A stretch of DNA of 64,000 nt from Thermoplasmata archaeon (GTDB lineage: Archaea; Thermoplasmatota; Thermoplasmata; Thermoplasmatales; ARK-15), in NCBI GenBank assembly GCA_049967595.1, contig JBMFSK010000001.1:543-64542 (forward strand), in the 5' to 3' direction. A program made the translations under genes and the position numbers. The notes beneath the pieces were generated by a model. It made no database searches. It saw nothing but the letters and a program-made list of their open reading frames with translations, and had not been told where the DNA came from. How positions within the stretch are numbered: position 1 is the first letter of the stretch; each line of letters begins with the position of its first letter. Of this stretch, positions 1 through 64,000 are shown piece after piece.

Positions 1-24
1 CCGGTTCAAATCCGGCCCTCCGCA
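1..24 (+). tRNA. 3' terminal fragment of a tRNA cut by the window edge (T-arm, 3' acceptor strand, discriminator); isotype undetermined
   Basis: CCGG-TTCAAAT-CCGG T stem-loop followed by CCCTCCGC+A. The 3' acceptor strand and discriminator are identical to those of the tRNA-Leu at 26846-26930. Confidence 0.7.
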
Positions 25-30
25 TTTTTT
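25..30 (+). terminator. oligo-T tract directly after the tRNA 3' end (archaeal-type termination signal)
   Basis: TTTTTT immediately follows the discriminator base. Confidence 0.4.
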
Positions 31-37
31 AGATGAA

Positions 38-47
38 AAATTTATAA
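38..47 (+). promoter_or_regulatory. candidate TATA box for the PHP gene (near-leaderless transcript starting close to ATG 74)
   Basis: AAATTTATAA. Its centre lies about 27-30 nt upstream of the in-frame ATG at 74. It overlaps the ORF-track ATG at 47, which argues against 47 as the start. Confidence 0.35.
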
Positions 48-73
48 TGTTGAATTGCCTTTTAAAAACTATC

Positions 74-766
74 ATGAATGGTATGTTAATGGATTTCCAC
101 ATTCATTCGAAATTTTCTGATGGTTTATTTTCTATTGAAGATATAATAAATTATGCAAAAGAAAAAAATTTTCAGATTATCGGGATAACTGATCATTATG
201 AAACTATAAAAACAGTATCAATACCCAAAAATAATTTATTGAATTATATTAGTGTATTACATATTTATAAAAAAAATTTCAATCTAAAATCTTCCTTAGA
301 AATAGATTTTTCACCAAGAACAAGCCTTGACCACCTGCCATACGATGAGTTAAACAGCTTGGACTACCTTTTATTTGAATATGTACAGGATCCCCTATGG
401 AATGGTTACCCGTTTTGGAAGCTCATCGAAGAAATAGATAAAATTCACATACCCATAGGTTTGGCACATAATCATATTATGAAAAATTTTAAAGATGTAA
501 ATATAAATGAGTTTCTTGATGTGTTGGAAAGTCATAAAATATTTATTGAAATAAACACCAATAAAATATATTCTATTTTAGGTGAATACTTTTTCAACCT
601 ATCAGAAGAATTTTTTAAAATGCTAAAAAATAGGGATATTCCTGTGTCTGTAGGATCAGATATGCACACAAACCTTATGGATATGCTTAATGTAGATAAG
701 GGTTTCAAATTTATTGAAAATCTAGGTTTGGAAAGAAATTTTCAACTATTTTTGGACTTAATCTAA
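74..766 (+). CDS. PHP-domain metal-dependent phosphoesterase (histidinol-phosphatase-like family)
   Basis: 'DFHIHSKFSDG' near the N-terminus and 'GSDMH' near the C-terminus are PHP metal-ligand motifs. The longest ORF starts at 47; in-frame ATGs at 74, 83 and 89 are all possible starts. Confidence 0.75.
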   Translation: MNGMLMDFHIHSKFSDGLFSIEDIINYAKEKNFQIIGITDHYETIKTVSIPKNNLLNYISVLHIYKKNFNLKSSLEIDFSPRTSLDHLPYDELNSLDYLLFEYVQDPLWNGYPFWKLIEEIDKIHIPIGLAHNHIMKNFKDVNINEFLDVLESHKIFIEINTNKIYSILGEYFFNLSEEFFKMLKNRDIPVSVGSDMHTNLMDMLNVDKGFKFIENLGLERNFQLFLDLI

Positions 767-823
767 GGCTCTGATAAAAGAAATTTTTATATAATAATAA
801 GCAATGGCGAACTTTGAAAATAT

Positions 824-1078
824 ATGAAGACTTACCTTAAAGTAACATTTAATAGCGAAGGTGCAAAGCCATCAGAGGTTGTTTCGGCTCTTGAAGGTCT
901 GGGTTTCAAACCTATCACAGGATGGTATGACTTTGTTTACGATTGGGGTAACAATGCCACAGTGGATGATGCGATATGGTTTGCTGATAAAATTTATGAG
1001 ACTTTACATGGTCTTTCAGTATATTTCCAACTTGAAACAGTTGCCGAGGAAGAAGTAGAAAATTTAGAAGAGGAATGA
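824..1078 (+). CDS. small hypothetical protein (84 aa) with acidic tail
   Basis: Clean ORF with acidic C-terminus 'EEEVENLEEE'. TTTTTATATA (784-793) lies about 35 nt upstream. No family recognised. Confidence 0.5.
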   Translation: MKTYLKVTFNSEGAKPSEVVSALEGLGFKPITGWYDFVYDWGNNATVDDAIWFADKIYETLHGLSVYFQLETVAEEEVENLEEE

Positions 1079-1369
1079 TCATTTTATTTTAAATCTTTTT
1101 ACATTTCCGCATCTAAGGCATTTTATTATTACTCTGCCTTTTCTTACTCTAATGGATGCGTTTCTACCAGGTATTAGATATGATTTGCATTTTTTACAGA
1201 TGTATTCCTTATTAGGTAATTTAACTTTGTAATGCTTTGAAATATCCAGAGCCAAAGAAATATACCTCTTTTCGAGCTTAATATTATTTTCCATTTCCAT
1301 TTTCTTAGCATTGTCTATGAGCTCGTTCAGCCACTGCGATGCCCTGTTTTTAATATAACCCTTTGTCAA
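1079..1369 (-). CDS. rnp4: RNase P protein component 4 (Rpp21/Rpr2 family)
   Basis: Size about 96 aa, helical N-terminus, then zinc ribbon 'CKKCKSYLIPGRNASIRVRKGRVIIKCLRCGNVKRF' (CxxC...CxxC) typical of archaeal Rpp21. Confidence 0.8.
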   Translation of the reverse strand: MTKGYIKNRASQWLNELIDNAKKMEMENNIKLEKRYISLALDISKHYKVKLPNKEYICKKCKSYLIPGRNASIRVRKGRVIIKCLRCGNVKRFKIK

Positions 1370-1423
1370 TATTCTTTCACAAAAGGATGAATATTTTAAT
1401 ATTTATTATAGTTTACCAAAATC

Positions 1424-2098
1424 ATGGCATTTAAGGCAGTGGCAACGGATATAGACGGAACTATAACGGATGAGTCCAGGAAAATCACAGTTCCTATAAT
1501 ATACGCTTTAAGAAGGTTGGAGAGGAAGGGAATAAAGGTGATATTAATCAGCGGGAATGTTTTACCAGTTACAATGGGTTTTAAAATCTTCATTGGCACT
1601 TCAGGGCCGATAGTATCAGAAAATGGCGGTATAATAATGGACAGAAACACAATATATAAAAATTTTGATAAAAATGATATAGAATCCGCTTATTCAGAAT
1701 TTAAGATTGCTTATCCTGAAGCGGAAAGAATTATTACAGATAGATGGAGGGAGACATCAATTGCTCTGATACCTACAATGAACATAAATGATGTCAGAAA
1801 CTTTTTCATACCTAGAAATTTCAGGGTAGAGGCTACAGGATTTGGCATCCATGTCACACATATCGAGCAGAATAAATTCTTCGGACTGAAAAAAGCTGCT
1901 GATCTTCTTTCTATTGATGTAAATGAAATTATTGCTTTTGGAGATAGCGAAAATGACGCTGAGATGATTGAGAATGCGGGATACGGTATTGCTGTTAATA
2001 ATGCCTGGGAAATAGTTAAAAGGAAAGCAGATTACGTTACAAGATCAAAATATGGGAATGGTGTAATTGAGGGCTTGAAAAAATTAAATTTAATCTAA
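1424..2098 (+). CDS. HAD-IIB phosphatase, archaeal phosphoglycolate phosphatase type
   Basis: 'ATDIDGTITD' HAD motif I, 'SGNVLPV', 'GPIVSENGGII', 'TDRWRETS', 'FGDSENDAEM' motif IV. From memory it is collinear with the characterised Thermoplasma phosphoglycolate phosphatase. Confidence 0.8.
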   Translation: MAFKAVATDIDGTITDESRKITVPIIYALRRLERKGIKVILISGNVLPVTMGFKIFIGTSGPIVSENGGIIMDRNTIYKNFDKNDIESAYSEFKIAYPEAERIITDRWRETSIALIPTMNINDVRNFFIPRNFRVEATGFGIHVTHIEQNKFFGLKKAADLLSIDVNEIIAFGDSENDAEMIENAGYGIAVNNAWEIVKRKADYVTRSKYGNGVIEGLKKLNLI

Positions 2099-2815
2099 TC
2101 TGTATTTTTTGAACAAGGATAAGATTTTTTTAATGCTTTCTTCAACATCTGGCTTATCCATTACAACAGGATTCAGATTATATTTCTTCATTGATCTTGC
2201 TGTTTCACTGCCTATAGCTAGAACTATTTCAGGTAATATTTCTAAAGGTTTTCCATACAGAGAAAAAATGCTTATGTAAGAATTAAAGATCATAGAGGAT
2301 GTAAAAATTACAGCATCAAAATCACCATTTTTCAATGCCTGATATGTTTCGGTAAAATCTTCATTTAATAAAATACTTTTATATGCATTTATAACAAAAA
2401 GATTTCTTGATTTCTGTTTTAATTTATTAACTAAATAAGGATTTCCATTTTCACTTCTAACTAACAATACATTTGAATTGTTTTTTAGGATATTTATAAT
2501 GCCCTCGGATGATTGATTTGCAGGTACTCTGACTTTTAGTCCCAAGGATTCAGATGTTTTGGTTCCAATTGCTATTATTTGTTTTCCATTTAAAAAATTT
2601 TCATAATCTGGACATTGTTTCATGAATGATTCAACAGCAATTGAACTTGTAAATATTACATAATCAAATTTATAATTTTTTAAAATATTCGTTTCAATTT
2701 TGTTATACACTATTTTTGTCAATGGTACGTTTTTAATTGAAACCTGATCAATTTCTATGTCTTTGAATTTTTCTTCTGGCCTAAACATTATTATTCTAAT
2801 TACCAAGAAGTTCAA
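2090..2815 (-). CDS. hemD: uroporphyrinogen-III synthase
   Basis: Duplicated HEM4 pattern: 'DYVIFTSSIAVESF'...'AIGTKTSESL' and 'DAVIFTSSMIFNSY'...'AIGSETARSM'. Last gene of the hemL-hemC-cobA-hemD operon. The start could instead be the inner Met (2788). Confidence 0.75.
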   Translation of the reverse strand: MNFLVIRIIMFRPEEKFKDIEIDQVSIKNVPLTKIVYNKIETNILKNYKFDYVIFTSSIAVESFMKQCPDYENFLNGKQIIAIGTKTSESLGLKVRVPANQSSEGIINILKNNSNVLLVRSENGNPYLVNKLKQKSRNLFVINAYKSILLNEDFTETYQALKNGDFDAVIFTSSMIFNSYISIFSLYGKPLEILPEIVLAIGSETARSMKKYNLNPVVMDKPDVEESIKKILSLFKKYRLD

Positions 2816-3521
2816 CCACCTTTCCCATTACTATAACTACAGGTGCCTTGATCCTGTTTTTTCTTGCAATCTCTGCTATATCGATTAACTGTCCTTTTAC
2901 AATCTTTTCTTTCTTTGTTGTGCCATTTTGAATTATGCAGACTGGAGTCTCACCGCTTTTACCATTTTCAATTAACCTTTTTGCTATTTCTTCGAGTTTG
3001 CTAGCACCCATAAGGATTACAAGTGTCCCGTCCAATTTAGATATGATCTGCCAGTTTAATGCATGACCCTCTTTTAGATGACCAGGTATAATATGCAGTG
3101 ATGATGAATAATCTCTGTGCGTCAATGGAAGTTTTGCATAAGTTGGCACACCAACAGCTGATGTTATGCCCGGTATAACTTCAAAATCGATATTTTTCTT
3201 TTTCATATAATCAGCCTCCTCCCCACCCCTTCCAAAAAGGAATGGATCTCCACCTTTTAACCTAACTACATTTTTTCCTTCACTGTAATACTTTTCAATA
3301 AGTTCATTTATCCTTTTCTGCTGCAGATCAGAATCTTCACCTATTTTCTTTCCAACAGATATTTTTTTAATTTTCTTCGGAAGCTTTTTTATTATTGATT
3401 GATCAACAAGCCTGTCGTACAATATTACATCGCATTTCTTGACGACCTTCCATGCCTTTATCGTTAGAAGCTCCGGGTCACCAGGACCCGCCCCTACAAG
3501 ATATACTTTACCTACCATCAT
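2796..3521 (-). CDS. cobA: uroporphyrinogen-III C-methyltransferase (SUMT, makes precorrin-2)
   Basis: 'VYLVGAGPGDPELLT' and 'VVRLKGGDPFLFGRGGEE' are tetrapyrrole methylase signatures. Confidence 0.9.
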   Translation of the reverse strand: MMVGKVYLVGAGPGDPELLTIKAWKVVKKCDVILYDRLVDQSIIKKLPKKIKKISVGKKIGEDSDLQQKRINELIEKYYSEGKNVVRLKGGDPFLFGRGGEEADYMKKKNIDFEVIPGITSAVGVPTYAKLPLTHRDYSSSLHIIPGHLKEGHALNWQIISKLDGTLVILMGASKLEEIAKRLIENGKSGETPVCIIQNGTTKKEKIVKGQLIDIAEIARKNRIKAPVVIVMGKVVELLGN

Positions 3522-4389
3522 ACCACCTTCTGAATTTTATGATTGCGTCAGCTTTTTCATCAGCACTAAATAGGGACCAGTAATCTTTCCTTTCTTCTTC
3601 AACGATTGCCACATGCAAAAGAATTTTATTTGATTTTAACCTTGCGAGGACACCAACTGATGAATGACAACCTGCATCCATTTCATCAAGAATTTCCCTT
3701 TCAACCATACCTAAAAGGAAAGTCCTTTCATCGTTTATGTTAAAAATTTTATTATTTAAATAAAAATCTCTCCTTGAAACAATAGCAATTATACCCTGAT
3801 TTGCTTGAGGAACAAAAATATCAGGATCGAGTATGTGACCTGGTACTTCCAGACCAAGCCTTTTTATTCCTGCTAAGGCGAGTATGATTGCATCAATTTC
3901 TCCTTTTTTGAACTTTTTTATTCTTGTTTCCACATTACCCCTTATATCAACTATCTCGAGATCTGGCCTTAACATTTTAATGAATGCTCTTCTTCTGGGA
4001 CTTGATGTACCTATTTTTTTTCCTAAGGGCATTGATAACATGTTTTCATTGGATATGAAAAAATCTTCGTAGTATTCTCTTCTTAAAACAGCCGTGATTT
4101 TTAGATCTTCCTCAATTTTAGACGGAAGATCCTTCATGCTATGAACTGCAATATCTATATTTTCATTCAACAATTCTGCATTAATTTTTTTTGTGAATAA
4201 ACCAAACTCTTTGGATAATCTCAGGGGGGTTTGATCTAAATCACCGTGGCTTTCTATTTTAACTATTTCAGTTTCTATGCCGATTTCGTTTAACCTTTTG
4301 AACACTTCCATAGCCTGGATTAAAGCCAGTTTGCTTCCCCTTGTGCCTATTCTAATCTTTTTGAATTCCGTCATAAAAAATCCTTCCAA
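3508..4389 (-). CDS. hemC: porphobilinogen deaminase (hydroxymethylbilane synthase)
   Basis: 'IRIGTRGSKLALIQA', 'HSMKDLP', 'GTSSPRR', 'RGNVETR'. The start may be Met-6 (4374). Confidence 0.9.
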   Translation of the reverse strand: MEGFFMTEFKKIRIGTRGSKLALIQAMEVFKRLNEIGIETEIVKIESHGDLDQTPLRLSKEFGLFTKKINAELLNENIDIAVHSMKDLPSKIEEDLKITAVLRREYYEDFFISNENMLSMPLGKKIGTSSPRRRAFIKMLRPDLEIVDIRGNVETRIKKFKKGEIDAIILALAGIKRLGLEVPGHILDPDIFVPQANQGIIAIVSRRDFYLNNKIFNINDERTFLLGMVEREILDEMDAGCHSSVGVLARLKSNKILLHVAIVEEERKDYWSLFSADEKADAIIKFRRWYDGR

Positions 4390-5608
4390 ATCCCTCTATG
4401 TCTTTTACTGTGTGTTTAAAGCTCAGAAAGAGTGATTCAAACTGGCTTGGTGGTATGTAATATCCATTTTTTATGAATTTCCAAAAAAATTCTCTGAAAA
4501 TTTTCTTATCAGATTTCAGAGCATCGCTGTAATTTACTATTTTCTTTTTGTTGAAGAATATCTGGAACATGCTAACAATGGAATTGAATTGCAAGTCAAA
4601 TTTTTTATCGATTTTCGCATCTTCGATGTATCTTTCCAATATCGTTAATTTGTTTTTGAGATTAAAATAATCCATTCTCTTCAATTTTTTCAATGTTGCT
4701 ATGCCTGCAACCATAGATATGGGATTTCCTGAAAATGTCCCTGCTTGGTATACCTTGCCAGAAGGCGCAATATTTTTCATCATATCCATTTTACCACCAA
4801 ATACTGCCAGCGGAAAACCACCCCCCACAATTTTTCCAAGTATTGTAATGTCCGGTTCAATGCCGAAATATTGACCCGCGCTTCCATAATGGAAACGAAA
4901 TCCAGTAATGACTTCATCAAATATGAGGAGGGAATCATTTTCTGACGAGATTTCTCTTAAGAATTTCAAATACCCTTTATTGGGCAATATTACGCCTACA
5001 TTTCCAAGAACAGGTTCAATAATTATGGATGCAATCTCACCTTTATTTCGTTTAAATATTTTTTCAATATCATCCTTACTGTTATAATCCGCTACAAGCG
5101 TATTTATTGATATTTCGTCCGGAATTCCCGGAGTTGATGGAATTCCAATTGCCCCGCTTCCAGGTGAGACGAGAACAGAATCGTGTGACCCATGAAAACC
5201 GCCAAATACCTTTACAATCTTTTTCTTTTTTGTATATGCCCTTGAAAGTCTTATTGCATGCATCGTGGCCTCTGTTCCTGAGCTTACAAATCTCATCATC
5301 TCTATATAAGGTATAGAATCCCTTATCATTTTACCTAACGCTATTTCTTCCTCAGTAGGCGCCCCAAATATCCATCCTTTTTCTAGCTGTTTTCTTACTG
5401 CATTTTTCACATTTTGATCGGAATGCCCAAGTATTAGAGGCCCATAGGCAAGGCAAAAGTCAACATAAGATTTACCTTCAACGTCAAAAACTCTTGAGCC
5501 TTTACCTTCTTTGATAAATAAAGGATAGGGTTCGTAAAATCTTACAGGAGAATTGACACCGCCTGGAAATAATTTTCTGGAAACCTTGAAAAGTTCCTCT
5601 GATTTCAT
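4352..5608 (-). CDS. hemL: glutamate-1-semialdehyde 2,1-aminomutase
   Basis: 'LFPGGVNSPVR', 'SGTEATMHAIRL', 'DEVITGFR', PLP-lysine context 'ILGKIVGGG'. Confidence 0.9.
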   Translation of the reverse strand: MKSEELFKVSRKLFPGGVNSPVRFYEPYPLFIKEGKGSRVFDVEGKSYVDFCLAYGPLILGHSDQNVKNAVRKQLEKGWIFGAPTEEEIALGKMIRDSIPYIEMMRFVSSGTEATMHAIRLSRAYTKKKKIVKVFGGFHGSHDSVLVSPGSGAIGIPSTPGIPDEISINTLVADYNSKDDIEKIFKRNKGEIASIIIEPVLGNVGVILPNKGYLKFLREISSENDSLLIFDEVITGFRFHYGSAGQYFGIEPDITILGKIVGGGFPLAVFGGKMDMMKNIAPSGKVYQAGTFSGNPISMVAGIATLKKLKRMDYFNLKNKLTILERYIEDAKIDKKFDLQFNSIVSMFQIFFNKKKIVNYSDALKSDKKIFREFFWKFIKNGYYIPPSQFESLFLSFKHTVKDIEGFGRIFYDGIQKD

Positions 5609-5630
5609 ATTATTTGCATAAAAATAACAA

Positions 5631-5640
5631 CTATTTATTT
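5631..5640 (-). promoter_or_regulatory. candidate TATA box of the hemL operon (leaderless)
   Basis: The minus strand reads AAAATAAATA, centred about 28 nt upstream of the hemL ATG (5608). Confidence 0.35.
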
Positions 5641-5671
5641 TTTGACAATTAATTTAGATAATTTCAAAGTA

Positions 5672-5679
5672 TTTTTATA
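5672..5679 (+). promoter_or_regulatory. candidate TATA box of the ahb-hemAB operon (leaderless)
   Basis: TTTTTATA centred about 27 nt upstream of the in-frame ATG at 5703. The ORF-track start at 5685 is a TTG lying inside the expected promoter. Confidence 0.4.
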
Positions 5680-5702
5680 CATCTTTGCATCACGAATCAT
5701 AT

Positions 5703-6896
5703 ATGATAGCGTTCAATCAACTGCTTTTTAAATCTGGGACTGTAAGCAAAACAATTGACGAAGAAAGATTCAATTATGAAACAAACCCTGAGCTGCTGAG
5801 ATACACAAAAAAGGACTTGTCTGTTTTATTCTGGAATTTAACAATAAAATGCAACTTGAAATGCATACACTGTTATGCAAATGCCACTAAAAAAAGATCA
5901 CCAGATGAACTCACAACAGATAAAATTTTTCAGGTCACTGATGATCTATCTAAAATGGGTCTTCCTGTAGTTATACTCTCAGGAGGAGAACCAACACTCC
6001 ATCCTGACATATATAGAATTGCATCTTACATAAAAGAAAATGGCATAAGGGTAACTTTATCATCCAACGGAACAACGATAAATGAAAATGTGGCATCCAA
6101 GCTTGCTGAATCAGGCGTTAAGTATGTTGGTATTAGCTTGGATGGATACGGTCCAAATAATGATCATTTCAGGGGCGTTAAAGGTGCATTTGAAAAGGCT
6201 ATGGATGGTTTGAATTTTGTAAAGAATGCTGGCATGATGAATGGAATAAGATTCACAGTCACAAAATACAACAAGGATGATCTAGAAAAGGTTTTCAACA
6301 TTGCAGAAGAGATGAAAGTCGACAGATTCTGTCTTTACCATCTTGTCCCGGCTGGAAGAGGCTCTATTAACCAGGATATTAACAATGAAGAGAGAAGAGC
6401 TGTCATTAATTTATTGATAGAAAAAACTTATGACATACATGATAAAAAAATAGATATGGAAATCCTGAGTGTTGATAATCCCGTAGACGGTATCTATTTA
6501 TTTTTAAAATTACTTAGAAATAATGACCCTAGGGCCAAAGAGGTTTACCGCCTTTTAAAAAGGAGAGGTGGCGATAATTCAGGCATAAAAGCTGGTAATA
6601 TTGATCCATGGGGTAATGTCCACCCTAACCAATTCTGGTGGGATTACTCACTCGGAAATTTGAAAGATCTGAATTTTTCAGAAATTTGGAGAAAAGAGGA
6701 CGGAATCATTTACGATTTAAGACATAGAAAAACTGAACTTTTAAAAGGAAAGTGTGGAAGGTGCAACTTCAAGAATATATGTGGGGGTTTTAGGTTGAGA
6801 GCATTAAGATATAGTGGTGATCTCTGGGCTGAGGAACCTGATTGCTATCTTACTGAAGATGAAATCAAGACAGAGATACCGGAGGATTTCAAATGA
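5703..6896 (+). CDS. ahbC: NirJ-like radical SAM/SPASM enzyme of the alternative heme pathway (AhbC/AhbD type; AhbC is a tentative assignment)
   Basis: 'CNLKCIHCY' CxxxCxxC, 'ILSGGEPTL', C-terminal Cys cluster 'GKCGRCNFKNICGG...PDCYL'. Strong resemblance to NirJ-type proteins. The AhbC versus AhbD call rests only on length and NirJ-likeness. Confidence 0.75.
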   Translation: MIAFNQLLFKSGTVSKTIDEERFNYETNPELLRYTKKDLSVLFWNLTIKCNLKCIHCYANATKKRSPDELTTDKIFQVTDDLSKMGLPVVILSGGEPTLHPDIYRIASYIKENGIRVTLSSNGTTINENVASKLAESGVKYVGISLDGYGPNNDHFRGVKGAFEKAMDGLNFVKNAGMMNGIRFTVTKYNKDDLEKVFNIAEEMKVDRFCLYHLVPAGRGSINQDINNEERRAVINLLIEKTYDIHDKKIDMEILSVDNPVDGIYLFLKLLRNNDPRAKEVYRLLKRRGGDNSGIKAGNIDPWGNVHPNQFWWDYSLGNLKDLNFSEIWRKEDGIIYDLRHRKTELLKGKCGRCNFKNICGGFRLRALRYSGDLWAEEPDCYLTEDEIKTEIPEDFK

Positions 6897-7969
6897 ATTT
6901 TTCTGATAATCCTTTAATTATTTTTTATGAAGTTACAAGAGCTTGTATGCTATCTTGCCGTCATTGTAGAGCCAATGCTCAAAAGGCGAGAAACCCTTTG
7001 GAGCTGAACATAAATGAAATTGAAAAGCTAGCTAAAAATTTGTCTAAATTTGATAAACCCAAACCGATGATTATCATTACCGGCGGGGATCCACTGATGC
7101 GTGAAGATATTTTTCAGATACTAGAAATTTTTAACAGAGAAAATTTTAATGTGTCAATCTCTTTCAGCGGTACAAAGCTTGCTACCGATGAAAAACTTGA
7201 AATAATTTCAAAAATGGTCAGGAATGTTGCAATAAGCATCGATGGAAGCAATGAAAATATCCATGATAATTTCAGGAATGTGAAAGGGACATTCAAAACC
7301 TCAATAGACATACTGTACAAACTGCAAGGAAAGACAAGTTTGCAGGTTAACACTACAGTTGGCAAGCATAATATTATGGATCTGTCCAATATTTTAAAAT
7401 TAGTACAGTCATTTAATATTAAATCATGGGATCTGTTTTTCATTGTTCCCACCGGAAGAGCTACATCAGATCTTTCTTTGAATCCGAATGAAATATTGCA
7501 GGTAATGTCCTGGCTCTATTATGTCCAGACTTCAATGGATTTAAGGATAAAGGTAACAGAGGCCCCTTTCTACAACAGGGTCAAGATTGAAGGTCCACCT
7601 GAAGAAAAAGGTGATGTTTTCAATTATCTAATGAAAGAATCAACTGTAAAAATGGTGAAGAAACCTTTGCCTGTAACGAAGGATACCAGCAATATGGGTG
7701 TCACTGATGGTAGAGGAACTATTTTTATTTCCCATATAGGTGAAATACAACCCACGGGTTTCCTTCCAGTCATTGCAGGAAATGTAAGAAAGGACAATAT
7801 TGTTGATGTTTATTTAAACTCTAAAATATTTAGGGACATTAAAAATCCGTCACTTCTTAAGGGAAAGTGCAAAGATTGCAATTTTAAGGAAATATGCGGC
7901 GGTTCAAGAGCAAGGGCATATGCTATATATGGAGATTACATGCAAGAAGACCCAGCATGTCCATTTTGA
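6893..7969 (+). CDS. ahbD: second NirJ-like radical SAM/SPASM enzyme of the alternative heme pathway (AhbD, heme b synthase, is a tentative assignment)
   Basis: 'ACMLSCRHCRA' CxxxCxxC, 'ITGGDPLM', C-terminal 'GKCKDCNFKEICGG...PACPF'. ATGA overlap with the upstream gene. Confidence 0.75.
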   Translation: MNFSDNPLIIFYEVTRACMLSCRHCRANAQKARNPLELNINEIEKLAKNLSKFDKPKPMIIITGGDPLMREDIFQILEIFNRENFNVSISFSGTKLATDEKLEIISKMVRNVAISIDGSNENIHDNFRNVKGTFKTSIDILYKLQGKTSLQVNTTVGKHNIMDLSNILKLVQSFNIKSWDLFFIVPTGRATSDLSLNPNEILQVMSWLYYVQTSMDLRIKVTEAPFYNRVKIEGPPEEKGDVFNYLMKESTVKMVKKPLPVTKDTSNMGVTDGRGTIFISHIGEIQPTGFLPVIAGNVRKDNIVDVYLNSKIFRDIKNPSLLKGKCKDCNFKEICGGSRARAYAIYGDYMQEDPACPF

Positions 7970-7981
7970 TAGGTGAAAAAT

Positions 7982-8437
7982 ATGGATGATGTTGATATAA
8001 AAATCCTAAATTATGTGCAAAATAATTTCCCCGTAGATGAAAGACCTTACCTGAAAATTGCGGAAGATCTTTCTCTTGATGAGACTGAAGTGATTGAAAG
8101 AGTGAAAAAACTCCATGAATCAGGATACATTAAAAAAATCATACCAAAATTCTCAAAAAAGTTCTATGAAAATTATGAAAGGGCATTAGTTGCCCTTAAG
8201 GTAGATGATAAGGACATTGAAAAGGCAGCAATACTAATTAATTCAATTGATAATGTAACACACAACTATTTAAGGGATCATGATTACAATGTTTGGTTCA
8301 CTATTTCCGGAAAAGATATGGAATACATAAAAAATCAGATATCTGCTATTGTAGAAAAATTGCATATAAGTGATTACATGATCTTAAAATCCATAAAAAC
8401 AATTAAATTGGATACTGAATTCGAGGTAAAAATATGA
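7982..8437 (+). CDS. ahbA: siroheme decarboxylase subunit (AhbA/NirD-L-G-H family, Lrp/AsnC-like)
   Basis: 'DIKILNYVQNNFPVDERPYLKIAEDL' wHTH followed by an AsnC-type domain. AGGTGA lies 5 nt before ATG 7982; the ORF-track GTG at 7973 sits inside this SD. Confidence 0.75.
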   Translation: MDDVDIKILNYVQNNFPVDERPYLKIAEDLSLDETEVIERVKKLHESGYIKKIIPKFSKKFYENYERALVALKVDDKDIEKAAILINSIDNVTHNYLRDHDYNVWFTISGKDMEYIKNQISAIVEKLHISDYMILKSIKTIKLDTEFEVKI

Positions 8438-8853
8438 TTAAAATGTCAGATTTGAAAAATGGTATACCTATTAGTGATGACCCATACGGTGATCTTGCTA
8501 AGAGACTCTCTATACAAAAAGATGAACTTATTTATGAATTGAAAGAGCTTCTTATTAGTGGCCAGATTGTTAAATTCAAGGCATTGTTGGACCATGAAAA
8601 ATTAGGTTTTAAAGTAAACGCATTAATAGCTATGGATGGTAAAAATATAAACGCAGAAAGTATCCTTCATCTAGGCATTATTTCCCATTTTTACATAAGG
8701 GAACCAAACAAAAAATTTCCTTACAAGTATTATGTTATGGCACATTTTAGAAATGAAAATGAATTAATATGCTTCTCTGAGAATTTGGAAAAAATGCATA
8801 TAAAGCATGAGATATTAAGGACACTCAGAAATTTAAGATCTGATAAAAAATGA
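8434..8853 (+). CDS. ahbB: siroheme decarboxylase subunit, second paralogue
   Basis: 'GIPISDDPYGDLAKRLSI' with the same architecture as the preceding gene. ATGA overlap on both sides. Confidence 0.7.
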   Translation: MIKMSDLKNGIPISDDPYGDLAKRLSIQKDELIYELKELLISGQIVKFKALLDHEKLGFKVNALIAMDGKNINAESILHLGIISHFYIREPNKKFPYKYYVMAHFRNENELICFSENLEKMHIKHEILRTLRNLRSDKK

Positions 8854-9482
8854 AATATTTACCCATAATGCTGGATTTGTCACGAATTAAAGTTATAATA
8901 TTTGGTGGTGGAAAAGTTGCATATAGAAAGTTAAATTACTTTGAAGGTGCTGATATAACAATCGTGTCTGAAAATTTTTTGAAAGAAATATCAAAAAAGA
9001 ATGTTAGATTATTAAGAAAAAAAATTATTGATCCTGAAGAGGCAAGGCCAATCATAAAAGATGCAGATCTTGTAATAATTGCAACGAATGATAAAAGTTT
9101 GAACAGCTCATTAATGGGTATCTGTGAAGATGAGAAAAAGATATATAATTTGGTAGATGATAAAAAGAGCAAGGCAATTTTTCCTGCCTGTTATAATGAG
9201 AAGGACATTATCTTGGCAATTTCAACTTCAGGCAGAGCACCCGCACTTTCAACATTTCTAAGGGATGAATTATCAAAAAATTTAAAAAGGTATTCTAATG
9301 CTTTGGATATTGTGGAAAAAATCAGAAAATCTATAAATTCTCATAACGAGCAAATAAGGAAAAAATATTTCAGGGTTTTATTTGAGAGTAAAAATTTTTG
9401 GGAGTTAATTGATAAAAAAGATTTTGAAAAAGCATACCAATTAGCCTTGAAAGTATGGAGGGATATGGATGTTTCTAGTTGA
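8850..9482 (+). CDS. sirC: precorrin-2 dehydrogenase (SirC / CysG N-terminal / Met8-like), possibly also the sirohydrochlorin ferrochelatase
   Basis: 'VIIFGGGKVAYRK' Rossmann motif, 'LVIIATND', 'AISTSGRAPALSTFLRDEL'. Confidence 0.8.
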   Translation: MKYLPIMLDLSRIKVIIFGGGKVAYRKLNYFEGADITIVSENFLKEISKKNVRLLRKKIIDPEEARPIIKDADLVIIATNDKSLNSSLMGICEDEKKIYNLVDDKKSKAIFPACYNEKDIILAISTSGRAPALSTFLRDELSKNLKRYSNALDIVEKIRKSINSHNEQIRKKYFRVLFESKNFWELIDKKDFEKAYQLALKVWRDMDVSS

Positions 9483-10626
9483 CATTCTTGCCACATATAA
9501 AGATATGGACTTGATCAGTTTAGGCAAATGGACATCCATAGGAGACGAAACAATTATAGATCATTTTAAGGAAGTTTCAAAAGAGATTTTAATATTGAGA
9601 ACATGCAACAGGTTTGAAATCTACATTGTTCCAAGGAATGACCCTACAGAGAGAATTAAATTATTGTTTTCAGAGCATGGTCAAACTAGAATATTATACG
9701 ATATGGACGCTGTTTACCATATTATCGAGGTAGCATCAGGCATGGATTCTATGGTTCCCGGGGAACAGGACATTCAACGGCAGGTCAAAGATGCCCTTAA
9801 AAACTCTCTAGAAAAAAAAACATCCGGAAAAATCCTGAACTATATTTTTATGAGGGCATTAAACATTTCAAAAACGGTTAGATCTGAAACAAAAATAGGA
9901 AATGGTATTGTATCAATACCTCAGAGTGCGGTAAAGATACTAGAAAGTATGCTTAAAAATGGTGAATTATGTATAATTGGGACAGGAAAGGTTGCAAATT
10001 TATTGTTAAAATATCTGAAAGGGGAAAATTTTATAATTACTGTATTTGGAAGGAATGATGAAAAATTGAATTACATCAAAGAGAAATACGATGTAAAGGT
10101 GGAATATTTAAAAAACATTCAGGATAATTTGAAAAAATATGATGCTGTTATTTCTGCAATATCAATTAAAGATCCAATTCTTAAAAAGGAAAATTTTGAT
10201 GAAACTAAACCAATTTTGGTCATAGATCTAGGAAATCCAAGAAACATAGAAAAATTGGAAGATAGGTATTACGTGGATCTAGAATATATAAAGGGATATG
10301 TTGAAAAAAATATAACACAAAGAAAAAGTGAAATGGAAAAGGCAAGAAAAATAATAGATGAAAAAATCATTGGCATAGAAGATAAAATAAACTCAATGGA
10401 AATAGATTATCTGATCTCAAACATCTTCAAGAGAGCGGAAAGAATAAAAAAATCCGAGATTGAGAAATCAATAAAAATCTTAGGTAAAGATGCAGAATTT
10501 ACACTTGAAAAATTCGGTAGTTCAATGATTAATAAAATATATTCAAATTTAATTACAAATTTAAGAAAAGAGAGAGATCATATTTCAAGGGAAGAAATAG
10601 AATTAATAAAAAAATTGTTTAGGTGA
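9469..10626 (+). CDS. hemA: glutamyl-tRNA reductase
   Basis: 'ILRTCNRFEIY' active-site Cys motif, 'GEQDIQRQVK', NADPH-binding 'IIGTGKVA'. Confidence 0.9.
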   Translation: MFLVDILATYKDMDLISLGKWTSIGDETIIDHFKEVSKEILILRTCNRFEIYIVPRNDPTERIKLLFSEHGQTRILYDMDAVYHIIEVASGMDSMVPGEQDIQRQVKDALKNSLEKKTSGKILNYIFMRALNISKTVRSETKIGNGIVSIPQSAVKILESMLKNGELCIIGTGKVANLLLKYLKGENFIITVFGRNDEKLNYIKEKYDVKVEYLKNIQDNLKKYDAVISAISIKDPILKKENFDETKPILVIDLGNPRNIEKLEDRYYVDLEYIKGYVEKNITQRKSEMEKARKIIDEKIIGIEDKINSMEIDYLISNIFKRAERIKKSEIEKSIKILGKDAEFTLEKFGSSMINKIYSNLITNLRKERDHISREEIELIKKLFR

Positions 10627-11607
10627 ATGAATATGTTTCCGGTTTCGAGAATGAGAAGGTTGAGAGAAAATTCAACTTTAAGAAGAATGGTAGAAGAAAC
10701 TGAGCTGGAGATCGAGGATTTTATTTATCCAATCTTTGTAGATGAGAACATAACTGAAAAGATGGAAATTCCATCTATGCCAGGTATTTCAAGGATACCT
10801 TTAAATGATATAGAAAATGAAGGAAATGACCTGGAAGAACTTGGCATAAAAGCTGTTCTTCTTTTTGGAATACCCTCATGCAAAGATGAGAATGCTTCAT
10901 CAGCTTATGATGAAAATGGTGTTATACAGAAAGCGATTGAAAAATTAAAGAATAATAGCAATTTACTTGTTTTTGCAGATCTCTGCATGTGCGAATACAC
11001 TTCACATGGACATTGCGGTATAGTTTCAAACGGTAAAGTACTGAATGACAAAACTCTTGTAACATATCAAAAAATAGCTTTAAGCTATGCCAAAAGTGGT
11101 GTTGATGTTGTTGCACCAAGTGGCATGATGGATGGTCAGGTAAAGGAGATTAGGGACATTCTGGATAAAAACGGGTATGAGTATTTACCAATAATGGCAT
11201 ACAGCGCAAAATATTCATCATCGCTATATTCACCTTTTAGGGATGCTGCAGAATCCACTCCAAAATTCGGTGATAGAAAAACATATCAGATGAATTATTC
11301 TAACTCTAGAGAGGCCCTTAGAGAAATTGAACTTGACATTATGGAAGGTGCAGACATTGTTATGATCAAGCCAGCATTATTTTATCTTGATATCATAAAA
11401 ATGGCAAGAGAGAATTTCAGGCTACCCATTGCAGCATACAATGTCAGTGGCGAATATAGTATGGTCAAATCCGCTTCAATGGCAGGTTACATAGATGAAA
11501 AGGCTGTAGTTAAAGAACTCCTCACCTCAATAAAAAGAGCTGGAGCTGACATTATAATTACATATCATGCAAAGGATTATGCAAAATGGATAAAAGAGAT
11601 ATTATGA
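10627..11607 (+). CDS. hemB: porphobilinogen synthase (delta-aminolevulinate dehydratase), Zn type
   Basis: 'RMRRLR', Zn site 'DLCMCEYTSHGHCG', 'IMAYSAKYSS', 'VMIKPA'. The AGGTGA SD favours the second ATG (10633) as the start. Confidence 0.95.
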   Translation: MNMFPVSRMRRLRENSTLRRMVEETELEIEDFIYPIFVDENITEKMEIPSMPGISRIPLNDIENEGNDLEELGIKAVLLFGIPSCKDENASSAYDENGVIQKAIEKLKNNSNLLVFADLCMCEYTSHGHCGIVSNGKVLNDKTLVTYQKIALSYAKSGVDVVAPSGMMDGQVKEIRDILDKNGYEYLPIMAYSAKYSSSLYSPFRDAAESTPKFGDRKTYQMNYSNSREALREIELDIMEGADIVMIKPALFYLDIIKMARENFRLPIAAYNVSGEYSMVKSASMAGYIDEKAVVKELLTSIKRAGADIIITYHAKDYAKWIKEIL

Positions 11608-11845
11608 TTTTTATCTGTAATAGAAATCTTCACAATGAAACCTCTGAAGCATCAATAGAAATATATTTATATTAGTATGCTATATATATACATGTTGAAA
11701 TATCAAAAAATATGATGCTTGAATCCGTAAATTTAAAAATAGAAACAGCTGGCACTTATAAATATCCCTGAAGCGTATAAATATACTTGAAACAGAAAAT
11801 AGATAAGTTCCAGCTGAGACTTAATCAAAAAAAAGATGTGAAAAA

Positions 11846-13135
11846 ATGGCACTAATTCAGCTGTTCAATCAATTACTAATTCCGATAATTGCCACTATAG
11901 GAATAGTGGTGATATCACTTTACATAGTTGCATATCTAAATAGATTTTTCAATTATTTGAAAATTAAAGAATCCGTATTTTTAGGAGAAAACAGCGTTGA
12001 ACTACTTGAAATTATATTTTTATATTCGTTCTTCTCATTTTTATTTGTTTTTCTTGTTTATCTTTATTCGAGCATAGGTATAGTAATTAAAGATTATACA
12101 ACCAAAATAATATTCCCTTACCTCTATACATTTTTTTCAATTATCCTTGTTTTGCTTTTTTCTCTGTTTCTTTTGTCAATTAACAATAGAATTTTTAGAT
12201 TTCTAAGGGGCGAACTTCATACAAAACCAAAAAAGCTTATAAGCGAAAAATTTGGTTATTATACGGAACTTATAATAAAATATTTTATTTACATACTGGC
12301 CATAATATTTTCTATAATTATTTTGTTATCAAGCTTTGGTGTTCTTGGTAACACAAGCAAAGGCTTGAATTTATTTCTCTCAGAAAATGTCGAAGGTCTT
12401 TTGATGATCTTTCTCCTGATAATAGTAGGAATCATAATTTACCTTCTTTTTGTAGCATTTATAAGGGATATAAAATTGAGATCAAGTGCTCAGAAGGAAA
12501 AACTAGGAGGGTATTTGACTGGCATTATTAGAAATACGATAATTATTCTTGTTTCATTTGGCATAATTTTAATATTTCTTTCTATGCTAGGTTTCAGATA
12601 TGCTGACATTTTTGTCTTTATATTTTTTATAATCTTGATTTTTGTTATCATTTTATTTATTTTTTATTCGCCTTTCAAAAATGCAATTTCAGGCCTTATA
12701 ATTCTTTCAGCTGAACCTTTCGTTGAAGAGGATTATATTTCTATAGAAAATGAAGTGGAAGGTTTAGTTTTAAATATCAGTCTACTGTTCACAGAAATAA
12801 AAGATAATCTTGGAAAAATTACTTACGTACCAAATTCCATAGTCCTGGAAAAATATGTAAAAGTGATTTCATCACCCGGGAAATCATTCCCTGTAAGGTT
12901 TGAAGTGGAGATTCCGAATAAAATGAAAACTGAAGAATTTGAGAACCTTTTCTTAAAAATTATTATGGACATTCCCTACATTGAACAGAATGAAAGACCT
13001 GGAATATACCTGAAAGAATTAGGAAAGGAATTTAGCAGATATGAAATTTGTGTGCATGTAGAATTAAGTGAAAAATGTGAACACGTTAAGTCTGAGATTT
13101 TGAAAAAAATAAAATCAGCTGTGTACGAGCATTGA
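11846..13135 (+). CDS. MscS-family mechanosensitive channel-like membrane protein
   Basis: Multiple TM helices, then 'SGLIILSAEPFVEEDYISIENEVEGLVLNISLLFTEIKDNLGKITYVPNS', which matches the MscS beta-domain pattern (pF.vGD...G.V..i....T......g....iPNs). Confidence 0.7.
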   Translation: MALIQLFNQLLIPIIATIGIVVISLYIVAYLNRFFNYLKIKESVFLGENSVELLEIIFLYSFFSFLFVFLVYLYSSIGIVIKDYTTKIIFPYLYTFFSIILVLLFSLFLLSINNRIFRFLRGELHTKPKKLISEKFGYYTELIIKYFIYILAIIFSIIILLSSFGVLGNTSKGLNLFLSENVEGLLMIFLLIIVGIIIYLLFVAFIRDIKLRSSAQKEKLGGYLTGIIRNTIIILVSFGIILIFLSMLGFRYADIFVFIFFIILIFVIILFIFYSPFKNAISGLIILSAEPFVEEDYISIENEVEGLVLNISLLFTEIKDNLGKITYVPNSIVLEKYVKVISSPGKSFPVRFEVEIPNKMKTEEFENLFLKIIMDIPYIEQNERPGIYLKELGKEFSRYEICVHVELSEKCEHVKSEILKKIKSAVYEH

Positions 13136-15331
13136 TATTTCGCTCATGTCCTCATCGGCTGATACTTTTCTAACAACGAGAATAGGACCATTCATTCTAC
13201 CAACTATCTTTGGATCTGATGTGATAGGAATCTTTCCGTCAAGATATTCTGATGGAGGCGCAATAACTAGCAATTCTGCAGATTTTGATATATCAAGGAT
13301 TTTCCTCATAATGCCATCACTTTTGTAAGGAATTATGTTTACCTCAATACCTATTTCCTCAGCTTTCTTCTTATAATTTTCAGCTTTGATTGAAATCTCT
13401 CCATTATATGTGAACTCAAAAATTTTCAGTTTTGCTGCAAATTCCTTAGCTAAAATTGTACTTATTCTAAATGAAAAATCACTGCTTTTTCTCTTGGATA
13501 TGACAATGCTTACTTCGTTTATTTTTTCCGGTAAATGGTCCCTGAATATTATTATATCACATGGGGGATTTCTGTAAATTTTTTCAAGCGTGGATCCAAA
13601 TATTATCCTTTTTCCCTTTTTCTGTCTCCAGGTCATAAATAAAAGTCTGATTTTCTTTCCTTTTATTTCATCCAGTATTGCATTTACAGGATCGTGCGAA
13701 ACAGTAACGATGGTCGCTACCTGTTTCTTGTATTTTTTAGCCACTTTTTCCATCATTTCCATCATTTTTATCCTGTCCATAGATTCTGCATATGTAATCG
13801 ATTGTGGTGAAATTGTAATAGGAACTTCAATGGTACTGAAAAGATAAAGATTAAAATTGAGGTTTTCAGCAATGGTTGAACCAATTTTAACACTGTTAGA
13901 AAACTCTTCGGATAGCGGTATAAGCATATTCATGTTCTTCTTTTCTATTACTATTTCTTCTTTTTGCTTTATAGGCACAGGTCTCTCTATTTCCCTTTTC
14001 CCTGCCCAGAAATAATAGATTAAAAGCCCTGCTTCGATCCAAAGTAGAGCAATGTACCAGGATTCAGGCGAAAATATCCAAAGTGCAAAAGCTACAAGCA
14101 ATTTTGTTATTATTGCCAGAATAGGAATCAAAGGAAATAGAGGAATAGAATAAGCTCTCTTTACGTTTGGATTCTTATATCTATGGACGATCACTGCAAT
14201 GTTTACAAGGGTAAAGAGAAGAAGAAACATTATGCTCGCTGCCGCAACAATGGTATCTAGAGGAAGAAAAAGTGCCATGCCTCCAATGATTACACCAGTA
14301 ATGATTGTTGCAAAATGAGGTGTTCTGTGCTTCTTATGCATTCTTGAAAATATTTTAGGTAAAGAACCATTCCTCCCCATAGCAAATGAAACCCTTATGG
14401 CGGAATATACTGTTGCGTTCAATGTTGCCCCTGATCCTATGAGCATTGCCAGGATTACCAGTGCTGGGCCATAGCTCCCGAGAATTATCTTACCGTAATC
14501 AACCATAGCAGATTCACCATGCGAGCCCACCCATGATGTTCCCGCACCACTAAGCATTACGAGAAATAGGGCGACATACAGAACAGTGATTATTGCAACT
14601 GAAACAAAAATGGCCTTGGGTATATTCTTTTGTGGATTTTCAATCTCCTCTGCACCTTGTGCGATTATTTCATATCCCTCAAAAGCCACAAATAGAAGAC
14701 CCATTGCGAGAAGTATGCCCATAGGAGTGGAATTAAATGGCAAAAGATTTCCAGGAACATTCGGATGCCTGATTATTGCTATTGTTCCAGCAATTATAAA
14801 AATGATAAGAAGAGCAATCTGAATATTAGTTATTAATGTTTGGGATTTTCCTGTTGTGGCAGTACCCCAATAATTAATCAAGATTATGATTATCAAAATC
14901 AGCAAAATCATCAATTTTTCAAAAATGATATAGTTGATTGGGATTATAATACCGTACTCCTGGAAAAGCCATAAGATTCCTGTTGCAAAAACAACAGTAT
15001 AAAATGCATCTGCTATTGAATGTGAAAACCATGACATCCAGCCACCCATGAATCCAAAAGGCTTTGGTAGAGATTCTTCGACAAATAAGTATCCTCCTCC
15101 AGCTTCAGGATATACTGTTGAAAGTTCAGCGTAGGTCATTCCTGTCAACATTGTAATAATGTAATTGAAAAGAAGAGCGAGTAATACGCCAGTCCCGGCA
15201 AGAGCAGTCGCTTGACCAGCCATGACGTATATAGTCGCACCGGTCATAGCTCCTACACCAATACTCACTAAATCTCTGAATTTCAAATCCCGTCTGAATT
15301 TCAAAGATATGTTCTGATCTGTTTCTTCCAT
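13115..15331 (-). CDS. APC-superfamily amino-acid permease fused to tandem C-terminal universal stress protein (Usp) domains
   Basis: About 450 aa of polytopic permease ('GAMTGATIYVMAGQA', 'FEGYEIIAQGAEE'), followed by about 280 aa of soluble alpha/beta repeats resembling two Usp domains. Confidence 0.75.
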   Translation of the reverse strand: MEETDQNISLKFRRDLKFRDLVSIGVGAMTGATIYVMAGQATALAGTGVLLALLFNYIITMLTGMTYAELSTVYPEAGGGYLFVEESLPKPFGFMGGWMSWFSHSIADAFYTVVFATGILWLFQEYGIIIPINYIIFEKLMILLILIIIILINYWGTATTGKSQTLITNIQIALLIIFIIAGTIAIIRHPNVPGNLLPFNSTPMGILLAMGLLFVAFEGYEIIAQGAEEIENPQKNIPKAIFVSVAIITVLYVALFLVMLSGAGTSWVGSHGESAMVDYGKIILGSYGPALVILAMLIGSGATLNATVYSAIRVSFAMGRNGSLPKIFSRMHKKHRTPHFATIITGVIIGGMALFLPLDTIVAAASIMFLLLFTLVNIAVIVHRYKNPNVKRAYSIPLFPLIPILAIITKLLVAFALWIFSPESWYIALLWIEAGLLIYYFWAGKREIERPVPIKQKEEIVIEKKNMNMLIPLSEEFSNSVKIGSTIAENLNFNLYLFSTIEVPITISPQSITYAESMDRIKMMEMMEKVAKKYKKQVATIVTVSHDPVNAILDEIKGKKIRLLFMTWRQKKGKRIIFGSTLEKIYRNPPCDIIIFRDHLPEKINEVSIVISKRKSSDFSFRISTILAKEFAAKLKIFEFTYNGEISIKAENYKKKAEEIGIEVNIIPYKSDGIMRKILDISKSAELLVIAPPSEYLDGKIPITSDPKIVGRMNGPILVVRKVSADEDMSEISMLVHS

Positions 15332-15386
15332 AATCTTTTATGAATATGCAATTCTTATATATTATTCTTTCAAAAAAATTATGAGA

Positions 15387-16844
15387 TTATTTTTTTAACA
15401 TTTTCCAAGAAAGTATAGGATTTCTGGCAGCTTCCACCTCATCTATTCTTCTAACTACAGTATTCTGAGGTGCTTTCTTTAAAATTTCAGGATTTTCCTT
15501 CGCTTCAGTTGCAATCTGTATCATTATGTCAGCAAACTTGTCCATATTGTCCTTCGATTCTGTTTCTGTAGGTTCAATCATCAACGCCTCTTCCACTATT
15601 AGAGGAAAATATATTGTTGGTGCGTGTAAACCGTAATCAAGCATCCTTTTTGCTATATCGAGTGTTTTTATGCCATATTGTTTGAAGTTATTCCCACTGA
15701 AAACAACTTCGTGCTTCCTCAATTCTTTGTAAGGAAGATTATAATAATTTTGAAGCTTTTTTCTTAAATAATTTGTGTTCAGAACAGCCATTTCAGTTAC
15801 ATCTTTAAGACCATCGCCACCTTTTAATTTTATATATGCCCAAGCCCTAACAAGAACGGCAAAATTCCCATAAAATCCAGTTACTTTTCCAATTGTGTTT
15901 TTCACGTTATAATCGAAGAAGTAATTTTTACCATCAAAACCGATGACCGGAACAGGTAAAAATTCCTCAAGTTTTTTCTTAACACCAACAGGTCCTGCTC
16001 CTGGGCCTCCACCACCATGAGGCGTTGCAAATGTCTTATGCAGATTAAAATGAACAATATCAAAACCCATCTTTCCAGGTGTTGTTTTACCCATTATTCC
16101 GTTCAAGTTAGCGCCATCATAATATAATAGGGCACCCTTCTCATGCACCATTTTTGCTATTTTGACAATATTCTCTTCAAATATTCCAAGCGTGTTAGGA
16201 TTTGTGATCATAAAAGCTGCTGTTTTATCCGAAAGTGCTGCCTCAAGGGCTTCAAGATCAACCATCCCATTCTCATTTGATTTTATTTCTATGGTTGCAA
16301 ATCCCGCCATTGTTGAGCTTGCAGGATTTGTCCCGTGTGCTGAATCAGGAACTATAATTTCAGTTCGTTTGAGGTCCTTTCTATGCTCATGATAAGCTCT
16401 GACAAGAAGTAAGCCTGTAAATTCACCATCTGCCCCAGCAGCCGGTTGAAGGGTTACGGCATCCATACCTCCTATTTCCTTTAGAAATTCCTGAAGATCA
16501 TACATAATCTGTAAAGAACCCTGAACTGTTGATTCATCCTGGAAAGGATGGATGTATTTTACCTGATCCATTGAAACAATCTCCTCTGATATTTTTGGAT
16601 TGTATTTCATGGTACATGATCCAAGCGGATACGTGTTCACGTCAACACCGTAATTCATTTGAGAAAGTCTTACGTAATGTCTTATTACTTCATATTCCTC
16701 ATTATCATTTATGTTTAATTCATTCCTTATAAGTTCTTTTGGCAAATTGACTTCCATTCTTATTTCTTCAAATGGCAATTTTAAGGTCCTGTTTCCAGAT
16801 TTTTCTATGATCAATTTCTCATCCCATACTGCCTGATGAAACAT
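15387..16844 (-). CDS. gcvPB: glycine dehydrogenase (decarboxylating) subunit 2
   Basis: '[21 protein letters not shown]' PLP-lysine region; collinear with GcvPB. Confidence 0.95.
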
Positions 16845-16845
16845 T

Positions 16846-18183
16846 TTATTTCACCTCCTTAAGAGCACTTAGTAATTTTTCTATATCCTTATCAGTATGC
16901 GTTTCTGTGACATTGAAAAGCATTGCATTTCCGAGTTCCGGAAATGCATTTTTATTCCATGAATTTATTAGATAACCTCCATTAACATTTCTTGATAAAA
17001 GATGGTTGTGTATTTCTATTTCACTTTTAGGCAGTTTAATAACAAACTCATTGAAATGCAAAGATTCGTGGGCATTTATGAAACCCTTTATTTTTGAGAT
17101 TTTTTCTCTAACATCATTTGCCCTCTGTATGTTTATTTCAGCCAGTCTTTTCAAACCAGATTTTCCAAGAAATGATAGATATGACGCTGAAAAAACAGCA
17201 CAAAGCGCTTCATTTGAGCATATGTTACTTGTAGCCCTTGCCCTTCTGATATGCTGTTCTCTTGTCTGTAAGGTCATTACAAATGCTCTTTTTCCATCCA
17301 TGTCTTTAGACATCCCTATGATCCTCCCAGGCATTTTTCTCACGTATTCCATCCTTGTTGCAAATATACCCAGAAGTGGCCCGCCAAAGTTCATTGGATT
17401 GCCGATAATCTGCCCTTCACCTATTGCAATGTCCGCTCCATATTCACCCGGAGGTTTCAAAATTCCTAGAGATATAGGGTTAATACCAGCAATAAAGATA
17501 AATTTACCGAGTTCCCTTATCTTTAAAATATTTTCATCTATAACACCGAAAAAATTTGGATTTTCAGCATAAACAGAAGAAGTATTTTCATTTATTTTAT
17601 TTTTAAGGTCATTAAGATCTAATTTGCCCGTCTTTTTATCATATTTATATTCAATGATTTTCATCCCTAACCCCTTAACATAATTCCATAGAACACTTTT
17701 TTTCTGCCACTGTATATTTTCCGGAATTAGAATTTCTAGCTTCTCATTGATGCTGTGAGCCATTCTGGCTGCTTCGCCAAGAGAGGTATAATTATCATAC
17801 ATAGATGCATTGGCAGCATCAAGTCCTGTTAATTCTGCTATATAACTCTGGTATTCGAAAAGCGTTTGAAGCATGCCCTGTGATATTTCTGGCTGATAAG
17901 GTGTGTATGCTGTATAAAACTCAGAACGTGATGCTATAGCAAAAACACCTGCAGGAATGTAATGGTTGTAAACACCTGCACCTAAAAAGTTTGGCATATC
18001 AAAGACTGATTTGTTTTTTGAAAGTATATTTCTTACTTCTATTCTCAGGGTATGTTCATCAATACCTTCAGGGATATTCAATTTGTTTATTCTAACATCC
18101 TCTGGTATGTCCTTGAACAGATCATCTATGTCATTTAAATCTAAAAATTTCATCATTTCCATTTTTTCATCCATGAAAGTCAC
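16846..18183 (-). CDS. gcvPA: glycine dehydrogenase (decarboxylating) subunit 1
   Basis: '[11 protein letters not shown]', '[18 protein letters not shown]'. Confidence 0.95.
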
Positions 18184-18262
18184 CTTGGTATGGAAAAATA
18201 ATATAGATAGATAAACATTATGAGCAGAAATATTTTTTAAGGTGTAATCATGAGAAAAATCT

Positions 18263-19453
18263 GTGAAAATTTATTACGAAAAATATGGCTGTTCATTGAA
18301 TCAAGCTGAAACGTTGGAATTAGTAGAATCGATGTTGGGAAAAGGTAATGAATTAGCTGAATCACCTGAAAAGGCTGATGTTATTGTAATTGGCACATGT
18401 GTTGTTATAAAACATACTGAAAATTACATGCTCAGGAGGATCAATGAATTATCAAGTTTTAATAAAAAAATGATAATTTATGGCTGCTTGCCCGCTATCA
18501 AATCTAACATTTTGAAAAATAAAGATTTTATCTTGATAAAGCCATCTTCTGTTTATAATAAAATTAATGTTCAAAAATTTCCAATGTTCGAGAACACACT
18601 TACGATACCAATTGCACAGGGTTGCACTGGACACTGTTCATATTGCATTTCAAGGCTTGCAAGGGGTAAATTAAAAAGCTACGATCCTGATAAAATACTT
18701 GAAAAATTTAAGGATGGCCTAGAAAAAGGCTATAAAGAAATAAGATTAAGTGCTCTTGACACAGCTGCATATGGTCTGGATATAAATACAAATCTAGCTG
18801 AGCTTTTAAATGCCCTTTCAGATGTGGAAGGGGAATATATGATAAGGGTAGGCATGATGGAACCCAGCAATGCCCTTAGAATTCTTCCTGATTTGATAGA
18901 ATCATTCAAATCTGAAAAGATATTCAAATTTTTTCATGTGCCTTTCCAAAGTGCAGACGATAGAATCCTTCAACTTATGGGAAGGGAATATACAGCTGAA
19001 AATTTTAAAAAAATCATTAATGAAGTAAGGAAAAATTTTGAACATTATACATTCTCGACGGATGTGATAGTCGGCTTTCCAGGTGAAGATGAAAACAGCT
19101 TCAATCAAACAGTGTCAATGGTAAATGAAATCAGACCTGATATATTGAACATTACAAGATATTCTCCGAGAGAAGGCACATATGCTTTCAGGTTAAGACC
19201 TGTTCCATCAAAAATAGCAAAAGACTGGTCATTAAAATTGACTGAAATTCACAGATCAATTAGTTTGGAAAGGAACAAAGAGCTACTTAACTCTATTAAA
19301 AGAGTTCTTGTTACGGAAAAAGGTAAAAGAGACTTTTTAGCAAGAACAGATGGATATAGACCTGTGGTACTCAAAAATGTATTCCTGAATAATTTTTATA
19401 TGACTAAGATAACAGATTATAGCGCTTTTTATTTATATGGAGAAATTATCTGA
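18263..19453 (+). CDS. MiaB-like tRNA methylthiotransferase (archaeal/eukaryal MtaB/CDKAL1 type)
   Basis: N-terminal 'YGCSLNQAE...GTCVV', radical SAM 'CTGHCSYC', C-terminal TRAM-like segment. GTG start (see finding at 18241). Confidence 0.8.
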   Translation: MKIYYEKYGCSLNQAETLELVESMLGKGNELAESPEKADVIVIGTCVVIKHTENYMLRRINELSSFNKKMIIYGCLPAIKSNILKNKDFILIKPSSVYNKINVQKFPMFENTLTIPIAQGCTGHCSYCISRLARGKLKSYDPDKILEKFKDGLEKGYKEIRLSALDTAAYGLDINTNLAELLNALSDVEGEYMIRVGMMEPSNALRILPDLIESFKSEKIFKFFHVPFQSADDRILQLMGREYTAENFKKIINEVRKNFEHYTFSTDVIVGFPGEDENSFNQTVSMVNEIRPDILNITRYSPREGTYAFRLRPVPSKIAKDWSLKLTEIHRSISLERNKELLNSIKRVLVTEKGKRDFLARTDGYRPVVLKNVFLNNFYMTKITDYSAFYLYGEII

Positions 19454-19497
19454 AAAGGATAAAAAAAATTTAAGAAATAAAACGAATTTAACTAATT

Positions 19498-19926
19498 ATG
19501 CAATATCGCTTTCTATCAATAAAAGATTATAGTAAGATTGTTGAGTTATGGAAAAAGGCTGGTCTTAAATTTAATCCTGATGGAAGGGATAACGAAAGAG
19601 CCATTTCTGAACAAATGATAAAACAGCCTAATATGTTTTTAGGGGCGTTTGATAATGAAAAGCTGGTAGGTATTGCCCTTCTAACCGATGATGGAAGAAA
19701 GGGATGGATAAATAGGCTTGCGGTTGATCCTGAATACAGAAGAAAAGGCGTGGCTAAGGAACTAATAAGAAGGGCGGAAGAATTGTTCAGGAGCAGGGGG
19801 ATCTTCCTTTTTGCAGCTTTGATTGAGGATTGGAATACCCCTTCACAAACTCTCTTCGAAAAGATAGGATATAAAAAACATAGCGATATTTATTATTTCT
19901 CTAAGAGGGATTTTGATGAATACTAA
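19498..19926 (+). CDS. GNAT-family N-acetyltransferase
   Basis: 'RLAVDPEYRRKGVAKELIRRAE' acetyl-CoA binding motif A. Confidence 0.8.
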   Translation: MQYRFLSIKDYSKIVELWKKAGLKFNPDGRDNERAISEQMIKQPNMFLGAFDNEKLVGIALLTDDGRKGWINRLAVDPEYRRKGVAKELIRRAEELFRSRGIFLFAALIEDWNTPSQTLFEKIGYKKHSDIYYFSKRDFDEY

Positions 19927-20767
19927 TGAATTAAGAGAAATTAATCTTAAAGCCAATGAAATTAGAACATTGTCAATTAAAATGATCTACAATGCACAAT
20001 CTGGACATCCGGGCGGATCCCTTTCATCTGCAGAAATATTTGCAACGCTTTATTTTAAGGTTTTAAATATAGATCCAAAAAATCCTGAATGGGAAAAAAG
20101 AGATAGATTTGTTTTGAGTAAAGGACATGCATCTGCAGCATATTATGCTACCCTTGCATTGAAAGGTTTTATTTCAATAGATGAACTATTCACATTCAGA
20201 AAAATAAATTCACTTCTTCAGGGTCATCCTACAATACATATACCTGGTGTAGATATGACTACAGGCTCTCTCGGTCAGGGATTCAGTGCTGCACTAGGAA
20301 TGGCCATTGCAGCAAAAATTGATAATGCTGGTTATAATGTTTTTGTTCTTCTTGGAGATGGCGAAATGGATGAGGGTATTGTTTGGGAGGCTGCATTGAA
20401 TGCTTCACACCGCAGGTTGGATAATCTGATTGCAATCTTAGATAAAAACAGGTATCAGCTGGATGGATCAACTGAAAGCATACTTTCCCTTGGAAACATC
20501 GAATCTAAATTCAGGTCATTTGATTGGGAAGTTTATTCTATAGATGGTCATGATATCATTCAAATATTAGATGCAATAAGATCATCTAAGAACAATAATG
20601 GAAAACCGAAGATGATCATTGCTAATACAGTGAAAGGTAAAGGTGTGTCTTTCATGGAAAATACACACGAATTTCATGGAAAAGCACCTAACAAAGAACA
20701 ATATGAACAAGCATTGAAAGAACTGGAACTTGAGAAAGAAAAAATTTTAAAGGAAGGATATTTATGA
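19913..20767 (+). CDS. transketolase, N-terminal (TPP-binding) subunit
   Basis: 'SGHPGGSLS', 'LSKGHAS', 'GSLGQG', 'LLGDGEMDEG'. Confidence 0.9.
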   Translation: MMNTNELREINLKANEIRTLSIKMIYNAQSGHPGGSLSSAEIFATLYFKVLNIDPKNPEWEKRDRFVLSKGHASAAYYATLALKGFISIDELFTFRKINSLLQGHPTIHIPGVDMTTGSLGQGFSAALGMAIAAKIDNAGYNVFVLLGDGEMDEGIVWEAALNASHRRLDNLIAILDKNRYQLDGSTESILSLGNIESKFRSFDWEVYSIDGHDIIQILDAIRSSKNNNGKPKMIIANTVKGKGVSFMENTHEFHGKAPNKEQYEQALKELELEKEKILKEGYL

Positions 20768-21684
20768 TGGAGAGCCAAAGGGTAGCATATGGTGAAGTTA
20801 TTGCTGATCTAGGCAAAGACGAAAGGATAGTGGTTCTTGACGCCGATCTTTCATCTAGCACACATACCATAATGTTTGCAAAAAAATTCCCAAATAGATT
20901 TTTCAACATGGGTATTCAGGAACAAAATGAAGTGGGTGTTGCTGCTGGATTGGCAAGATCTGGTAAAATAGTATTTGCAAGCTCCTTTGCAGTCTTCATT
21001 GTAGGCAGGGCTTATGACATTATTAGACAGAGCATTGCGTACACAAATGTAAATGTAAAAATTGTCGCAACACATGCTGGCCTTACGGTTGGCGAAGATG
21101 GTGCTACACACCAGATGCTCGAGGACATCGGCATAATGTCCGGGTTGCCAAATTTTAGAGTAATAGCCCCTGGAGATGCTGCAGAAACAAAAAGGGTGAT
21201 AAAGAAAATTGCATACACCGAAGGCCCTTTTTATGTACGTTTATCAAGAGAAAAAGTGCCTACTCTGCTTGAAAATTTTGATTTTGAGATAGGAAAGGGT
21301 CTTGTCGTTAAGGAAGGTGATGATTTAACAATAATTTCAACAGGCATAACACTAAGCATTGCAATCGATGCTGCAAATGATCTTGATAAAAAAGGTATAA
21401 AAGCAGGCGTGTTACATCTACCAACTCTGAAACCTATTGATAGAGATTTGATTTTGAAGTTTGCTGGAAAAACACATAGAATAATAACAATAGAGGAACA
21501 TTCAATTTATAACGGCCTCGGATCAAGAGTAGCAGAAGTTCTGTCTGAAAATGGAGGCGCAAAATTAAAAAGGATAGCAATCATGGACCAATTTGGAGAG
21601 AGTGGTCCTGGTTGGGACCTGCTGGAAAAATATGGCATTAGCAAAAAAAATTTAATAGAAAACGCGGAGAAAATAATGAGGTGA
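20764..21684 (+). CDS. transketolase, C-terminal (pyrimidine-binding) subunit
   Basis: 'GIQEQNEVGVAAGLA', 'THAGLTVGEDGATHQ'. ATGA-type overlap with the N-terminal subunit. Confidence 0.9.
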   Translation: MMESQRVAYGEVIADLGKDERIVVLDADLSSSTHTIMFAKKFPNRFFNMGIQEQNEVGVAAGLARSGKIVFASSFAVFIVGRAYDIIRQSIAYTNVNVKIVATHAGLTVGEDGATHQMLEDIGIMSGLPNFRVIAPGDAAETKRVIKKIAYTEGPFYVRLSREKVPTLLENFDFEIGKGLVVKEGDDLTIISTGITLSIAIDAANDLDKKGIKAGVLHLPTLKPIDRDLILKFAGKTHRIITIEEHSIYNGLGSRVAEVLSENGGAKLKRIAIMDQFGESGPGWDLLEKYGISKKNLIENAEKIMR

Positions 21685-21689
21685 ATTAA

Positions 21690-22340
21690 ATGAAAATATT
21701 TCTTGATACGGCAAATATTTCGGAAATTAGAAAAGCGCTAGACTTGGGAATTTTGGATGGCGTTACAACAAATCCTACATTAATTGCCAAGGAAGCCTCA
21801 CACGGAACTTTCAAGGAAATTGTTTCTGAAATACTGAAAGAAGTTCCGGGACCAGTAAGCCTTGAAGTAACGTCTCTAGATTCCAAAGGAATGATAGAAG
21901 AGGCAGTTGAATTAGCAAAACTAGGTGAAAATGCAGTGATAAAAATTCCACTTACAGCAGAAGGTCTTAAGGCTATAAGAGCACTAAAGCAAAAAGGCAT
22001 AAAAACAAATGCAACATTGATATTTACTAGTAACCAAGGTCTGCTAGCAGCTAAGGCAGGAGCCTCTTATGTCTCTCCATTTGTTGGAAGACTTGATGAC
22101 ATCAGTGAATATGGTATGAAAATAGTGGACGATCTTAAAACAGTGTTCAGAAATTATAACTATTCTGCAGAAATCATTGTAGCGAGCATTAGACATCCAA
22201 TGCATGTTTATGAAGCATCCCTCCTTGGAGCTGATATAGTTACATTGCCCTACCAGGTTCTGGAAAAACTTATAATTCATCCTAAAACAGATGAAGGTAT
22301 TAAAAGATTCCTTGAGGACTGGAAAAAGGTAAAAAAATAA
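21690..22340 (+). CDS. tal: transaldolase (short TalC/Fsa type)
   Basis: '[13 protein letters not shown]', 'GVTTNPTL', '[12 protein letters not shown]', 'NATLIF', 'SPFVGRLDD'. SD AGGTGA lies 5 nt upstream. Confidence 0.9.
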
Positions 22341-22341
22341 A

Positions 22342-25071
22342 CTATTTGGATATATATATTGATGGCTTTCCTGGAATAGCCATGTTTTTCTTTTTTCCTG
22401 GGTCATCTTCGCTATCTATGTATATTATTGCGCCCGTTTCCTTTTCAAGGTAGTTTTTGGCGTTCATCAATGCCTCTCTCTCATTTATGTTGCAATTCTC
22501 GAAAAGCCTTTGGGAAATTACCTGTTTGAGAATATTGATCTCTTCCTTTCCCTTTGCTTCCTTAAAAGCAAGATTCTTGTCCTTTTTTGCAAGCTCGACC
22601 AGTTTCCTTGTTCTATCACCGGCTGTATAAATGTAAATTTTTTTAGGGGCTATGCCTAATACATCAAGAATGTTTTTTATATCAGCAAGAACGTTTTCTA
22701 CATAATCAACTTCTTCAATGATTTTTTTGTTAATTTCCTTCTTTTCTGAAAATTTCTCAAGAGAAATGAATGTGTTTTTGCCGAGAGAATGCCAGTATTC
22801 TTCACATGTATGCGGTATAAAGGGTGCTAGAGATTTTAACCAATCAGGTAAAATGCTCTTTAACACCATTCTAGCCCTTTCAGGACTTTCCCTTTTTTCG
22901 TAGTACTTTATATCGTTTAGAAAGTTATAGAAAAGCTCAATAATAGCATCCCTAAACCTGTAATTTTCCATGGCGTCAGCTGCAGCGTTAAATCTCATCC
23001 AGAACTTGTTTATAAGGTATAGATCCATCTCTTTCAAATCTTCTGATTGCGGAGATTTAATTGTTTCCTCTACTATCTGGTCAAATTTTTCGAGTTTCTT
23101 TTCAAGAGATTTTACTTCTGCTTCTCTCCAATCTAGAACCGTATCGTAATCTGCAGTGGACACTATGTAAAGCCTGAACAAATCCGCTGAATATTTTTCT
23201 GCAATCTTAGCAAGAGGAATAACATTTCCTTTCGATTTAGACATCTTTGCCCCTTCGCTTATAAGCATACCAAGTATCATCAGACCACCGGGCTGAAACT
23301 TTTCTTGAAATATTGCTGTGTGATGAAAAAGGAAGAAGATAAAGTGGTTGCTGGTATGTGCAGTTGAAGATACCCTAAGATCGTTAGGATACCAATACTC
23401 GAAATTTTTCCTAAGTTCTTTTTCAATACTTTTCCTAGCTTCACCTTCCCCCAGGAAAATATAATCGAAGAATTTTTCATCAAGTTCTTCAGGGTCAAGA
23501 CCGCTTTCCCTAATTTTATTTATTATTGTATAGAAAGCGGTGTAAATAGTGCTGTCTGAAAGAGATTCGATTATCCAGCCTTTTTCAAATGGAAAAGGTG
23601 TTCCAAGACCCCTTCTCCTTACGCAGGGTCTTTCCCTAAGCCAGTCCGCAACATCATGGAATTTTTCCCTGTATGTTGCAGGATAAAAGTTCATTCTATT
23701 TATGAGAGAATGGGTCTTTTCTTTCCATTCCATGTTTGAATAATCTATGAACCACTGACCCTTTACTATTGCAACTATCACCTTATTTCCGGATCTTGTA
23801 ACTGCTTTTCTAGAAGTTTCATAAAATTTTATAGCAAGTTTGCTCGAAATTGCCCATTCCCTCACCTGATCTTTAATGTCCTTTACCATCTTTCCTGAGA
23901 ACTGGCCACAGTTGTTGAGCATAATGCCATTGTAGAATTCCTCCTTATAAAGGAATTCTGTTGCCTCTTCAAGTTTTTTATCATTCTGGTCTTTTATTTC
24001 GAATTTTTCACAAATATCTTTTGCTGGTATTTTTCCAAAACCATCTATCCTGATAACAGGAATTGGCTCTATATAAGAATTTATGTCTTTTAGGGCAGTG
24101 AAATCATACGGCGCATGTGCTGGTACAGATTTGACAAATCCTGTGGCATTATCAGAATCAACAAACGTTGCCGGAAGGATTGGAATCACTCTGTTGTTCA
24201 CTAATTCTGTTACAGTTTTGTTTAAGAAATAATCCCCTTTGTATTTCTTAATTATCTCAACATTTCCTATCTGGTAGTTGAGCTTTTCAGCTGCAAATGT
24301 GCTAATATAATAAATTTCATTTCCATGTTTGATTTTTACATATTCGGCCTCTGGATTCACCCATATATTTGTTACGCCAAAAATTGTTTCAGGTCTCAGA
24401 GTGCCTGCAAGTATGAATCCATCTTCAAACCTGAATTTCATAGCAGTAAATTCAACTATGCTTACTTTGTCTGTATCTCCATCCTTTATGTCATCCTCAC
24501 CAACAGGATTGCCATCAGCAATGCTATAAGTAATGGGATAATCACCTTTTTTGAGGTACCCCTTTTCATAAAGTTTACTATACTGCCATTCCACAAACTT
24601 ATTGTAGTAAGGTTCAGCAGTGTTAAATTTCCTTCTCCAGTCTATTGAATATCCTATAGATTCAAAATCTTTCTGAATTTTTTCAGCAAAATAGTATGCT
24701 ATGTTTTCTGGAACCTCAAAGCTTTTTAATAATTGCTCAATCTTTACTTTATCATTTTCATAAAGGTTAAGGTAATCGCGGTAAAGTTCGATTACATCCT
24801 TATTCTTGCTTTTTATGCTATCCGCTATTGTCAATATAGGTGTTCCTGTGACGTGAAATGCCATAGGGAAAAGAACATTGTATCCCATCATCCTTTTGTA
24901 TCTTGCAATTATATCACCATAAGTGTAAGTTCTACCATGCCCAACATGAAGCGCACCGTTTGAATATGGATATGGCACAGTTAGAAAAAATTTTTTTCCA
25001 TTAATATTAGGTTCGAAAACATGATTTTCCATCCAGAGATTCTGCCATTTTTTTTCAATTTCAGTTTTCAT
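22342..25071 (-). CDS. leuS: leucyl-tRNA synthetase (archaeal type)
   Basis: 'PYPYSNGALHVGH' (HIGH), 'FHVTGTPI', 'KMSKSKGN' (KMSKS). Confidence 0.95.
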   Translation of the reverse strand: MKTEIEKKWQNLWMENHVFEPNINGKKFFLTVPYPYSNGALHVGHGRTYTYGDIIARYKRMMGYNVLFPMAFHVTGTPILTIADSIKSKNKDVIELYRDYLNLYENDKVKIEQLLKSFEVPENIAYYFAEKIQKDFESIGYSIDWRRKFNTAEPYYNKFVEWQYSKLYEKGYLKKGDYPITYSIADGNPVGEDDIKDGDTDKVSIVEFTAMKFRFEDGFILAGTLRPETIFGVTNIWVNPEAEYVKIKHGNEIYYISTFAAEKLNYQIGNVEIIKKYKGDYFLNKTVTELVNNRVIPILPATFVDSDNATGFVKSVPAHAPYDFTALKDINSYIEPIPVIRIDGFGKIPAKDICEKFEIKDQNDKKLEEATEFLYKEEFYNGIMLNNCGQFSGKMVKDIKDQVREWAISSKLAIKFYETSRKAVTRSGNKVIVAIVKGQWFIDYSNMEWKEKTHSLINRMNFYPATYREKFHDVADWLRERPCVRRRGLGTPFPFEKGWIIESLSDSTIYTAFYTIINKIRESGLDPEELDEKFFDYIFLGEGEARKSIEKELRKNFEYWYPNDLRVSSTAHTSNHFIFFLFHHTAIFQEKFQPGGLMILGMLISEGAKMSKSKGNVIPLAKIAEKYSADLFRLYIVSTADYDTVLDWREAEVKSLEKKLEKFDQIVEETIKSPQSEDLKEMDLYLINKFWMRFNAAADAMENYRFRDAIIELFYNFLNDIKYYEKRESPERARMVLKSILPDWLKSLAPFIPHTCEEYWHSLGKNTFISLEKFSEKKEINKKIIEEVDYVENVLADIKNILDVLGIAPKKIYIYTAGDRTRKLVELAKKDKNLAFKEAKGKEEINILKQVISQRLFENCNINEREALMNAKNYLEKETGAIIYIDSEDDPGKKKNMAIPGKPSIYISK

Positions 25072-25200
25072 TTGAAATCTTTAATGATTAAATGGATTAA
25101 ATATTTTTTGAAGGCATATTTTTATTGAAATTTAATGTTTAAAAATTTTGCATTTTAAATGTGAAAAGAATTTATACCACAATTGTTATAACAAAAGATA

Positions 25201-26148
25201 ATGGACAGAAAATTGAGAGCAATGAAATGGTTCTTTGAAACTCTGTCAAGTAGCGATTACGAAAGACCTGTTTATGGTTCGTATAAACTACTTCACCAAT
25301 GCAATTTAAAATGCCCATTCTGCAATGTTTGGAGTGATCCGATGAAACCACTCGATACAAATGGTGTTCTCAAAGTCATAGATAGGCTATCAGATTCAAC
25401 TATTACTGTTCTATCACTTGAGGGAGGAGAGCCTTTACTTAGAAAAGATATTCTGAAAATAATCAAGCACGCACATGACAGATCATTTTATTTATTTATG
25501 ACTACAAATGGAATTTTGCTTGATAGAGCACCTTTAAAAGAATTTTCAAAGTATCTGGATTTCCTTCATATTTCGATTGATGAAGGCCATGGTAACCTTT
25601 TCCTTTTGGACAAACTAAAAGGTTATGTGGACCAAGGTTTAAAAATAACTGTTCAAACTGTGGTAACAAAAAATGACATTTCTTCGCTCAGGGAAAAAGT
25701 TGAAAAGATAAACGCTGCAGGTGCAAGAATACTTATTATGCCAGCAGTTCATTTTGACAACACACCTGATCTTTCACCCGATAGAAAAACCATGCATGAT
25801 GTTTTGGTGGATCTAAAAAATGAGTTTGATGGTGTTATAGTTACAAGCAATGCATTCATAAAAGCCTTGGAAAACCATTATACATGCAATTCTTTCAGCG
25901 TTTCGATAGAATCAAACGGTGATGTAATCTATCCATGCAGCGTTATAGGAAAATCTATTGGTAATTTACTAGAAAATGATCTTGAAACTTTACTCAGGGG
26001 TGAGAAGGCCGAGCAGGGAAGAAAGGAAATGGCATCCTGCAAAAGGGAATGCCTCCTTTACCTGCATGCTGAAACATCTAATTTCCATCAAATTTCCAAT
26101 CTTCTGGATTATGTGGGAGAAACGGTCAAAGGCTATTTCTTCAGGTGA
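25201..26148 (+). CDS. radical SAM protein of unknown function
   Basis: 'CNLKCPFCNVW' CxxxCxxC, 'SLEGGEPLL' SAM-binding GGE motif, C-terminal Cys residues ('YPCSV', 'SCKRECLL'). Confidence 0.75.
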   Translation: MDRKLRAMKWFFETLSSSDYERPVYGSYKLLHQCNLKCPFCNVWSDPMKPLDTNGVLKVIDRLSDSTITVLSLEGGEPLLRKDILKIIKHAHDRSFYLFMTTNGILLDRAPLKEFSKYLDFLHISIDEGHGNLFLLDKLKGYVDQGLKITVQTVVTKNDISSLREKVEKINAAGARILIMPAVHFDNTPDLSPDRKTMHDVLVDLKNEFDGVIVTSNAFIKALENHYTCNSFSVSIESNGDVIYPCSVIGKSIGNLLENDLETLLRGEKAEQGRKEMASCKRECLLYLHAETSNFHQISNLLDYVGETVKGYFFR

Positions 26149-26791
26149 CTGTTGTTTCTATTCTTTCCCTTCCTTTGCCCGGTTTTTTTCCTTTTTGTAT
26201 TTTTACTTTTCCTATTTCTAATGTGTTTTTTACATGTGTTCCAGCACATTTGGTTTTTATAAATTTTGATTCCCAATGCCTTATACCATTTTCATCAATC
26301 CATATGTTTATTGGATTATTTTCTTCCAAGAAAGCATTCACCTGATTTTCCACATTTTTTATTCTTTCAACTTCAAGAGGTTTATCTGTTAAAAAATCCG
26401 TCCTATCTTTGAATTCATCGACCATCCCTGATGAATATGTTTTTATATCTTTGAACTCCAAAAGCATAAAATATTCGACAATGTGGGAAGCAGAATGATT
26501 TCTCATAATCTTGTACCTTCTTTCCCAATCAATTTCACCAGAAACCTTTTCTCCAATTGTAAAATTTTTGTTCATAACTATGTGAAATATCGTTTCATCC
26601 TCCTTTATTGTATCAGTTACTCTTATATTCTTTAAGAAACCGGTATCGCCTACCTGTCCTCCACCTCTTGGATAAAATACTGTTCGATCAAGCTCTATTA
26701 AATTATCTTTTATTGAAATTACAATAGCATCGAAAGATTTTAGGTATGAATCTTTCCAGTACAATTTTTCAGTTATCATAAGATAAACCAC
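26141..26791 (-). CDS. alaX: AlaX-M-like alanyl-tRNA trans-editing protein (Thr/Ala-tRNA synthetase second additional domain)
   Basis: N-terminal 'YWKDSYLKSFDAIV', Zn motifs 'HSASH' (HxxxH) and 'CAGTH' (CxxxH). Confidence 0.8.
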   Translation of the reverse strand: MVYLMITEKLYWKDSYLKSFDAIVISIKDNLIELDRTVFYPRGGGQVGDTGFLKNIRVTDTIKEDETIFHIVMNKNFTIGEKVSGEIDWERRYKIMRNHSASHIVEYFMLLEFKDIKTYSSGMVDEFKDRTDFLTDKPLEVERIKNVENQVNAFLEENNPINIWIDENGIRHWESKFIKTKCAGTHVKNTLEIGKVKIQKGKKPGKGRERIETTVT

Positions 26792-26845
26792 ACCTATGCT
26801 GAACTTTTGAACTTTTTTGCTCTTGTTTCATTAAATCCTTCATAG

Positions 26846-26930
26846 TGCGGAGGGGGAGATTTGAACTCCCGAATCCCTTCAGAACGAGACCCTGAATCTC
26901 GCACCTTTGACCAGGCTCGGTAACCTCCGC
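26846..26930 (-). tRNA. tRNA-Leu (anticodon CAG), class II with long variable arm, no encoded CCA, no intron
   Basis: The reverse complement folds as GCGGAGG/CCTCCGC acceptor, anticodon stem CGAGA/TCTCG with loop TTCAGGG (CAG, G37), about 14-nt variable arm, and T-arm GGGAG-TTCAAAT-CTCCC. Length 85 nt. Confidence 0.9.
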
Positions 26931-26935
26931 TTTTA

Positions 26936-27499
26936 TTAAAGAGATTTCAAAAGATCCGATTTTGTAATTATGCCGGTGATCCTACCCTTATTCACTACAA
27001 GCAATGCCTGATATTGCTTAAGAAGATAAGAAATCACCTTTATTGGTGTGCTTTCTGAAATTTGAGGAAAAGGATCCTCCATTACATCTGAAACAAACAT
27101 TTTTTTAAGATCTTTTGTTGTTTTTCCATTTGCTATATTCTGCCCGATTTTGCTGTCCGTAATGCTTCCTACAATAATACCATTATCTATAACTGGCAAC
27201 TGTGAAAAGCCATAATCCAAAAGCAATTTCATTGCTTTTTCAAGTGTATCAGTGCTACTTACTGAATAAACATTTTTTGACATTATTTCACTTGCTTTCA
27301 GCATCGATCCCTCTTTTTTTGATATCTCATTTTCAAGAACATTGAAAATTTTTTTTATGTTATCATATGTAGGATTAAGATCACCGTTTTCCAATCTTGC
27401 TATATATGATTGACTAAGACCCGTTATTTCGGCAAGTTCTTTTTGTGTTAATTCCGCCCTTTTTCTAAGATTTTTTATATCCTGTATACTCGGTAACAT
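26936..27499 (-). CDS. XRE-type HTH transcription regulator with CBS-domain pair
   Basis: 'LTQKELAEITGLSQSYIARLENG' HTH, followed by two CBS repeats ('IMSKNVYSVS...', 'VMEDPFPQIS...'). Confidence 0.85.
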   Translation of the reverse strand: MLPSIQDIKNLRKRAELTQKELAEITGLSQSYIARLENGDLNPTYDNIKKIFNVLENEISKKEGSMLKASEIMSKNVYSVSSTDTLEKAMKLLLDYGFSQLPVIDNGIIVGSITDSKIGQNIANGKTTKDLKKMFVSDVMEDPFPQISESTPIKVISYLLKQYQALLVVNKGRITGIITKSDLLKSL

Positions 27500-27562
27500 T
27501 TGATAATCCAGAATATTTAATGATATTTAAATTTTGAACATTTAGTAAAATATATAAGATAA

Positions 27563-28198
27563 ATGTTAATGTCTGCATCCATGGTAGATATATTCGAATA
27601 TGATGCTTTACTTAAAAGGGCAAGGGAACACATTCCACCTATTATATATTCAGATGACAGGTTCAAACTTCCAGAAGCTGAAATTACGATAGAAGGGAAG
27701 AATACTATTTTCAGAAATTTTGGTGAGTTTTGTGAAAAACTTGACCGGGACCCGCAGCATTTGTCGAAATTCCTTTTTAGAGAGCTTGGAACAGCAGGCA
27801 CAATTCAGGGCGAAAGACTTGTATTTAAGGGAAAAGTTTCATTATCTGATATTAAAGACAGAATTAACCAATATCTTAGAACGTACGTTATTTGCTATGA
27901 GTGCGGAAGCCCAGATACGATCTTGAAGAAAGAAGATAGGATAGAAATTCTTGTATGCAAAGCATGTGGCGCAACAAGACCTGTTACCGCACACGTGGAA
28001 ATAAAAGTGCAGGAAGAGAAAATAGAGGAAGGCAAAACTTACGAGTTGGAAATAATAGATGTAAGTAAGGATGGAGATGGAATTGCAAAAAAAAGCAATT
28101 TCACGATTTACATACCTAAGGCAAAAAAAGGCCAGAAAGTAAGGGTAAAGATTGAAAAGATAAAAAAGGACATTGCATTCGGCAGTATTGTTCCCTGA
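27563..28198 (+). CDS. eif2b: translation initiation factor aIF2 beta subunit with C-terminal TRAM domain
   Basis: The aIF2-beta core is 'TIFRNFGEFCEKLDRDPQHLSKFLFRELGTAG' plus zinc ribbon 'CYECGSPDT...CKACGA'. The last 60 aa or so, 'GKTYELEIIDVSKDGDGIAKKSNFTIYIPKAKKGQKVRVKIEKIKKDIAFG', match the TRAM pattern. Confidence 0.85.
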   Translation: MLMSASMVDIFEYDALLKRAREHIPPIIYSDDRFKLPEAEITIEGKNTIFRNFGEFCEKLDRDPQHLSKFLFRELGTAGTIQGERLVFKGKVSLSDIKDRINQYLRTYVICYECGSPDTILKKEDRIEILVCKACGATRPVTAHVEIKVQEEKIEEGKTYELEIIDVSKDGDGIAKKSNFTIYIPKAKKGQKVRVKIEKIKKDIAFGSIVP

Positions 28199-29454
28199 TG
28201 GTGATAAAAATGAAAGATCTTTCTTTGCTTATAAAAAGGGAAATAAATAGTCCTTCACCAATAAGAGAAATAATGAAAATGGCAGAGCCACAGAACATAA
28301 TAAATATGGGCCTTAATCCAGATGATGTTATATCTTTTGGAGGCGGCTGGGTGGATCATTATGCACCTGATGATCTTATAAAGGCATATTATTCAATAAT
28401 TTCAGATAAAATTTTATTTCACAAATCAGGAGGTTATTCACCCACTTCGGGTTTTAATGAAGCTAAGGAATCCATTGCAATGTATGAAAAATACCTTTTT
28501 AACGAAAATCTAAACATAGAGAATATCATAGTAGGCGGTAGCAGTTCCCAGCTTACAATAGACCTTTTTAGAGTTCTTCTTGATCCAAAGGATTCCATTG
28601 CTCTTGTGGATCCAACATATGCAAATTATTTCGGACAAATAAAATTCGTATCTGATTCTATAAAAGTAAAAACAATAAGTTTTCTGGACGAAAACTGGGA
28701 ATACCTGAAGAACAAAAAAGATATTCTTTCAGAAATTAATGAGATTTTTAAGGATCAAAAGTTAAAAGCTATGCTGATAGCATCACCTGATAACCCTACG
28801 AGCCAAATAATACCAAACAATTTTATCAATGATGTGATTAAGATTTCCATGGATACTGGAACATATCTGATTTTTGATTATGCATATAAAACACATTATT
28901 TTGATAATGAATTTCCAGATTATTTTTCTCTTTCCCCTAGTGATAATGAAAACATAATAACAATGAATTCAAACAGTAAATGGGACAGAGGCCTAGGAAG
29001 AAGAATGGGCTGGATTGAAGCAAATACAGAAATAATAAGATCTATGGAAAGGATGCAGCAGGCATCAATTCTATGCCCTGATTCTCTTCATCAAATGGCC
29101 TTTACAGAATACATGAAAAATACCACTAGAAGTGATTTAAAAAAATACATTGATAGTGTAAGAAATGATTACAGAAAAGCTGCCGGTCTAACAATAAAAG
29201 CAATCAGAGAACATCTTGGTTTCAAATATTTAGAGCCGCAGGGAGGCCTTTATGTTGCAGTAAATGTTGAAACTGATTCTGATTCTTTTGTTTTGAATGT
29301 ATTAAAAAATACTGGTGTAATCTTTGTTCCTGGAAAGGGCTTTGGTAGTTCAATGGCAAATGGAATTAGAATATCCTATGGTCCACTCGTTAGATCAATG
29401 GATAAAATAGAAGAAGGATTGAGCAGGGTGGGAAAATTCCTGCATGGCAAATGA
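28198..29454 (+). CDS. class I/II PLP-dependent aminotransferase
   Basis: 'PDNPTSQ', 'FDYAY', PLP-lysine motif 'NSNSKWDRGLGRRMGW'. Confidence 0.8.
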   Translation: MVIKMKDLSLLIKREINSPSPIREIMKMAEPQNIINMGLNPDDVISFGGGWVDHYAPDDLIKAYYSIISDKILFHKSGGYSPTSGFNEAKESIAMYEKYLFNENLNIENIIVGGSSSQLTIDLFRVLLDPKDSIALVDPTYANYFGQIKFVSDSIKVKTISFLDENWEYLKNKKDILSEINEIFKDQKLKAMLIASPDNPTSQIIPNNFINDVIKISMDTGTYLIFDYAYKTHYFDNEFPDYFSLSPSDNENIITMNSNSKWDRGLGRRMGWIEANTEIIRSMERMQQASILCPDSLHQMAFTEYMKNTTRSDLKKYIDSVRNDYRKAAGLTIKAIREHLGFKYLEPQGGLYVAVNVETDSDSFVLNVLKNTGVIFVPGKGFGSSMANGIRISYGPLVRSMDKIEEGLSRVGKFLHGK

Positions 29455-29803
29455 AATCATTGTTGACACAAATGCATTGATGCTTCCATTCCAGAGCAAG
29501 TTGCATATAGAAGATGAACTGGCAAGATTGCTAGGAAATTACGAGATCATTGTCCCAACAAGCGTGATTATGGAACTTGAGAAGCTCTCAAAAAGAAATA
29601 TGGATGCTCTTGCTGCTTTGAAATATGCTGGAAAATTTCGAAAAATTAAAACAAATCTTTCAGGCGATAATTCCATTCTTGAGCTTGCTTTAAGAAATAA
29701 ATTCATGGTTCTTACGAATGACAGAATCTTAATTGAAAGATTGAAAACCAATGGCATAAGGGTAATAAGACCAAAGGGTGAAAAGAGGTTGGATTTTGCA
29801 TGA
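29444..29803 (+). CDS. PIN-domain protein (Fcf1/COG1412-like small ribonuclease)
   Basis: 'IIVDTNALMLP', 'VPTSVIMELEKL', 'VLTNDRILIERLKTNGIRVI' give the acidic PIN residues D/E/D in the usual order. Confidence 0.65.
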   Translation: MANEIIVDTNALMLPFQSKLHIEDELARLLGNYEIIVPTSVIMELEKLSKRNMDALAALKYAGKFRKIKTNLSGDNSILELALRNKFMVLTNDRILIERLKTNGIRVIRPKGEKRLDFA

Positions 29804-30468
29804 AGAATTGTGAAATATTGTGCTTGCTTAAAAACCTTGCAGAGCTCGGTGCATTAAAGAATTATGTTTTAATTAAAACTGCCTTTTTCGGTAAAATGAT
29901 TGGGGCAAGTCAGCAGACCTCTTCAAGAAAGCTTGCAGAACTTGAAAAATTGGGATACGTTAAAAGAACAATGTCAAAATCCGGCACAAGAATAAAAATA
30001 TCTGAAGATGGGATAAAATTTTTGGAGAATGAGTTAAGGTCAATGAAATCTATTGAAGAGTACTTTTCAATATTAAATTTTACAGGTGAGGTTACAACTG
30101 GCATGGGTGAAGGCTCATACTATATGAGTAGGCCAGGATACCTTGAGCAGTTCCAGAAAATGTTCAATGAAAAACCATATCCAGGTACGTTCAATGTTAT
30201 TGTGGATGATGAAACAATGGATCGCCTTATGTATTTAAAAAATCATGCAAAGAAAAAACTTTCAGGTTTTGTAGAAAATGGAAGAACATTTGGTGATGTT
30301 TACATCCAAAAGGCAAAAATTAATGGTATAGACTCTTATGTGATATTTCCTGAGAGAGGACATTATAAAAACGTGGTTGAAATAATAAGTTCCGTGAACT
30401 TAAGGAAAGCTTTGCATGTGAAAGATAATGATAATGTAAACGTTGAGATTTTTCCAGAGATCATATAA
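29800..30468 (+). CDS. ribK: archaeal CTP-dependent riboflavin kinase fused to N-terminal winged-HTH (RbkR-type bifunctional regulator/kinase)
   Basis: N-terminal 'SQQTSSRKLAELEKLGYVKR' wHTH. C-terminal 'GEVTTGMGEGSYYMSRPGYLEQF...YPGTFNV' archaeal RibK motifs. Confidence 0.85.
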   Translation: MKNCEILCLLKNLAELGALKNYVLIKTAFFGKMIGASQQTSSRKLAELEKLGYVKRTMSKSGTRIKISEDGIKFLENELRSMKSIEEYFSILNFTGEVTTGMGEGSYYMSRPGYLEQFQKMFNEKPYPGTFNVIVDDETMDRLMYLKNHAKKKLSGFVENGRTFGDVYIQKAKINGIDSYVIFPERGHYKNVVEIISSVNLRKALHVKDNDNVNVEIFPEII

Positions 30469-30928
30469 TGTTCTGAATTATTTCTTTGCCTTCCATCTCC
30501 CTTTCACAGTATTTGCATTTTATCCTTATCGGATTTGTTGAAATGACGTAAAATTCTGGAGAAACAGGCTCTTTTGCATTGGAAACGCACGCAGGGTTTG
30601 AGCATTTTACAATGCCTATAACCTCTGAGGGTGGTGTAACAGTATATTTTTCTATAACTTCATAGTTCTTTATTTTATTTACTGTTGCATTAGGAGCTAT
30701 AAGTGCAATTTTTGCTATTTCTTTTGATGCTAGGTATCTATCCTCAATCTTTACTATATCCTTAAATCCCAATTTTCCACTTGATACGTGGATACCAATG
30801 CTTAGCGTAGTTTTAACGTTTTCATCAATTTCAAGTATTTTTAGAACTTTAAGTGCCATCCCAGCAGGTATATGATCTATTACCGTACCGTTTTTTATCT
30901 TTTCAATCTTTAATTCAAAATTCGGCAT
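30461..30928 (-). CDS. pyrI: aspartate carbamoyltransferase regulatory subunit
   Basis: 'IKNGTVIDHIPAG', Zn domain 'CSNPACVSN...CKYCE'. Confidence 0.95.
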   Translation of the reverse strand: MPNFELKIEKIKNGTVIDHIPAGMALKVLKILEIDENVKTTLSIGIHVSSGKLGFKDIVKIEDRYLASKEIAKIALIAPNATVNKIKNYEVIEKYTVTPPSEVIGIVKCSNPACVSNAKEPVSPEFYVISTNPIRIKCKYCEREMEGKEIIQNII

Positions 30929-31864
<936 letters not shown>

Positions 31865-32039
31865 CTATACTTAAATATTTCTTTTGAGAGATTTAAGATT
31901 TAGAGAAACTGCATTACTCGTACTTTCATAAAAAACAAAACAAACTTTTCTATAAAAATTCAGCTAATTAAAGAGGAATATTTTTCAATATTTACTCTAA
32001 ATACAATGATTTTATTAATTTGAAATACATGCCAGATTT

Positions 32040-32897
32040 ATGAACATCGAAGAAACTATTTTGGAGGCAATAAGGACTGCAGAAACTTCCATACCGTATG
32101 ATGTTTTTGAGCACATAAGGATTGCGCATGAAAATGAGACAAATCAGGTTTCTAAATCACAGCTGAATTCCATTCTTGATAATGTTAAATACGCAAAGGA
32201 GAAAAAGTTACCTATTTGCCAGGATACGGGCACCCAGACATTTTTCTTGGATGTAGGTTTTGATTTTCCATATAAGAAAGAGATCGTGAATGCTATTACA
32301 GCATCTGTTGCGAAGGCTACAAATTTGTATTATATCAGGCCTAATGCAGTTGATCCTTTCACCGGCAAGAATCCTGGGAACAATGTGGGTAGATTTATTC
32401 CATACATAAACTGGTTTTTAAGGAATGGAAATGACGCTACAATATATGTTCTTCCAAAAGGTGGTGGATCTGAAAATGCAAGTGCATTGGGTATGCTAAA
32501 ACCAGGAGAGGGGATAAAAGGGATAAAGAAGTTTGTGGTAGAGCAAGTAATAAAAGCAGGTGCAAACCCCTGCCCGCCTACAATAATAGGTCTTGGCATT
32601 GGTGGTGGTTCTGATCTCTCTATGATATTAGCAAAAAGGGCACTTTTAAGACCACTTGGTCAGAGACATGAGGAGAAGAAAGTGGCCGATTTGGAATTAG
32701 AGTTGCTAGACATATTAAACAAAACTGATGTAGGAACAATGGGATGGGGTGGTAAAACATCCGTTCTAGATGTTCATATAGAATATGCATACAGGCATCC
32801 TGCATCCTTGCCCGTAGGACTTGTTGTCCAATGCTGGGCGGATAGAAGAGCAATAATAAAAATTGATTCCAAAGGTAATGTGGAGGTGAAGCAGTAA
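32040..32897 (+). CDS. class I (Fe-S) fumarate hydratase / tartrate dehydratase family, alpha subunit
   Basis: 'LPICQDTGT', 'PKGGGSEN', 'CPPTIIGLGIGG'. Confidence 0.85.
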   Translation: MNIEETILEAIRTAETSIPYDVFEHIRIAHENETNQVSKSQLNSILDNVKYAKEKKLPICQDTGTQTFFLDVGFDFPYKKEIVNAITASVAKATNLYYIRPNAVDPFTGKNPGNNVGRFIPYINWFLRNGNDATIYVLPKGGGSENASALGMLKPGEGIKGIKKFVVEQVIKAGANPCPPTIIGLGIGGGSDLSMILAKRALLRPLGQRHEEKKVADLELELLDILNKTDVGTMGWGGKTSVLDVHIEYAYRHPASLPVGLVVQCWADRRAIIKIDSKGNVEVKQ

Positions 32898-33500
32898 ATG
32901 ATGTACAAATTTAAAATTCCAGAAGATCTAGATAAAATTGAAAATCTGAAGATGGGAGATGTCATATACGTAACTGGAAAAGTATTCACTGCAAGGGATG
33001 AGGCTCACCAGCTTATGCTTGAGCTACATGAAAAAGGTGAAAAGTTGCCTTTTGACCCTTCAAAAATGGTTATGTACCACTGCGGCCCAGTTGTCAAAAA
33101 AGAAGGTATTGAATGGCAGGTGCTAGCAGCAGGCCCAACAACATCATCTAGGATGGATCTTTTTGAAAAAGAGGTTATAAATCTTTACGGCGTGAGAATA
33201 ATAGTTGGAAAGGGGGGAATGGGCGACAATACTTCCGAAGGCCTTAAAAAAGTGAAAGGCATATATGCAACATACACTGGTGGTGCAGGGGCACTAGCTG
33301 CAAAAAGTTTCCATAAAGTAGAAGGTGTGTATTATCTCGAAGAGCTTGGCTCACCTGAAGCAATATGGATTTTCGATGCCATAGATTTCGGTCCGCTCAT
33401 TGTTTCAATTGATCCTCAGGGGAATAACTGGAACAAAATATCAAGGGAGGAGATGGAGAAGAGGAAAAAAGAAATTTTCAAGATAATAGATCAGTTATGA
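32898..33500 (+). CDS. class I fumarate hydratase family, beta subunit
   Basis: 'GDVIYVTGKVFTARDEAH', 'YHCGP', 'IIVGKGGMG'. Abuts the alpha subunit. Confidence 0.85.
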   Translation: MMYKFKIPEDLDKIENLKMGDVIYVTGKVFTARDEAHQLMLELHEKGEKLPFDPSKMVMYHCGPVVKKEGIEWQVLAAGPTTSSRMDLFEKEVINLYGVRIIVGKGGMGDNTSEGLKKVKGIYATYTGGAGALAAKSFHKVEGVYYLEELGSPEAIWIFDAIDFGPLIVSIDPQGNNWNKISREEMEKRKKEIFKIIDQL

Positions 33501-34705
33501 TAGTAATTGAAAATGCTTCAGAAATTTTAACCATACCAAATAATGGAAAGTATCCAAAGAAAGGACTTGAGATGCGGGATTTAGGGGTAGTTAAGAATGC
33601 AAATGTATGGTTGGAAAATGGGAAAGTAAAAAAAATATCAAAAGAATTACCTGAAAAAATTGATAAAAGAATTGACGCATCTGGAAAGATAGTAATGCCT
33701 GCATTCGTTGATCCCCATACACATCTAGTATTTTCCGGTTACAGGGACTTTGAATTACCGATGAAATTGCAGGGCAAAAGTTATCTGGATATCCAAAATG
33801 CTGGCGGGGGAATTTATTACACCGTAAAAAAAACGAGAAATGCATCTGAAAGCGAGCTTTTCCAAGAATCATCAAAAAGGGTAGAGTACATGATCAAAAA
33901 TGGTACCCTTGCAATAGAAGCAAAGTCAGGTTACGGTATAGACATCAAGAATGAAATAAAGATTCTTAAGGTGATCAGAAAACTCGCTAAATATTACAGA
34001 ATTGACATCCTGCCTACCTTTCTTCTGCACATTGTACCAAAAGGCATGGAAGAAGAAAAATTTGTAAATGAGATAATAAATAACCTAGATGAAATAAAAA
34101 AATATTCGAACACTGTTGATGTTTTCTGTGACAAAGGTGCTTTTTCAAAAGAATGGACTGAAATATTTCTAAAAAAAGCTATTGAAAAGGATTTCATACT
34201 AAAAATGCATGCAGATGAACTGGAATACATAGGATGCAGTTCTTTAATAAAAAAATTTGATTTCATTTCAATGGATCATCTTTTGAAAACCCCGGATGAA
34301 ACTATGAAATACATGAGCGAAAAAAATACTGTTGCTGTTCTTTTGCCAGGAACAGCATATGTGTTATTTCAGGATAATTATGCAAATGCAAGAAAATTCA
34401 TTGAAAACAATGTCCCAGTAGCTATAGGTACTGACCTCAATCCAAACTGCTATACAGAGAGCATGCAAGAAATAATCTCTCTATCGATTTACAAAATGAG
34501 AATGTCGGTGGAAGAGGCAATTGTAGCAGCCACATATAATGCAGCATTTGCAATAGGTATGCAGGACAAATTCGGATCAATAGAACCCGGAAAAGATGCT
34601 AACCTGATAATTATGGATGTAAAATCCTATACCCATATAGGTTATCATTTTGGTGTAAATTTCGTTTCTGATGTACTGAGAAAAGGCAAAAAAATTATTT
34701 TTTAG
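33497..34705 (+). CDS. hutI: imidazolonepropionase
   Basis: 'VDPHTHLVFSGYRDFE', 'GKSYLDIQNAGGGIYYTV', 'MHADE', 'GTDLNPN'. Confidence 0.85.
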   Translation: MIVIENASEILTIPNNGKYPKKGLEMRDLGVVKNANVWLENGKVKKISKELPEKIDKRIDASGKIVMPAFVDPHTHLVFSGYRDFELPMKLQGKSYLDIQNAGGGIYYTVKKTRNASESELFQESSKRVEYMIKNGTLAIEAKSGYGIDIKNEIKILKVIRKLAKYYRIDILPTFLLHIVPKGMEEEKFVNEIINNLDEIKKYSNTVDVFCDKGAFSKEWTEIFLKKAIEKDFILKMHADELEYIGCSSLIKKFDFISMDHLLKTPDETMKYMSEKNTVAVLLPGTAYVLFQDNYANARKFIENNVPVAIGTDLNPNCYTESMQEIISLSIYKMRMSVEEAIVAATYNAAFAIGMQDKFGSIEPGKDANLIIMDVKSYTHIGYHFGVNFVSDVLRKGKKIIF

Positions 34706-34707
34706 AT

Positions 34708-35553
34708 TTATTTATATTTGTAAAAGCCTTCACCTGATTTTCTCCCAAGCTTTCCTGATGCAACCATTCTCTTAAGTAATGGTGATGGAGCGTATTTCTG
34801 ATCACCAAAGTCCATGTAAAGTACATTCATGATATCCAAACAAACATCCAGGCCTATAAGATCTGCAAGTTCCAATGGCCCCATTGGATGGTTCAACCCG
34901 AATTTTGCCACACTATCTATGTCCTCTTTTGTAGCTACACCCTCCATAAGAGCATTTACTGCTTCGTTGATCAGAGGCATAAGTATTCTGTTGGCAACAA
35001 AACCCGGATAATCCTGGACCTTTATAGGTATTTTTCCAAGTGATTTTGCGAGTCCATATACGAAATCGACGGTTTTGTCATCAGTCCTTTCACCTTTAAC
35101 TATTTCTACCAATTTCATTAGAGGTACAGGATTGAAAAAATGCAAGCCTACAAATTTCTCCTGCCTTTTTGTAACACTTGCAAGCCTTGTGATAGATATT
35201 GATGATGTATTACTTGCAAAAATTACATTCTTGTCGAGAATTGCATCCAATTTTTTAAATAGATCTGCTTTCATTTCAAACTTTTCAACTATTGCCTCAA
35301 CAATAAGGTCTGAATCTCTTGCATCTTCGATATCTATAGATGTTCTTATTCTTACCAATATTTTTTCAGGCTCCTCTGATATCTGGTTCTTTTCTTTTAG
35401 CTTAAAAAGGCTAGTTCTTATGCCATTAATTCCGGTATCTATAAACCTCTGTTCGACATCTATAAGAAGAACACTTTGCCCATATGTTGCAAATACTTGC
35501 GCAATTCCACGACCCATTGTACCAGCACCAAAAACTGTTACTCTCATTTTCAT
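34708..35553 (-). CDS. hbd: 3-hydroxyacyl/3-hydroxybutyryl-CoA dehydrogenase
   Basis: 'VTVFGAGTMGRGIAQVFA', 'NTSSISIT', 'HFFNPVPLMKLVE', 'GFVANR'. Confidence 0.9.
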   Translation of the reverse strand: MKMRVTVFGAGTMGRGIAQVFATYGQSVLLIDVEQRFIDTGINGIRTSLFKLKEKNQISEEPEKILVRIRTSIDIEDARDSDLIVEAIVEKFEMKADLFKKLDAILDKNVIFASNTSSISITRLASVTKRQEKFVGLHFFNPVPLMKLVEIVKGERTDDKTVDFVYGLAKSLGKIPIKVQDYPGFVANRILMPLINEAVNALMEGVATKEDIDSVAKFGLNHPMGPLELADLIGLDVCLDIMNVLYMDFGDQKYAPSPLLKRMVASGKLGRKSGEGFYKYK

Positions 35554-36744
35554 TCACCTCATGTTTTCAATGAGCACGCTTACAGCGTTGCCTCCCCCAA
35601 GGCATATTGTGGCTATTCCATATCTGCCTTTCCTTTCAATTAATGCATATAAAAGTGTAGTGAGCACTCTAGCGCCACTTGCTCCTATAGGATGACCAAG
35701 TGCCACGGCACCACCATGAATATTAAATATATTATCAGGCACATTCAATGCCTTTTTTACGGCCAAACTAGCAGAAGCATAAGCTTCATTGTGTTCAAAA
35801 ACATCAATATCTTTTATAGATAAACCTGTCTTTTGAAGAAGTGCTTTTACCCCCGGTACAGGTGCTTCCATAACATAAAGAGGATCAACACCAGATGTAT
35901 TGTACGAGATTATCCTTGCCATTGGCTCTAAATCGAGTTCCTTCATCCTCCTTTCACTCATCACAACAACAGCTGCGCCACCATCACTGAGCTGAGAGGC
36001 ATTTCCTGCTGTCACATACTTTCCATCCTTAAGAGCGGGTTTCAATTTTGCAAGCTTATCTGGAGTAGTGTCTGGTCTTATTCCTTCATCCTTATCAACT
36101 ATACCAGTATCTGTCTTAACCGGTACGATCTCCTTTGAAAATGTACCGTCTAAAGTTGCTTTATGTGCTTTCATATGGCTTTCATATGCAAACAGGTCAA
36201 TTTCCTCCCTTGTTAAATTATATTTTTCTGATATTACTTCTCCTGTTTTGATCATGTGAACATTGTAATAAGCATCCCAAAGTCCATCCATTATCATTTC
36301 ATCGTAGAGAGTGGTATTATCGTACTTCAGACCAAACCTTGCACCTCTCATATAATAAGGTGCCTGGCTCATATTTTCCATACCACCAGCTACAACGATA
36401 TCCTGATCACCTGCCCTTATAGATTGTGCAGCCAGCATAACGGCCTTTAATCCTGAACCGCATACCTTGTTTAATGTAAATGCAGGAATGGTATTGGGTA
36501 AATTTGCATTTAAAGCAACCTGTCTCGCAGGATTCTGACCAAGACCACACTGAAGAACATTTCCCATTATGACTTCGTCCACATCATTGGTGGAAATGTT
36601 TGCTCTCTTTAATGCCTCAATTACAGCAATCTTTCCAAGATCCTGCGCGGAAACATTCAAAAAAGCTTTACCATATTTACCAACAGGTGTTCTGGCAGCA
36701 GAAACAACATAAGCATCCATGTTTTCCGGAAAGGTTTCAATCAT
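35554..36744 (-). CDS. acetyl-CoA C-acetyltransferase (thiolase II)
   Basis: 'NKVCGSGLKAV' active Cys, 'NIHGGAVALGHPIGASGAR', 'CLGGGNA'. The longest ORF (to 36822) overlaps the valS start; inner Mets at 36744 or 36720 ('MDAYVVSAART') are more plausible starts. Confidence 0.9.
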   Translation of the reverse strand: MIETFPENMDAYVVSAARTPVGKYGKAFLNVSAQDLGKIAVIEALKRANISTNDVDEVIMGNVLQCGLGQNPARQVALNANLPNTIPAFTLNKVCGSGLKAVMLAAQSIRAGDQDIVVAGGMENMSQAPYYMRGARFGLKYDNTTLYDEMIMDGLWDAYYNVHMIKTGEVISEKYNLTREEIDLFAYESHMKAHKATLDGTFSKEIVPVKTDTGIVDKDEGIRPDTTPDKLAKLKPALKDGKYVTAGNASQLSDGGAAVVVMSERRMKELDLEPMARIISYNTSGVDPLYVMEAPVPGVKALLQKTGLSIKDIDVFEHNEAYASASLAVKKALNVPDNIFNIHGGAVALGHPIGASGARVLTTLLYALIERKGRYGIATICLGGGNAVSVLIENMR

Positions 36745-36783
36745 TAAAAAAGTTTTTATTGTATCTTCCAATTTAGTTCTATA

Positions 36784-39366
36784 ATGAATTACGAACCTAA
36801 GGAAATAGAGAGCAAATGGCAAGAATTTTGGTCTAAGGAGAAAATTTACAGATACGATTTTTTTTCTAACAAGGAAACATATTCTATAGACAATCCTCCC
36901 AGATATGCAAGCGGTGCATTACATCTTGGTCACGCAACACATTATACACATATTGATATAATTGCAAGATATAAAAGAATGTTAGGCTATAATGTGTTTT
37001 TCCCTTTGTGCTTTGATGTGAATGGTATGCCTATAGAGGTAAATGTAGAAAAGGAGAAAAATGTAAAAATGAGAGATGTGGATAGACACACATTTATAAA
37101 ATGGTGTGAAGAATTTGCACATTCAAAGATAGAAACTATGGAGATGCAGTTCCGAATACTTGGTGAATCCATGGACCCATCCATTTATTATCAGACAGAT
37201 TCACCTGAATACAGGAGGGTTACACAGTTAACATTTCTAGATATGGCGGAAAAGGGCCTTGTTTATCGAGGCTTTCATCCAGTCAACTGGTGTCCAAGGT
37301 GCGGTACTGCAATAGCAGAATCTGAAATAGAATATGTAGAGAAAAAAACTAAACTTTATTATATTGAATTTGACCTTGAAAATAGTGAGAAAGTTACAAT
37401 TGCAACGACGAGACCTGAATTGATACCTGCTTGTTTATTCTTATCATATAATGAGAACGATAAAAGATATGCAAAACTTAAAGGAAAAAATGCCATCATT
37501 CCTATTTTTGGTAAAAAAGTACCTATAATTTCGGATGATTCAATAGACATGAATTTTGGTACGGGGATAGAAATGGTCTGTTCTATTGGGGACAAAAATG
37601 ACTTGAAACTTATAAAGAAGCATGGCTTTGATATTATAAAAAGCATTAACGAAGAAGGTAAGTTGACAACCATAGCAGGAAAATATTCCAACTTATACTA
37701 TGAAGATGCCAGAAAAAAAATAATAGAGGATCTTGAAAATGAACACAGGATTTTAAAGATAGATGAAATTGATCATAATGTTGGAACCTGCTGGAGATGC
37801 GGCACTCCGCTTGAAATAATAAACAAAGAACAATGGTTTATAAAAACGTTGGACCTTAAGGATGAAATATTAAAGAGCATTAACAACATTAAATGGTACC
37901 CTGATTTTATGAAAATAAGGCTTGAGGACTGGACAAAAAATTTGGAATGGGATTGGGTTGTTTCAAGGCAGAGATATTTTGCTACGCCAATACCAGCTTG
38001 GATTTGCAGGAATGGTCATACAGTATATCCAAAAAAGCAAGATCTTTTGAATAGGATGGATTACATTGACCCAACAAGAGAAAGTCCACCAGTTAAAAAA
38101 TGTCCAGTATGCGGTTCAGAACTTAAAGGGGTGGAAGACGTATTTGATACATGGGTTGATTCTTCAATTTCACCTCTTTACAATGCTTTTCTGTATCGTG
38201 ATGGTAAAAAATTCAAAAAATTATATCCTATGAGCTTAAGGCCTCAGGCGCACGATATCATCAGAACATGGGCATTCTACTCATTGCTTAGATGCAAAGT
38301 AATTACAGGTGAGGAACCCTGGCAGAATATTTTCATAGATGGGCATATTCTTGCTGAAGATGGAAGACCTATGCATGCATCCTGGGGTAATGTTGTAGAT
38401 CCATTGAAGATAATAGAAGAATATGGAACAGATGCATTCAGGTATTTCACAGCCACGTGCATGCCAGGTGAAGATACACCTTTCAGAAAAAGGGAGATTA
38501 TCCATGGCAGAAAACTTTTGACTAAGCTCTGGAATGTAACTAATTTTATGGAGATCAATGTTGAATCAAAAGTTGAATCTAGTCCACTGGATATTATTGA
38601 TAAATGGATAATTTCTGAATTTTCCCTAACTGTTAAAAATGTAACATTTTATATGAATGAGTACAGATTTGATAGGGCTATTAAGGAGATTGATGAGTTT
38701 TTCTGGCATGTATTTGCTGACCACTACTTAGAAATGGTAAAATTCAAAGTAAAAACGGACGCAAATACCAAGGCAACCCTTTACAGAATATTTTTGGGTG
38801 TTGTTAAGCTCTATGCTCCTTTTATTCCACACATTACGGAAGAAATATATCAAAGGATATTTTCAAAGCATGAGAGAAAAATTTCAATACATCTGGAAAA
38901 ATGGCCTGAGCCATATAGTATAGAATTTCTTGAAGAGGGTAGAAGGATAAGAGATTTAATAGCAACAATAAGAAGATGGAAGATAGAGCACAGGAGAAAT
39001 TCTATAAAAAAAGTAACTGTCATAACAGATAGAAAAGAGATTTTTGAATTTGCAAGGGATGTTATCATAAATTCCTTAAAAATTGAGGATCTTGAATTTG
39101 CAAACCAAGCCAACATATATGAAAAAATTTTAAAGTCAAATCCTGATTTATCAAAACTGGGCCCATTATTGAAAAATGATATTCAAGAGTTCATTGAAAA
39201 AATTTCACTCATGAACCCCGAAGATTTAAGGAACGGAATTGAATTCAAGGGAAGATACATAGGCCCAGAGAATTTCAAGTTCGAGAAGGCCACAATATTT
39301 GAAGGCGAAAATGTGTATTTTCTGAATGCTGGAAGGGATGAAGTGATCATTCATAACAATATTTAA
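36784..39366 (+). CDS. valS: valyl-tRNA synthetase-like class Ia aaRS with non-canonical KMSKS loop
   Basis: 'PPRYASGALHLGH' (HIGH), CP1 'TTRPELIP...GTGIEMV', 'DWVVSRQRYFATPIPAW', 'DTWVDSS'. The KMSKS position reads 'GRPMHASWGN'. Confidence 0.85.
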   Translation: MNYEPKEIESKWQEFWSKEKIYRYDFFSNKETYSIDNPPRYASGALHLGHATHYTHIDIIARYKRMLGYNVFFPLCFDVNGMPIEVNVEKEKNVKMRDVDRHTFIKWCEEFAHSKIETMEMQFRILGESMDPSIYYQTDSPEYRRVTQLTFLDMAEKGLVYRGFHPVNWCPRCGTAIAESEIEYVEKKTKLYYIEFDLENSEKVTIATTRPELIPACLFLSYNENDKRYAKLKGKNAIIPIFGKKVPIISDDSIDMNFGTGIEMVCSIGDKNDLKLIKKHGFDIIKSINEEGKLTTIAGKYSNLYYEDARKKIIEDLENEHRILKIDEIDHNVGTCWRCGTPLEIINKEQWFIKTLDLKDEILKSINNIKWYPDFMKIRLEDWTKNLEWDWVVSRQRYFATPIPAWICRNGHTVYPKKQDLLNRMDYIDPTRESPPVKKCPVCGSELKGVEDVFDTWVDSSISPLYNAFLYRDGKKFKKLYPMSLRPQAHDIIRTWAFYSLLRCKVITGEEPWQNIFIDGHILAEDGRPMHASWGNVVDPLKIIEEYGTDAFRYFTATCMPGEDTPFRKREIIHGRKLLTKLWNVTNFMEINVESKVESSPLDIIDKWIISEFSLTVKNVTFYMNEYRFDRAIKEIDEFFWHVFADHYLEMVKFKVKTDANTKATLYRIFLGVVKLYAPFIPHITEEIYQRIFSKHERKISIHLEKWPEPYSIEFLEEGRRIRDLIATIRRWKIEHRRNSIKKVTVITDRKEIFEFARDVIINSLKIEDLEFANQANIYEKILKSNPDLSKLGPLLKNDIQEFIEKISLMNPEDLRNGIEFKGRYIGPENFKFEKATIFEGENVYFLNAGRDEVIIHNNI

Positions 39367-39395
39367 ATAGTCGTTTAATACTTAATAAAAATGAG

Positions 39396-41063
39396 GTGCT
39401 CAAGTTGGTGGAAAAAGAGGAGCATAGATCAAATGTTTTCAACAACTATACATATAGAATATATTCTAAGATTATAAAATCTTCAAAATCAAGAAAAATT
39501 AAAGTCGTACAAGGTGAGACTTTATTTTCAAGTCTTACACCAATACCCAAGGTAGAGAATCCCGATTTTAAGATTGAGAAGATTTATAAAATTAACTATC
39601 CATATACGTTTGCGAGAATTTTATTCAATACAAAAAATTTCGAATATTATTATGAAGCCATTGAACCTCCTTTAAACTCAAAATTATCTGAAATACTTAA
39701 TGAGGTATATTCTTCGTTAAATCAAACATTAAAATTTGAATGGTATTTAAGAACACAAGTAGAAAAAGAGCAATATCTAACTGAATCAGTAAAAAAATTC
39801 CTGGAATCGAGAATGATAAATGTTTCGGAAATGGATATGGAAAGAATTTTTTACTACGTAAAAAGGGACTTTATAAAATACCAGAAAATTGATCCTCTTA
39901 TAAATGATGAAAATGTCGAGGACATATCTTGCGATGGTGTAAACATACCAATTTACATTTACCATAGATTGTACGGTTCTATTAAAACAAATATAGTGTT
40001 TAAAGATGATAACGAACTGAATAGTTTCATAGTGTACATAGGTCAGAAATGTATGAAACAAATTTCTGTATCTGATCCTATACTTGATGGAACTACACCT
40101 GAAGGTCACAGGGTTCAGGCAACATATAGCAGAGAAGTAACTACAAGGGGTGGAACTTTTACAATTAGAAGGTTCAAGGAAAGGCCTTTTACGCCCACCG
40201 ATTTAATAAAATTTGGGACTGCAAGTCCGGAAATGGTTGCATATTTATGGCTGGGTGTAGAGCTTGGGGAATCGATGATTGTTATAGGCGGACCAGCAAG
40301 CGGAAAAACATCTACATTGAATAGTATTGCCATATTTATTCCACCCGCATCAAAAATAGTAAGCATTGAAGATACAAGAGAAATAAACTTACCGCATCAG
40401 AATTGGATACCTGGAACGACAAGGAGCGGTATAGGGGAAAAAAGTATTGCAGGCAAGGCCTCTGGAGAAATAGACATGTACGATCTTGTCAGAGCGGCAT
40501 TGAGGCAGAGGCCTAGGTACATAATTGTGGGAGAGGTAAGAGGAAAAGAAACATATACAATGTTTCAAGCAATGGCCACAGGCCATACAACGTACTCAAC
40601 CATGCATGCTGAATCCGTTAAAGCAATGGTAAACAGACTTGAGAATCCCCCGATTGGTACACCTCGTATCCTTATGACTGCTCTTAACAATGTTGTTATT
40701 CAGACTCAGGTCAAAGTAAAAGATGAGTTAGTAAGGAGAATTAAAGAGATTGTGGAAATAGTAGGTTTCGAGCCAGAAACAAATGAATTGATTACAAATG
40801 TTGTGTTTGAATGGGATCCTAAGAAAGATAGATTTATATTCAAAGGTCACAGCTACTTGTTCGATAAGATAATAAACATAAAGAATTGGACACATGATGA
40901 AATGGATCAGGAATTTGAGAGAAGAATCAATGTGATTAGGTACCTGGACAATAAGAATATAACGGATTTTAGAGATATATGGAAAATAATAACTAACTAT
41001 TATAGGGATCCAAAAGAAACTATGGAAATGATAATGAAAGATTTGAATGAAATGAATGAATAA
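39396..41063 (+). CDS. FlaI/ArlI/GspE-family secretion (type IV filament assembly) ATPase
   Basis: Walker A 'GGPASGKTSTLNS', Walker B 'PRYIIVGEVRGKE', His box 'ATGHTTYSTMHA'. The start is uncertain: GTG at 39396, or TTG at 39405 preceded by GAGGTG. Confidence 0.8.
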   Translation: MLKLVEKEEHRSNVFNNYTYRIYSKIIKSSKSRKIKVVQGETLFSSLTPIPKVENPDFKIEKIYKINYPYTFARILFNTKNFEYYYEAIEPPLNSKLSEILNEVYSSLNQTLKFEWYLRTQVEKEQYLTESVKKFLESRMINVSEMDMERIFYYVKRDFIKYQKIDPLINDENVEDISCDGVNIPIYIYHRLYGSIKTNIVFKDDNELNSFIVYIGQKCMKQISVSDPILDGTTPEGHRVQATYSREVTTRGGTFTIRRFKERPFTPTDLIKFGTASPEMVAYLWLGVELGESMIVIGGPASGKTSTLNSIAIFIPPASKIVSIEDTREINLPHQNWIPGTTRSGIGEKSIAGKASGEIDMYDLVRAALRQRPRYIIVGEVRGKETYTMFQAMATGHTTYSTMHAESVKAMVNRLENPPIGTPRILMTALNNVVIQTQVKVKDELVRRIKEIVEIVGFEPETNELITNVVFEWDPKKDRFIFKGHSYLFDKIINIKNWTHDEMDQEFERRINVIRYLDNKNITDFRDIWKIITNYYRDPKETMEMIMKDLNEMNE

Positions 41064-41101
41064 AAATTAATACTATTTTACATTAAGGTTTAATGGTTTA
41101 A

Positions 41102-42061
41102 ATGAAAGTAGCTGTTGGAGGTACATTTCATATTCTGCATAAAGGCCATAAGAGTCTACTCGACAAGGCTTTCGAACTTGGCGATGATGTTTTGATAGGT
41201 CTTACAAGCGATAAGTTCGCTAAAATTGCAAGAAAATATGACGTAAATCCCTACAGTGTTAGATATGGAAATCTTGTAAATTATGTTAAAAAATTTAAAA
41301 AAAATTTCGAAATTAGGATGATTGAAGATCACTATGGACCTACAGTAAATGAAGATTTTGATGCAATAGTTGTGTCTTATGAAACAAGATTGTATGCAAG
41401 AGAAATAAACAGAATTAGGAGAAGTCATGGACTTAAAGAAATGAAAATATACAATGTAGGAAGGGTTTTGGCTGAAGATCTTATACCTGTTGCTTCGACG
41501 AGGATAGTATCTGGAGACATTGACAAATTTGGAAGAAGGTTAAAAAAAATAGTTATAAATGTTGGTTCCGAAAACGAAACTAAAATAAATGCTGTTAAAA
41601 ATGCCTTTTCCCCATTTTTTAAGGATTTTGAAGTCAATGGTAAAAAGATAGAGGGTCTTAAAGGTCAACCTTATGATAATGAAATAATATACTGTGCGTA
41701 TAAAAGGGCAAAAGAAGCCCTAGGTGATGGGGACTACGGAATAGGTATTGAAGCAGGTCTTCTATGGGACAGCTATGTTAAAAAATATTTTGATGTACAT
41801 TATGTTGTTTTATTGGACAAACTTGGGAATGCAGACTTTTCAAGAAGCTTGGGTTTTGTGTATCCGGATACATTCATGGAATTCTTTGATGATGGTGAAA
41901 TAGGAAAAAGGTTTGATGAATATTATGGAACAAAAGACATAGGAAAGAAGAATGGGGCAATAGGTTTTTTAACCCAAAATAAGTTTACAAGGGAAAAATT
42001 GATTGAAGAGGCAGTGAGATTAGCTATTTACCAAAAAGGAAGTAAATACTATTATTTATAA
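41102..42061 (+). CDS. fusion: archaeal phosphopantetheine adenylyltransferase (cytidylyltransferase fold) + DUF84/YjjX-type inosine/xanthosine triphosphatase
   Basis: N-terminal 'VAVGGTFHILHKGHKSLL', 'IGLTSD', 'VVSYETR', 'STRIVSGDID'. C-terminal 'INVGSENETKINAVKNAF', 'GIGIEAGL', 'GAIGFLT'. Confidence 0.75.
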   Translation: MKVAVGGTFHILHKGHKSLLDKAFELGDDVLIGLTSDKFAKIARKYDVNPYSVRYGNLVNYVKKFKKNFEIRMIEDHYGPTVNEDFDAIVVSYETRLYAREINRIRRSHGLKEMKIYNVGRVLAEDLIPVASTRIVSGDIDKFGRRLKKIVINVGSENETKINAVKNAFSPFFKDFEVNGKKIEGLKGQPYDNEIIYCAYKRAKEALGDGDYGIGIEAGLLWDSYVKKYFDVHYVVLLDKLGNADFSRSLGFVYPDTFMEFFDDGEIGKRFDEYYGTKDIGKKNGAIGFLTQNKFTREKLIEEAVRLAIYQKGSKYYYL

Positions 42062-42940
42062 AAATAGGTTTATTGCATTAAGTATATCATTGAATGTAAT
42101 GTACCCGTTTATTGATGCTCCCGCTGCTAGTATATGACCTCCACCACCAAAGGCTCTGGCTATTTTTAATATGTCCGTTTTCTTCGACCTGAATTCCAGC
42201 TTTGTATATGAATAATCCCTGCCAGAACGCAAGAATTTTACAATTAGAACGTCCCATTTTGAAGGATCTATCATCTCTTGAATCTTGTAAACAGGTATAT
42301 TTTCTTCCGTTTCCAGTATTGCAATTTTCTTTCCGTTAATTTTTAAAAATACTATCTCATTTTCCAACTTTTTCTTTACGACCTCCACATACTTTCTAAA
42401 GCTATCTATCATTTCAGAGTTTTCAGAAATGATACTTTCTACATTTCTATTTACGAGGTCAAAAACCAAATTTTCTAAGACCTTTTCATAATAGCGATTT
42501 TTGTAAAGCCTTATAGCTGAAATCATGTCTCTGAATTTTTTTTCAATTTCATTTTTTATGTCATTTTGATCTATATGGTTTGCCATTTCAACCATATAAT
42601 CATCAAGAGCATATACATCTGAAATAACCTGCGCAGCGCTTGGCTCCTGCATGATATGGATTTCAACGTTTTCATAGCTGGTGATAGGAGCCCATTGATG
42701 ATGGTCGAACCAGTAAGTCTTTTCATACACGGATGAAAGATGCACAGCGTGATCATTTCCAGCTATGTCAAGTATAAATAATTTGTCAAAATTCTTTTCA
42801 CCTATGATTGACCTTGCTATTGAATCTCTTATGATTGAAGGATTTGAAAAAAGTATTTTTTTTGCTTGGTCAACATATTTTTGTATGAGGTATGCAGATA
42901 TTACGCCGTCTGAATCCGTATGTGTTATTATATTGGTCAT
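42056..42940 (-). CDS. DHH/DHHA1-family phosphoesterase (NrnA-like)
   Basis: 'THTDSDGVISA', 'FDHHQW' (DHH), 'FGGGGHILAAG' (DHHA1 GGGH). Confidence 0.7.
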   Translation of the reverse strand: MTNIITHTDSDGVISAYLIQKYVDQAKKILFSNPSIIRDSIARSIIGEKNFDKLFILDIAGNDHAVHLSSVYEKTYWFDHHQWAPITSYENVEIHIMQEPSAAQVISDVYALDDYMVEMANHIDQNDIKNEIEKKFRDMISAIRLYKNRYYEKVLENLVFDLVNRNVESIISENSEMIDSFRKYVEVVKKKLENEIVFLKINGKKIAILETEENIPVYKIQEMIDPSKWDVLIVKFLRSGRDYSYTKLEFRSKKTDILKIARAFGGGGHILAAGASINGYITFNDILNAINLFL

Positions 42941-43265
42941 TATGGCACCTTACATTATACTTGATTATGTTAATCTTGGCCTGAGGAATAGAAATTTTAT
43001 ATTACTATAATTTTTTACGATTTCTAGTAATCCTGATAGGACCGACTTTTAAATTATGTATGCATGGCAAGCTTTTATAATTTAATTCTCAGATATGGGC
43101 ACCTATTGCAAAAACATTTATAAAAATTTCTATACATTAAAAAGTTATTACCTAAAAATAAAAAATAAGAATATTTGAAAATAAAAATAATTAGTCGATA
43201 CAGCAAAAACGATAAAAAACATTAAATAATAGATTTTTATCAGATTTAAATTAGGTGATGTAATA

Positions 43266-43439
43266 ATGGAGGAGACTCTTTGCACAATTGAATTCTTGAT
43301 TGACAAAAAAAGTTTTGTTGCAAAATTGAACAGTGATATAGGGGGATTAAGGGAATATAAGGCAACAACATTTGATGATCTTCTTTCGCAGGTGATGATA
43401 GAGCTTCAAGATGAATTTGAAGGTATTTCTGAGATGTAA
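43266..43439 (+). CDS. small ORF (57 aa) below the ORF-track cutoff, hypothetical
   Basis: ATG preceded by TAGGTGATG (SD GGTGAT, 6-nt spacer). Translation: MEETLCTIEFLIDKKSFVAKLNSDIGGLREYKATTFDDLLSQVMIELQDEFEGISEM. Its stop lies 1 nt before the next ATG. Confidence 0.45.
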   Translation: MEETLCTIEFLIDKKSFVAKLNSDIGGLREYKATTFDDLLSQVMIELQDEFEGISEM

Positions 43440-43440
43440 A

Positions 43441-43863
43441 ATGCCAAACAAAAAATATGATCCATTTGTTGATGCTCTTTCCTTGATAATTTTATTTTTC
43501 ATAGGTTATTATTTTAACCTTTTTGGATCTTCTTCCTGGAAATTTTTCTTTTTGGTGTCGATTTTTTTAGTTCTTATAGGAGCTATTCTTTCTCTATTTT
43601 TCGGTCAGAATTTAAAGATCTCTATAAGCCATTTTTTAAATTTATTTTTGCTTTCTATTTACGTGATTGCGATAATCATAGGCCTGAATTTCTTATTTCA
43701 ATTTATTCTTATGGAAAATTTTACCTATTTAATTGAGCATATTATCCTAGTAATATTCTTCTTTATTATTTTCGTTCTTTCTCTGAGAGATATTTTTTTA
43801 AACTTATATTTAGGAAATGGCCCCAGAAAGGGCTTCAAGCTTTCCGATAATGGTAAAAATTGA
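43441..43863 (+). CDS. small integral membrane protein (about 4 TM), hypothetical
   Basis: Four hydrophobic stretches. The start is taken at 'MPNKKYDP', immediately after the small ORF; the ORF-track start at 43411 overlaps that ORF. Confidence 0.5.
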   Translation: MPNKKYDPFVDALSLIILFFIGYYFNLFGSSSWKFFFLVSIFLVLIGAILSLFFGQNLKISISHFLNLFLLSIYVIAIIIGLNFLFQFILMENFTYLIEHIILVIFFFIIFVLSLRDIFLNLYLGNGPRKGFKLSDNGKN

Positions 43864-44088
43864 GCTTCTGGCGTGAATTGGAAGGCTAGGATCATTTACA
43901 AGCTCTTCCAGAATGAAAATAGCGCCTGAAATTCTAAGATCCATACCCTCTTTTTTATTGTTTAATCTTTCTTTTGCATCATTTGCACTCTTTCTAAGGT
44001 TTCTTGGTATGGATTGATCGCTTACAAGATCATCAAGCAAAATCAAAATGTTATTCAAATCCTCATCTGTTTTTGACATCTTTTTCAC
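43810..44088 (-). CDS. UPF0147-family small helical protein
   Basis: 'LLDDLVSDQSIPRNLRKSANDAKERL' and 'ILEELVNDPSLPIHARSSIFTIIGKLE' form the two-repeat pattern I recall for UPF0147. Confidence 0.65.
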   Translation of the reverse strand: MKKMSKTDEDLNNILILLDDLVSDQSIPRNLRKSANDAKERLNNKKEGMDLRISGAIFILEELVNDPSLPIHARSSIFTIIGKLEALSGAIS

Positions 44089-44090
44089 CT

Positions 44091-44408
44091 CTATTTCTCA
44101 CTCAGCATTATCCCTCTTTCCTTATATGGAGCCACAACAACCATAGTTGATGTATCTTGAATGCCTTGAAGCTTTCCTATTTTTTCTAAAATAAAATCTT
44201 TAAGATCTTTGTAATTTAAAAATTTTACTTTAATTATTAAGTCAAGGTCACCTGTAACGAGAAAAAGATCTTCGACATTCGGGCTGTCCCTTAGTAATTT
44301 TGCAATATCTTCAATATGTGTTGTATCTACTTTTAAACCAATTATTGCAGTAATAAAGCCACCAAATACCTGATTCATTACTTTATCTTCATCTTCGCTA
44401 CCCATCAT
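44091..44408 (-). CDS. stand-alone Lrp/AsnC ligand-binding (RAM) domain protein
   Basis: 'ITAIIGLKV...IAKLLRDSPNVEDLFLVTGDLDLIIKVKF...FILEKIGKLQGIQDTSTMVV'. No HTH is present. Confidence 0.65.
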   Translation of the reverse strand: MMGSEDEDKVMNQVFGGFITAIIGLKVDTTHIEDIAKLLRDSPNVEDLFLVTGDLDLIIKVKFLNYKDLKDFILEKIGKLQGIQDTSTMVVVAPYKERGIMLSEK

Positions 44409-44425
44409 TCCTATTCACCGGAAAT

Positions 44426-45613
44426 ATGTTATTGATGGAAAGTATTTTAAACTTTTCCAAAAAAAAGGAAAAATACTTTAATTACAAAAGCATTAATAAA
44501 ATAATGCAAAAACGTATCAAGCTGGTACCCTACCTTGTAATTTCTATAGGTTTGTATGAGATAATCACCGGAATAGTTTTGATTGATATTCATGAGAAAT
44601 TCTATTCTAATGTCTTTAAAGAGAGTATTTTAATGGGTACAACTGGAGCATTTTTGCCTTTACTGTATGGTATTTTTTTAATCATAATTTACAGTAGTCT
44701 TAAAAGAAGAACATGGACTAGCTGGTATATGGCTATAACTTTCATCTTTTTTTATTATATAACAATTATATTCAGAACATCCCAGATATTTTACATTGAT
44801 ATAGGTGGTCTTACTTTGAATAGCCTAGCACTTTATTTTTTAATAAAGTATAAAGATTCTTATGTATATCCTCCTCTTGGAAATATTCCAAATGAGGCTT
44901 TAGTCTCAATTGCATTAATTTTCTTCTCACTGCTGTACGGAATTTTCGGATCGTTATTGATAGGTACAGAATTTTCTCCTCCCATAAAAGATTTAGGAAC
45001 AGCTCTTTACTATACCATTGAAGTCATGACCACCCTCGGCTTTGGGGATATATTGCCTGTTACATTTTTAAGTAGAATGTTCACATCGTCTTTGGTTATT
45101 CTAGGCATTGCATCATTTTTTGGTGCAATAGCTAGCTTTTTAGGTCCTATTCTTCAAAAAAGGATGGAAAAGGTGGTGAATGTTATGGAAAATGTTGAAT
45201 TTGCCGGATTAAAAAAACACATAATTTTTTGCGGTTACTCGCCTTTAATACAAGCTATAATATACGAATTGAAGAAAAGGGAAGAACCTTTGATTCTTAT
45301 TGTTAGAGATCAGGAGAATTATACTTTTCTAAGGAGCGATGGCTTTTTGGTTTTCAGAGAAAGGGCCGACAACCCTGAAGCATTAATTAAGGCAGGGATA
45401 AAAAAAGCTAAACAGATTTATCTTTCTTCGAGTGATGATGGTTACAATATCCTGGTTGCATTGACTGTCAATAAAATAAAGAAAGACTACAATCCAAATT
45501 TGAAGGTGAGCATAGTTGTCACCTCCTCAAAGAATATTGAAATGGTAAGGGATTTTGTGGATGAGGTAATAGACTTATCAGAAATTCTGAAAAAGCATTT
45601 GATAAAGGATTAA
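44426..45613 (+). CDS. potassium channel with C-terminal RCK/TrkA-N domain
   Basis: Selectivity filter 'TTLGFGDI', followed by a Rossmann-like 'HIIFCGYSPLIQAI'. The true start may be the inner Met at 44504, because only 17 nt separate the ORF from the divergent gene. Confidence 0.8.
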   Translation: MLLMESILNFSKKKEKYFNYKSINKIMQKRIKLVPYLVISIGLYEIITGIVLIDIHEKFYSNVFKESILMGTTGAFLPLLYGIFLIIIYSSLKRRTWTSWYMAITFIFFYYITIIFRTSQIFYIDIGGLTLNSLALYFLIKYKDSYVYPPLGNIPNEALVSIALIFFSLLYGIFGSLLIGTEFSPPIKDLGTALYYTIEVMTTLGFGDILPVTFLSRMFTSSLVILGIASFFGAIASFLGPILQKRMEKVVNVMENVEFAGLKKHIIFCGYSPLIQAIIYELKKREEPLILIVRDQENYTFLRSDGFLVFRERADNPEALIKAGIKKAKQIYLSSSDDGYNILVALTVNKIKKDYNPNLKVSIVVTSSKNIEMVRDFVDEVIDLSEILKKHLIKD

Positions 45614-46107
45614 AACTCTATGCCCTCTCTTGCAATGATACCTTTCTCAAAATAGTGTTTTACAAGATTCATCTCGGTAACAAGATCTGAAATGTCGAGA
45701 AGTTCTTTTTTAGCGTATCTTCCAGTAATGACTATCTCTTTCTTTTCCTTGTAATTTTTGAGAAACTCAACTATTTCTTTAATATTCAGAAGTTCATAGA
45801 ATAGTGCAATATTTAATTCATCTAGTATAATAATTTCATAGTCATCTGATATCATTTCTTTTGCCTTTGCCCATGCAATTTTTGCCTGTTCAAAATCCCC
45901 TTCCCTTGGTTTTTTAATTATGAAACCAGGATATCCAAAATGGTATATATCTATACCTAATTTTTTAGCGGAAATAAATTCACCTGATTCTTCTGGTTTA
46001 GCAAATTGAACTATTCCAACTTTCTTGTTTCTTCCTTTTGCTCTCATTGCCAACCCGAATGCTGCTGTCGTTTTTCCCTTTCCTATTCCAGTGTAAATTT
46101 GAAGCAT
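45610..46107 (-). CDS. cobO: cob(I)yrinic acid a,c-diamide / cob(I)alamin adenosyltransferase (CobA/CobO/BtuR type)
   Basis: 'IYTGIGKGKTTAAFGLAMRA' P-loop, 'IILDELN', 'ITGR'. Confidence 0.85.
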   Translation of the reverse strand: MLQIYTGIGKGKTTAAFGLAMRAKGRNKKVGIVQFAKPEESGEFISAKKLGIDIYHFGYPGFIIKKPREGDFEQAKIAWAKAKEMISDDYEIIILDELNIALFYELLNIKEIVEFLKNYKEKKEIVITGRYAKKELLDISDLVTEMNLVKHYFEKGIIAREGIEF

Positions 46108-46116
46108 GATTTCTTA

Positions 46117-47121
46117 ATGGAATACTTATTTATAACATTTCTTTATTATCCATCACTGATGATCTATGATCTCATAGTTAGCATATTTCTTGTCTTTTTT
46201 GCTTCCTTGCTATTTGTAAATGCTATTGAGTTCATAGGTTTTAAATTAAATTTTTCAAAGAGTTTTGTGGGTACAATCGTATCTCCACTTTTTACATCAT
46301 TCCCTGAATTAATAATATTCTTTATTGCCATATTTCAGATTGGTTCTTTTTCAGGTTCTCAGGAAGCGATAGGGACTATTTTTGGTGAAACTTTCATGTC
46401 ATCATCATTATCATATACGCTGGTATTTCTATCTATTTTAGCAGGAGGTATTATATTAAAAAAATTTAGAAAAAATATTAATGTGGACAGAAACCTTTTC
46501 ATACCTTATCTTTTCATATCTTTGCTTTTTCCTTTTACATTACTACCATATTTTTTGCCTTTTACATCAATTTTTGTTGGTTTAATTTTTATCGCATCGT
46601 ATGTTGTATACTTTTACATCATATTTAAAAGGGAGGAGGCTGAAATGTTTGAATATACTGAAAAACCATTTTTTTCAATATATCTCGGAAAAAAATTAGG
46701 ACCAGTATTACAGATTCTGCTTTCAATAATTTTAATATACATTGGATCAAGGATGTTACTTTCATCATTGCTAGATTTCTCATCTAATTTCCATTTAAGC
46801 CTTCTCGCCATTTCTATTATATTGATTCCAACAGCCACTGCCATACCAGAAACTATAACGGCAATGATATGGGGATTTAAAGGCAAAGATACGCTTTCCA
46901 TATCTTCTCTTGTTGGTGAAAAGATCCTTTATTCAACAATTTATCCTGGTATGGCACTTTTATTAATTCCATGGAATCTTGACATTTATGTATTTTTGAG
47001 CGTTTTTGCCACTACACTTGTGTCAATATTATATTCAATTTTTATATTCAGAAGAAAGTTTAGTGTTTATTATTTAACTATTGGCTTTATATTCTTTATT
47101 ATTTATATAATATTAATCTGA
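46117..47121 (+). CDS. CaCA-family (Na+/Ca2+ exchanger-like) membrane protein
   Basis: Two alpha-repeat-like segments, 'SPLFTSFPELIIF' and 'IPTATAIPETITAM', in a polytopic protein of about 10 TM. The start is moved to 46117 because 46006-46116 is antisense to cobO. Confidence 0.6.
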   Translation: MEYLFITFLYYPSLMIYDLIVSIFLVFFASLLFVNAIEFIGFKLNFSKSFVGTIVSPLFTSFPELIIFFIAIFQIGSFSGSQEAIGTIFGETFMSSSLSYTLVFLSILAGGIILKKFRKNINVDRNLFIPYLFISLLFPFTLLPYFLPFTSIFVGLIFIASYVVYFYIIFKREEAEMFEYTEKPFFSIYLGKKLGPVLQILLSIILIYIGSRMLLSSLLDFSSNFHLSLLAISIILIPTATAIPETITAMIWGFKGKDTLSISSLVGEKILYSTIYPGMALLLIPWNLDIYVFLSVFATTLVSILYSIFIFRRKFSVYYLTIGFIFFIIYIILI

Positions 47122-47154
47122 AAAAACGTTAAATATTAACTATTTATATTTATA

Positions 47155-48627
47155 GTGATTAAAATGGATGACATGAACAAAATTGGAATTGTTTACGGTG
47201 ATGTAAGTACAACAGAGGTACAGGTAACAGTAACGGGCATAATAGATCAAGGGGATTATGTTCAAATTTTTCATCAGAATTCTGGATGGGTACTAGGTAG
47301 ACTGGAAAGATTGGAAAGAAAAACTGATGTTTCTGTGGAAAAAGCACTGCTGATCAATGCAGGGGAAACCGTTCCCATTCAGGAGGTTCTTTTAGGTTTT
47401 GTGAGCATAATAGGCTACAGGGATAACAAAGGTATTCTTCAGGTACCAAAAACTCCTTTCAAAGCCGGTGAACCTGTTTATAAGGCAAAAGATTCTTTGA
47501 TAAAAGAAACTATTGGACTTGAAACTATTGAGGGGAAAGGTGCTTATATAGGGCTCTTGTACAACCATATGATACCTATTTTCTTAGATATAAATGCACT
47601 CGTTCAAAAGCATGTCAGTATACTTGCAAAAACTGGTGGGGGAAAAAGTTATCTTACGGGTGTCATAATTGAAGAGCTTATTAAGCACAATGTAACAACT
47701 GTGGTAATCGATCCCCATGGTGAATACATTTCATTAAAATTTCCAGCACAGCCTTCAAAATCTATGGAAAAATTTTCTGTAAGACCACGCGGTTATCCTG
47801 ACAAGATTATAGAATTCACACCAGATACAAAAACAAATAAAGGCTCTAAGCCTTTGAAATTTACACTGTCACAGATTACACCAAGGGAACTTCTAAGCCT
47901 AATAAATTTTACTGATTTTAGGCCTTACCTTGTTCCTCTGAGAAACGCAATTGATCACCTTAAATCAATAAAAGGAAATTTTTACCTAAAAGATTTAATT
48001 AATCTACTTGAAAAAGATGAAAATTCTGCTACTGTAAGTGCACTGGTAAATGCCCTTTCAGTTCTTGATGATGAAGGAATTTTTGCCGATGTCGGGACAA
48101 AGATAGATGAGATAGTTCAGAATGGAAAAGTTTCAATTATCAATTTAAAAGGTGTTTCACCTGATATACAGGAAATGGTCGTTCAAAGGCTCGCCTATGC
48201 ACTTTTTGAATTAAGAAAGCGGGATTCATTACCACCTCTGATGTTTGTTGTTGAAGAGGCACATAATTTCATACCTCAGCAGGGAAAGGCACTTTCATCA
48301 AAAATTTTAAGGACTATTGCCTCAGAAGGAAGAAAATTTGGCCTTGGTCTTTGTATAATAAGTCAAAGACCTGCAAAGGTGGACAAAAACATACTCAGCC
48401 AATGTAACACTCAGATAATTCTCAAAGTAACAAATCCAAATGATTTAAAGACTATAGGTGACTCCGTTGAGGGACTAACAAAATCTTCACTGGACGAAAT
48501 ACAAAGGCTTCCCGTAGGTGTGGCGCTAGTAACTGGTGCCAGTCTTTCCATGCCTTTATTTGTTGAGGTAAGACCAAGGGAAACAAAGCACGGTGGTGAG
48601 AGTGTAAATGTCGCAGGATCTAAGTAA
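47155..48627 (+). CDS. HerA-like (DUF87) FtsK/HerA-superfamily ATPase
   Basis: N-terminal HAS-barrel-like 'IGIVYGDVSTTEVQVTV...GDYVQI', Walker A 'LAKTGGGKSY', Walker B 'MFVVEEAHNF', 'CIISQRPAKVDKNILSQCNTQIILKV'. ATGs at 47164 and 47173 are alternative starts. Confidence 0.75.
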   Translation: MIKMDDMNKIGIVYGDVSTTEVQVTVTGIIDQGDYVQIFHQNSGWVLGRLERLERKTDVSVEKALLINAGETVPIQEVLLGFVSIIGYRDNKGILQVPKTPFKAGEPVYKAKDSLIKETIGLETIEGKGAYIGLLYNHMIPIFLDINALVQKHVSILAKTGGGKSYLTGVIIEELIKHNVTTVVIDPHGEYISLKFPAQPSKSMEKFSVRPRGYPDKIIEFTPDTKTNKGSKPLKFTLSQITPRELLSLINFTDFRPYLVPLRNAIDHLKSIKGNFYLKDLINLLEKDENSATVSALVNALSVLDDEGIFADVGTKIDEIVQNGKVSIINLKGVSPDIQEMVVQRLAYALFELRKRDSLPPLMFVVEEAHNFIPQQGKALSSKILRTIASEGRKFGLGLCIISQRPAKVDKNILSQCNTQIILKVTNPNDLKTIGDSVEGLTKSSLDEIQRLPVGVALVTGASLSMPLFVEVRPRETKHGGESVNVAGSK

Positions 48628-48901
48628 TGAAAAGGTCTCTTCTTACCTTAAAAAAACGGAAAGTGCACTGAAAAAAATAAAAATAGCTGCTCCAGAAAAT
48701 TCACACCTCTGGAAAATAGCGATCGATTTCCTTGAAATGGCAAAAAGCTATTTTAGTGATGCTAATTATTTTTTCACACAAGGAGATCTAGTTAATGCCT
48801 TTGCCGCTGTAAATTATGCCCATGGGTGGATTGATGCAGGTGCCAGAATGGGCTTGTTTGATGTGGAAAAAGACCACACACTTTTTACTCTGGCATATTA
48901 A
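48608..48901 (+). CDS. DUF357-family small helical protein
   Basis: 'AKSYFSDANYFFTQGDLVNAFAAVNYAHGWIDAGARMG' matches my recollection of the archaeal DUF357 signature. There is a 20-nt overlap with the upstream ATPase gene. Confidence 0.55.
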   Translation: MSQDLSNEKVSSYLKKTESALKKIKIAAPENSHLWKIAIDFLEMAKSYFSDANYFFTQGDLVNAFAAVNYAHGWIDAGARMGLFDVEKDHTLFTLAY

Positions 48902-49158
48902 TAATACTTACTGTACTTAAAAAGAAGATCTATCATATTTTTTGCCTTTTTTTCATCTATTATTCCTTCATTCTTTATCCTGATTATATAATCCCTTGCC
49001 TCATAAATACCCTGCTTGCTAGCCTTTGAATATATTGCTCCGAAAATAGAACCCCTCTGGTTCTCAGGCAAGTCTTCAACCATTTCCTTAAGCAAATACC
49101 TAAATTCATTGTTTTTGGACATATCAAGCTTTTTCTTTTTATTAGATGTTTTTTCCAT
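48898..49158 (-). CDS. small hypothetical protein (86 aa), Lys-rich N-terminus
   Basis: Clean ORF, 'KKKKLDMSKNNEF...GSIFGAIYSKASKQGIYEARDYI'. No family recognised. Confidence 0.45.
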   Translation of the reverse strand: MEKTSNKKKKLDMSKNNEFRYLLKEMVEDLPENQRGSIFGAIYSKASKQGIYEARDYIIRIKNEGIIDEKKAKNMIDLLFKYSKYY

Positions 49159-49185
49159 TTGATAAAGTAGAATTGTTAATATAGT

Positions 49186-50172
49186 TTAAACTTTTCGAAT
49201 TTTTATATCTATTACAACATGCCATATATGGGGGGCATAGGACTTCAGAATATGAAATCTCTTTACATCGTATAAATATTCGCCGAATATTGATTGTATT
49301 TTTTCGTTTCTTTTCTTTAACTCGTCTGTTGTCCATGTATCATGATAATGTATTATTCCCTTGTGCTTTAACATTCTGACTGCATAAGGAACAAATTCTT
49401 CTGTTTTTATATATCCCATTATAATGCGATCACCGTAATCTTTAATTTCAAGGTTCCTGTTATCAGAAAAAATGCTTTTTATTTTTACACTGTTTAAAAT
49501 GATATTTTCGTTCAGATAATAAAATGATTCAGGATTCATTTCTATTGATATTACTTCATCAGGAAATGTATATTTAGCTATTGGCAGTGAAAAATAGCCT
49601 ATGCCAGCAAACATGTCTATTATTTTTTCGTTAAATGCTTCAATTTTACCCATCCTGATCCTTTCATCGACGTTTCCTGAAGAAAACATTATTTTTGATG
49701 CATCAAATTTGTAAAATATGCCATTTTCAACATGGATAGTCAAAGCATTGTTTCCATAAATAAATTCTGTATCCGGTATCCTCATTTCACCCTTGACACC
49801 TTTATACAGAAGAACACTTTTTGCTCTCAAAACCTTTGCAAATGCTTCACCGATTTCGCTTTTATAATTAAGAAGTTTTTCAGGCAACTGTATAAGAACA
49901 ACATCCCCATACTTTTCCCAGTGTGAAGGAACTAGGTTTTTCAATCCATTATCTAAGCTCAGAGCGTTTAATATTTTTTTATATGGCGTATCATGCTTTC
50001 TTTTTTTACCATTGATGTATAATATTTCATAATTTTCATAATTCTCAGAAATTGGAAAATATACAAAATCATCATCTGAAAATATTTCAAAATCAGGGTC
50101 AAGCATTTTCTTCTTTCGTAGATCCAGACGAAGTTTTTCAGCATTTAATTTATCAGTTCTTATATAGGGCAT
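49186..50172 (-). CDS. trm5: Trm5/Taw2-family (Met-10+ like) tRNA methyltransferase, probable tRNA (guanine37-N1)-methyltransferase
   Basis: SAM motif 'IDMFAGIGYFSLPIAKY'; length and domain order match archaeal Trm5. Confidence 0.75.
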   Translation of the reverse strand: MPYIRTDKLNAEKLRLDLRKKKMLDPDFEIFSDDDFVYFPISENYENYEILYINGKKRKHDTPYKKILNALSLDNGLKNLVPSHWEKYGDVVLIQLPEKLLNYKSEIGEAFAKVLRAKSVLLYKGVKGEMRIPDTEFIYGNNALTIHVENGIFYKFDASKIMFSSGNVDERIRMGKIEAFNEKIIDMFAGIGYFSLPIAKYTFPDEVISIEMNPESFYYLNENIILNSVKIKSIFSDNRNLEIKDYGDRIIMGYIKTEEFVPYAVRMLKHKGIIHYHDTWTTDELKKRNEKIQSIFGEYLYDVKRFHILKSYAPHIWHVVIDIKIRKV

Positions 50173-50233
50173 TTACCTTTTATTAACAAAACATTTATAT
50201 GAAATTTATCATTACAGTAGCAAGGTGATTTAA

Positions 50234-50428
50234 ATGGCACAAAAACCAGTAGTAGATGAGGCAACCTGTATAGCTTGCGGCATTTGCGCATCAGTATGCC
50301 CTGCAAACCCAGTTGTATTCACAATAGAAAATGTAAGCAAAGTTGTTCATCCGGAAACTTGCATAGAGGGCTGTACAGAATGTGTTAATAACTGCCCAAC
50401 AGGTTCAATTACAATTCAAAAACTTTAA
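50234..50428 (+). CDS. small 2x[4Fe-4S]-type ferredoxin
   Basis: 'CIACGICASVCP' and 'CIEGCTECVNNCP'. Confidence 0.8.
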   Translation: MAQKPVVDEATCIACGICASVCPANPVVFTIENVSKVVHPETCIEGCTECVNNCPTGSITIQKL

Positions 50429-51189
50429 ATATTTTGGTTTAAAAGCCTTTCTAAAACGTCCTTCAGACCAGGGACCGTTTCAAAATTTTTTATTTCTTCT
50501 GGTTTAATCCACTGGTATGTTGTATGTTCCCAATCAATGCTGATGTTATCACTTTTAATTTCCCATAGGAATATGTGAATTTTCCAAAGCCTTTTTCCAT
50601 CTCTCAAATAAATGAATCCTCCTTCTCTAATCAATTTCGCATCATTTATACCAGTTTCCTCGATTATTTCTTTTCTGGCGGCATCTACAGGCGAAAGATT
50701 TTCTTTATATCCTGAAACACCTGCCCATTTCCCCCTGTATGTCGAAACTTTATTACTTCTCCTGAGTAAGAGAATTTTACCATCGTGGACCAATATTGAG
50801 GTTACAACTTCAGTTGGCTCGATGTCAATGCTTATTTCATCGTTTATTATCTGGACCAGGTCTCCGTTACTGAAAATTTCAATATCTATGTTTTCCAGTG
50901 TAGGTATTTTTGTAAGTGCTGCACCCGTTACTATTGTCTCATCAGCCTTTCTACATAATATGGCCTTGGGTGCATTCCCATAAAACATTAATCCATATAT
51001 TATGTAAGACCCTACTGTGCTCCCGGCACTGCTATCAAAAACAAAAACCTTGCCTTTAATATTTTTGTTTATTTTTTTTACCAAACCTGTTTTAGGGTCT
51101 ACACCCCCAAGAAATGAAAAATTACCATCATATTTTAAAACCTCACCTGAGACATTTCCCGAATATATTACCTTACCTTTAATTTTCAT
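50425..51189 (-). CDS. fusion: AcnX small subunit (DUF126 swivel domain) + Nudix hydrolase domain
   Basis: The first 125 aa or so contain 'GEVLKYDGNFSFLGGVDPKTG' and 'FDSSAGSTVGSYIIYG' (DUF126). The last 130 aa or so contain 'GKWAGVSGYKENLSPVDAARKEIIEETGI' (Nudix box variant). Confidence 0.75.
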   Translation of the reverse strand: MKIKGKVIYSGNVSGEVLKYDGNFSFLGGVDPKTGLVKKINKNIKGKVFVFDSSAGSTVGSYIIYGLMFYGNAPKAILCRKADETIVTGAALTKIPTLENIDIEIFSNGDLVQIINDEISIDIEPTEVVTSILVHDGKILLLRRSNKVSTYRGKWAGVSGYKENLSPVDAARKEIIEETGINDAKLIREGGFIYLRDGKRLWKIHIFLWEIKSDNISIDWEHTTYQWIKPEEIKNFETVPGLKDVLERLLNQNI

Positions 51190-52348
51190 CCGTAACCATC
51201 TCCATCAGAGAACGCATATCAGAAAAGAAAATCTTCTTTTCTTTTCCAACATAATATGCAGCTTTACCTGAGTTAAGACCTACAACAGCAAACTTTTCTT
51301 GAATTGGTGAAACTACCATGCATGTATCGGTGAATACCTTAGCACCTGATTTCATTATTTCATTAACTAAATCAATAAATTCATTCTTAACTTTTCTTGA
51401 AGTAAATAAAATCAAATCTTTTCCTGTTTTTATCTTCCTATTCCTTAAAAAAATGGCTATATTTTTTATCTCTTCACCTGATAGATGTGGACAGCCAATC
51501 ATTACTACATCAGGGTCTAAATCAGAATTAATTGATCTCCTGAATTCTTCAAGTTCAGCTTTCGACAATGTTATAACATCAACATTGTCTGGGTCAGCTG
51601 CCCTATATTCAGGTGTAATTCCTTCAGCATGGAACATCGGTATACTCCCAGAAGAATTCAAAGCTGCTCCGAGCGATTTAAGCGCATCATTTTTATTATC
51701 AAGACCTTTAAAATATGGAATACCATTTTTTATTTTTGAACCCAAGTAAAGACCCACCATTGCATAATCAAAGAAATTAAGTTTAAAATCAAATTCTATT
51801 TTTATGGTGGCCTTTCTTCCATTATCGAGGTGAAGACCATAATTAGCAGCTCTACCAGTTATTGCAGCTGCAAGAGCAGATACACCACTTTCTCTGTTAG
51901 TTCTTGCCCCTAGGACTGAATTAGCATACACTATTGCCGAGGATTCCGCCCATGCTATGTGCTCTTTAATTTTTGGTTCAATGAGATAGTAAGGTGTGCA
52001 CGTGAGTGATAAGTTTGCACCAATTGACCTGAATAAATTTAATATCTCGGTTTGCCCTTCAATAAAATTCCTATCCGATGTAAAGAAGAGTGGATCGTCA
52101 AGATCAAAACCTATAGGGTTTAAAAAAGATGGCACTTTTACCTTTGTATCCTTAAATTTTTTCAAAAGGTCTATGCCGTATTCTCCTAAATTTTTGTAAG
52201 ATATCCCGGATATCTGTGCATTTTTTATACTTATGGTATTTTTTGCCTTATAATATTCGCCTAATTTTAATATTATCTCCATTGCCAGTTCATTACCATA
52301 GCCGTATTCGCCGTTAAGCATTCTTTCTTCTTCTTTTGTTAATAACAT
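51179..52348 (-). CDS. AcnX large subunit (DUF521; aconitase-X / phosphomevalonate dehydratase-like)
   Basis: 'LLTKEEERMLNGEYGYG', 'NAQISG', 'GCPHLS'. Length about 390 aa, with an 11-nt overlap onto the small-subunit gene. Confidence 0.8.
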   Translation of the reverse strand: MLLTKEEERMLNGEYGYGNELAMEIILKLGEYYKAKNTISIKNAQISGISYKNLGEYGIDLLKKFKDTKVKVPSFLNPIGFDLDDPLFFTSDRNFIEGQTEILNLFRSIGANLSLTCTPYYLIEPKIKEHIAWAESSAIVYANSVLGARTNRESGVSALAAAITGRAANYGLHLDNGRKATIKIEFDFKLNFFDYAMVGLYLGSKIKNGIPYFKGLDNKNDALKSLGAALNSSGSIPMFHAEGITPEYRAADPDNVDVITLSKAELEEFRRSINSDLDPDVVMIGCPHLSGEEIKNIAIFLRNRKIKTGKDLILFTSRKVKNEFIDLVNEIMKSGAKVFTDTCMVVSPIQEKFAVVGLNSGKAAYYVGKEKKIFFSDMRSLMEMVTDEN

Positions 52349-52353
52349 TATAT

Positions 52354-53259
52354 TTACCCCAGAACTACAGATTTTTTAATTTCTTTGCCTTTTCTAAGAA
52401 TGGATATGCTTATCTCTTTCCCTAGCTCAGATGTAGCAACCAAAAATTTTAATTCTTCAATACTGGAAAGCTCCTTGTCATTGAATTTCAATAATATATC
52501 CCCTTTTATCAAGCCAGCTTTATGAGCAGCCCCATTTGGTATAACCCCTGTTATCCAGACACCGTGATCCATTGGGAGTTTATAATTTTCTGCTATCATT
52601 TGATTTATGCTAAGTCCTGTTATTCCCAGTGACGGTTTCACAATTCTTCCGAACTTTTGTAACGATGATAAAATGATCTTTAGTATGTTGATGGGAATTG
52701 CAAATCCTATTCCTTGAGCATCTGCAATCATTGCAGATGTAATCCCAATTATTTCACTATCCATATTAACCAATGGACCGCCACTGTTTCCAGGATTTAT
52801 GGCTGCGTCCGTTTGAATGAGGTTTTCATACATTATCGAACCTGCTCTCACAGATCTGCCTGTTGCACTTATAATTCCCATGGTAACTGTTGGAGAGCCA
52901 AATACACCAAGAGGATTTCCTATAGCAAGGACCATTTCACCCACTCTCAACCTATCAGAATCTCCAAGCTTCAGTTGTTCTATATTCAAATTTTCTACAT
53001 TTATGAATGCAAGATCTAATGTTTTATCTGTATCCATTATTTTACCGCGGAGGTTTCTACTATCACTTGTGCTTACAAAAACAACCTCAGAATCCTGAAC
53101 AACATGGTAATTTGTAACTATTGTGTCTTTAGATATAACAAAACCTGATCCAGAACCTCTCAATTCCTCAAGATTCATGTATTTGTCTATCAATGTTTTT
53201 TCAACAGTAATATTCACAACACCATTCATAACTTTATCAACCACATCTTCAGGGTTCAT
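52354..53259 (-). CDS. HtrA/DegP-like trypsin-fold serine protease with PDZ domain
   Basis: 'TNYHVV' (His), 'DLAFI' (Asp), 'NPGNSGGPLVN' (Ser), C-terminal PDZ 'PNGAAHKAGLIKGDILLKFN'. Confidence 0.85.
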   Translation of the reverse strand: MNPEDVVDKVMNGVVNITVEKTLIDKYMNLEELRGSGSGFVISKDTIVTNYHVVQDSEVVFVSTSDSRNLRGKIMDTDKTLDLAFINVENLNIEQLKLGDSDRLRVGEMVLAIGNPLGVFGSPTVTMGIISATGRSVRAGSIMYENLIQTDAAINPGNSGGPLVNMDSEIIGITSAMIADAQGIGFAIPINILKIILSSLQKFGRIVKPSLGITGLSINQMIAENYKLPMDHGVWITGVIPNGAAHKAGLIKGDILLKFNDKELSSIEELKFLVATSELGKEISISILRKGKEIKKSVVLG

Positions 53260-53404
53260 ATTATTGAAATTGTAATCTATTATTTTAGATTTTGTGGTAT
53301 CTGGAAATTAATTCTGATGATACAATTATTTTTATTACATTAAGAATTTATTTGCCCTTTTCAAGCATCAAGCTTTTATAAAATAACATATTTAAAGATT
53401 AACT

Positions 53405-54106
53405 ATGTGGGAAACAAATACAAAGAAAATTTACCTAGATGATTCTTACATAAAGGAATTTGATGCAAACGTTACCGAATACAACAAGAATGAAATTGTT
53501 CTTGATAAAACAGCATTTTATCCTGAAGGTGGAGGACAGCCTTCTGATCAAGGTGAAATAATCTCTGATGAAAAATTTAATGTTCTCAAAGTATACAAGG
53601 ATGGAAATGCTGTTGTTCACGTTTTGGACAGGGATTATACAGGTGGTAAAGAAATAAAAGGTATTGTTGACTGGAACATCAGATACGCACATATGAAACA
53701 TCATACGGCGGTTCATATTTTAAGTGGCATACTTTTCAAGGATTATGGGGCAAGGATAACTGGATCTCAGATTTATGCTGATAAAGCTAGAATGGATGTA
53801 AATTATGACCTGAAAAAGGAGGACATTTCTATCATTGAAGAAAAAGCCAATAAAATAGTTAACGCTGATCTTGAAATTAAGATCATTTACATTAAAAAGG
53901 ATGATCTAAAAAGTAATCAAGTAAGAGTAAGGGAAGATCTTTTGCCTGACGTTGAAACATTGAGAATAATTGATATTTCAGGGTTTGACAGCCAGGCAGA
54001 TGGTGGAACACATGTTAAAAGAACATCTGAATTGAAGGGTATAAAAATATTCAAATATGAGAACAAAGGAAAAATGAACAAAAGGATTTATCTAAACCTG
54101 TTATGA
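53405..54106 (+). CDS. second AlaX-M-like trans-editing paralogue
   Basis: '[17 protein letters not shown]', 'HTAVH' (HxxxH), but 'DGGTH' where CxxxH is expected. Confidence 0.75.
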
Positions 54107-55179
54107 AAAAAACCTTTTTTTTCAGGCTCATTATCCAGTTCAGTTAATAGTTCTCTCTGTTTTTGTGTTAAATTTTTAGGAATAGTAACATTAACCCTGA
54201 CAAGAAGATCTCCATAACCCCTTGAATTGAGTCTTGGCATTCCTTTTCCTTTTATGCGTATAACTTCTCCGGGCTGCGTCCCTGAAGGAATTCTTATTCC
54301 TATGTTCTCTCCAGAAATATGATCTATATTTATTTCTGTGCCAAGAGCGGCTTTTGTAAAAAATATGTCAATGTCCAGGTAAAGATCATCCCCATCTCTT
54401 TTGAAAAGCTGATCATCCTTTAAGTGTAATGTTATTATGAGATCCCCTGTTCCATTCTTTGATCCTGGACCCTTCCCCCTTACCCTCAAATTCATGCCAT
54501 TTTCTGCTCCTTTGGGTATTTTTACTTCTAGGTTTTCACGAACTGTTATTTTTCCCTTTCCCTTACATCTCGGACACTTTTCTTCTATCAAATAACCTCT
54601 TCCATTGCATGCTGGGCATGGCTGAACACTTACGTACTGCATAAAACCCATTGACCTTACATTCCTTACCTGACCTGTGCCATTGCATGTAGGGCATTTT
54701 CTTGTTTTACCTTCTTTTGCACCTGTGCCATTACACTCCGGGCAGATTATTTCCCTTTCATATGAAACAGTTTTTGTATTTCCCTCATAGGCATCTTTAA
54801 GATCTATGTCTAATACCAACCTTATATTTTGTCTTGGCTCTTCTTCAAATATTGAGCCAAAACCCATATTCTTAAAAAATTGATTTAATAGGTCCTGTAG
54901 ATCATCGAAATGAGTGAAATTGTTCCAATCAAATCCCTGAGGGCCAAATTTCACACCCTCTGACCCATATTGGTCATAAACTCTTCTCTTTTCATCATCC
55001 ATTAGAACTTCATATGCCTCACTGATCTCCTTGAATTTTTCCTCGTATTCTTGTCTATTTTCAGGATGTAGGTCAGGATGGTATTTTTTAGCAAGCTCCC
55101 TGTATGCCTTCTTTATTTCATCTTTAGTTGCATTCCTGCTAACGCCAAGTGTTGAATAATAATCTTTTTCATTTGCCAT
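54088..55179 (-). CDS. dnaJ: chaperone DnaJ
   Basis: J-domain 'KYHPDLHP' and four CxxCxGxG repeats ([32 protein letters not shown]). Confidence 0.95.
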
Positions 55180-56990
55180 TATTGCTGTCCTTTATCCTTG
55201 TATTCTGCATCTACAGATTCCTTTGAATCTGTCTTATTCTGTGATACATTCTTATACATCTGGGCGCCAAGATTTTGAATCGCTTCTTCTACATTCTTTA
55301 ATTTTTCTTTTACCTTTTCTACATCTTTCGCACTTACGGCACTCTTCAAATCATTAATTTCTTCTTGGGCCTTTTTAATTTCTTCCGGGTTCAATTTTTC
55401 CCTGTAGTCGTTTAGAAATTTTTCTGAGGTATATATTACTGATTCAGCATTGTTGAGTGTTTCAATCTCTTCCTTTTTCTTCCTGTCCTGTTCTGCAAAT
55501 TGCTCTGCCTCTTTTTTCATTTTTTCAATCTGCTCTTTAGAAAGCTTTGTTGAGGATGTAATTGTTATGCTATTCTGTTTCCCTGTGCCAAGATCCTTTG
55601 CTGTGACATTTAGTATGCCATTTGCGTCTATGTCAAATGTTACCTCAATTTGAGGAACACCTCTTGGTGCTGGTGGGATACCTTCCAGATTAAACATTCC
55701 AAGTGATACATTGTCTTTGGCCATCGGCCTTTCACCCTGTACTATGTGAATGGTCACTACCGTTTGAAAATCTCCTGCAGTGGTAAATATCTGTGATTTT
55801 CTTGTAGGTATAGTAGTATTTGCAGGAATTATAGGAGTTGCAACACCCCCAAGTGTTTCTACACTTAATGTTAAAGGTGTAACATCTAAAAGAACTATAT
55901 CCTTTATTTCTCCGGCAAGAACAGCTCCCTGAATTGCTGCACCTATAGCGACACATTCCATGGGATCTACTCCCCTTTCAATTTTTTTACCAAAGAAATT
56001 TTCAACATACTTCTGAACGATTGGCATTCTTGTCGGCCCACCAACTAAGATTATTTTATCTATGTCATTCTTTGTTAATTTAGCTGCCTCCAGAGCCTTT
56101 TCAATTGATTGCCCTGTCCTTTCAACAAGTGGATTTACGAGCTCCTCAAGCTTTGCCCTGGTAATAGTCATAATAAGATGTTTTGGACCTTCATTCGTTG
56201 ATGTTATGTATGGCAAGTTAATCTCTGTTTGCAGGGATGTTGATAATTCTATTTTTGCTTTCTCAGCTGCGTCTTTTAGTCTAATGTATGCATTTTTATC
56301 TTTTCTAAGATCAATACCCTCTTTTTTAAGGAATTCTGATGCAATGTAATCAATTAGAGCATTATCCATATCTGTTCCACCCAACTGGGTATCGCCAGAT
56401 GTTGAAAGCACTTGAAATACTCCACTGCCAAATTCCATTATCGTAACGTCAAGTGTTCCCCCTCCAAAATCATACACCAATATCTTTTGTTCTTTCTCGA
56501 GTTTATCCAATCCATAGGCAAGGGATGCTGCTGTTGGCTCATTTATTATCCTGACAACTTCCAAACCTGCAATTGTTCCAGCGTCCTTTGTGGCCTGCCT
56601 CTGGTTATCGTTAAAGTAAGCTGGTACTGTGATCACAGCTTTTGTTATTTTTTCTCCCAAAAATGCCTCTGCATCTTTTTTTATTTTCTGTAATATGAAT
56701 GCTGAAATCTGCTGTGGTGTATATTCTTTACCATAAATTTTAAATTTGTAATCCGTTCCCATTTTCCTTTTTGCTGCATAAACTGTACCTTCCGGATTCA
56801 AAAGTGACTGCCTTCTTGCAGGTTCACCCACAAGAAGTTCACCATCCTTGGTAAAAGCTACATAGCTTGGAAATGCCTTACCACCTATAGTGTTGCCTTC
56901 AGCACTGGGAATTACAACAGGCTTTCCAGATATTACAACAGCAGCTGCTGAATTGCTTGTTCCTAAATCAATACCTATAATTTTTTCCAT
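55179..56990 (-). CDS. dnaK: chaperone DnaK (Hsp70)
   Basis: '[10 protein letters not shown]', '[12 protein letters not shown]', '[10 protein letters not shown]'. Confidence 0.95.
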
Positions 56991-56996
56991 ATGAAT

Positions 56997-57521
56997 TCAC
57001 CTCTTTTTCAGTACTTTTACTTTTGAAGGTTTTATTACCTTTCCATTAAGTTTGTAACCTTTTCTGAATTCCTCAACTACAAGCCCGTCATCGTTATTTA
57101 ATGTTTCCTCAATCATAATTGCCTCATGTAAATAGGGATCAAATTTCTTTCCTACTGATTCAATTCTTTCCAGACCATTTTTTTCAAGTGTCTTAAGAAA
57201 ATGTTCATAAATGATTTTTAATGAATTGTATACGTTCTCATTCTCTTTTTTTGTATTTTCTAAGGCCATTTCCAAATTCTCCAAATCTTCAATAAGGTCC
57301 TTTATAATCTGTTCACTTGCCATTCTTATAATGTTCTGTTTCTCCTTCTCCATATTTTTCTGATAATTCTCAAAATCAGCCTGCATCCTTAATATTCGAT
57401 CCCAGTAACTTTTTGATTTTTCCTCCTCTTCATTCAGTTTTTTCTCTAGGTCTTCACATTTTTTCTTTTCACTTTCAAGCATTTCTGATAACTCTTTTTT
57501 AGTGATATTACTTTTTGACAT
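56997..57521 (-). CDS. grpE: nucleotide exchange factor GrpE
   Basis: Coiled-coil N-terminus 'RMQADFENYQK', C-terminal 'FDPYLHEA...GYKLNGKVIKPSKV'. First gene of the grpE-dnaK-dnaJ operon. Confidence 0.9.
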   Translation of the reverse strand: MSKSNITKKELSEMLESEKKKCEDLEKKLNEEEEKSKSYWDRILRMQADFENYQKNMEKEKQNIIRMASEQIIKDLIEDLENLEMALENTKKENENVYNSLKIIYEHFLKTLEKNGLERIESVGKKFDPYLHEAIMIEETLNNDDGLVVEEFRKGYKLNGKVIKPSKVKVLKKR

Positions 57522-57633
57522 TGAATTTTCACCTTCTGCGGTATTTTATCTCTTCTATATAAGTATTTCCCATATCCATCTTATTTTTCTGAAAACGAAA
57601 AAATATTAATAATATAATTCATTTATAAATGTT

Positions 57634-58770
57634 ATGATATTTTTTCTTTCTGAAGAAATGGAAAATTTTAGGCTAAAAATAAGAAAATTCAGCGAATCTG
57701 TTCTTGAAAAAAATGCGCAGAGATGGGATGAAAAAGAAGAATTCCCATTGGAATCTTATAAGGCATTGGCAGAAGAGGGAATCCTTTCAATAGGTATACC
57801 GGAGGAATATGGAGGTACTGATCCTAGCAAAATAAAGGAGCTTATTGCCACAGAAGAAATAGCCAGAGTTGATCCAAACACTTCAATCCAAATGGAAATT
57901 AAAAGCCTTTACGAAAATACTGTATTACTTTTTGGTTCTGAAGAGCAGAAAAATACTCTTAAGGATATCGTAGCTGGGAAAAAAATACCTGCATTTGCTT
58001 TCACGGAACCAAGTGGTGGCACAGATGTTACAGGCATAAAAAGCATTGCAAAAAAAGAAAATAAAAAATACTTAATTTCAGGATCGAAGAATTTTATTTC
58101 AAATGCACTTGTTGCAGACTACTTCATACTTTTTGCAAAAACTTCACCTGATTTCAAAGAAAGAGGCTTTTCAGCATTCTTTGTAAGAAAAAATGAAAAT
58201 TTGAAAATAGGAAAAAAAATTCATCAAACGGGTATAAGGGGTTCTGCAATTTCTTCTTTGCACTATGAAAATATGCCTGTAGATGAAAAAGATATGATAG
58301 GAATGGAAGGACAAGGTTTTAAAATATTTGCAACAGTTTTGGAACGATCAAGACTCGTACTTGCAGTAGGATCGCTCGGAACTTTGCAGAGGATTTATGA
58401 TGAATCTCTGAAATTCTCAAACAACAGAAAAAGTAGTGGCTATCCTATAATAAATTACCAATTTATACAATATTACTTATCAGAGATGCTAAAGGATATA
58501 GAGGCTTCAAGGCTTTTAATATACAACGCTGCAATGCTTATGGAAAAAGGTATGCCTTTTGGCTTGGAAAGCACGGTTGCAAAGCTATACGTTACGGAAG
58601 CCTTGGTTAAAAATGCAACCAATGCTGTACAGGTAATGGGGGGATATGGATATACACGAGGGACTGTGGTAGAGAGACTTTATAGAGATGCTCACGCAGC
58701 AACATTGGGGTTGGGTTCCTCTGAAGCTATGAGAATTCTTCTTTCAAGATACATGAAAAAACAAAAATAG
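57634..58770 (+). CDS. acyl-CoA dehydrogenase
   Basis: 'FAFTEPSGGTD', 'KNFISNA', 'QVMGGYGYT'. Confidence 0.9.
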   Translation: MIFFLSEEMENFRLKIRKFSESVLEKNAQRWDEKEEFPLESYKALAEEGILSIGIPEEYGGTDPSKIKELIATEEIARVDPNTSIQMEIKSLYENTVLLFGSEEQKNTLKDIVAGKKIPAFAFTEPSGGTDVTGIKSIAKKENKKYLISGSKNFISNALVADYFILFAKTSPDFKERGFSAFFVRKNENLKIGKKIHQTGIRGSAISSLHYENMPVDEKDMIGMEGQGFKIFATVLERSRLVLAVGSLGTLQRIYDESLKFSNNRKSSGYPIINYQFIQYYLSEMLKDIEASRLLIYNAAMLMEKGMPFGLESTVAKLYVTEALVKNATNAVQVMGGYGYTRGTVVERLYRDAHAATLGLGSSEAMRILLSRYMKKQK

Positions 58771-58791
58771 ATAGATATGTATCCTTAAATT

Positions 58792-59610
58792 ATGCATTTA
58801 AAAATAGTTGTCCTGAATGATGATCTTTCACCAAAAGGTACGATGCACCTTGCACAGCATGGCGTTTCATATTACATTGATATAGAAAATGGTAGCGAAA
58901 GGGAAAGATTTCTTTTTGACACAGGTTCAAGCTATTTACCTATAAAATACAATGCATCCATTTCAGGGGTAAATTTGAATGAAATAAGCTCAATTATTAT
59001 TTCCCACTGCCACTACGATCACACAGGTGGACTTTATGACATAATAAAAGAGATTGATAAGAATGTATTTGCACATCCATCAATTTTTAGGGAAATTTTT
59101 TACCTCCCCTACAGATATATAGGAATGCCAAAAGAATTCAAAAATGATATCAAGAATTATAAGAATCTGGTTCTTGTAAAAGAACATATGAGGGTTTCAA
59201 AAAGCATCACCATGACAGGAGAAGTTCCAAGGGAAAATGATCTGGAGATACCGGAAAATATGTTTACAATTCAAAATGGACTGATTGTTAAAGATATAAT
59301 GTTAGATGATAATTCAATCTTCATTGACATAGGGGATTCAATATTCTTGGTTTCAGGATGCTCTCATGCCGGTATAGTAAATATAAAAAATTATGCTGAG
59401 AATTTATCAGGAAAAAATGTAAAATACATACTTGGTGGATTGCATCTTCTTAATGCTAGCAGGGAAAGAATTGATTTCACAATTAAAAATTTAGGGGATA
59501 CTGAGCTATTTTTAGGCCACTGTACAGGTGATGCAGCAATCCAGAAAATGAAAGATGCATTCGGTGATAAGGTGAAAAGAATATACAGCGGGTTTGAGGT
59601 GGAATTATGA
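58792..59610 (+). CDS. metallo-beta-lactamase-fold protein (COG1237-like)
   Basis: 'IIISHCHYDHTGG' (HxHxDH), 'SGCSHAG', 'GHCTG'. Confidence 0.7.
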   Translation: MHLKIVVLNDDLSPKGTMHLAQHGVSYYIDIENGSERERFLFDTGSSYLPIKYNASISGVNLNEISSIIISHCHYDHTGGLYDIIKEIDKNVFAHPSIFREIFYLPYRYIGMPKEFKNDIKNYKNLVLVKEHMRVSKSITMTGEVPRENDLEIPENMFTIQNGLIVKDIMLDDNSIFIDIGDSIFLVSGCSHAGIVNIKNYAENLSGKNVKYILGGLHLLNASRERIDFTIKNLGDTELFLGHCTGDAAIQKMKDAFGDKVKRIYSGFEVEL

Positions 59611-61091
59611 CACTTTACAGGACTCCAGCGTTAGGCACCAAGGGAATGGCTGTGACTGCCCATCCACTAGCCACATTTTCTGCAATGAATATTTTAAAAA
59701 AAGGAGGAAATGCTGTGGATGCTGCTTTAGCCGCCAGTGCAGTATTGTCTGTTGTTTTACCGAATCAAAATGGATTGGGGGGCGATCTTTTTGCTCTTTA
59801 TTATGATGGAAAAGAGGTAAAGGCTCTGAACGCCAGCGGATACGCCGGTTCTAACCTGAAGAATTTGTCAGGATTAAAAAATATGCCTGAAACAGGCCCA
59901 CTTACTATTACTGTTCCTGGCATAAGTTATGGATGGCACTTACTTTCAAAATATACAACATTTGAATTGAATGATCTTTTTTCAGATGCTATAAACTATG
60001 CAAAAAATGGATTTCCTCTCTCTTTGCATCTTGTTAAACAAATAATTAAAAACTATGAAAAAATATCCAAAAATGTTTTATTGAAGGAAAAATTCAAAGA
60101 TCCATATCTAGGAAAGATCATAAAGAATGAAGTTCTTGCCAGAACACTTGAAATTATTTCTGAAGACCCACTGAGCATGTATAAAGGCCATCTTTCTGAA
60201 AAAGTAGCCAATTTTTTGGAAAATGCTGGATCTACAATAACCTTGGAGGATTTGGAAGGTTACAGTGCATTTTTTGATGATCCACTTTGGATTGATTACA
60301 AAGGCAACAGAATATATGAAACACCACCTAATTCTCAGGGGGTAACATCACTTCTTATGCTTAAATATCTTGAAAATTACGATTTTTCCAAGATGAATGA
60401 TCCTGAAATAATTGAGAAAATAGTTAAAGCAAAGATTAATGCATTTTCAACCAGGGATAAATACGTTACCGATAAAAAATTCATGAATGTTGACGCTTTC
60501 AAATTATTACAGGACTCTAATTTGCCTGATGGAGATACTGTTTATTTTAATGTCATAGACAAAGATGGGAAAGCTTTATCCTGTATACAGAGCATATATC
60601 ATCCTTTTGGTTCCGGAGTTGTAGATACTGAAACAGGAATAATATACCAAAATAGAGGTTCTTATTTCTCCCTAAAAAATAAGAGCATAAATAAGATTGA
60701 ACCAAGAAAAAGAACGTTGCATACACTCATGGCTGGAATGTCTATTTCGGATGATGATTTTATTATTTTTGGTGCTGCAGGTGCTGAAGGACAGCCTCAA
60801 ACTCATGTTCAGATACTGATAAATATGCTAGAAAGAAAAATGAACGCTCAGGAAGCTGTTGAATATCCAAGGTTCATACATGGAAGATATCTGAATGATG
60901 ATGAAGATTCATTAAAGCTTGAAAGAAGGTTCAATTACAATACTGTACAGGAGCTTATTTCAAAGGGATTCAAAGTAAAGATTCTTGATGATCTTGATGA
61001 TGCAATGGGCGATGCCAATGTGATAATAAAGAATGTTTCTTTGGTTGGTGGTGCGGATCCAAGACGCGACAGTTATGGTTTAGGCTATTAA
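59607..61091 (+). CDS. ggt: gamma-glutamyltransferase-family Ntn hydrolase, no signal peptide
   Basis: 'GGNAVDAALAA', 'NGLGGDLF', nucleophile-Thr region 'DGDTVYFNV', 'PRKRTLHTL'. Confidence 0.85.
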   Translation: MTLYRTPALGTKGMAVTAHPLATFSAMNILKKGGNAVDAALAASAVLSVVLPNQNGLGGDLFALYYDGKEVKALNASGYAGSNLKNLSGLKNMPETGPLTITVPGISYGWHLLSKYTTFELNDLFSDAINYAKNGFPLSLHLVKQIIKNYEKISKNVLLKEKFKDPYLGKIIKNEVLARTLEIISEDPLSMYKGHLSEKVANFLENAGSTITLEDLEGYSAFFDDPLWIDYKGNRIYETPPNSQGVTSLLMLKYLENYDFSKMNDPEIIEKIVKAKINAFSTRDKYVTDKKFMNVDAFKLLQDSNLPDGDTVYFNVIDKDGKALSCIQSIYHPFGSGVVDTETGIIYQNRGSYFSLKNKSINKIEPRKRTLHTLMAGMSISDDDFIIFGAAGAEGQPQTHVQILINMLERKMNAQEAVEYPRFIHGRYLNDDEDSLKLERRFNYNTVQELISKGFKVKILDDLDDAMGDANVIIKNVSLVGGADPRRDSYGLGY

Positions 61092-61131
61092 ACCTTAACG
61101 ATTAAATAATACCCTTATAATCTCTTATTCT

Positions 61132-62127
61132 ATGAGTTCTTATAAAATTATTACCACAAGGACACCTCTTAGAATAACTTTCACCGGTGGTGGAACGGAT
61201 ATACCAGCATATTATAGAAAATATGGTCCCGGAGCTGTTGTTTCTGCTACGATAAACAAGTACATCTATGTTACCGTAGCTAAGAACTTTTACAGGGATG
61301 AAATTAGGGTAAGTTATTCAAAAACTGAGAATGCTATAAAGGATGTTGATAAGATTGAGCACCCAACTGTTAGGGAAGCTTTGAAGCTTCTTGATATAAA
61401 ATCTGGTATACAGATAGTGAGCATAACAGAAATACCTTCAAGAGGAACTGGCCTAGGGTCAAGCAGTTCGTTCTTGGTAGGATTGTTGAATGCATTACAC
61501 GCGTGGAAAGGTGAGGCTGTAAGCCCAAGACAACTAGCTGAAGAGGCAGTAAAGATAGAGAGAGAAATACTCAAGGAACCTGGAGGAAAACAGGACCAGT
61601 ACATGGCAGCATTCGGTGGTATTCAATTAATGGAATTCTTCCCTGATGAGAATGTGTCATTAAAAAAATTTCAATTAAAAAAATGTAACAAATCTTTTTT
61701 TAATGAAAATTTTATTTTGCTCTATACGGGCATAGAAAGGGATGGAACAAAAATTCATAGTGTTCAGAGAAATTATGTTGACAATAAATTAAAAGAATAT
61801 ACCGAAGCAAAGAATTTTGCATATAATTTATTCTCGAAATTTAAAAAGTGTGATTTTAATGATGTTGGAAAAATTATGCATGAGAACTGGATGCTAAAAA
61901 AAAATTTTAGTCCTGGCATCTCTAATGAAATTCTTGACAATATTTATGAACTTGCATTAAAATCTGGAGCAAGTGGAGGAAAGTTACAAGGTGCTGGAGG
62001 GGGAGGATTCTATTTGTTTCAAATAAAAGATAAGAAAAAGTTCATGGATCTTTTATCTGAATATATTACACTGGAATTCAAAATAGATGAATCAGGTTCT
62101 AAAATTACATATAAGGAGTTTGATTGA
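61132..62127 (+). CDS. hddA: GHMP-family sugar kinase, D-glycero-D-manno-heptose 7-phosphate kinase (HddA)-like
   Basis: 'TPLRITFTGGGTDIPAY', GHMP motif 'PSRGTGLGSSSSF', 'GKLQGAGGGGF'. Confidence 0.7.
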   Translation: MSSYKIITTRTPLRITFTGGGTDIPAYYRKYGPGAVVSATINKYIYVTVAKNFYRDEIRVSYSKTENAIKDVDKIEHPTVREALKLLDIKSGIQIVSITEIPSRGTGLGSSSSFLVGLLNALHAWKGEAVSPRQLAEEAVKIEREILKEPGGKQDQYMAAFGGIQLMEFFPDENVSLKKFQLKKCNKSFFNENFILLYTGIERDGTKIHSVQRNYVDNKLKEYTEAKNFAYNLFSKFKKCDFNDVGKIMHENWMLKKNFSPGISNEILDNIYELALKSGASGGKLQGAGGGGFYLFQIKDKKKFMDLLSEYITLEFKIDESGSKITYKEFD

Positions 62128-62162
62128 AAAAATTATTAATCTAAGATAAGATATTCTTTTGA

Positions 62163-63071
62163 ATGGTAAAAGGAGTTATATTTGCAGGTGGCTACGGAAA
62201 AAGGCTTAAACCTATTACGGATAAAATCCCAAAGACTTTAATTGAGATAAGAAAAGGATACACTATTCTTGATAGGCAGCTTCTAGATTTTAAATACGCG
62301 GGAATTGATGACATATACCTTCTTGTTGGATATAAACACCAAATAATTGAAAAAAGGTATGGCAAAACTTGGAAAGGCTTGAACTTACATTATCTTATTG
62401 AGAAAAAACCAATGGGTACTTTGTGGGCTATGAAAAATTGCTCTGATTATGTGAACGATAATATTGTTGTGAGAAACGGTGATACCATTTCCGATATTAA
62501 TTTAAAGGATTTTGCTCAATTTTCTGAGAGTAAGAATTATTATCTCACGATAGCATTGACAAAAATGAAAAGCCCTTATGCTATTATTAATATAAAAGAT
62601 GACCAAATCGTAAACTTTATTGAAAAACCTTTATTAAATTTGTATATAAATGCTGGTATTTATTACTTAAAAAAAGATTCATTTAAATATCTGAATGAAA
62701 AATATGATAACAAGGAAATTGAAAAAAGCTTCTTTCCAAAAATGGTGGATCTAGGTTTGGCAGGTTCTTATATTGATGATTCAAAATGGTTTCCGGTGGA
62801 TAATTTCAAGGATCTAGAAGAATTAAGAAAAGAATATATTGGAAGAAAAGACAGGGAATACGGATACATTAAAAAAATAAAAAATACTTATGAAATTTAC
62901 ATTAAGAAAAAATATGTGGCAAAAATTGGATTAAAAGGTAATTTCCATTTAATCAGGGGAAAAGGGATATTAAATAAAAATTTTGAAGTAGATCAGGGTT
63001 ATGCATTTTTATCAAAAGAAACATTTTCTTATTACGCTTTGGAAAATTCAATAATTGTTGTTAATAAATAG
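62163..63071 (+). CDS. hddC: sugar-1-phosphate nucleotidyltransferase, heptose-1-phosphate guanylyltransferase (HddC)-like, with C-terminal extension of about 70 aa
   Basis: 'GVIFAGGYGKRLKPITDKIPKTLI' NTP-transferase signature, 'VRNGDTISD', 'INAGIYY'. Confidence 0.65.
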   Translation: MVKGVIFAGGYGKRLKPITDKIPKTLIEIRKGYTILDRQLLDFKYAGIDDIYLLVGYKHQIIEKRYGKTWKGLNLHYLIEKKPMGTLWAMKNCSDYVNDNIVVRNGDTISDINLKDFAQFSESKNYYLTIALTKMKSPYAIINIKDDQIVNFIEKPLLNLYINAGIYYLKKDSFKYLNEKYDNKEIEKSFFPKMVDLGLAGSYIDDSKWFPVDNFKDLEELRKEYIGRKDREYGYIKKIKNTYEIYIKKKYVAKIGLKGNFHLIRGKGILNKNFEVDQGYAFLSKETFSYYALENSIIVVNK

Positions 63072-63073
63072 AT

Positions 63074-63520
63074 TCACCTTTCAATTATTTTATATTTGAT
63101 TCCAAACCTTCTTGCCATTTCGCCATCTATATCATCCCTGTCGCCAATCACTATTGAATTTTCAATATCGATGTTATAATCCTTAAAGGCCTTTTCAAGC
63201 ATTCCTGTGTTAGGTTTTCTGCAGTGGCAGTTATCCTCTGGTTTGTGAGGACAAAAATAGGTAGCAGTAACATGAACACCTCTTTTTTCCAATTCATTCA
63301 AGAGATTGTTATGAAAGTCCCAGAACTCTTCTAATGTGAAATAACCCCTCCCTATGCCTGATTGGTTTGTTATAATTATTATAAGATAACCTTCTTCCTG
63401 ATATTTTTTCATAATCTCTACTGCATCTTCATAAATGTAAAGATCTTCAATCTTGTGGCAGTAAGGGCAATCCCTGTTTATTGTTCCATCCCTGTCAATG
63501 AATAGAGCCTTATTTTTCAT
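63074..63520 (-). CDS. gmhB: D,D-heptose 1,7-bisphosphate phosphatase (HAD-IIIA, Zn-binding)
   Basis: 'LFIDRDGTIN', 'ITNQSGIGRGYF', 'FCPHKPEDNCHCRKP', 'IGDRDDID'. Confidence 0.8.
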   Translation of the reverse strand: MKNKALFIDRDGTINRDCPYCHKIEDLYIYEDAVEIMKKYQEEGYLIIIITNQSGIGRGYFTLEEFWDFHNNLLNELEKRGVHVTATYFCPHKPEDNCHCRKPNTGMLEKAFKDYNIDIENSIVIGDRDDIDGEMARRFGIKYKIIER

Positions 63521-63639
63521 TTATATTCTTAATAATCTGCCCCTATAAATATTTTCATTGCCTAAAATTTTATAACATTTGATTTAAGAGAAAATTCATC
63601 ACCAAAGATTTAATTATTGAATATTGATTTCTAATATGT

Positions 63640-64000
63640 ATGGAAATTGAAGAAATAAAACTATATCTGAAAGAAGGTGCGGGTGCACGAATTTCTCTGG
63701 ATGCTAAGAAAATAAAAAACATAGGAGAAGAGATATCTGAGTGCATAAAAGGGGGGAATAAAATTATTTTAATGGGCAATGGAGGCAGTGCAGCAGATGC
63801 TCAACATATTGCTGCTGAATTTGTTGGGAAGTTTGAACTTGAGAGAAAACCTTATCCTGCATTAGTCCTTCATGGAAATTCATCAACAATTACTGCAATT
63901 GGCAACGATTATGGTTTTGAAAAGGTTTTTGAAAGACAGTTAGAAGCATTTGCAAAGAAAGGTGATATTGTTATTGCATTGAGTACCAGTGGAAATTCAA
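63640..64000 (+). CDS. gmhA: phosphoheptose (sedoheptulose-7-phosphate) isomerase, SIS domain; truncated by the window end
   Basis: My own translation from ATG 63640 reads MEIEEIKLYLKEGAGARISLDAKKIKNIGEEISECIKGGNKIILMGNGGSAADAQHIAAEFVGKF...ALSTSGNS. It contains 'GNGGSAADAQHIAAEF' and 'STSGNS'. It is absent from the ORF track because there is no stop within the window. Confidence 0.8.
   Translation, partial: MEIEEIKLYLKEGAGARISLDAKKIKNIGEEISECIKGGNKIILMGNGGSAADAQHIAAEFVGKFELERKPYPALVLHGNSSTITAIGNDYGFEKVFERQLEAFAKKGDIVIALSTSGNS

Follow-up and report, generated by a model that had tools for sequence, protein, structure and literature searches.

Fusion of the small subunit of a predicted phosphomevalonate dehydratase to a Nudix domain in Thermoplasmata

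The closest described systems for the locus reported here are the two-subunit phosphomevalonate dehydratases (PMDh) of T. kodakarensis and Aeropyrum pernix. PMDh catalyses a key step in the archaeal version of the mevalonate pathway, which saves ATP and is of interest to metabolic engineers. Three cysteine ligands of the Fe-S cluster of AcnX have been described (PMC10040528). In the T. kodakarensis (Tk) enzyme, mevalonate 5-phosphate (MVA5P) is contacted by G48, V49, S50, N53, N79, E129, S130, S131, K361 and Y365 of the large subunit and by T63 of the small subunit; these residues bind the phosphate, the C3-OH and the carboxylate of the substrate, Thr63(S) being the carboxylate contact (PMC8184944). 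Descriptions of the Thermoplasma-type route are confined to the order Thermoplasmatales (PMC10040528, PMC9254496). Our literature search found no publication on an AcnX/DUF126-Nudix fusion or on a link between UbiX or dimethylallyl phosphate and a Nudix enzyme, in line with an earlier note on this DNA, whose author knew of no described AcnX-Nudix fusion. Public pipelines already label both domains, and it is the fusion itself for which we found no paper.

The dehydratase pair and its fused small subunit

The locus lies in a 64-kb stretch of DNA from a Thermoplasmata archaeon, referred to in its full length as the window. The features discussed below are as follows.

51179..52348, minus strand: predicted large subunit of AcnX (domains 1-3 of phosphomevalonate dehydratase); 389 aa; PF04412, E 7.6e-129
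50425..51189, minus strand: swivel and Nudix fusion gene, encoding a single 254-aa protein
51179..51189, minus strand: overlap of the large-subunit 3' end with the small-subunit 5' end; 11 nt, ATGAAAATTAA, by direct reading
50821..51189, minus strand: swivel domain, the actual small subunit (domain 4 of AcnX); fusion residues 1-123
50425..50820, minus strand: Nudix domain; aa 124-254 of the fusion and the stop codon
50647..50712, minus strand: Nudix box GYKENLSPVDAARKEIIEETGI; aa 160-181
50524..50535, minus strand: Nudix subfamily signature DWEH; aa 219-222
52354..53259, minus strand: HtrA/DegP-type serine protease (Trypsin_2 and PDZ), 5 nt upstream
50234..50428, plus strand: small 2x[4Fe-4S] ferredoxin (Fer4 families), convergent, its 3' end overlapping that of the fusion gene by 4 nt

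The ORF list and direct reading gave the same ORF coordinates, 11-nt overlap, 5-nt gap to HtrA and peptides as the earlier note. The overlap of the two AcnX genes suggests that they are translationally coupled and belong to one operon. A comparison of loci found the HtrA and ferredoxin neighbours only in the two closest relatives (L001 and L002), so no conserved link to HtrA is indicated, and a conserved link to either neighbour was set aside. A GHMP kinase encoded further along the window (61132-62127) was dismissed as a candidate mevalonate kinase, as it scores best as a heptose-7-phosphate kinase and lies within a sugar-nucleotide cluster.

The large and small subunits are encoded separately by adjoining genes, as in AcnX type II. 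The large subunit matches TK1249 (PDB 7CNR/7CNS) at E 1e-95 in a PDB sequence search, and the swivel domain matches TK1248 at E 2.1e-22. The latter is also recognised by Pfam (PF01989 AcnX_swivel at aa 24-97, E 2.1e-24, 85.6 bits against a cutoff of 27) and was placed by Foldseek on the small-subunit chains of 7cnr with a TM of 0.88 and an rmsd of 1.3 A. Three cysteine motifs (TCTPYY, GCPH and DTCMVVSP) are kept, their cysteines aligning with those of TK1249, and in the alignment the MVA5P contacts of both subunits are identical to those of Tk, except for V49, a main-chain contact, which is replaced by I. The swivel domain carries the motifs SFLGGVD and GSTVGSY, among whose residues is the counterpart of Tk Thr63(S). 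As judged from sequence, the pair is a two-subunit phosphomevalonate dehydratase, as the earlier note had mainly taken it to be, and of AcnX type II; the note's fallback idea of a non-mevalonate substrate was abandoned, because the conserved cluster cysteines and MVA5P contacts point to this enzyme and away from one with another substrate. By homology, the pair would convert mevalonate 5-phosphate to trans-anhydromevalonate 5-phosphate, the large subunit providing the Fe-S cluster and most of the substrate contacts, and the swivel (residues 1-123 of the fusion protein) shutting the active site.

The fusion of the swivel to the Nudix domain is genuine and common in the group. A single reading frame encodes both domains in each of 39 species-level genomes of Thermoplasmata/Methanomassiliicoccales (loci L002-L040; 31-80% identity), with the large-subunit gene (AcnXL) directly upstream in 38 of these loci, and both Pfam domains are present in all 120 of the 120 best protein-cluster homologues. 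An assembly or frameshift artefact uniting two separate genes, which the earlier note had named as a possible undoing of its claim, has virtually no chance of being the explanation: the identical protein occurs on independent NCBI and JGI contigs, the frame is conserved across the 39 genomes, and AF2 models the 254-aa ORF confidently as a single chain (pLDDT 95.3, pTM 0.85), with a 4-residue linker and tight predicted packing of the two domains. The DNA of the junction contains no homopolymer or other evident source of a frameshift. The earlier note had also allowed that the architecture might prove common and already characterised; it is common, with the counts given above, and we found no paper that characterises it. 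At a DHVE2 locus (L065) the small subunit is unfused and is followed by the same aaRS neighbour. The fusion would be ancient and lineage-wide in Thermoplasmata, formed when two genes that lay side by side were joined; in a neighbour-joining tree of 270 Nudix domains (130 alignment columns), examined for a single or multiple origin of the fusion, the architecture classes interleave. Fusions kept, as this one is, across hundreds of sequence clusters usually signal a functional link, which counts against the independence of the Nudix domain proposed below.

The Nudix domain and its subfamily

The C-terminal half passes the Nudix HMM (PF00293 at aa 128-248, E 5.1e-12, 46.4 bits against a Pfam cutoff of 21.1) and adopts a Nudix fold in the confident AF2 model, many Nudix structures being matched by Foldseek with probability 1.00 and TM values of at most 0.83. 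Compared with the consensus GX5EX7REUXEEXGU, the core K-E-I-I-E-E-T-G-I is present, whereas in the window protein and the members nearest to it the box loop is shorter by a residue and the box is without its first Glu, a detail that the earlier note does not mention; 'GE' stands at this site in most of the family, and 77% of the fused proteins have that Glu. The Lys in place of the canonical Arg, noted earlier, is K173, a position held by K in 60% and by R in 26% of the fused proteins. E174, E177 and E178 are 96-100% conserved in all architectures of the subfamily and E221 is invariant (100%) in all of the architecture classes, W220 and H222 being conserved in most; R196 is 100% conserved in the two swivel-linked classes (intact and degenerate) only. 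The signature of the subfamily reads R-S...W-A-x-V-S-G...E-x-x-E-E...D-W-E-H...W...V-P. Foldseek matches were 3grn, BdRppH, NudI, NudG and Ap4A hydrolases, and the PDB profile search ranked them alike; the solved relatives (3grn, NudG, NudI, Ap4A hydrolases, RppH and MutT) are MutT-like, the nearest being pyrophosphohydrolases of NTPs, Ap4A and RNA. From its residues and fold, the C-terminal 130 aa is predicted to be a catalytically equipped MutT-like Nudix pyrophosphohydrolase.

Specificity motifs after the Nudix box are known for several Nudix families, i.e. SQPWPFPxS in NADH pyrophosphatase (NudC), a Pro about 16 residues on in ADP-ribose pyrophosphatases and a Tyr about 16-18 residues on in Ap_nA hydrolases. 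None of these is found in the translation, in which residues 197-199 are D-G-K and SQPWPFP does not occur. The stretch before the box is spaced like the NuCoA motif of CoA pyrophosphatase; a CoA-pyrophosphatase-like enzyme was rejected, with the conserved Arg and FPGG missing and the D. radiodurans CoA pyrophosphatase placed 20th in the profile search. No type 1 isopentenyl-diphosphate isomerase (IDI-1) was found among the listed sequence, profile and Foldseek PDB matches, and an IDI-1-like Nudix was discarded on the same grounds.

With the Nudix domain alone as query, 737 clusters were retrieved at E<=1e-10. Of these, the best 150 fall into 18 swivel+Nudix, 29 degenerate-swivel+Nudix, 27 Nudix+IF-2B, 3 CinA+Nudix, 50 standalone and 23 other clusters, the last including HAD+Nudix and 2-thiouracil-desulfurase+Nudix. 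The isomerase half of the 27 Nudix+IF-2B clusters is closest to ribose-1,5-bisphosphate (R15P) isomerase, at 180-210 bits, which is below the curated R15P-isomerase cutoff of 314. An IF-2B gene also follows the Nudix gene and overlaps its 3' end in bacterial loci (L051, L068 and L079; Chloroflexota and Syntrophomonas), an MtnA gene comes after the fusion gene in 6 Thermoplasmata loci, and CinA/PncC+Nudix fusions occur in Dehalococcoidia. The distribution of its members marks the Nudix subfamily as a distinct, apparently promiscuous and mobile module.

In the degenerate-swivel class, SFLGG or GSTVG is kept in none of 29 proteins, against 120 of 137 (SFLGG) and 129 of 137 (GSTVG) in the intact class. 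The homology of the degenerate N-terminal domain to the swivel is based on hhalign (97.3% probability, E 2.7e-11) and on a matching order of secondary-structure elements in the protein model (pTM 0.83); the top 50 Foldseek matches of this form are all Nudix structures, with no AcnX small subunit among them. No AcnX large-subunit gene is found within 10 kb at L043, L048, L057 and L085, or on the 6.6-kb contig L086, which carries the same gene as L085, so that the loss of AcnXL in these lineages refers to the +-10 kb neighbourhood; L048 retains the flanking synteny of L005, L014 and L030 without AcnXL. The best 120 matches contain no degenerate form from a cultured member of the Thermoplasmatales whose Thermoplasma-type pathway is proven. 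We suggest that the swivel domain may have become a structural platform of the Nudix domain, which would explain why a decayed swivel is kept in relatives without an adjoining AcnXL. These proteins are annotated 'NUDIX pyrophosphatase'.

Role of the Nudix domain

We propose that a true dehydratase subunit is held in an old, stable fusion with an autonomous Nudix enzyme whose predicted substrate is probably of the nucleotide type, and give this reading a probability of about 0.55. The Nudix part has the appearance of a self-contained module, not of a partner dedicated to the pathway. Its own substrate would most likely be a diphosphate of the nucleotide or ribose-phosphate type rather than an intermediate of the mevalonate pathway. 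A more specific form of this explanation, which we offer tentatively and with low confidence, is that the Nudix domain is a salvage enzyme for ribose phosphates (PRPP to ribose 1,5-bisphosphate) or pyridine nucleotides (NAD(H) to NMN and AMP), whose usual partners are IF-2B-type isomerases and PncC and whose attachment to the dehydratase arose from gene adjacency in a mixed operon. The 27 Nudix+IF-2B clusters, the order of Nudix and IF-2B genes in the three bacterial loci, the MtnA gene after the fusion and the CinA/PncC+Nudix proteins all favour a salvage role, and a Nudix-catalysed step from PRPP to R15P has been proposed for archaea without AMP phosphorylase (bioRxiv 10.1101/2019.12.22.886556; PMC7300363). 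However, the IF-2B halves score below the curated cutoff and the 64-kb window contains no IF-2B-family (PF01008) gene. Moreover, no enzymatic function is given as demonstrated for Haloferax HVO_1934, which is listed as a Nudix/eIF-2B domain protein (PMC8576121), and a salvage role is argued from sequence and genomic context.

The earlier note had proposed that the dehydratase is coupled to the hydrolysis of a diphosphate metabolite, with DMAPP to DMAP as its example. That the Nudix domain takes part in the archaeal mevalonate pathway of Thermoplasmata, for instance by making dimethylallyl phosphate from DMAPP for UbiX and prFMN, seems to us unlikely; if true, the fusion and a Nudix-IDI2 gene pair in another archaeon (L077) would be two independent signs of a link to the pathway. 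The coupling model itself, in which hydrolysis of a prenyl diphosphate (DMAPP to DMAP) feeds UbiX and prFMN for the UbiD-type anhydromevalonate-phosphate decarboxylase, so that the fusion couples the pathway to its cofactor supply, we regard as rather improbable. In favour of this model, the fusion partner of the Nudix domain is a true mevalonate-pathway enzyme by prediction, the catalytic Glu residues are intact and a UbiA-type prenyltransferase lies three genes from a standalone Nudix in L055, L056 and L069. Some MutT-like Nudix enzymes (E. coli NudB and plant NUDX1) hydrolyse prenyl diphosphates, so DMAPP or IPP would be compatible with the fold neighbours. In L077, where the small subunit is unfused, a related Nudix gene lies 23 nt upstream of a type-2 IPP isomerase gene in an apparent operon, beside the UbiD-AcnXL-AcnXS (AMPD-PMDh) genes; besides the fusion, this is the sole other isoprenoid link of the subfamily that we have seen. 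Yet L077 is a single locus, and relatives of its Nudix for a check of conservation were not found, a metagenome scan returning the same contig and matches of <=48% identity, none near isoprenoid genes. The subfamily is widespread without isoprenoid genes, in CinA, IF-2B, HAD and TudS fusions and in bacterial loci, and in proteins whose swivel has decayed, with no AcnXL alongside, the Nudix domain persists. Genes for UbiD, UbiX and isopentenyl phosphate kinase (IPK) are absent from the 64-kb window and from within 10 kb of any fused locus, which for UbiD and IPK shows a lack of clustering and not a genome-wide absence. NUDX1, the plant prenyl-diphosphate Nudix, appears far down the profile search (E ~2e-4). 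Neither the closest characterised relatives nor a consistent isoprenoid link mark the domain as a prenyl-diphosphate Nudix, as far as its predicted features and surroundings go. With a promiscuous subfamily that outlives swivel decay and solved relatives that are nucleotide-type pyrophosphohydrolases, the substrate-level coupling put forward in that note finds no support. A role in regulating or protecting the dehydratase, by sensing or removing a diphosphate with an effect on swivel closure (for example mevalonate diphosphate, IPP or a nucleotide signal), would fit the tight predicted packing over the 4-residue linker and the restriction of invariant R196 to the swivel-linked classes, but we consider it very unlikely, as the Nudix domain outlasts the decay of the swivel catalytic motifs, which suggests a role of its own, and has the same catalytic residues as the standalone members.

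Significance and comparison with known systems

In an entire class of archaea, among them the Methanomassiliicoccales, methanogens of gut and rumen, the small subunit is made as a two-domain protein, which is needed knowledge for expressing or modelling these enzymes. The occurrence of intact as against decayed swivel+Nudix proteins may mark where lineages of Thermoplasmatota kept or dropped the dehydratase route. The analysis also delimits a widely fused, uncharacterised Nudix subfamily, including the fusions to IF-2B-like isomerases, and its substrate, once found, would account for several fusion types together.

Among the relatives of the fusion protein, the degenerate-swivel+Nudix proteins of other Thermoplasmata (Ca. 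Sysuiplasma, Ca. Lutacidiplasmatales and MAGs) have the same layout, length and Nudix signature, including R196, but differ in that SFLGGVD and GSTVGSY are gone, AcnXL is not nearby and Pfam detects the Nudix domain only. The metagenomic Nudix+IF-2B proteins (Nitrososphaerales and Halobacteria MAGs) belong to the same Nudix subfamily and are 45-52% identical to the window domain, a likeness that is drawn from these metagenomic members and not from HVO_1934 itself; their partner is a C-terminal sugar-phosphate-isomerase-like domain, in contrast to the N-terminal AcnX swivel here. The best solved match of the Nudix domain is the Methanosarcina mazei 'MutT related protein' 3GRN (E 1.8e-7, profile 3.6e-12, TM 0.83), which has the (D/S)(W/Y)EH...W motif in common with it (SYEH in 3grn) but is a standalone protein, about 26% identical, and has a box that opens with the canonical PGG instead of the VSG of the fusion family. 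3GRN is a structural genomics entry, the name of which assigns no function. E. coli/Salmonella NudI, NudG (ORF135), Bdellovibrio RppH, Ap4A hydrolases and MutT have the same small single-domain MutT-like fold and come directly behind 3grn among the structural and profile matches, yet they are 20-28% identical, and their specificity motifs are not common to the fusion Nudix, so no substrate can be transferred from them. In loci of Thermococci, Bathyarchaeia and Thorarchaeota, a UbiD-type decarboxylase or IP kinase gene adjoins the AcnX operon, unlike here. The adjoining large- and small-subunit genes are those of T. kodakarensis TK1249 and TK1248 and of the A. pernix PMDh, and the T. kodakarensis enzyme has the same three Cys ligands, the same MVA5P contacts and a superposable swivel (TM 0.88); what sets the present small subunit apart from both is its additional 130-aa Nudix domain.

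The AcnX locus and the spread of the swivel-Nudix fusion

The locus consists of three consecutive genes:

52354-53259, reverse strand: HtrA-type protease with a PDZ domain, 301 aa (Pfam)
51179-52348, reverse strand: AcnX large protein, 389 aa (ORF list; PF04412, E 7.6e-129, Pfam)
50425-51189, reverse strand: swivel + NUDIX protein, 254 aa (PF01989 + PF00293, Pfam)

The HtrA-type ORF ends 5 nt before the start of the 389-aa ORF, which in turn overlaps the 254-aa ORF by the 11 nt ATGAAAATTAA, as read directly. In the 254-aa protein the AcnX swivel match covers residues 24-97 (E 2.1e-24) and the NUDIX match residues 128-248 (E 5.1e-12), both above the curated Pfam cutoffs; the NCBIfam assignments for the locus concur, and the DNA at the junction of the two domains is ordinary sequence. 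The Nudix box reads GYKENLSPVDAARKEIIEETGI, with Lys at the consensus Arg position. The ORF list, the Pfam matches and direct reading thus bear out the gene arrangement described in the earlier note, namely a DUF521/AcnX large-subunit gene overlapping the next gene by 11 nt, a DUF126 swivel joined to Nudix in one protein, a K replacing the canonical R, and HtrA lying 5 nt upstream on the same strand. Two separate AlaX-like genes with the tRNA_SAD editing domain lie less than 28 kb apart in the window, at 26141-26791 (reverse) and 53405-54106 (forward), and two ORFs are without a Pfam match, one of about 410 aa between TRAM-domain and PIN-domain genes (28198-29454, forward) and one of 86 aa (48898-49158, reverse).

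A search for the DUF126 + NUDIX architecture across archaeal genomes, proposed in the earlier note, recovered both domains at 39 loci (L002-L040) when each GTDB species was represented by one genome. By tblastn, swivel and Nudix share a frame in 39/39 of these loci, and the large-subunit gene lies directly upstream in 38/39. Both Pfam domains are present in 120/120 best homologues from a collection of 5.8 billion proteins, and a sequence identical to the window protein is recorded on independent NCBI and JGI contigs; together these observations exclude an assembly or frameshift artefact. The named sources among the best 120 homologues are Thermoplasmata or Methanomassiliicoccales MAGs, and the fusion is a trait of the Thermoplasmata lineage. 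Public data contain many proteins of this architecture, and both domains are already annotated by pipelines: NCBI names the window protein 'aconitase X swivel domain-containing protein [Thermoplasmata archaeon]', and several JGI homologues are called 'predicted aconitase with swiveling domain/8-oxo-dGTP pyrophosphatase MutT'. Full-text literature searches found no paper describing or testing the fusion. At a DHVE2-group locus (L065), an unfused 122-aa small subunit is followed by a class-I tRNA-synthetase gene, a neighbour that also follows the fusion gene in many Thermoplasmata. In a Methanomassiliicoccaceae MAG (L011, 8774-10780), a single 668-aa ORF contains AcnX large subunit, swivel and Nudix, explained by a triple fusion or by an assembly indel error.

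Identity of the AcnX pair

E values are 1e-95 between the 389-aa protein and Thermococcus kodakarensis (TK) TK1249 (PDB 7CNR/7CNS) and 2e-22 between the swivel half and TK1248. In the TK enzyme, mevalonate 5-phosphate is held through its phosphate by G48, V49, S50, N53 and N79, through its hydroxyl by E129, S131 and K361, and through its carboxylate by S130, K361 and small-subunit T63, with Y365 reaching it via a water molecule (PMC8184944). All of these contacts are identical in our alignments of the window pair except V49, a main-chain contact where the window protein has I, and the three cysteine motifs are present in the large subunit. Because the substrate contacts and cysteine motifs are conserved, the pair is, judged by its residues, a phosphomevalonate dehydratase; this conservation speaks against the fallback offered in the earlier note, an AcnX enzyme with a non-mevalonate substrate. 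Published work confines the Thermoplasma-type route to the order Thermoplasmatales and presents the dehydratase route as the general archaeal one (PMC10040528, PMC9254496).

The unfused gene order, comprising a UbiD-type decarboxylase, AcnX large, AcnX small and an amino-acid-kinase-type isopentenyl phosphate (IP) kinase, was seen in Thermococci, Bathyarchaeia, Thorarchaeota and a few bacterial MAGs. In the fused lineages, the decarboxylase and IP kinase were not found within 10 kb of AcnX, and UbiD, UbiX and IP kinase genes are all absent from the 64-kb window. A GHMP kinase at 61132-62127 was rejected as a mevalonate gene, as its best score is to heptose-7-phosphate kinase and it sits in a sugar-nucleotide cluster (61132-64000, extending past the window in L084) with an NTP transferase, a PNK3P/HAD phosphatase, a SIS isomerase and a second GHMP kinase. 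Another cluster, at 2090-11607, looks like the alternative (siroheme-dependent) haem pathway in its content: HemD, TP_methylase, HemC, HemL, two radical-SAM genes, two NirD/L-like (AsnC-type) genes, a precorrin-2-dehydrogenase-like gene, HemA and HemB. Three MAGs labelled bacterial (Cytophagia, Anaerolineae; L070, L072, L080) contain archaeal-type genes for both AcnX subunits and IP kinase, with UbiD in front of them in L072; the longest-ORF calls of L072 and L080 join large and small subunit sequence, an apparent fusion at most, since such calls are often over-extended.

The Nudix domain and its vestigial swivel partners

An AlphaFold2 model of the whole window protein, built from 29 homologues, is very confident (pLDDT 95.3, pTM 0.85), and with a linker of only four residues the domains are expected to form a single packed body. 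By Foldseek, the first half resembles the 7CNR small subunit (TM 0.88), and the second half matches small MutT-like Nudix proteins (M. mazei 3GRN, Bdellovibrio RppH, NudI, NudG and Ap4A hydrolases). A Nudix-domain profile gave the same ranking against PDB sequences, with plant NUDX1 and CoA pyrophosphatase ranked low and IDI-1 absent from the matches listed. Across 270 domain sequences, catalytic E174, E177 and E178 are conserved at 96-100%, as is a family signature of R144, S145, W155, S159, G160, W220, E221, H222, W227, V239 and P240; the first Nudix-box Glu is variable across the family and missing in the window protein. Given the conservation of the catalytic Glu and signature residues, the domain is probably an active hydrolase.

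Searching 1.84 billion representatives with the Nudix domain only returned 737 clusters at E<=1e-10, and the best 150 were assigned to classes by local HMMs and Pfam.

Architecture classes among the best 150 of 737 clusters
Swivel + Nudix: 18 clusters
Degenerate swivel + Nudix: 29 clusters
Nudix + IF-2B: 27 clusters
CinA/PncC + Nudix: 3 clusters
Standalone Nudix, 175 aa or less: 50 clusters
Other (HAD + Nudix, 2-thiouracil-desulfurase + Nudix, tandem Nudix, others): 23 clusters

The CinA fusion is the rule among Dehalococcoidia loci (L041, L042, L045, L047, L052, L054, L058, L061, L062), where the gene for a CinA/PncC (NMN-deamidase-type) + Nudix protein of about 306 aa has metallo-beta-lactamase-fold and ComM/Mg-chelatase-like genes on its flanks.

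In the 29 degenerate-swivel representatives (among P0133-P0269), of about 245 aa, Pfam sees NUDIX alone, and the N-terminal 100-120 aa match the swivel profile with 97.3% probability (E 2.7e-11). The SFLGG and GSTVG motifs occur in 0/29 of them each, against 120/137 and 129/137 of the intact class. Their sources are Thermoplasmata, including Ca. Sysuiplasma and Ca. Lutacidiplasmatales, and most of the best 120 matches to the class profile share the architecture. The large-subunit gene is absent within 10 kb at four such loci (L043, L048, L057, L085) and from the 6.6-kb contig L086, whose gene is the same as that of L085; the Sysuiplasmataceae locus L048 keeps the flanking genes of the fused loci L005, L014 and L030, and the large-subunit gene is gone. 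A model of one vestigial-form protein (pLDDT 92.5, pTM 0.83) reproduces the strand and helix order of the window protein, and its confidence drops only at the former SFLGGVD loop. R196 is present in 100% of the swivel-linked classes, intact and vestigial, and in <=33% of each other class, a pattern that fits common descent of the two; perhaps the residue has a role at the domain interface. The vestigial series argues for a separate job of the Nudix domain and suggests that the swivel domain turned into its structural platform. Such proteins may mark lineages that have lost the dehydratase.

DMAPP hydrolysis and the companions of the Nudix subfamily

According to the earlier note, the fusion couples the dehydratase to hydrolysis of a diphosphate, for example DMAPP to DMAP. 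This proposal is chemically reasonable but not supported, and comparison across genomes makes it unlikely: members of the subfamily are widespread in contexts without isoprenoid genes, the domain outlasts the decay of its dehydratase partner, and its characterised relatives use nucleotides. Small hints in its favour are a UbiA-type prenyltransferase three genes from a standalone Nudix in 3 related Thermoplasmata loci, and the unfused locus L077 of an uncultured archaeon (10387-12637; contig also listed as L087), where a TrmB regulator, a related 131-aa MutT-like Nudix and, 23 nt from the latter, a type-2 IPP isomerase (TIGR02151, 381 bits vs cutoff 281) are convergent on a UbiA/UbiD/AcnX large/AcnX small cluster. 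The L077 arrangement is found in 1/13 loci, within chance expectation, and a metagenome scan found no relatives for testing its conservation.

The observation and structural interpretation of the earlier note therefore stand, and its mechanistic inference is not supported. On our reading, the small subunit of what is, by its residues, a true phosphomevalonate dehydratase is joined to a putatively autonomous MutT-like Nudix across much of Thermoplasmata. The analysis also brought out the vestigial-swivel series and delimited an uncharacterised Nudix subfamily that is widely fused.

The Nudix + IF-2B fusions (P0128, P0135, P0141, P0190 and 23 other representatives) come, where named, from Nitrososphaerales and Halobacteria, and their IF-2B halves are nearest to ribose-1,5-bisphosphate isomerase, yet under that family's cutoff. 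In Chloroflexota and Syntrophomonas (L051, L068, L079) a standalone Nudix gene overlaps at its end with an IF-2B-like gene, and six Thermoplasmata loci have a bona fide MtnA gene directly after the swivel-Nudix gene, overlapping it or a few bases apart. Given these fusions, overlaps and adjacencies, the companion that recurs most in the subfamily is a sugar-phosphate isomerase of the IF-2B type and not an enzyme of the mevalonate pathway. One speculation in published genome papers is that such isomerases receive ribose 1,5-bisphosphate made from PRPP by a Nudix enzyme.
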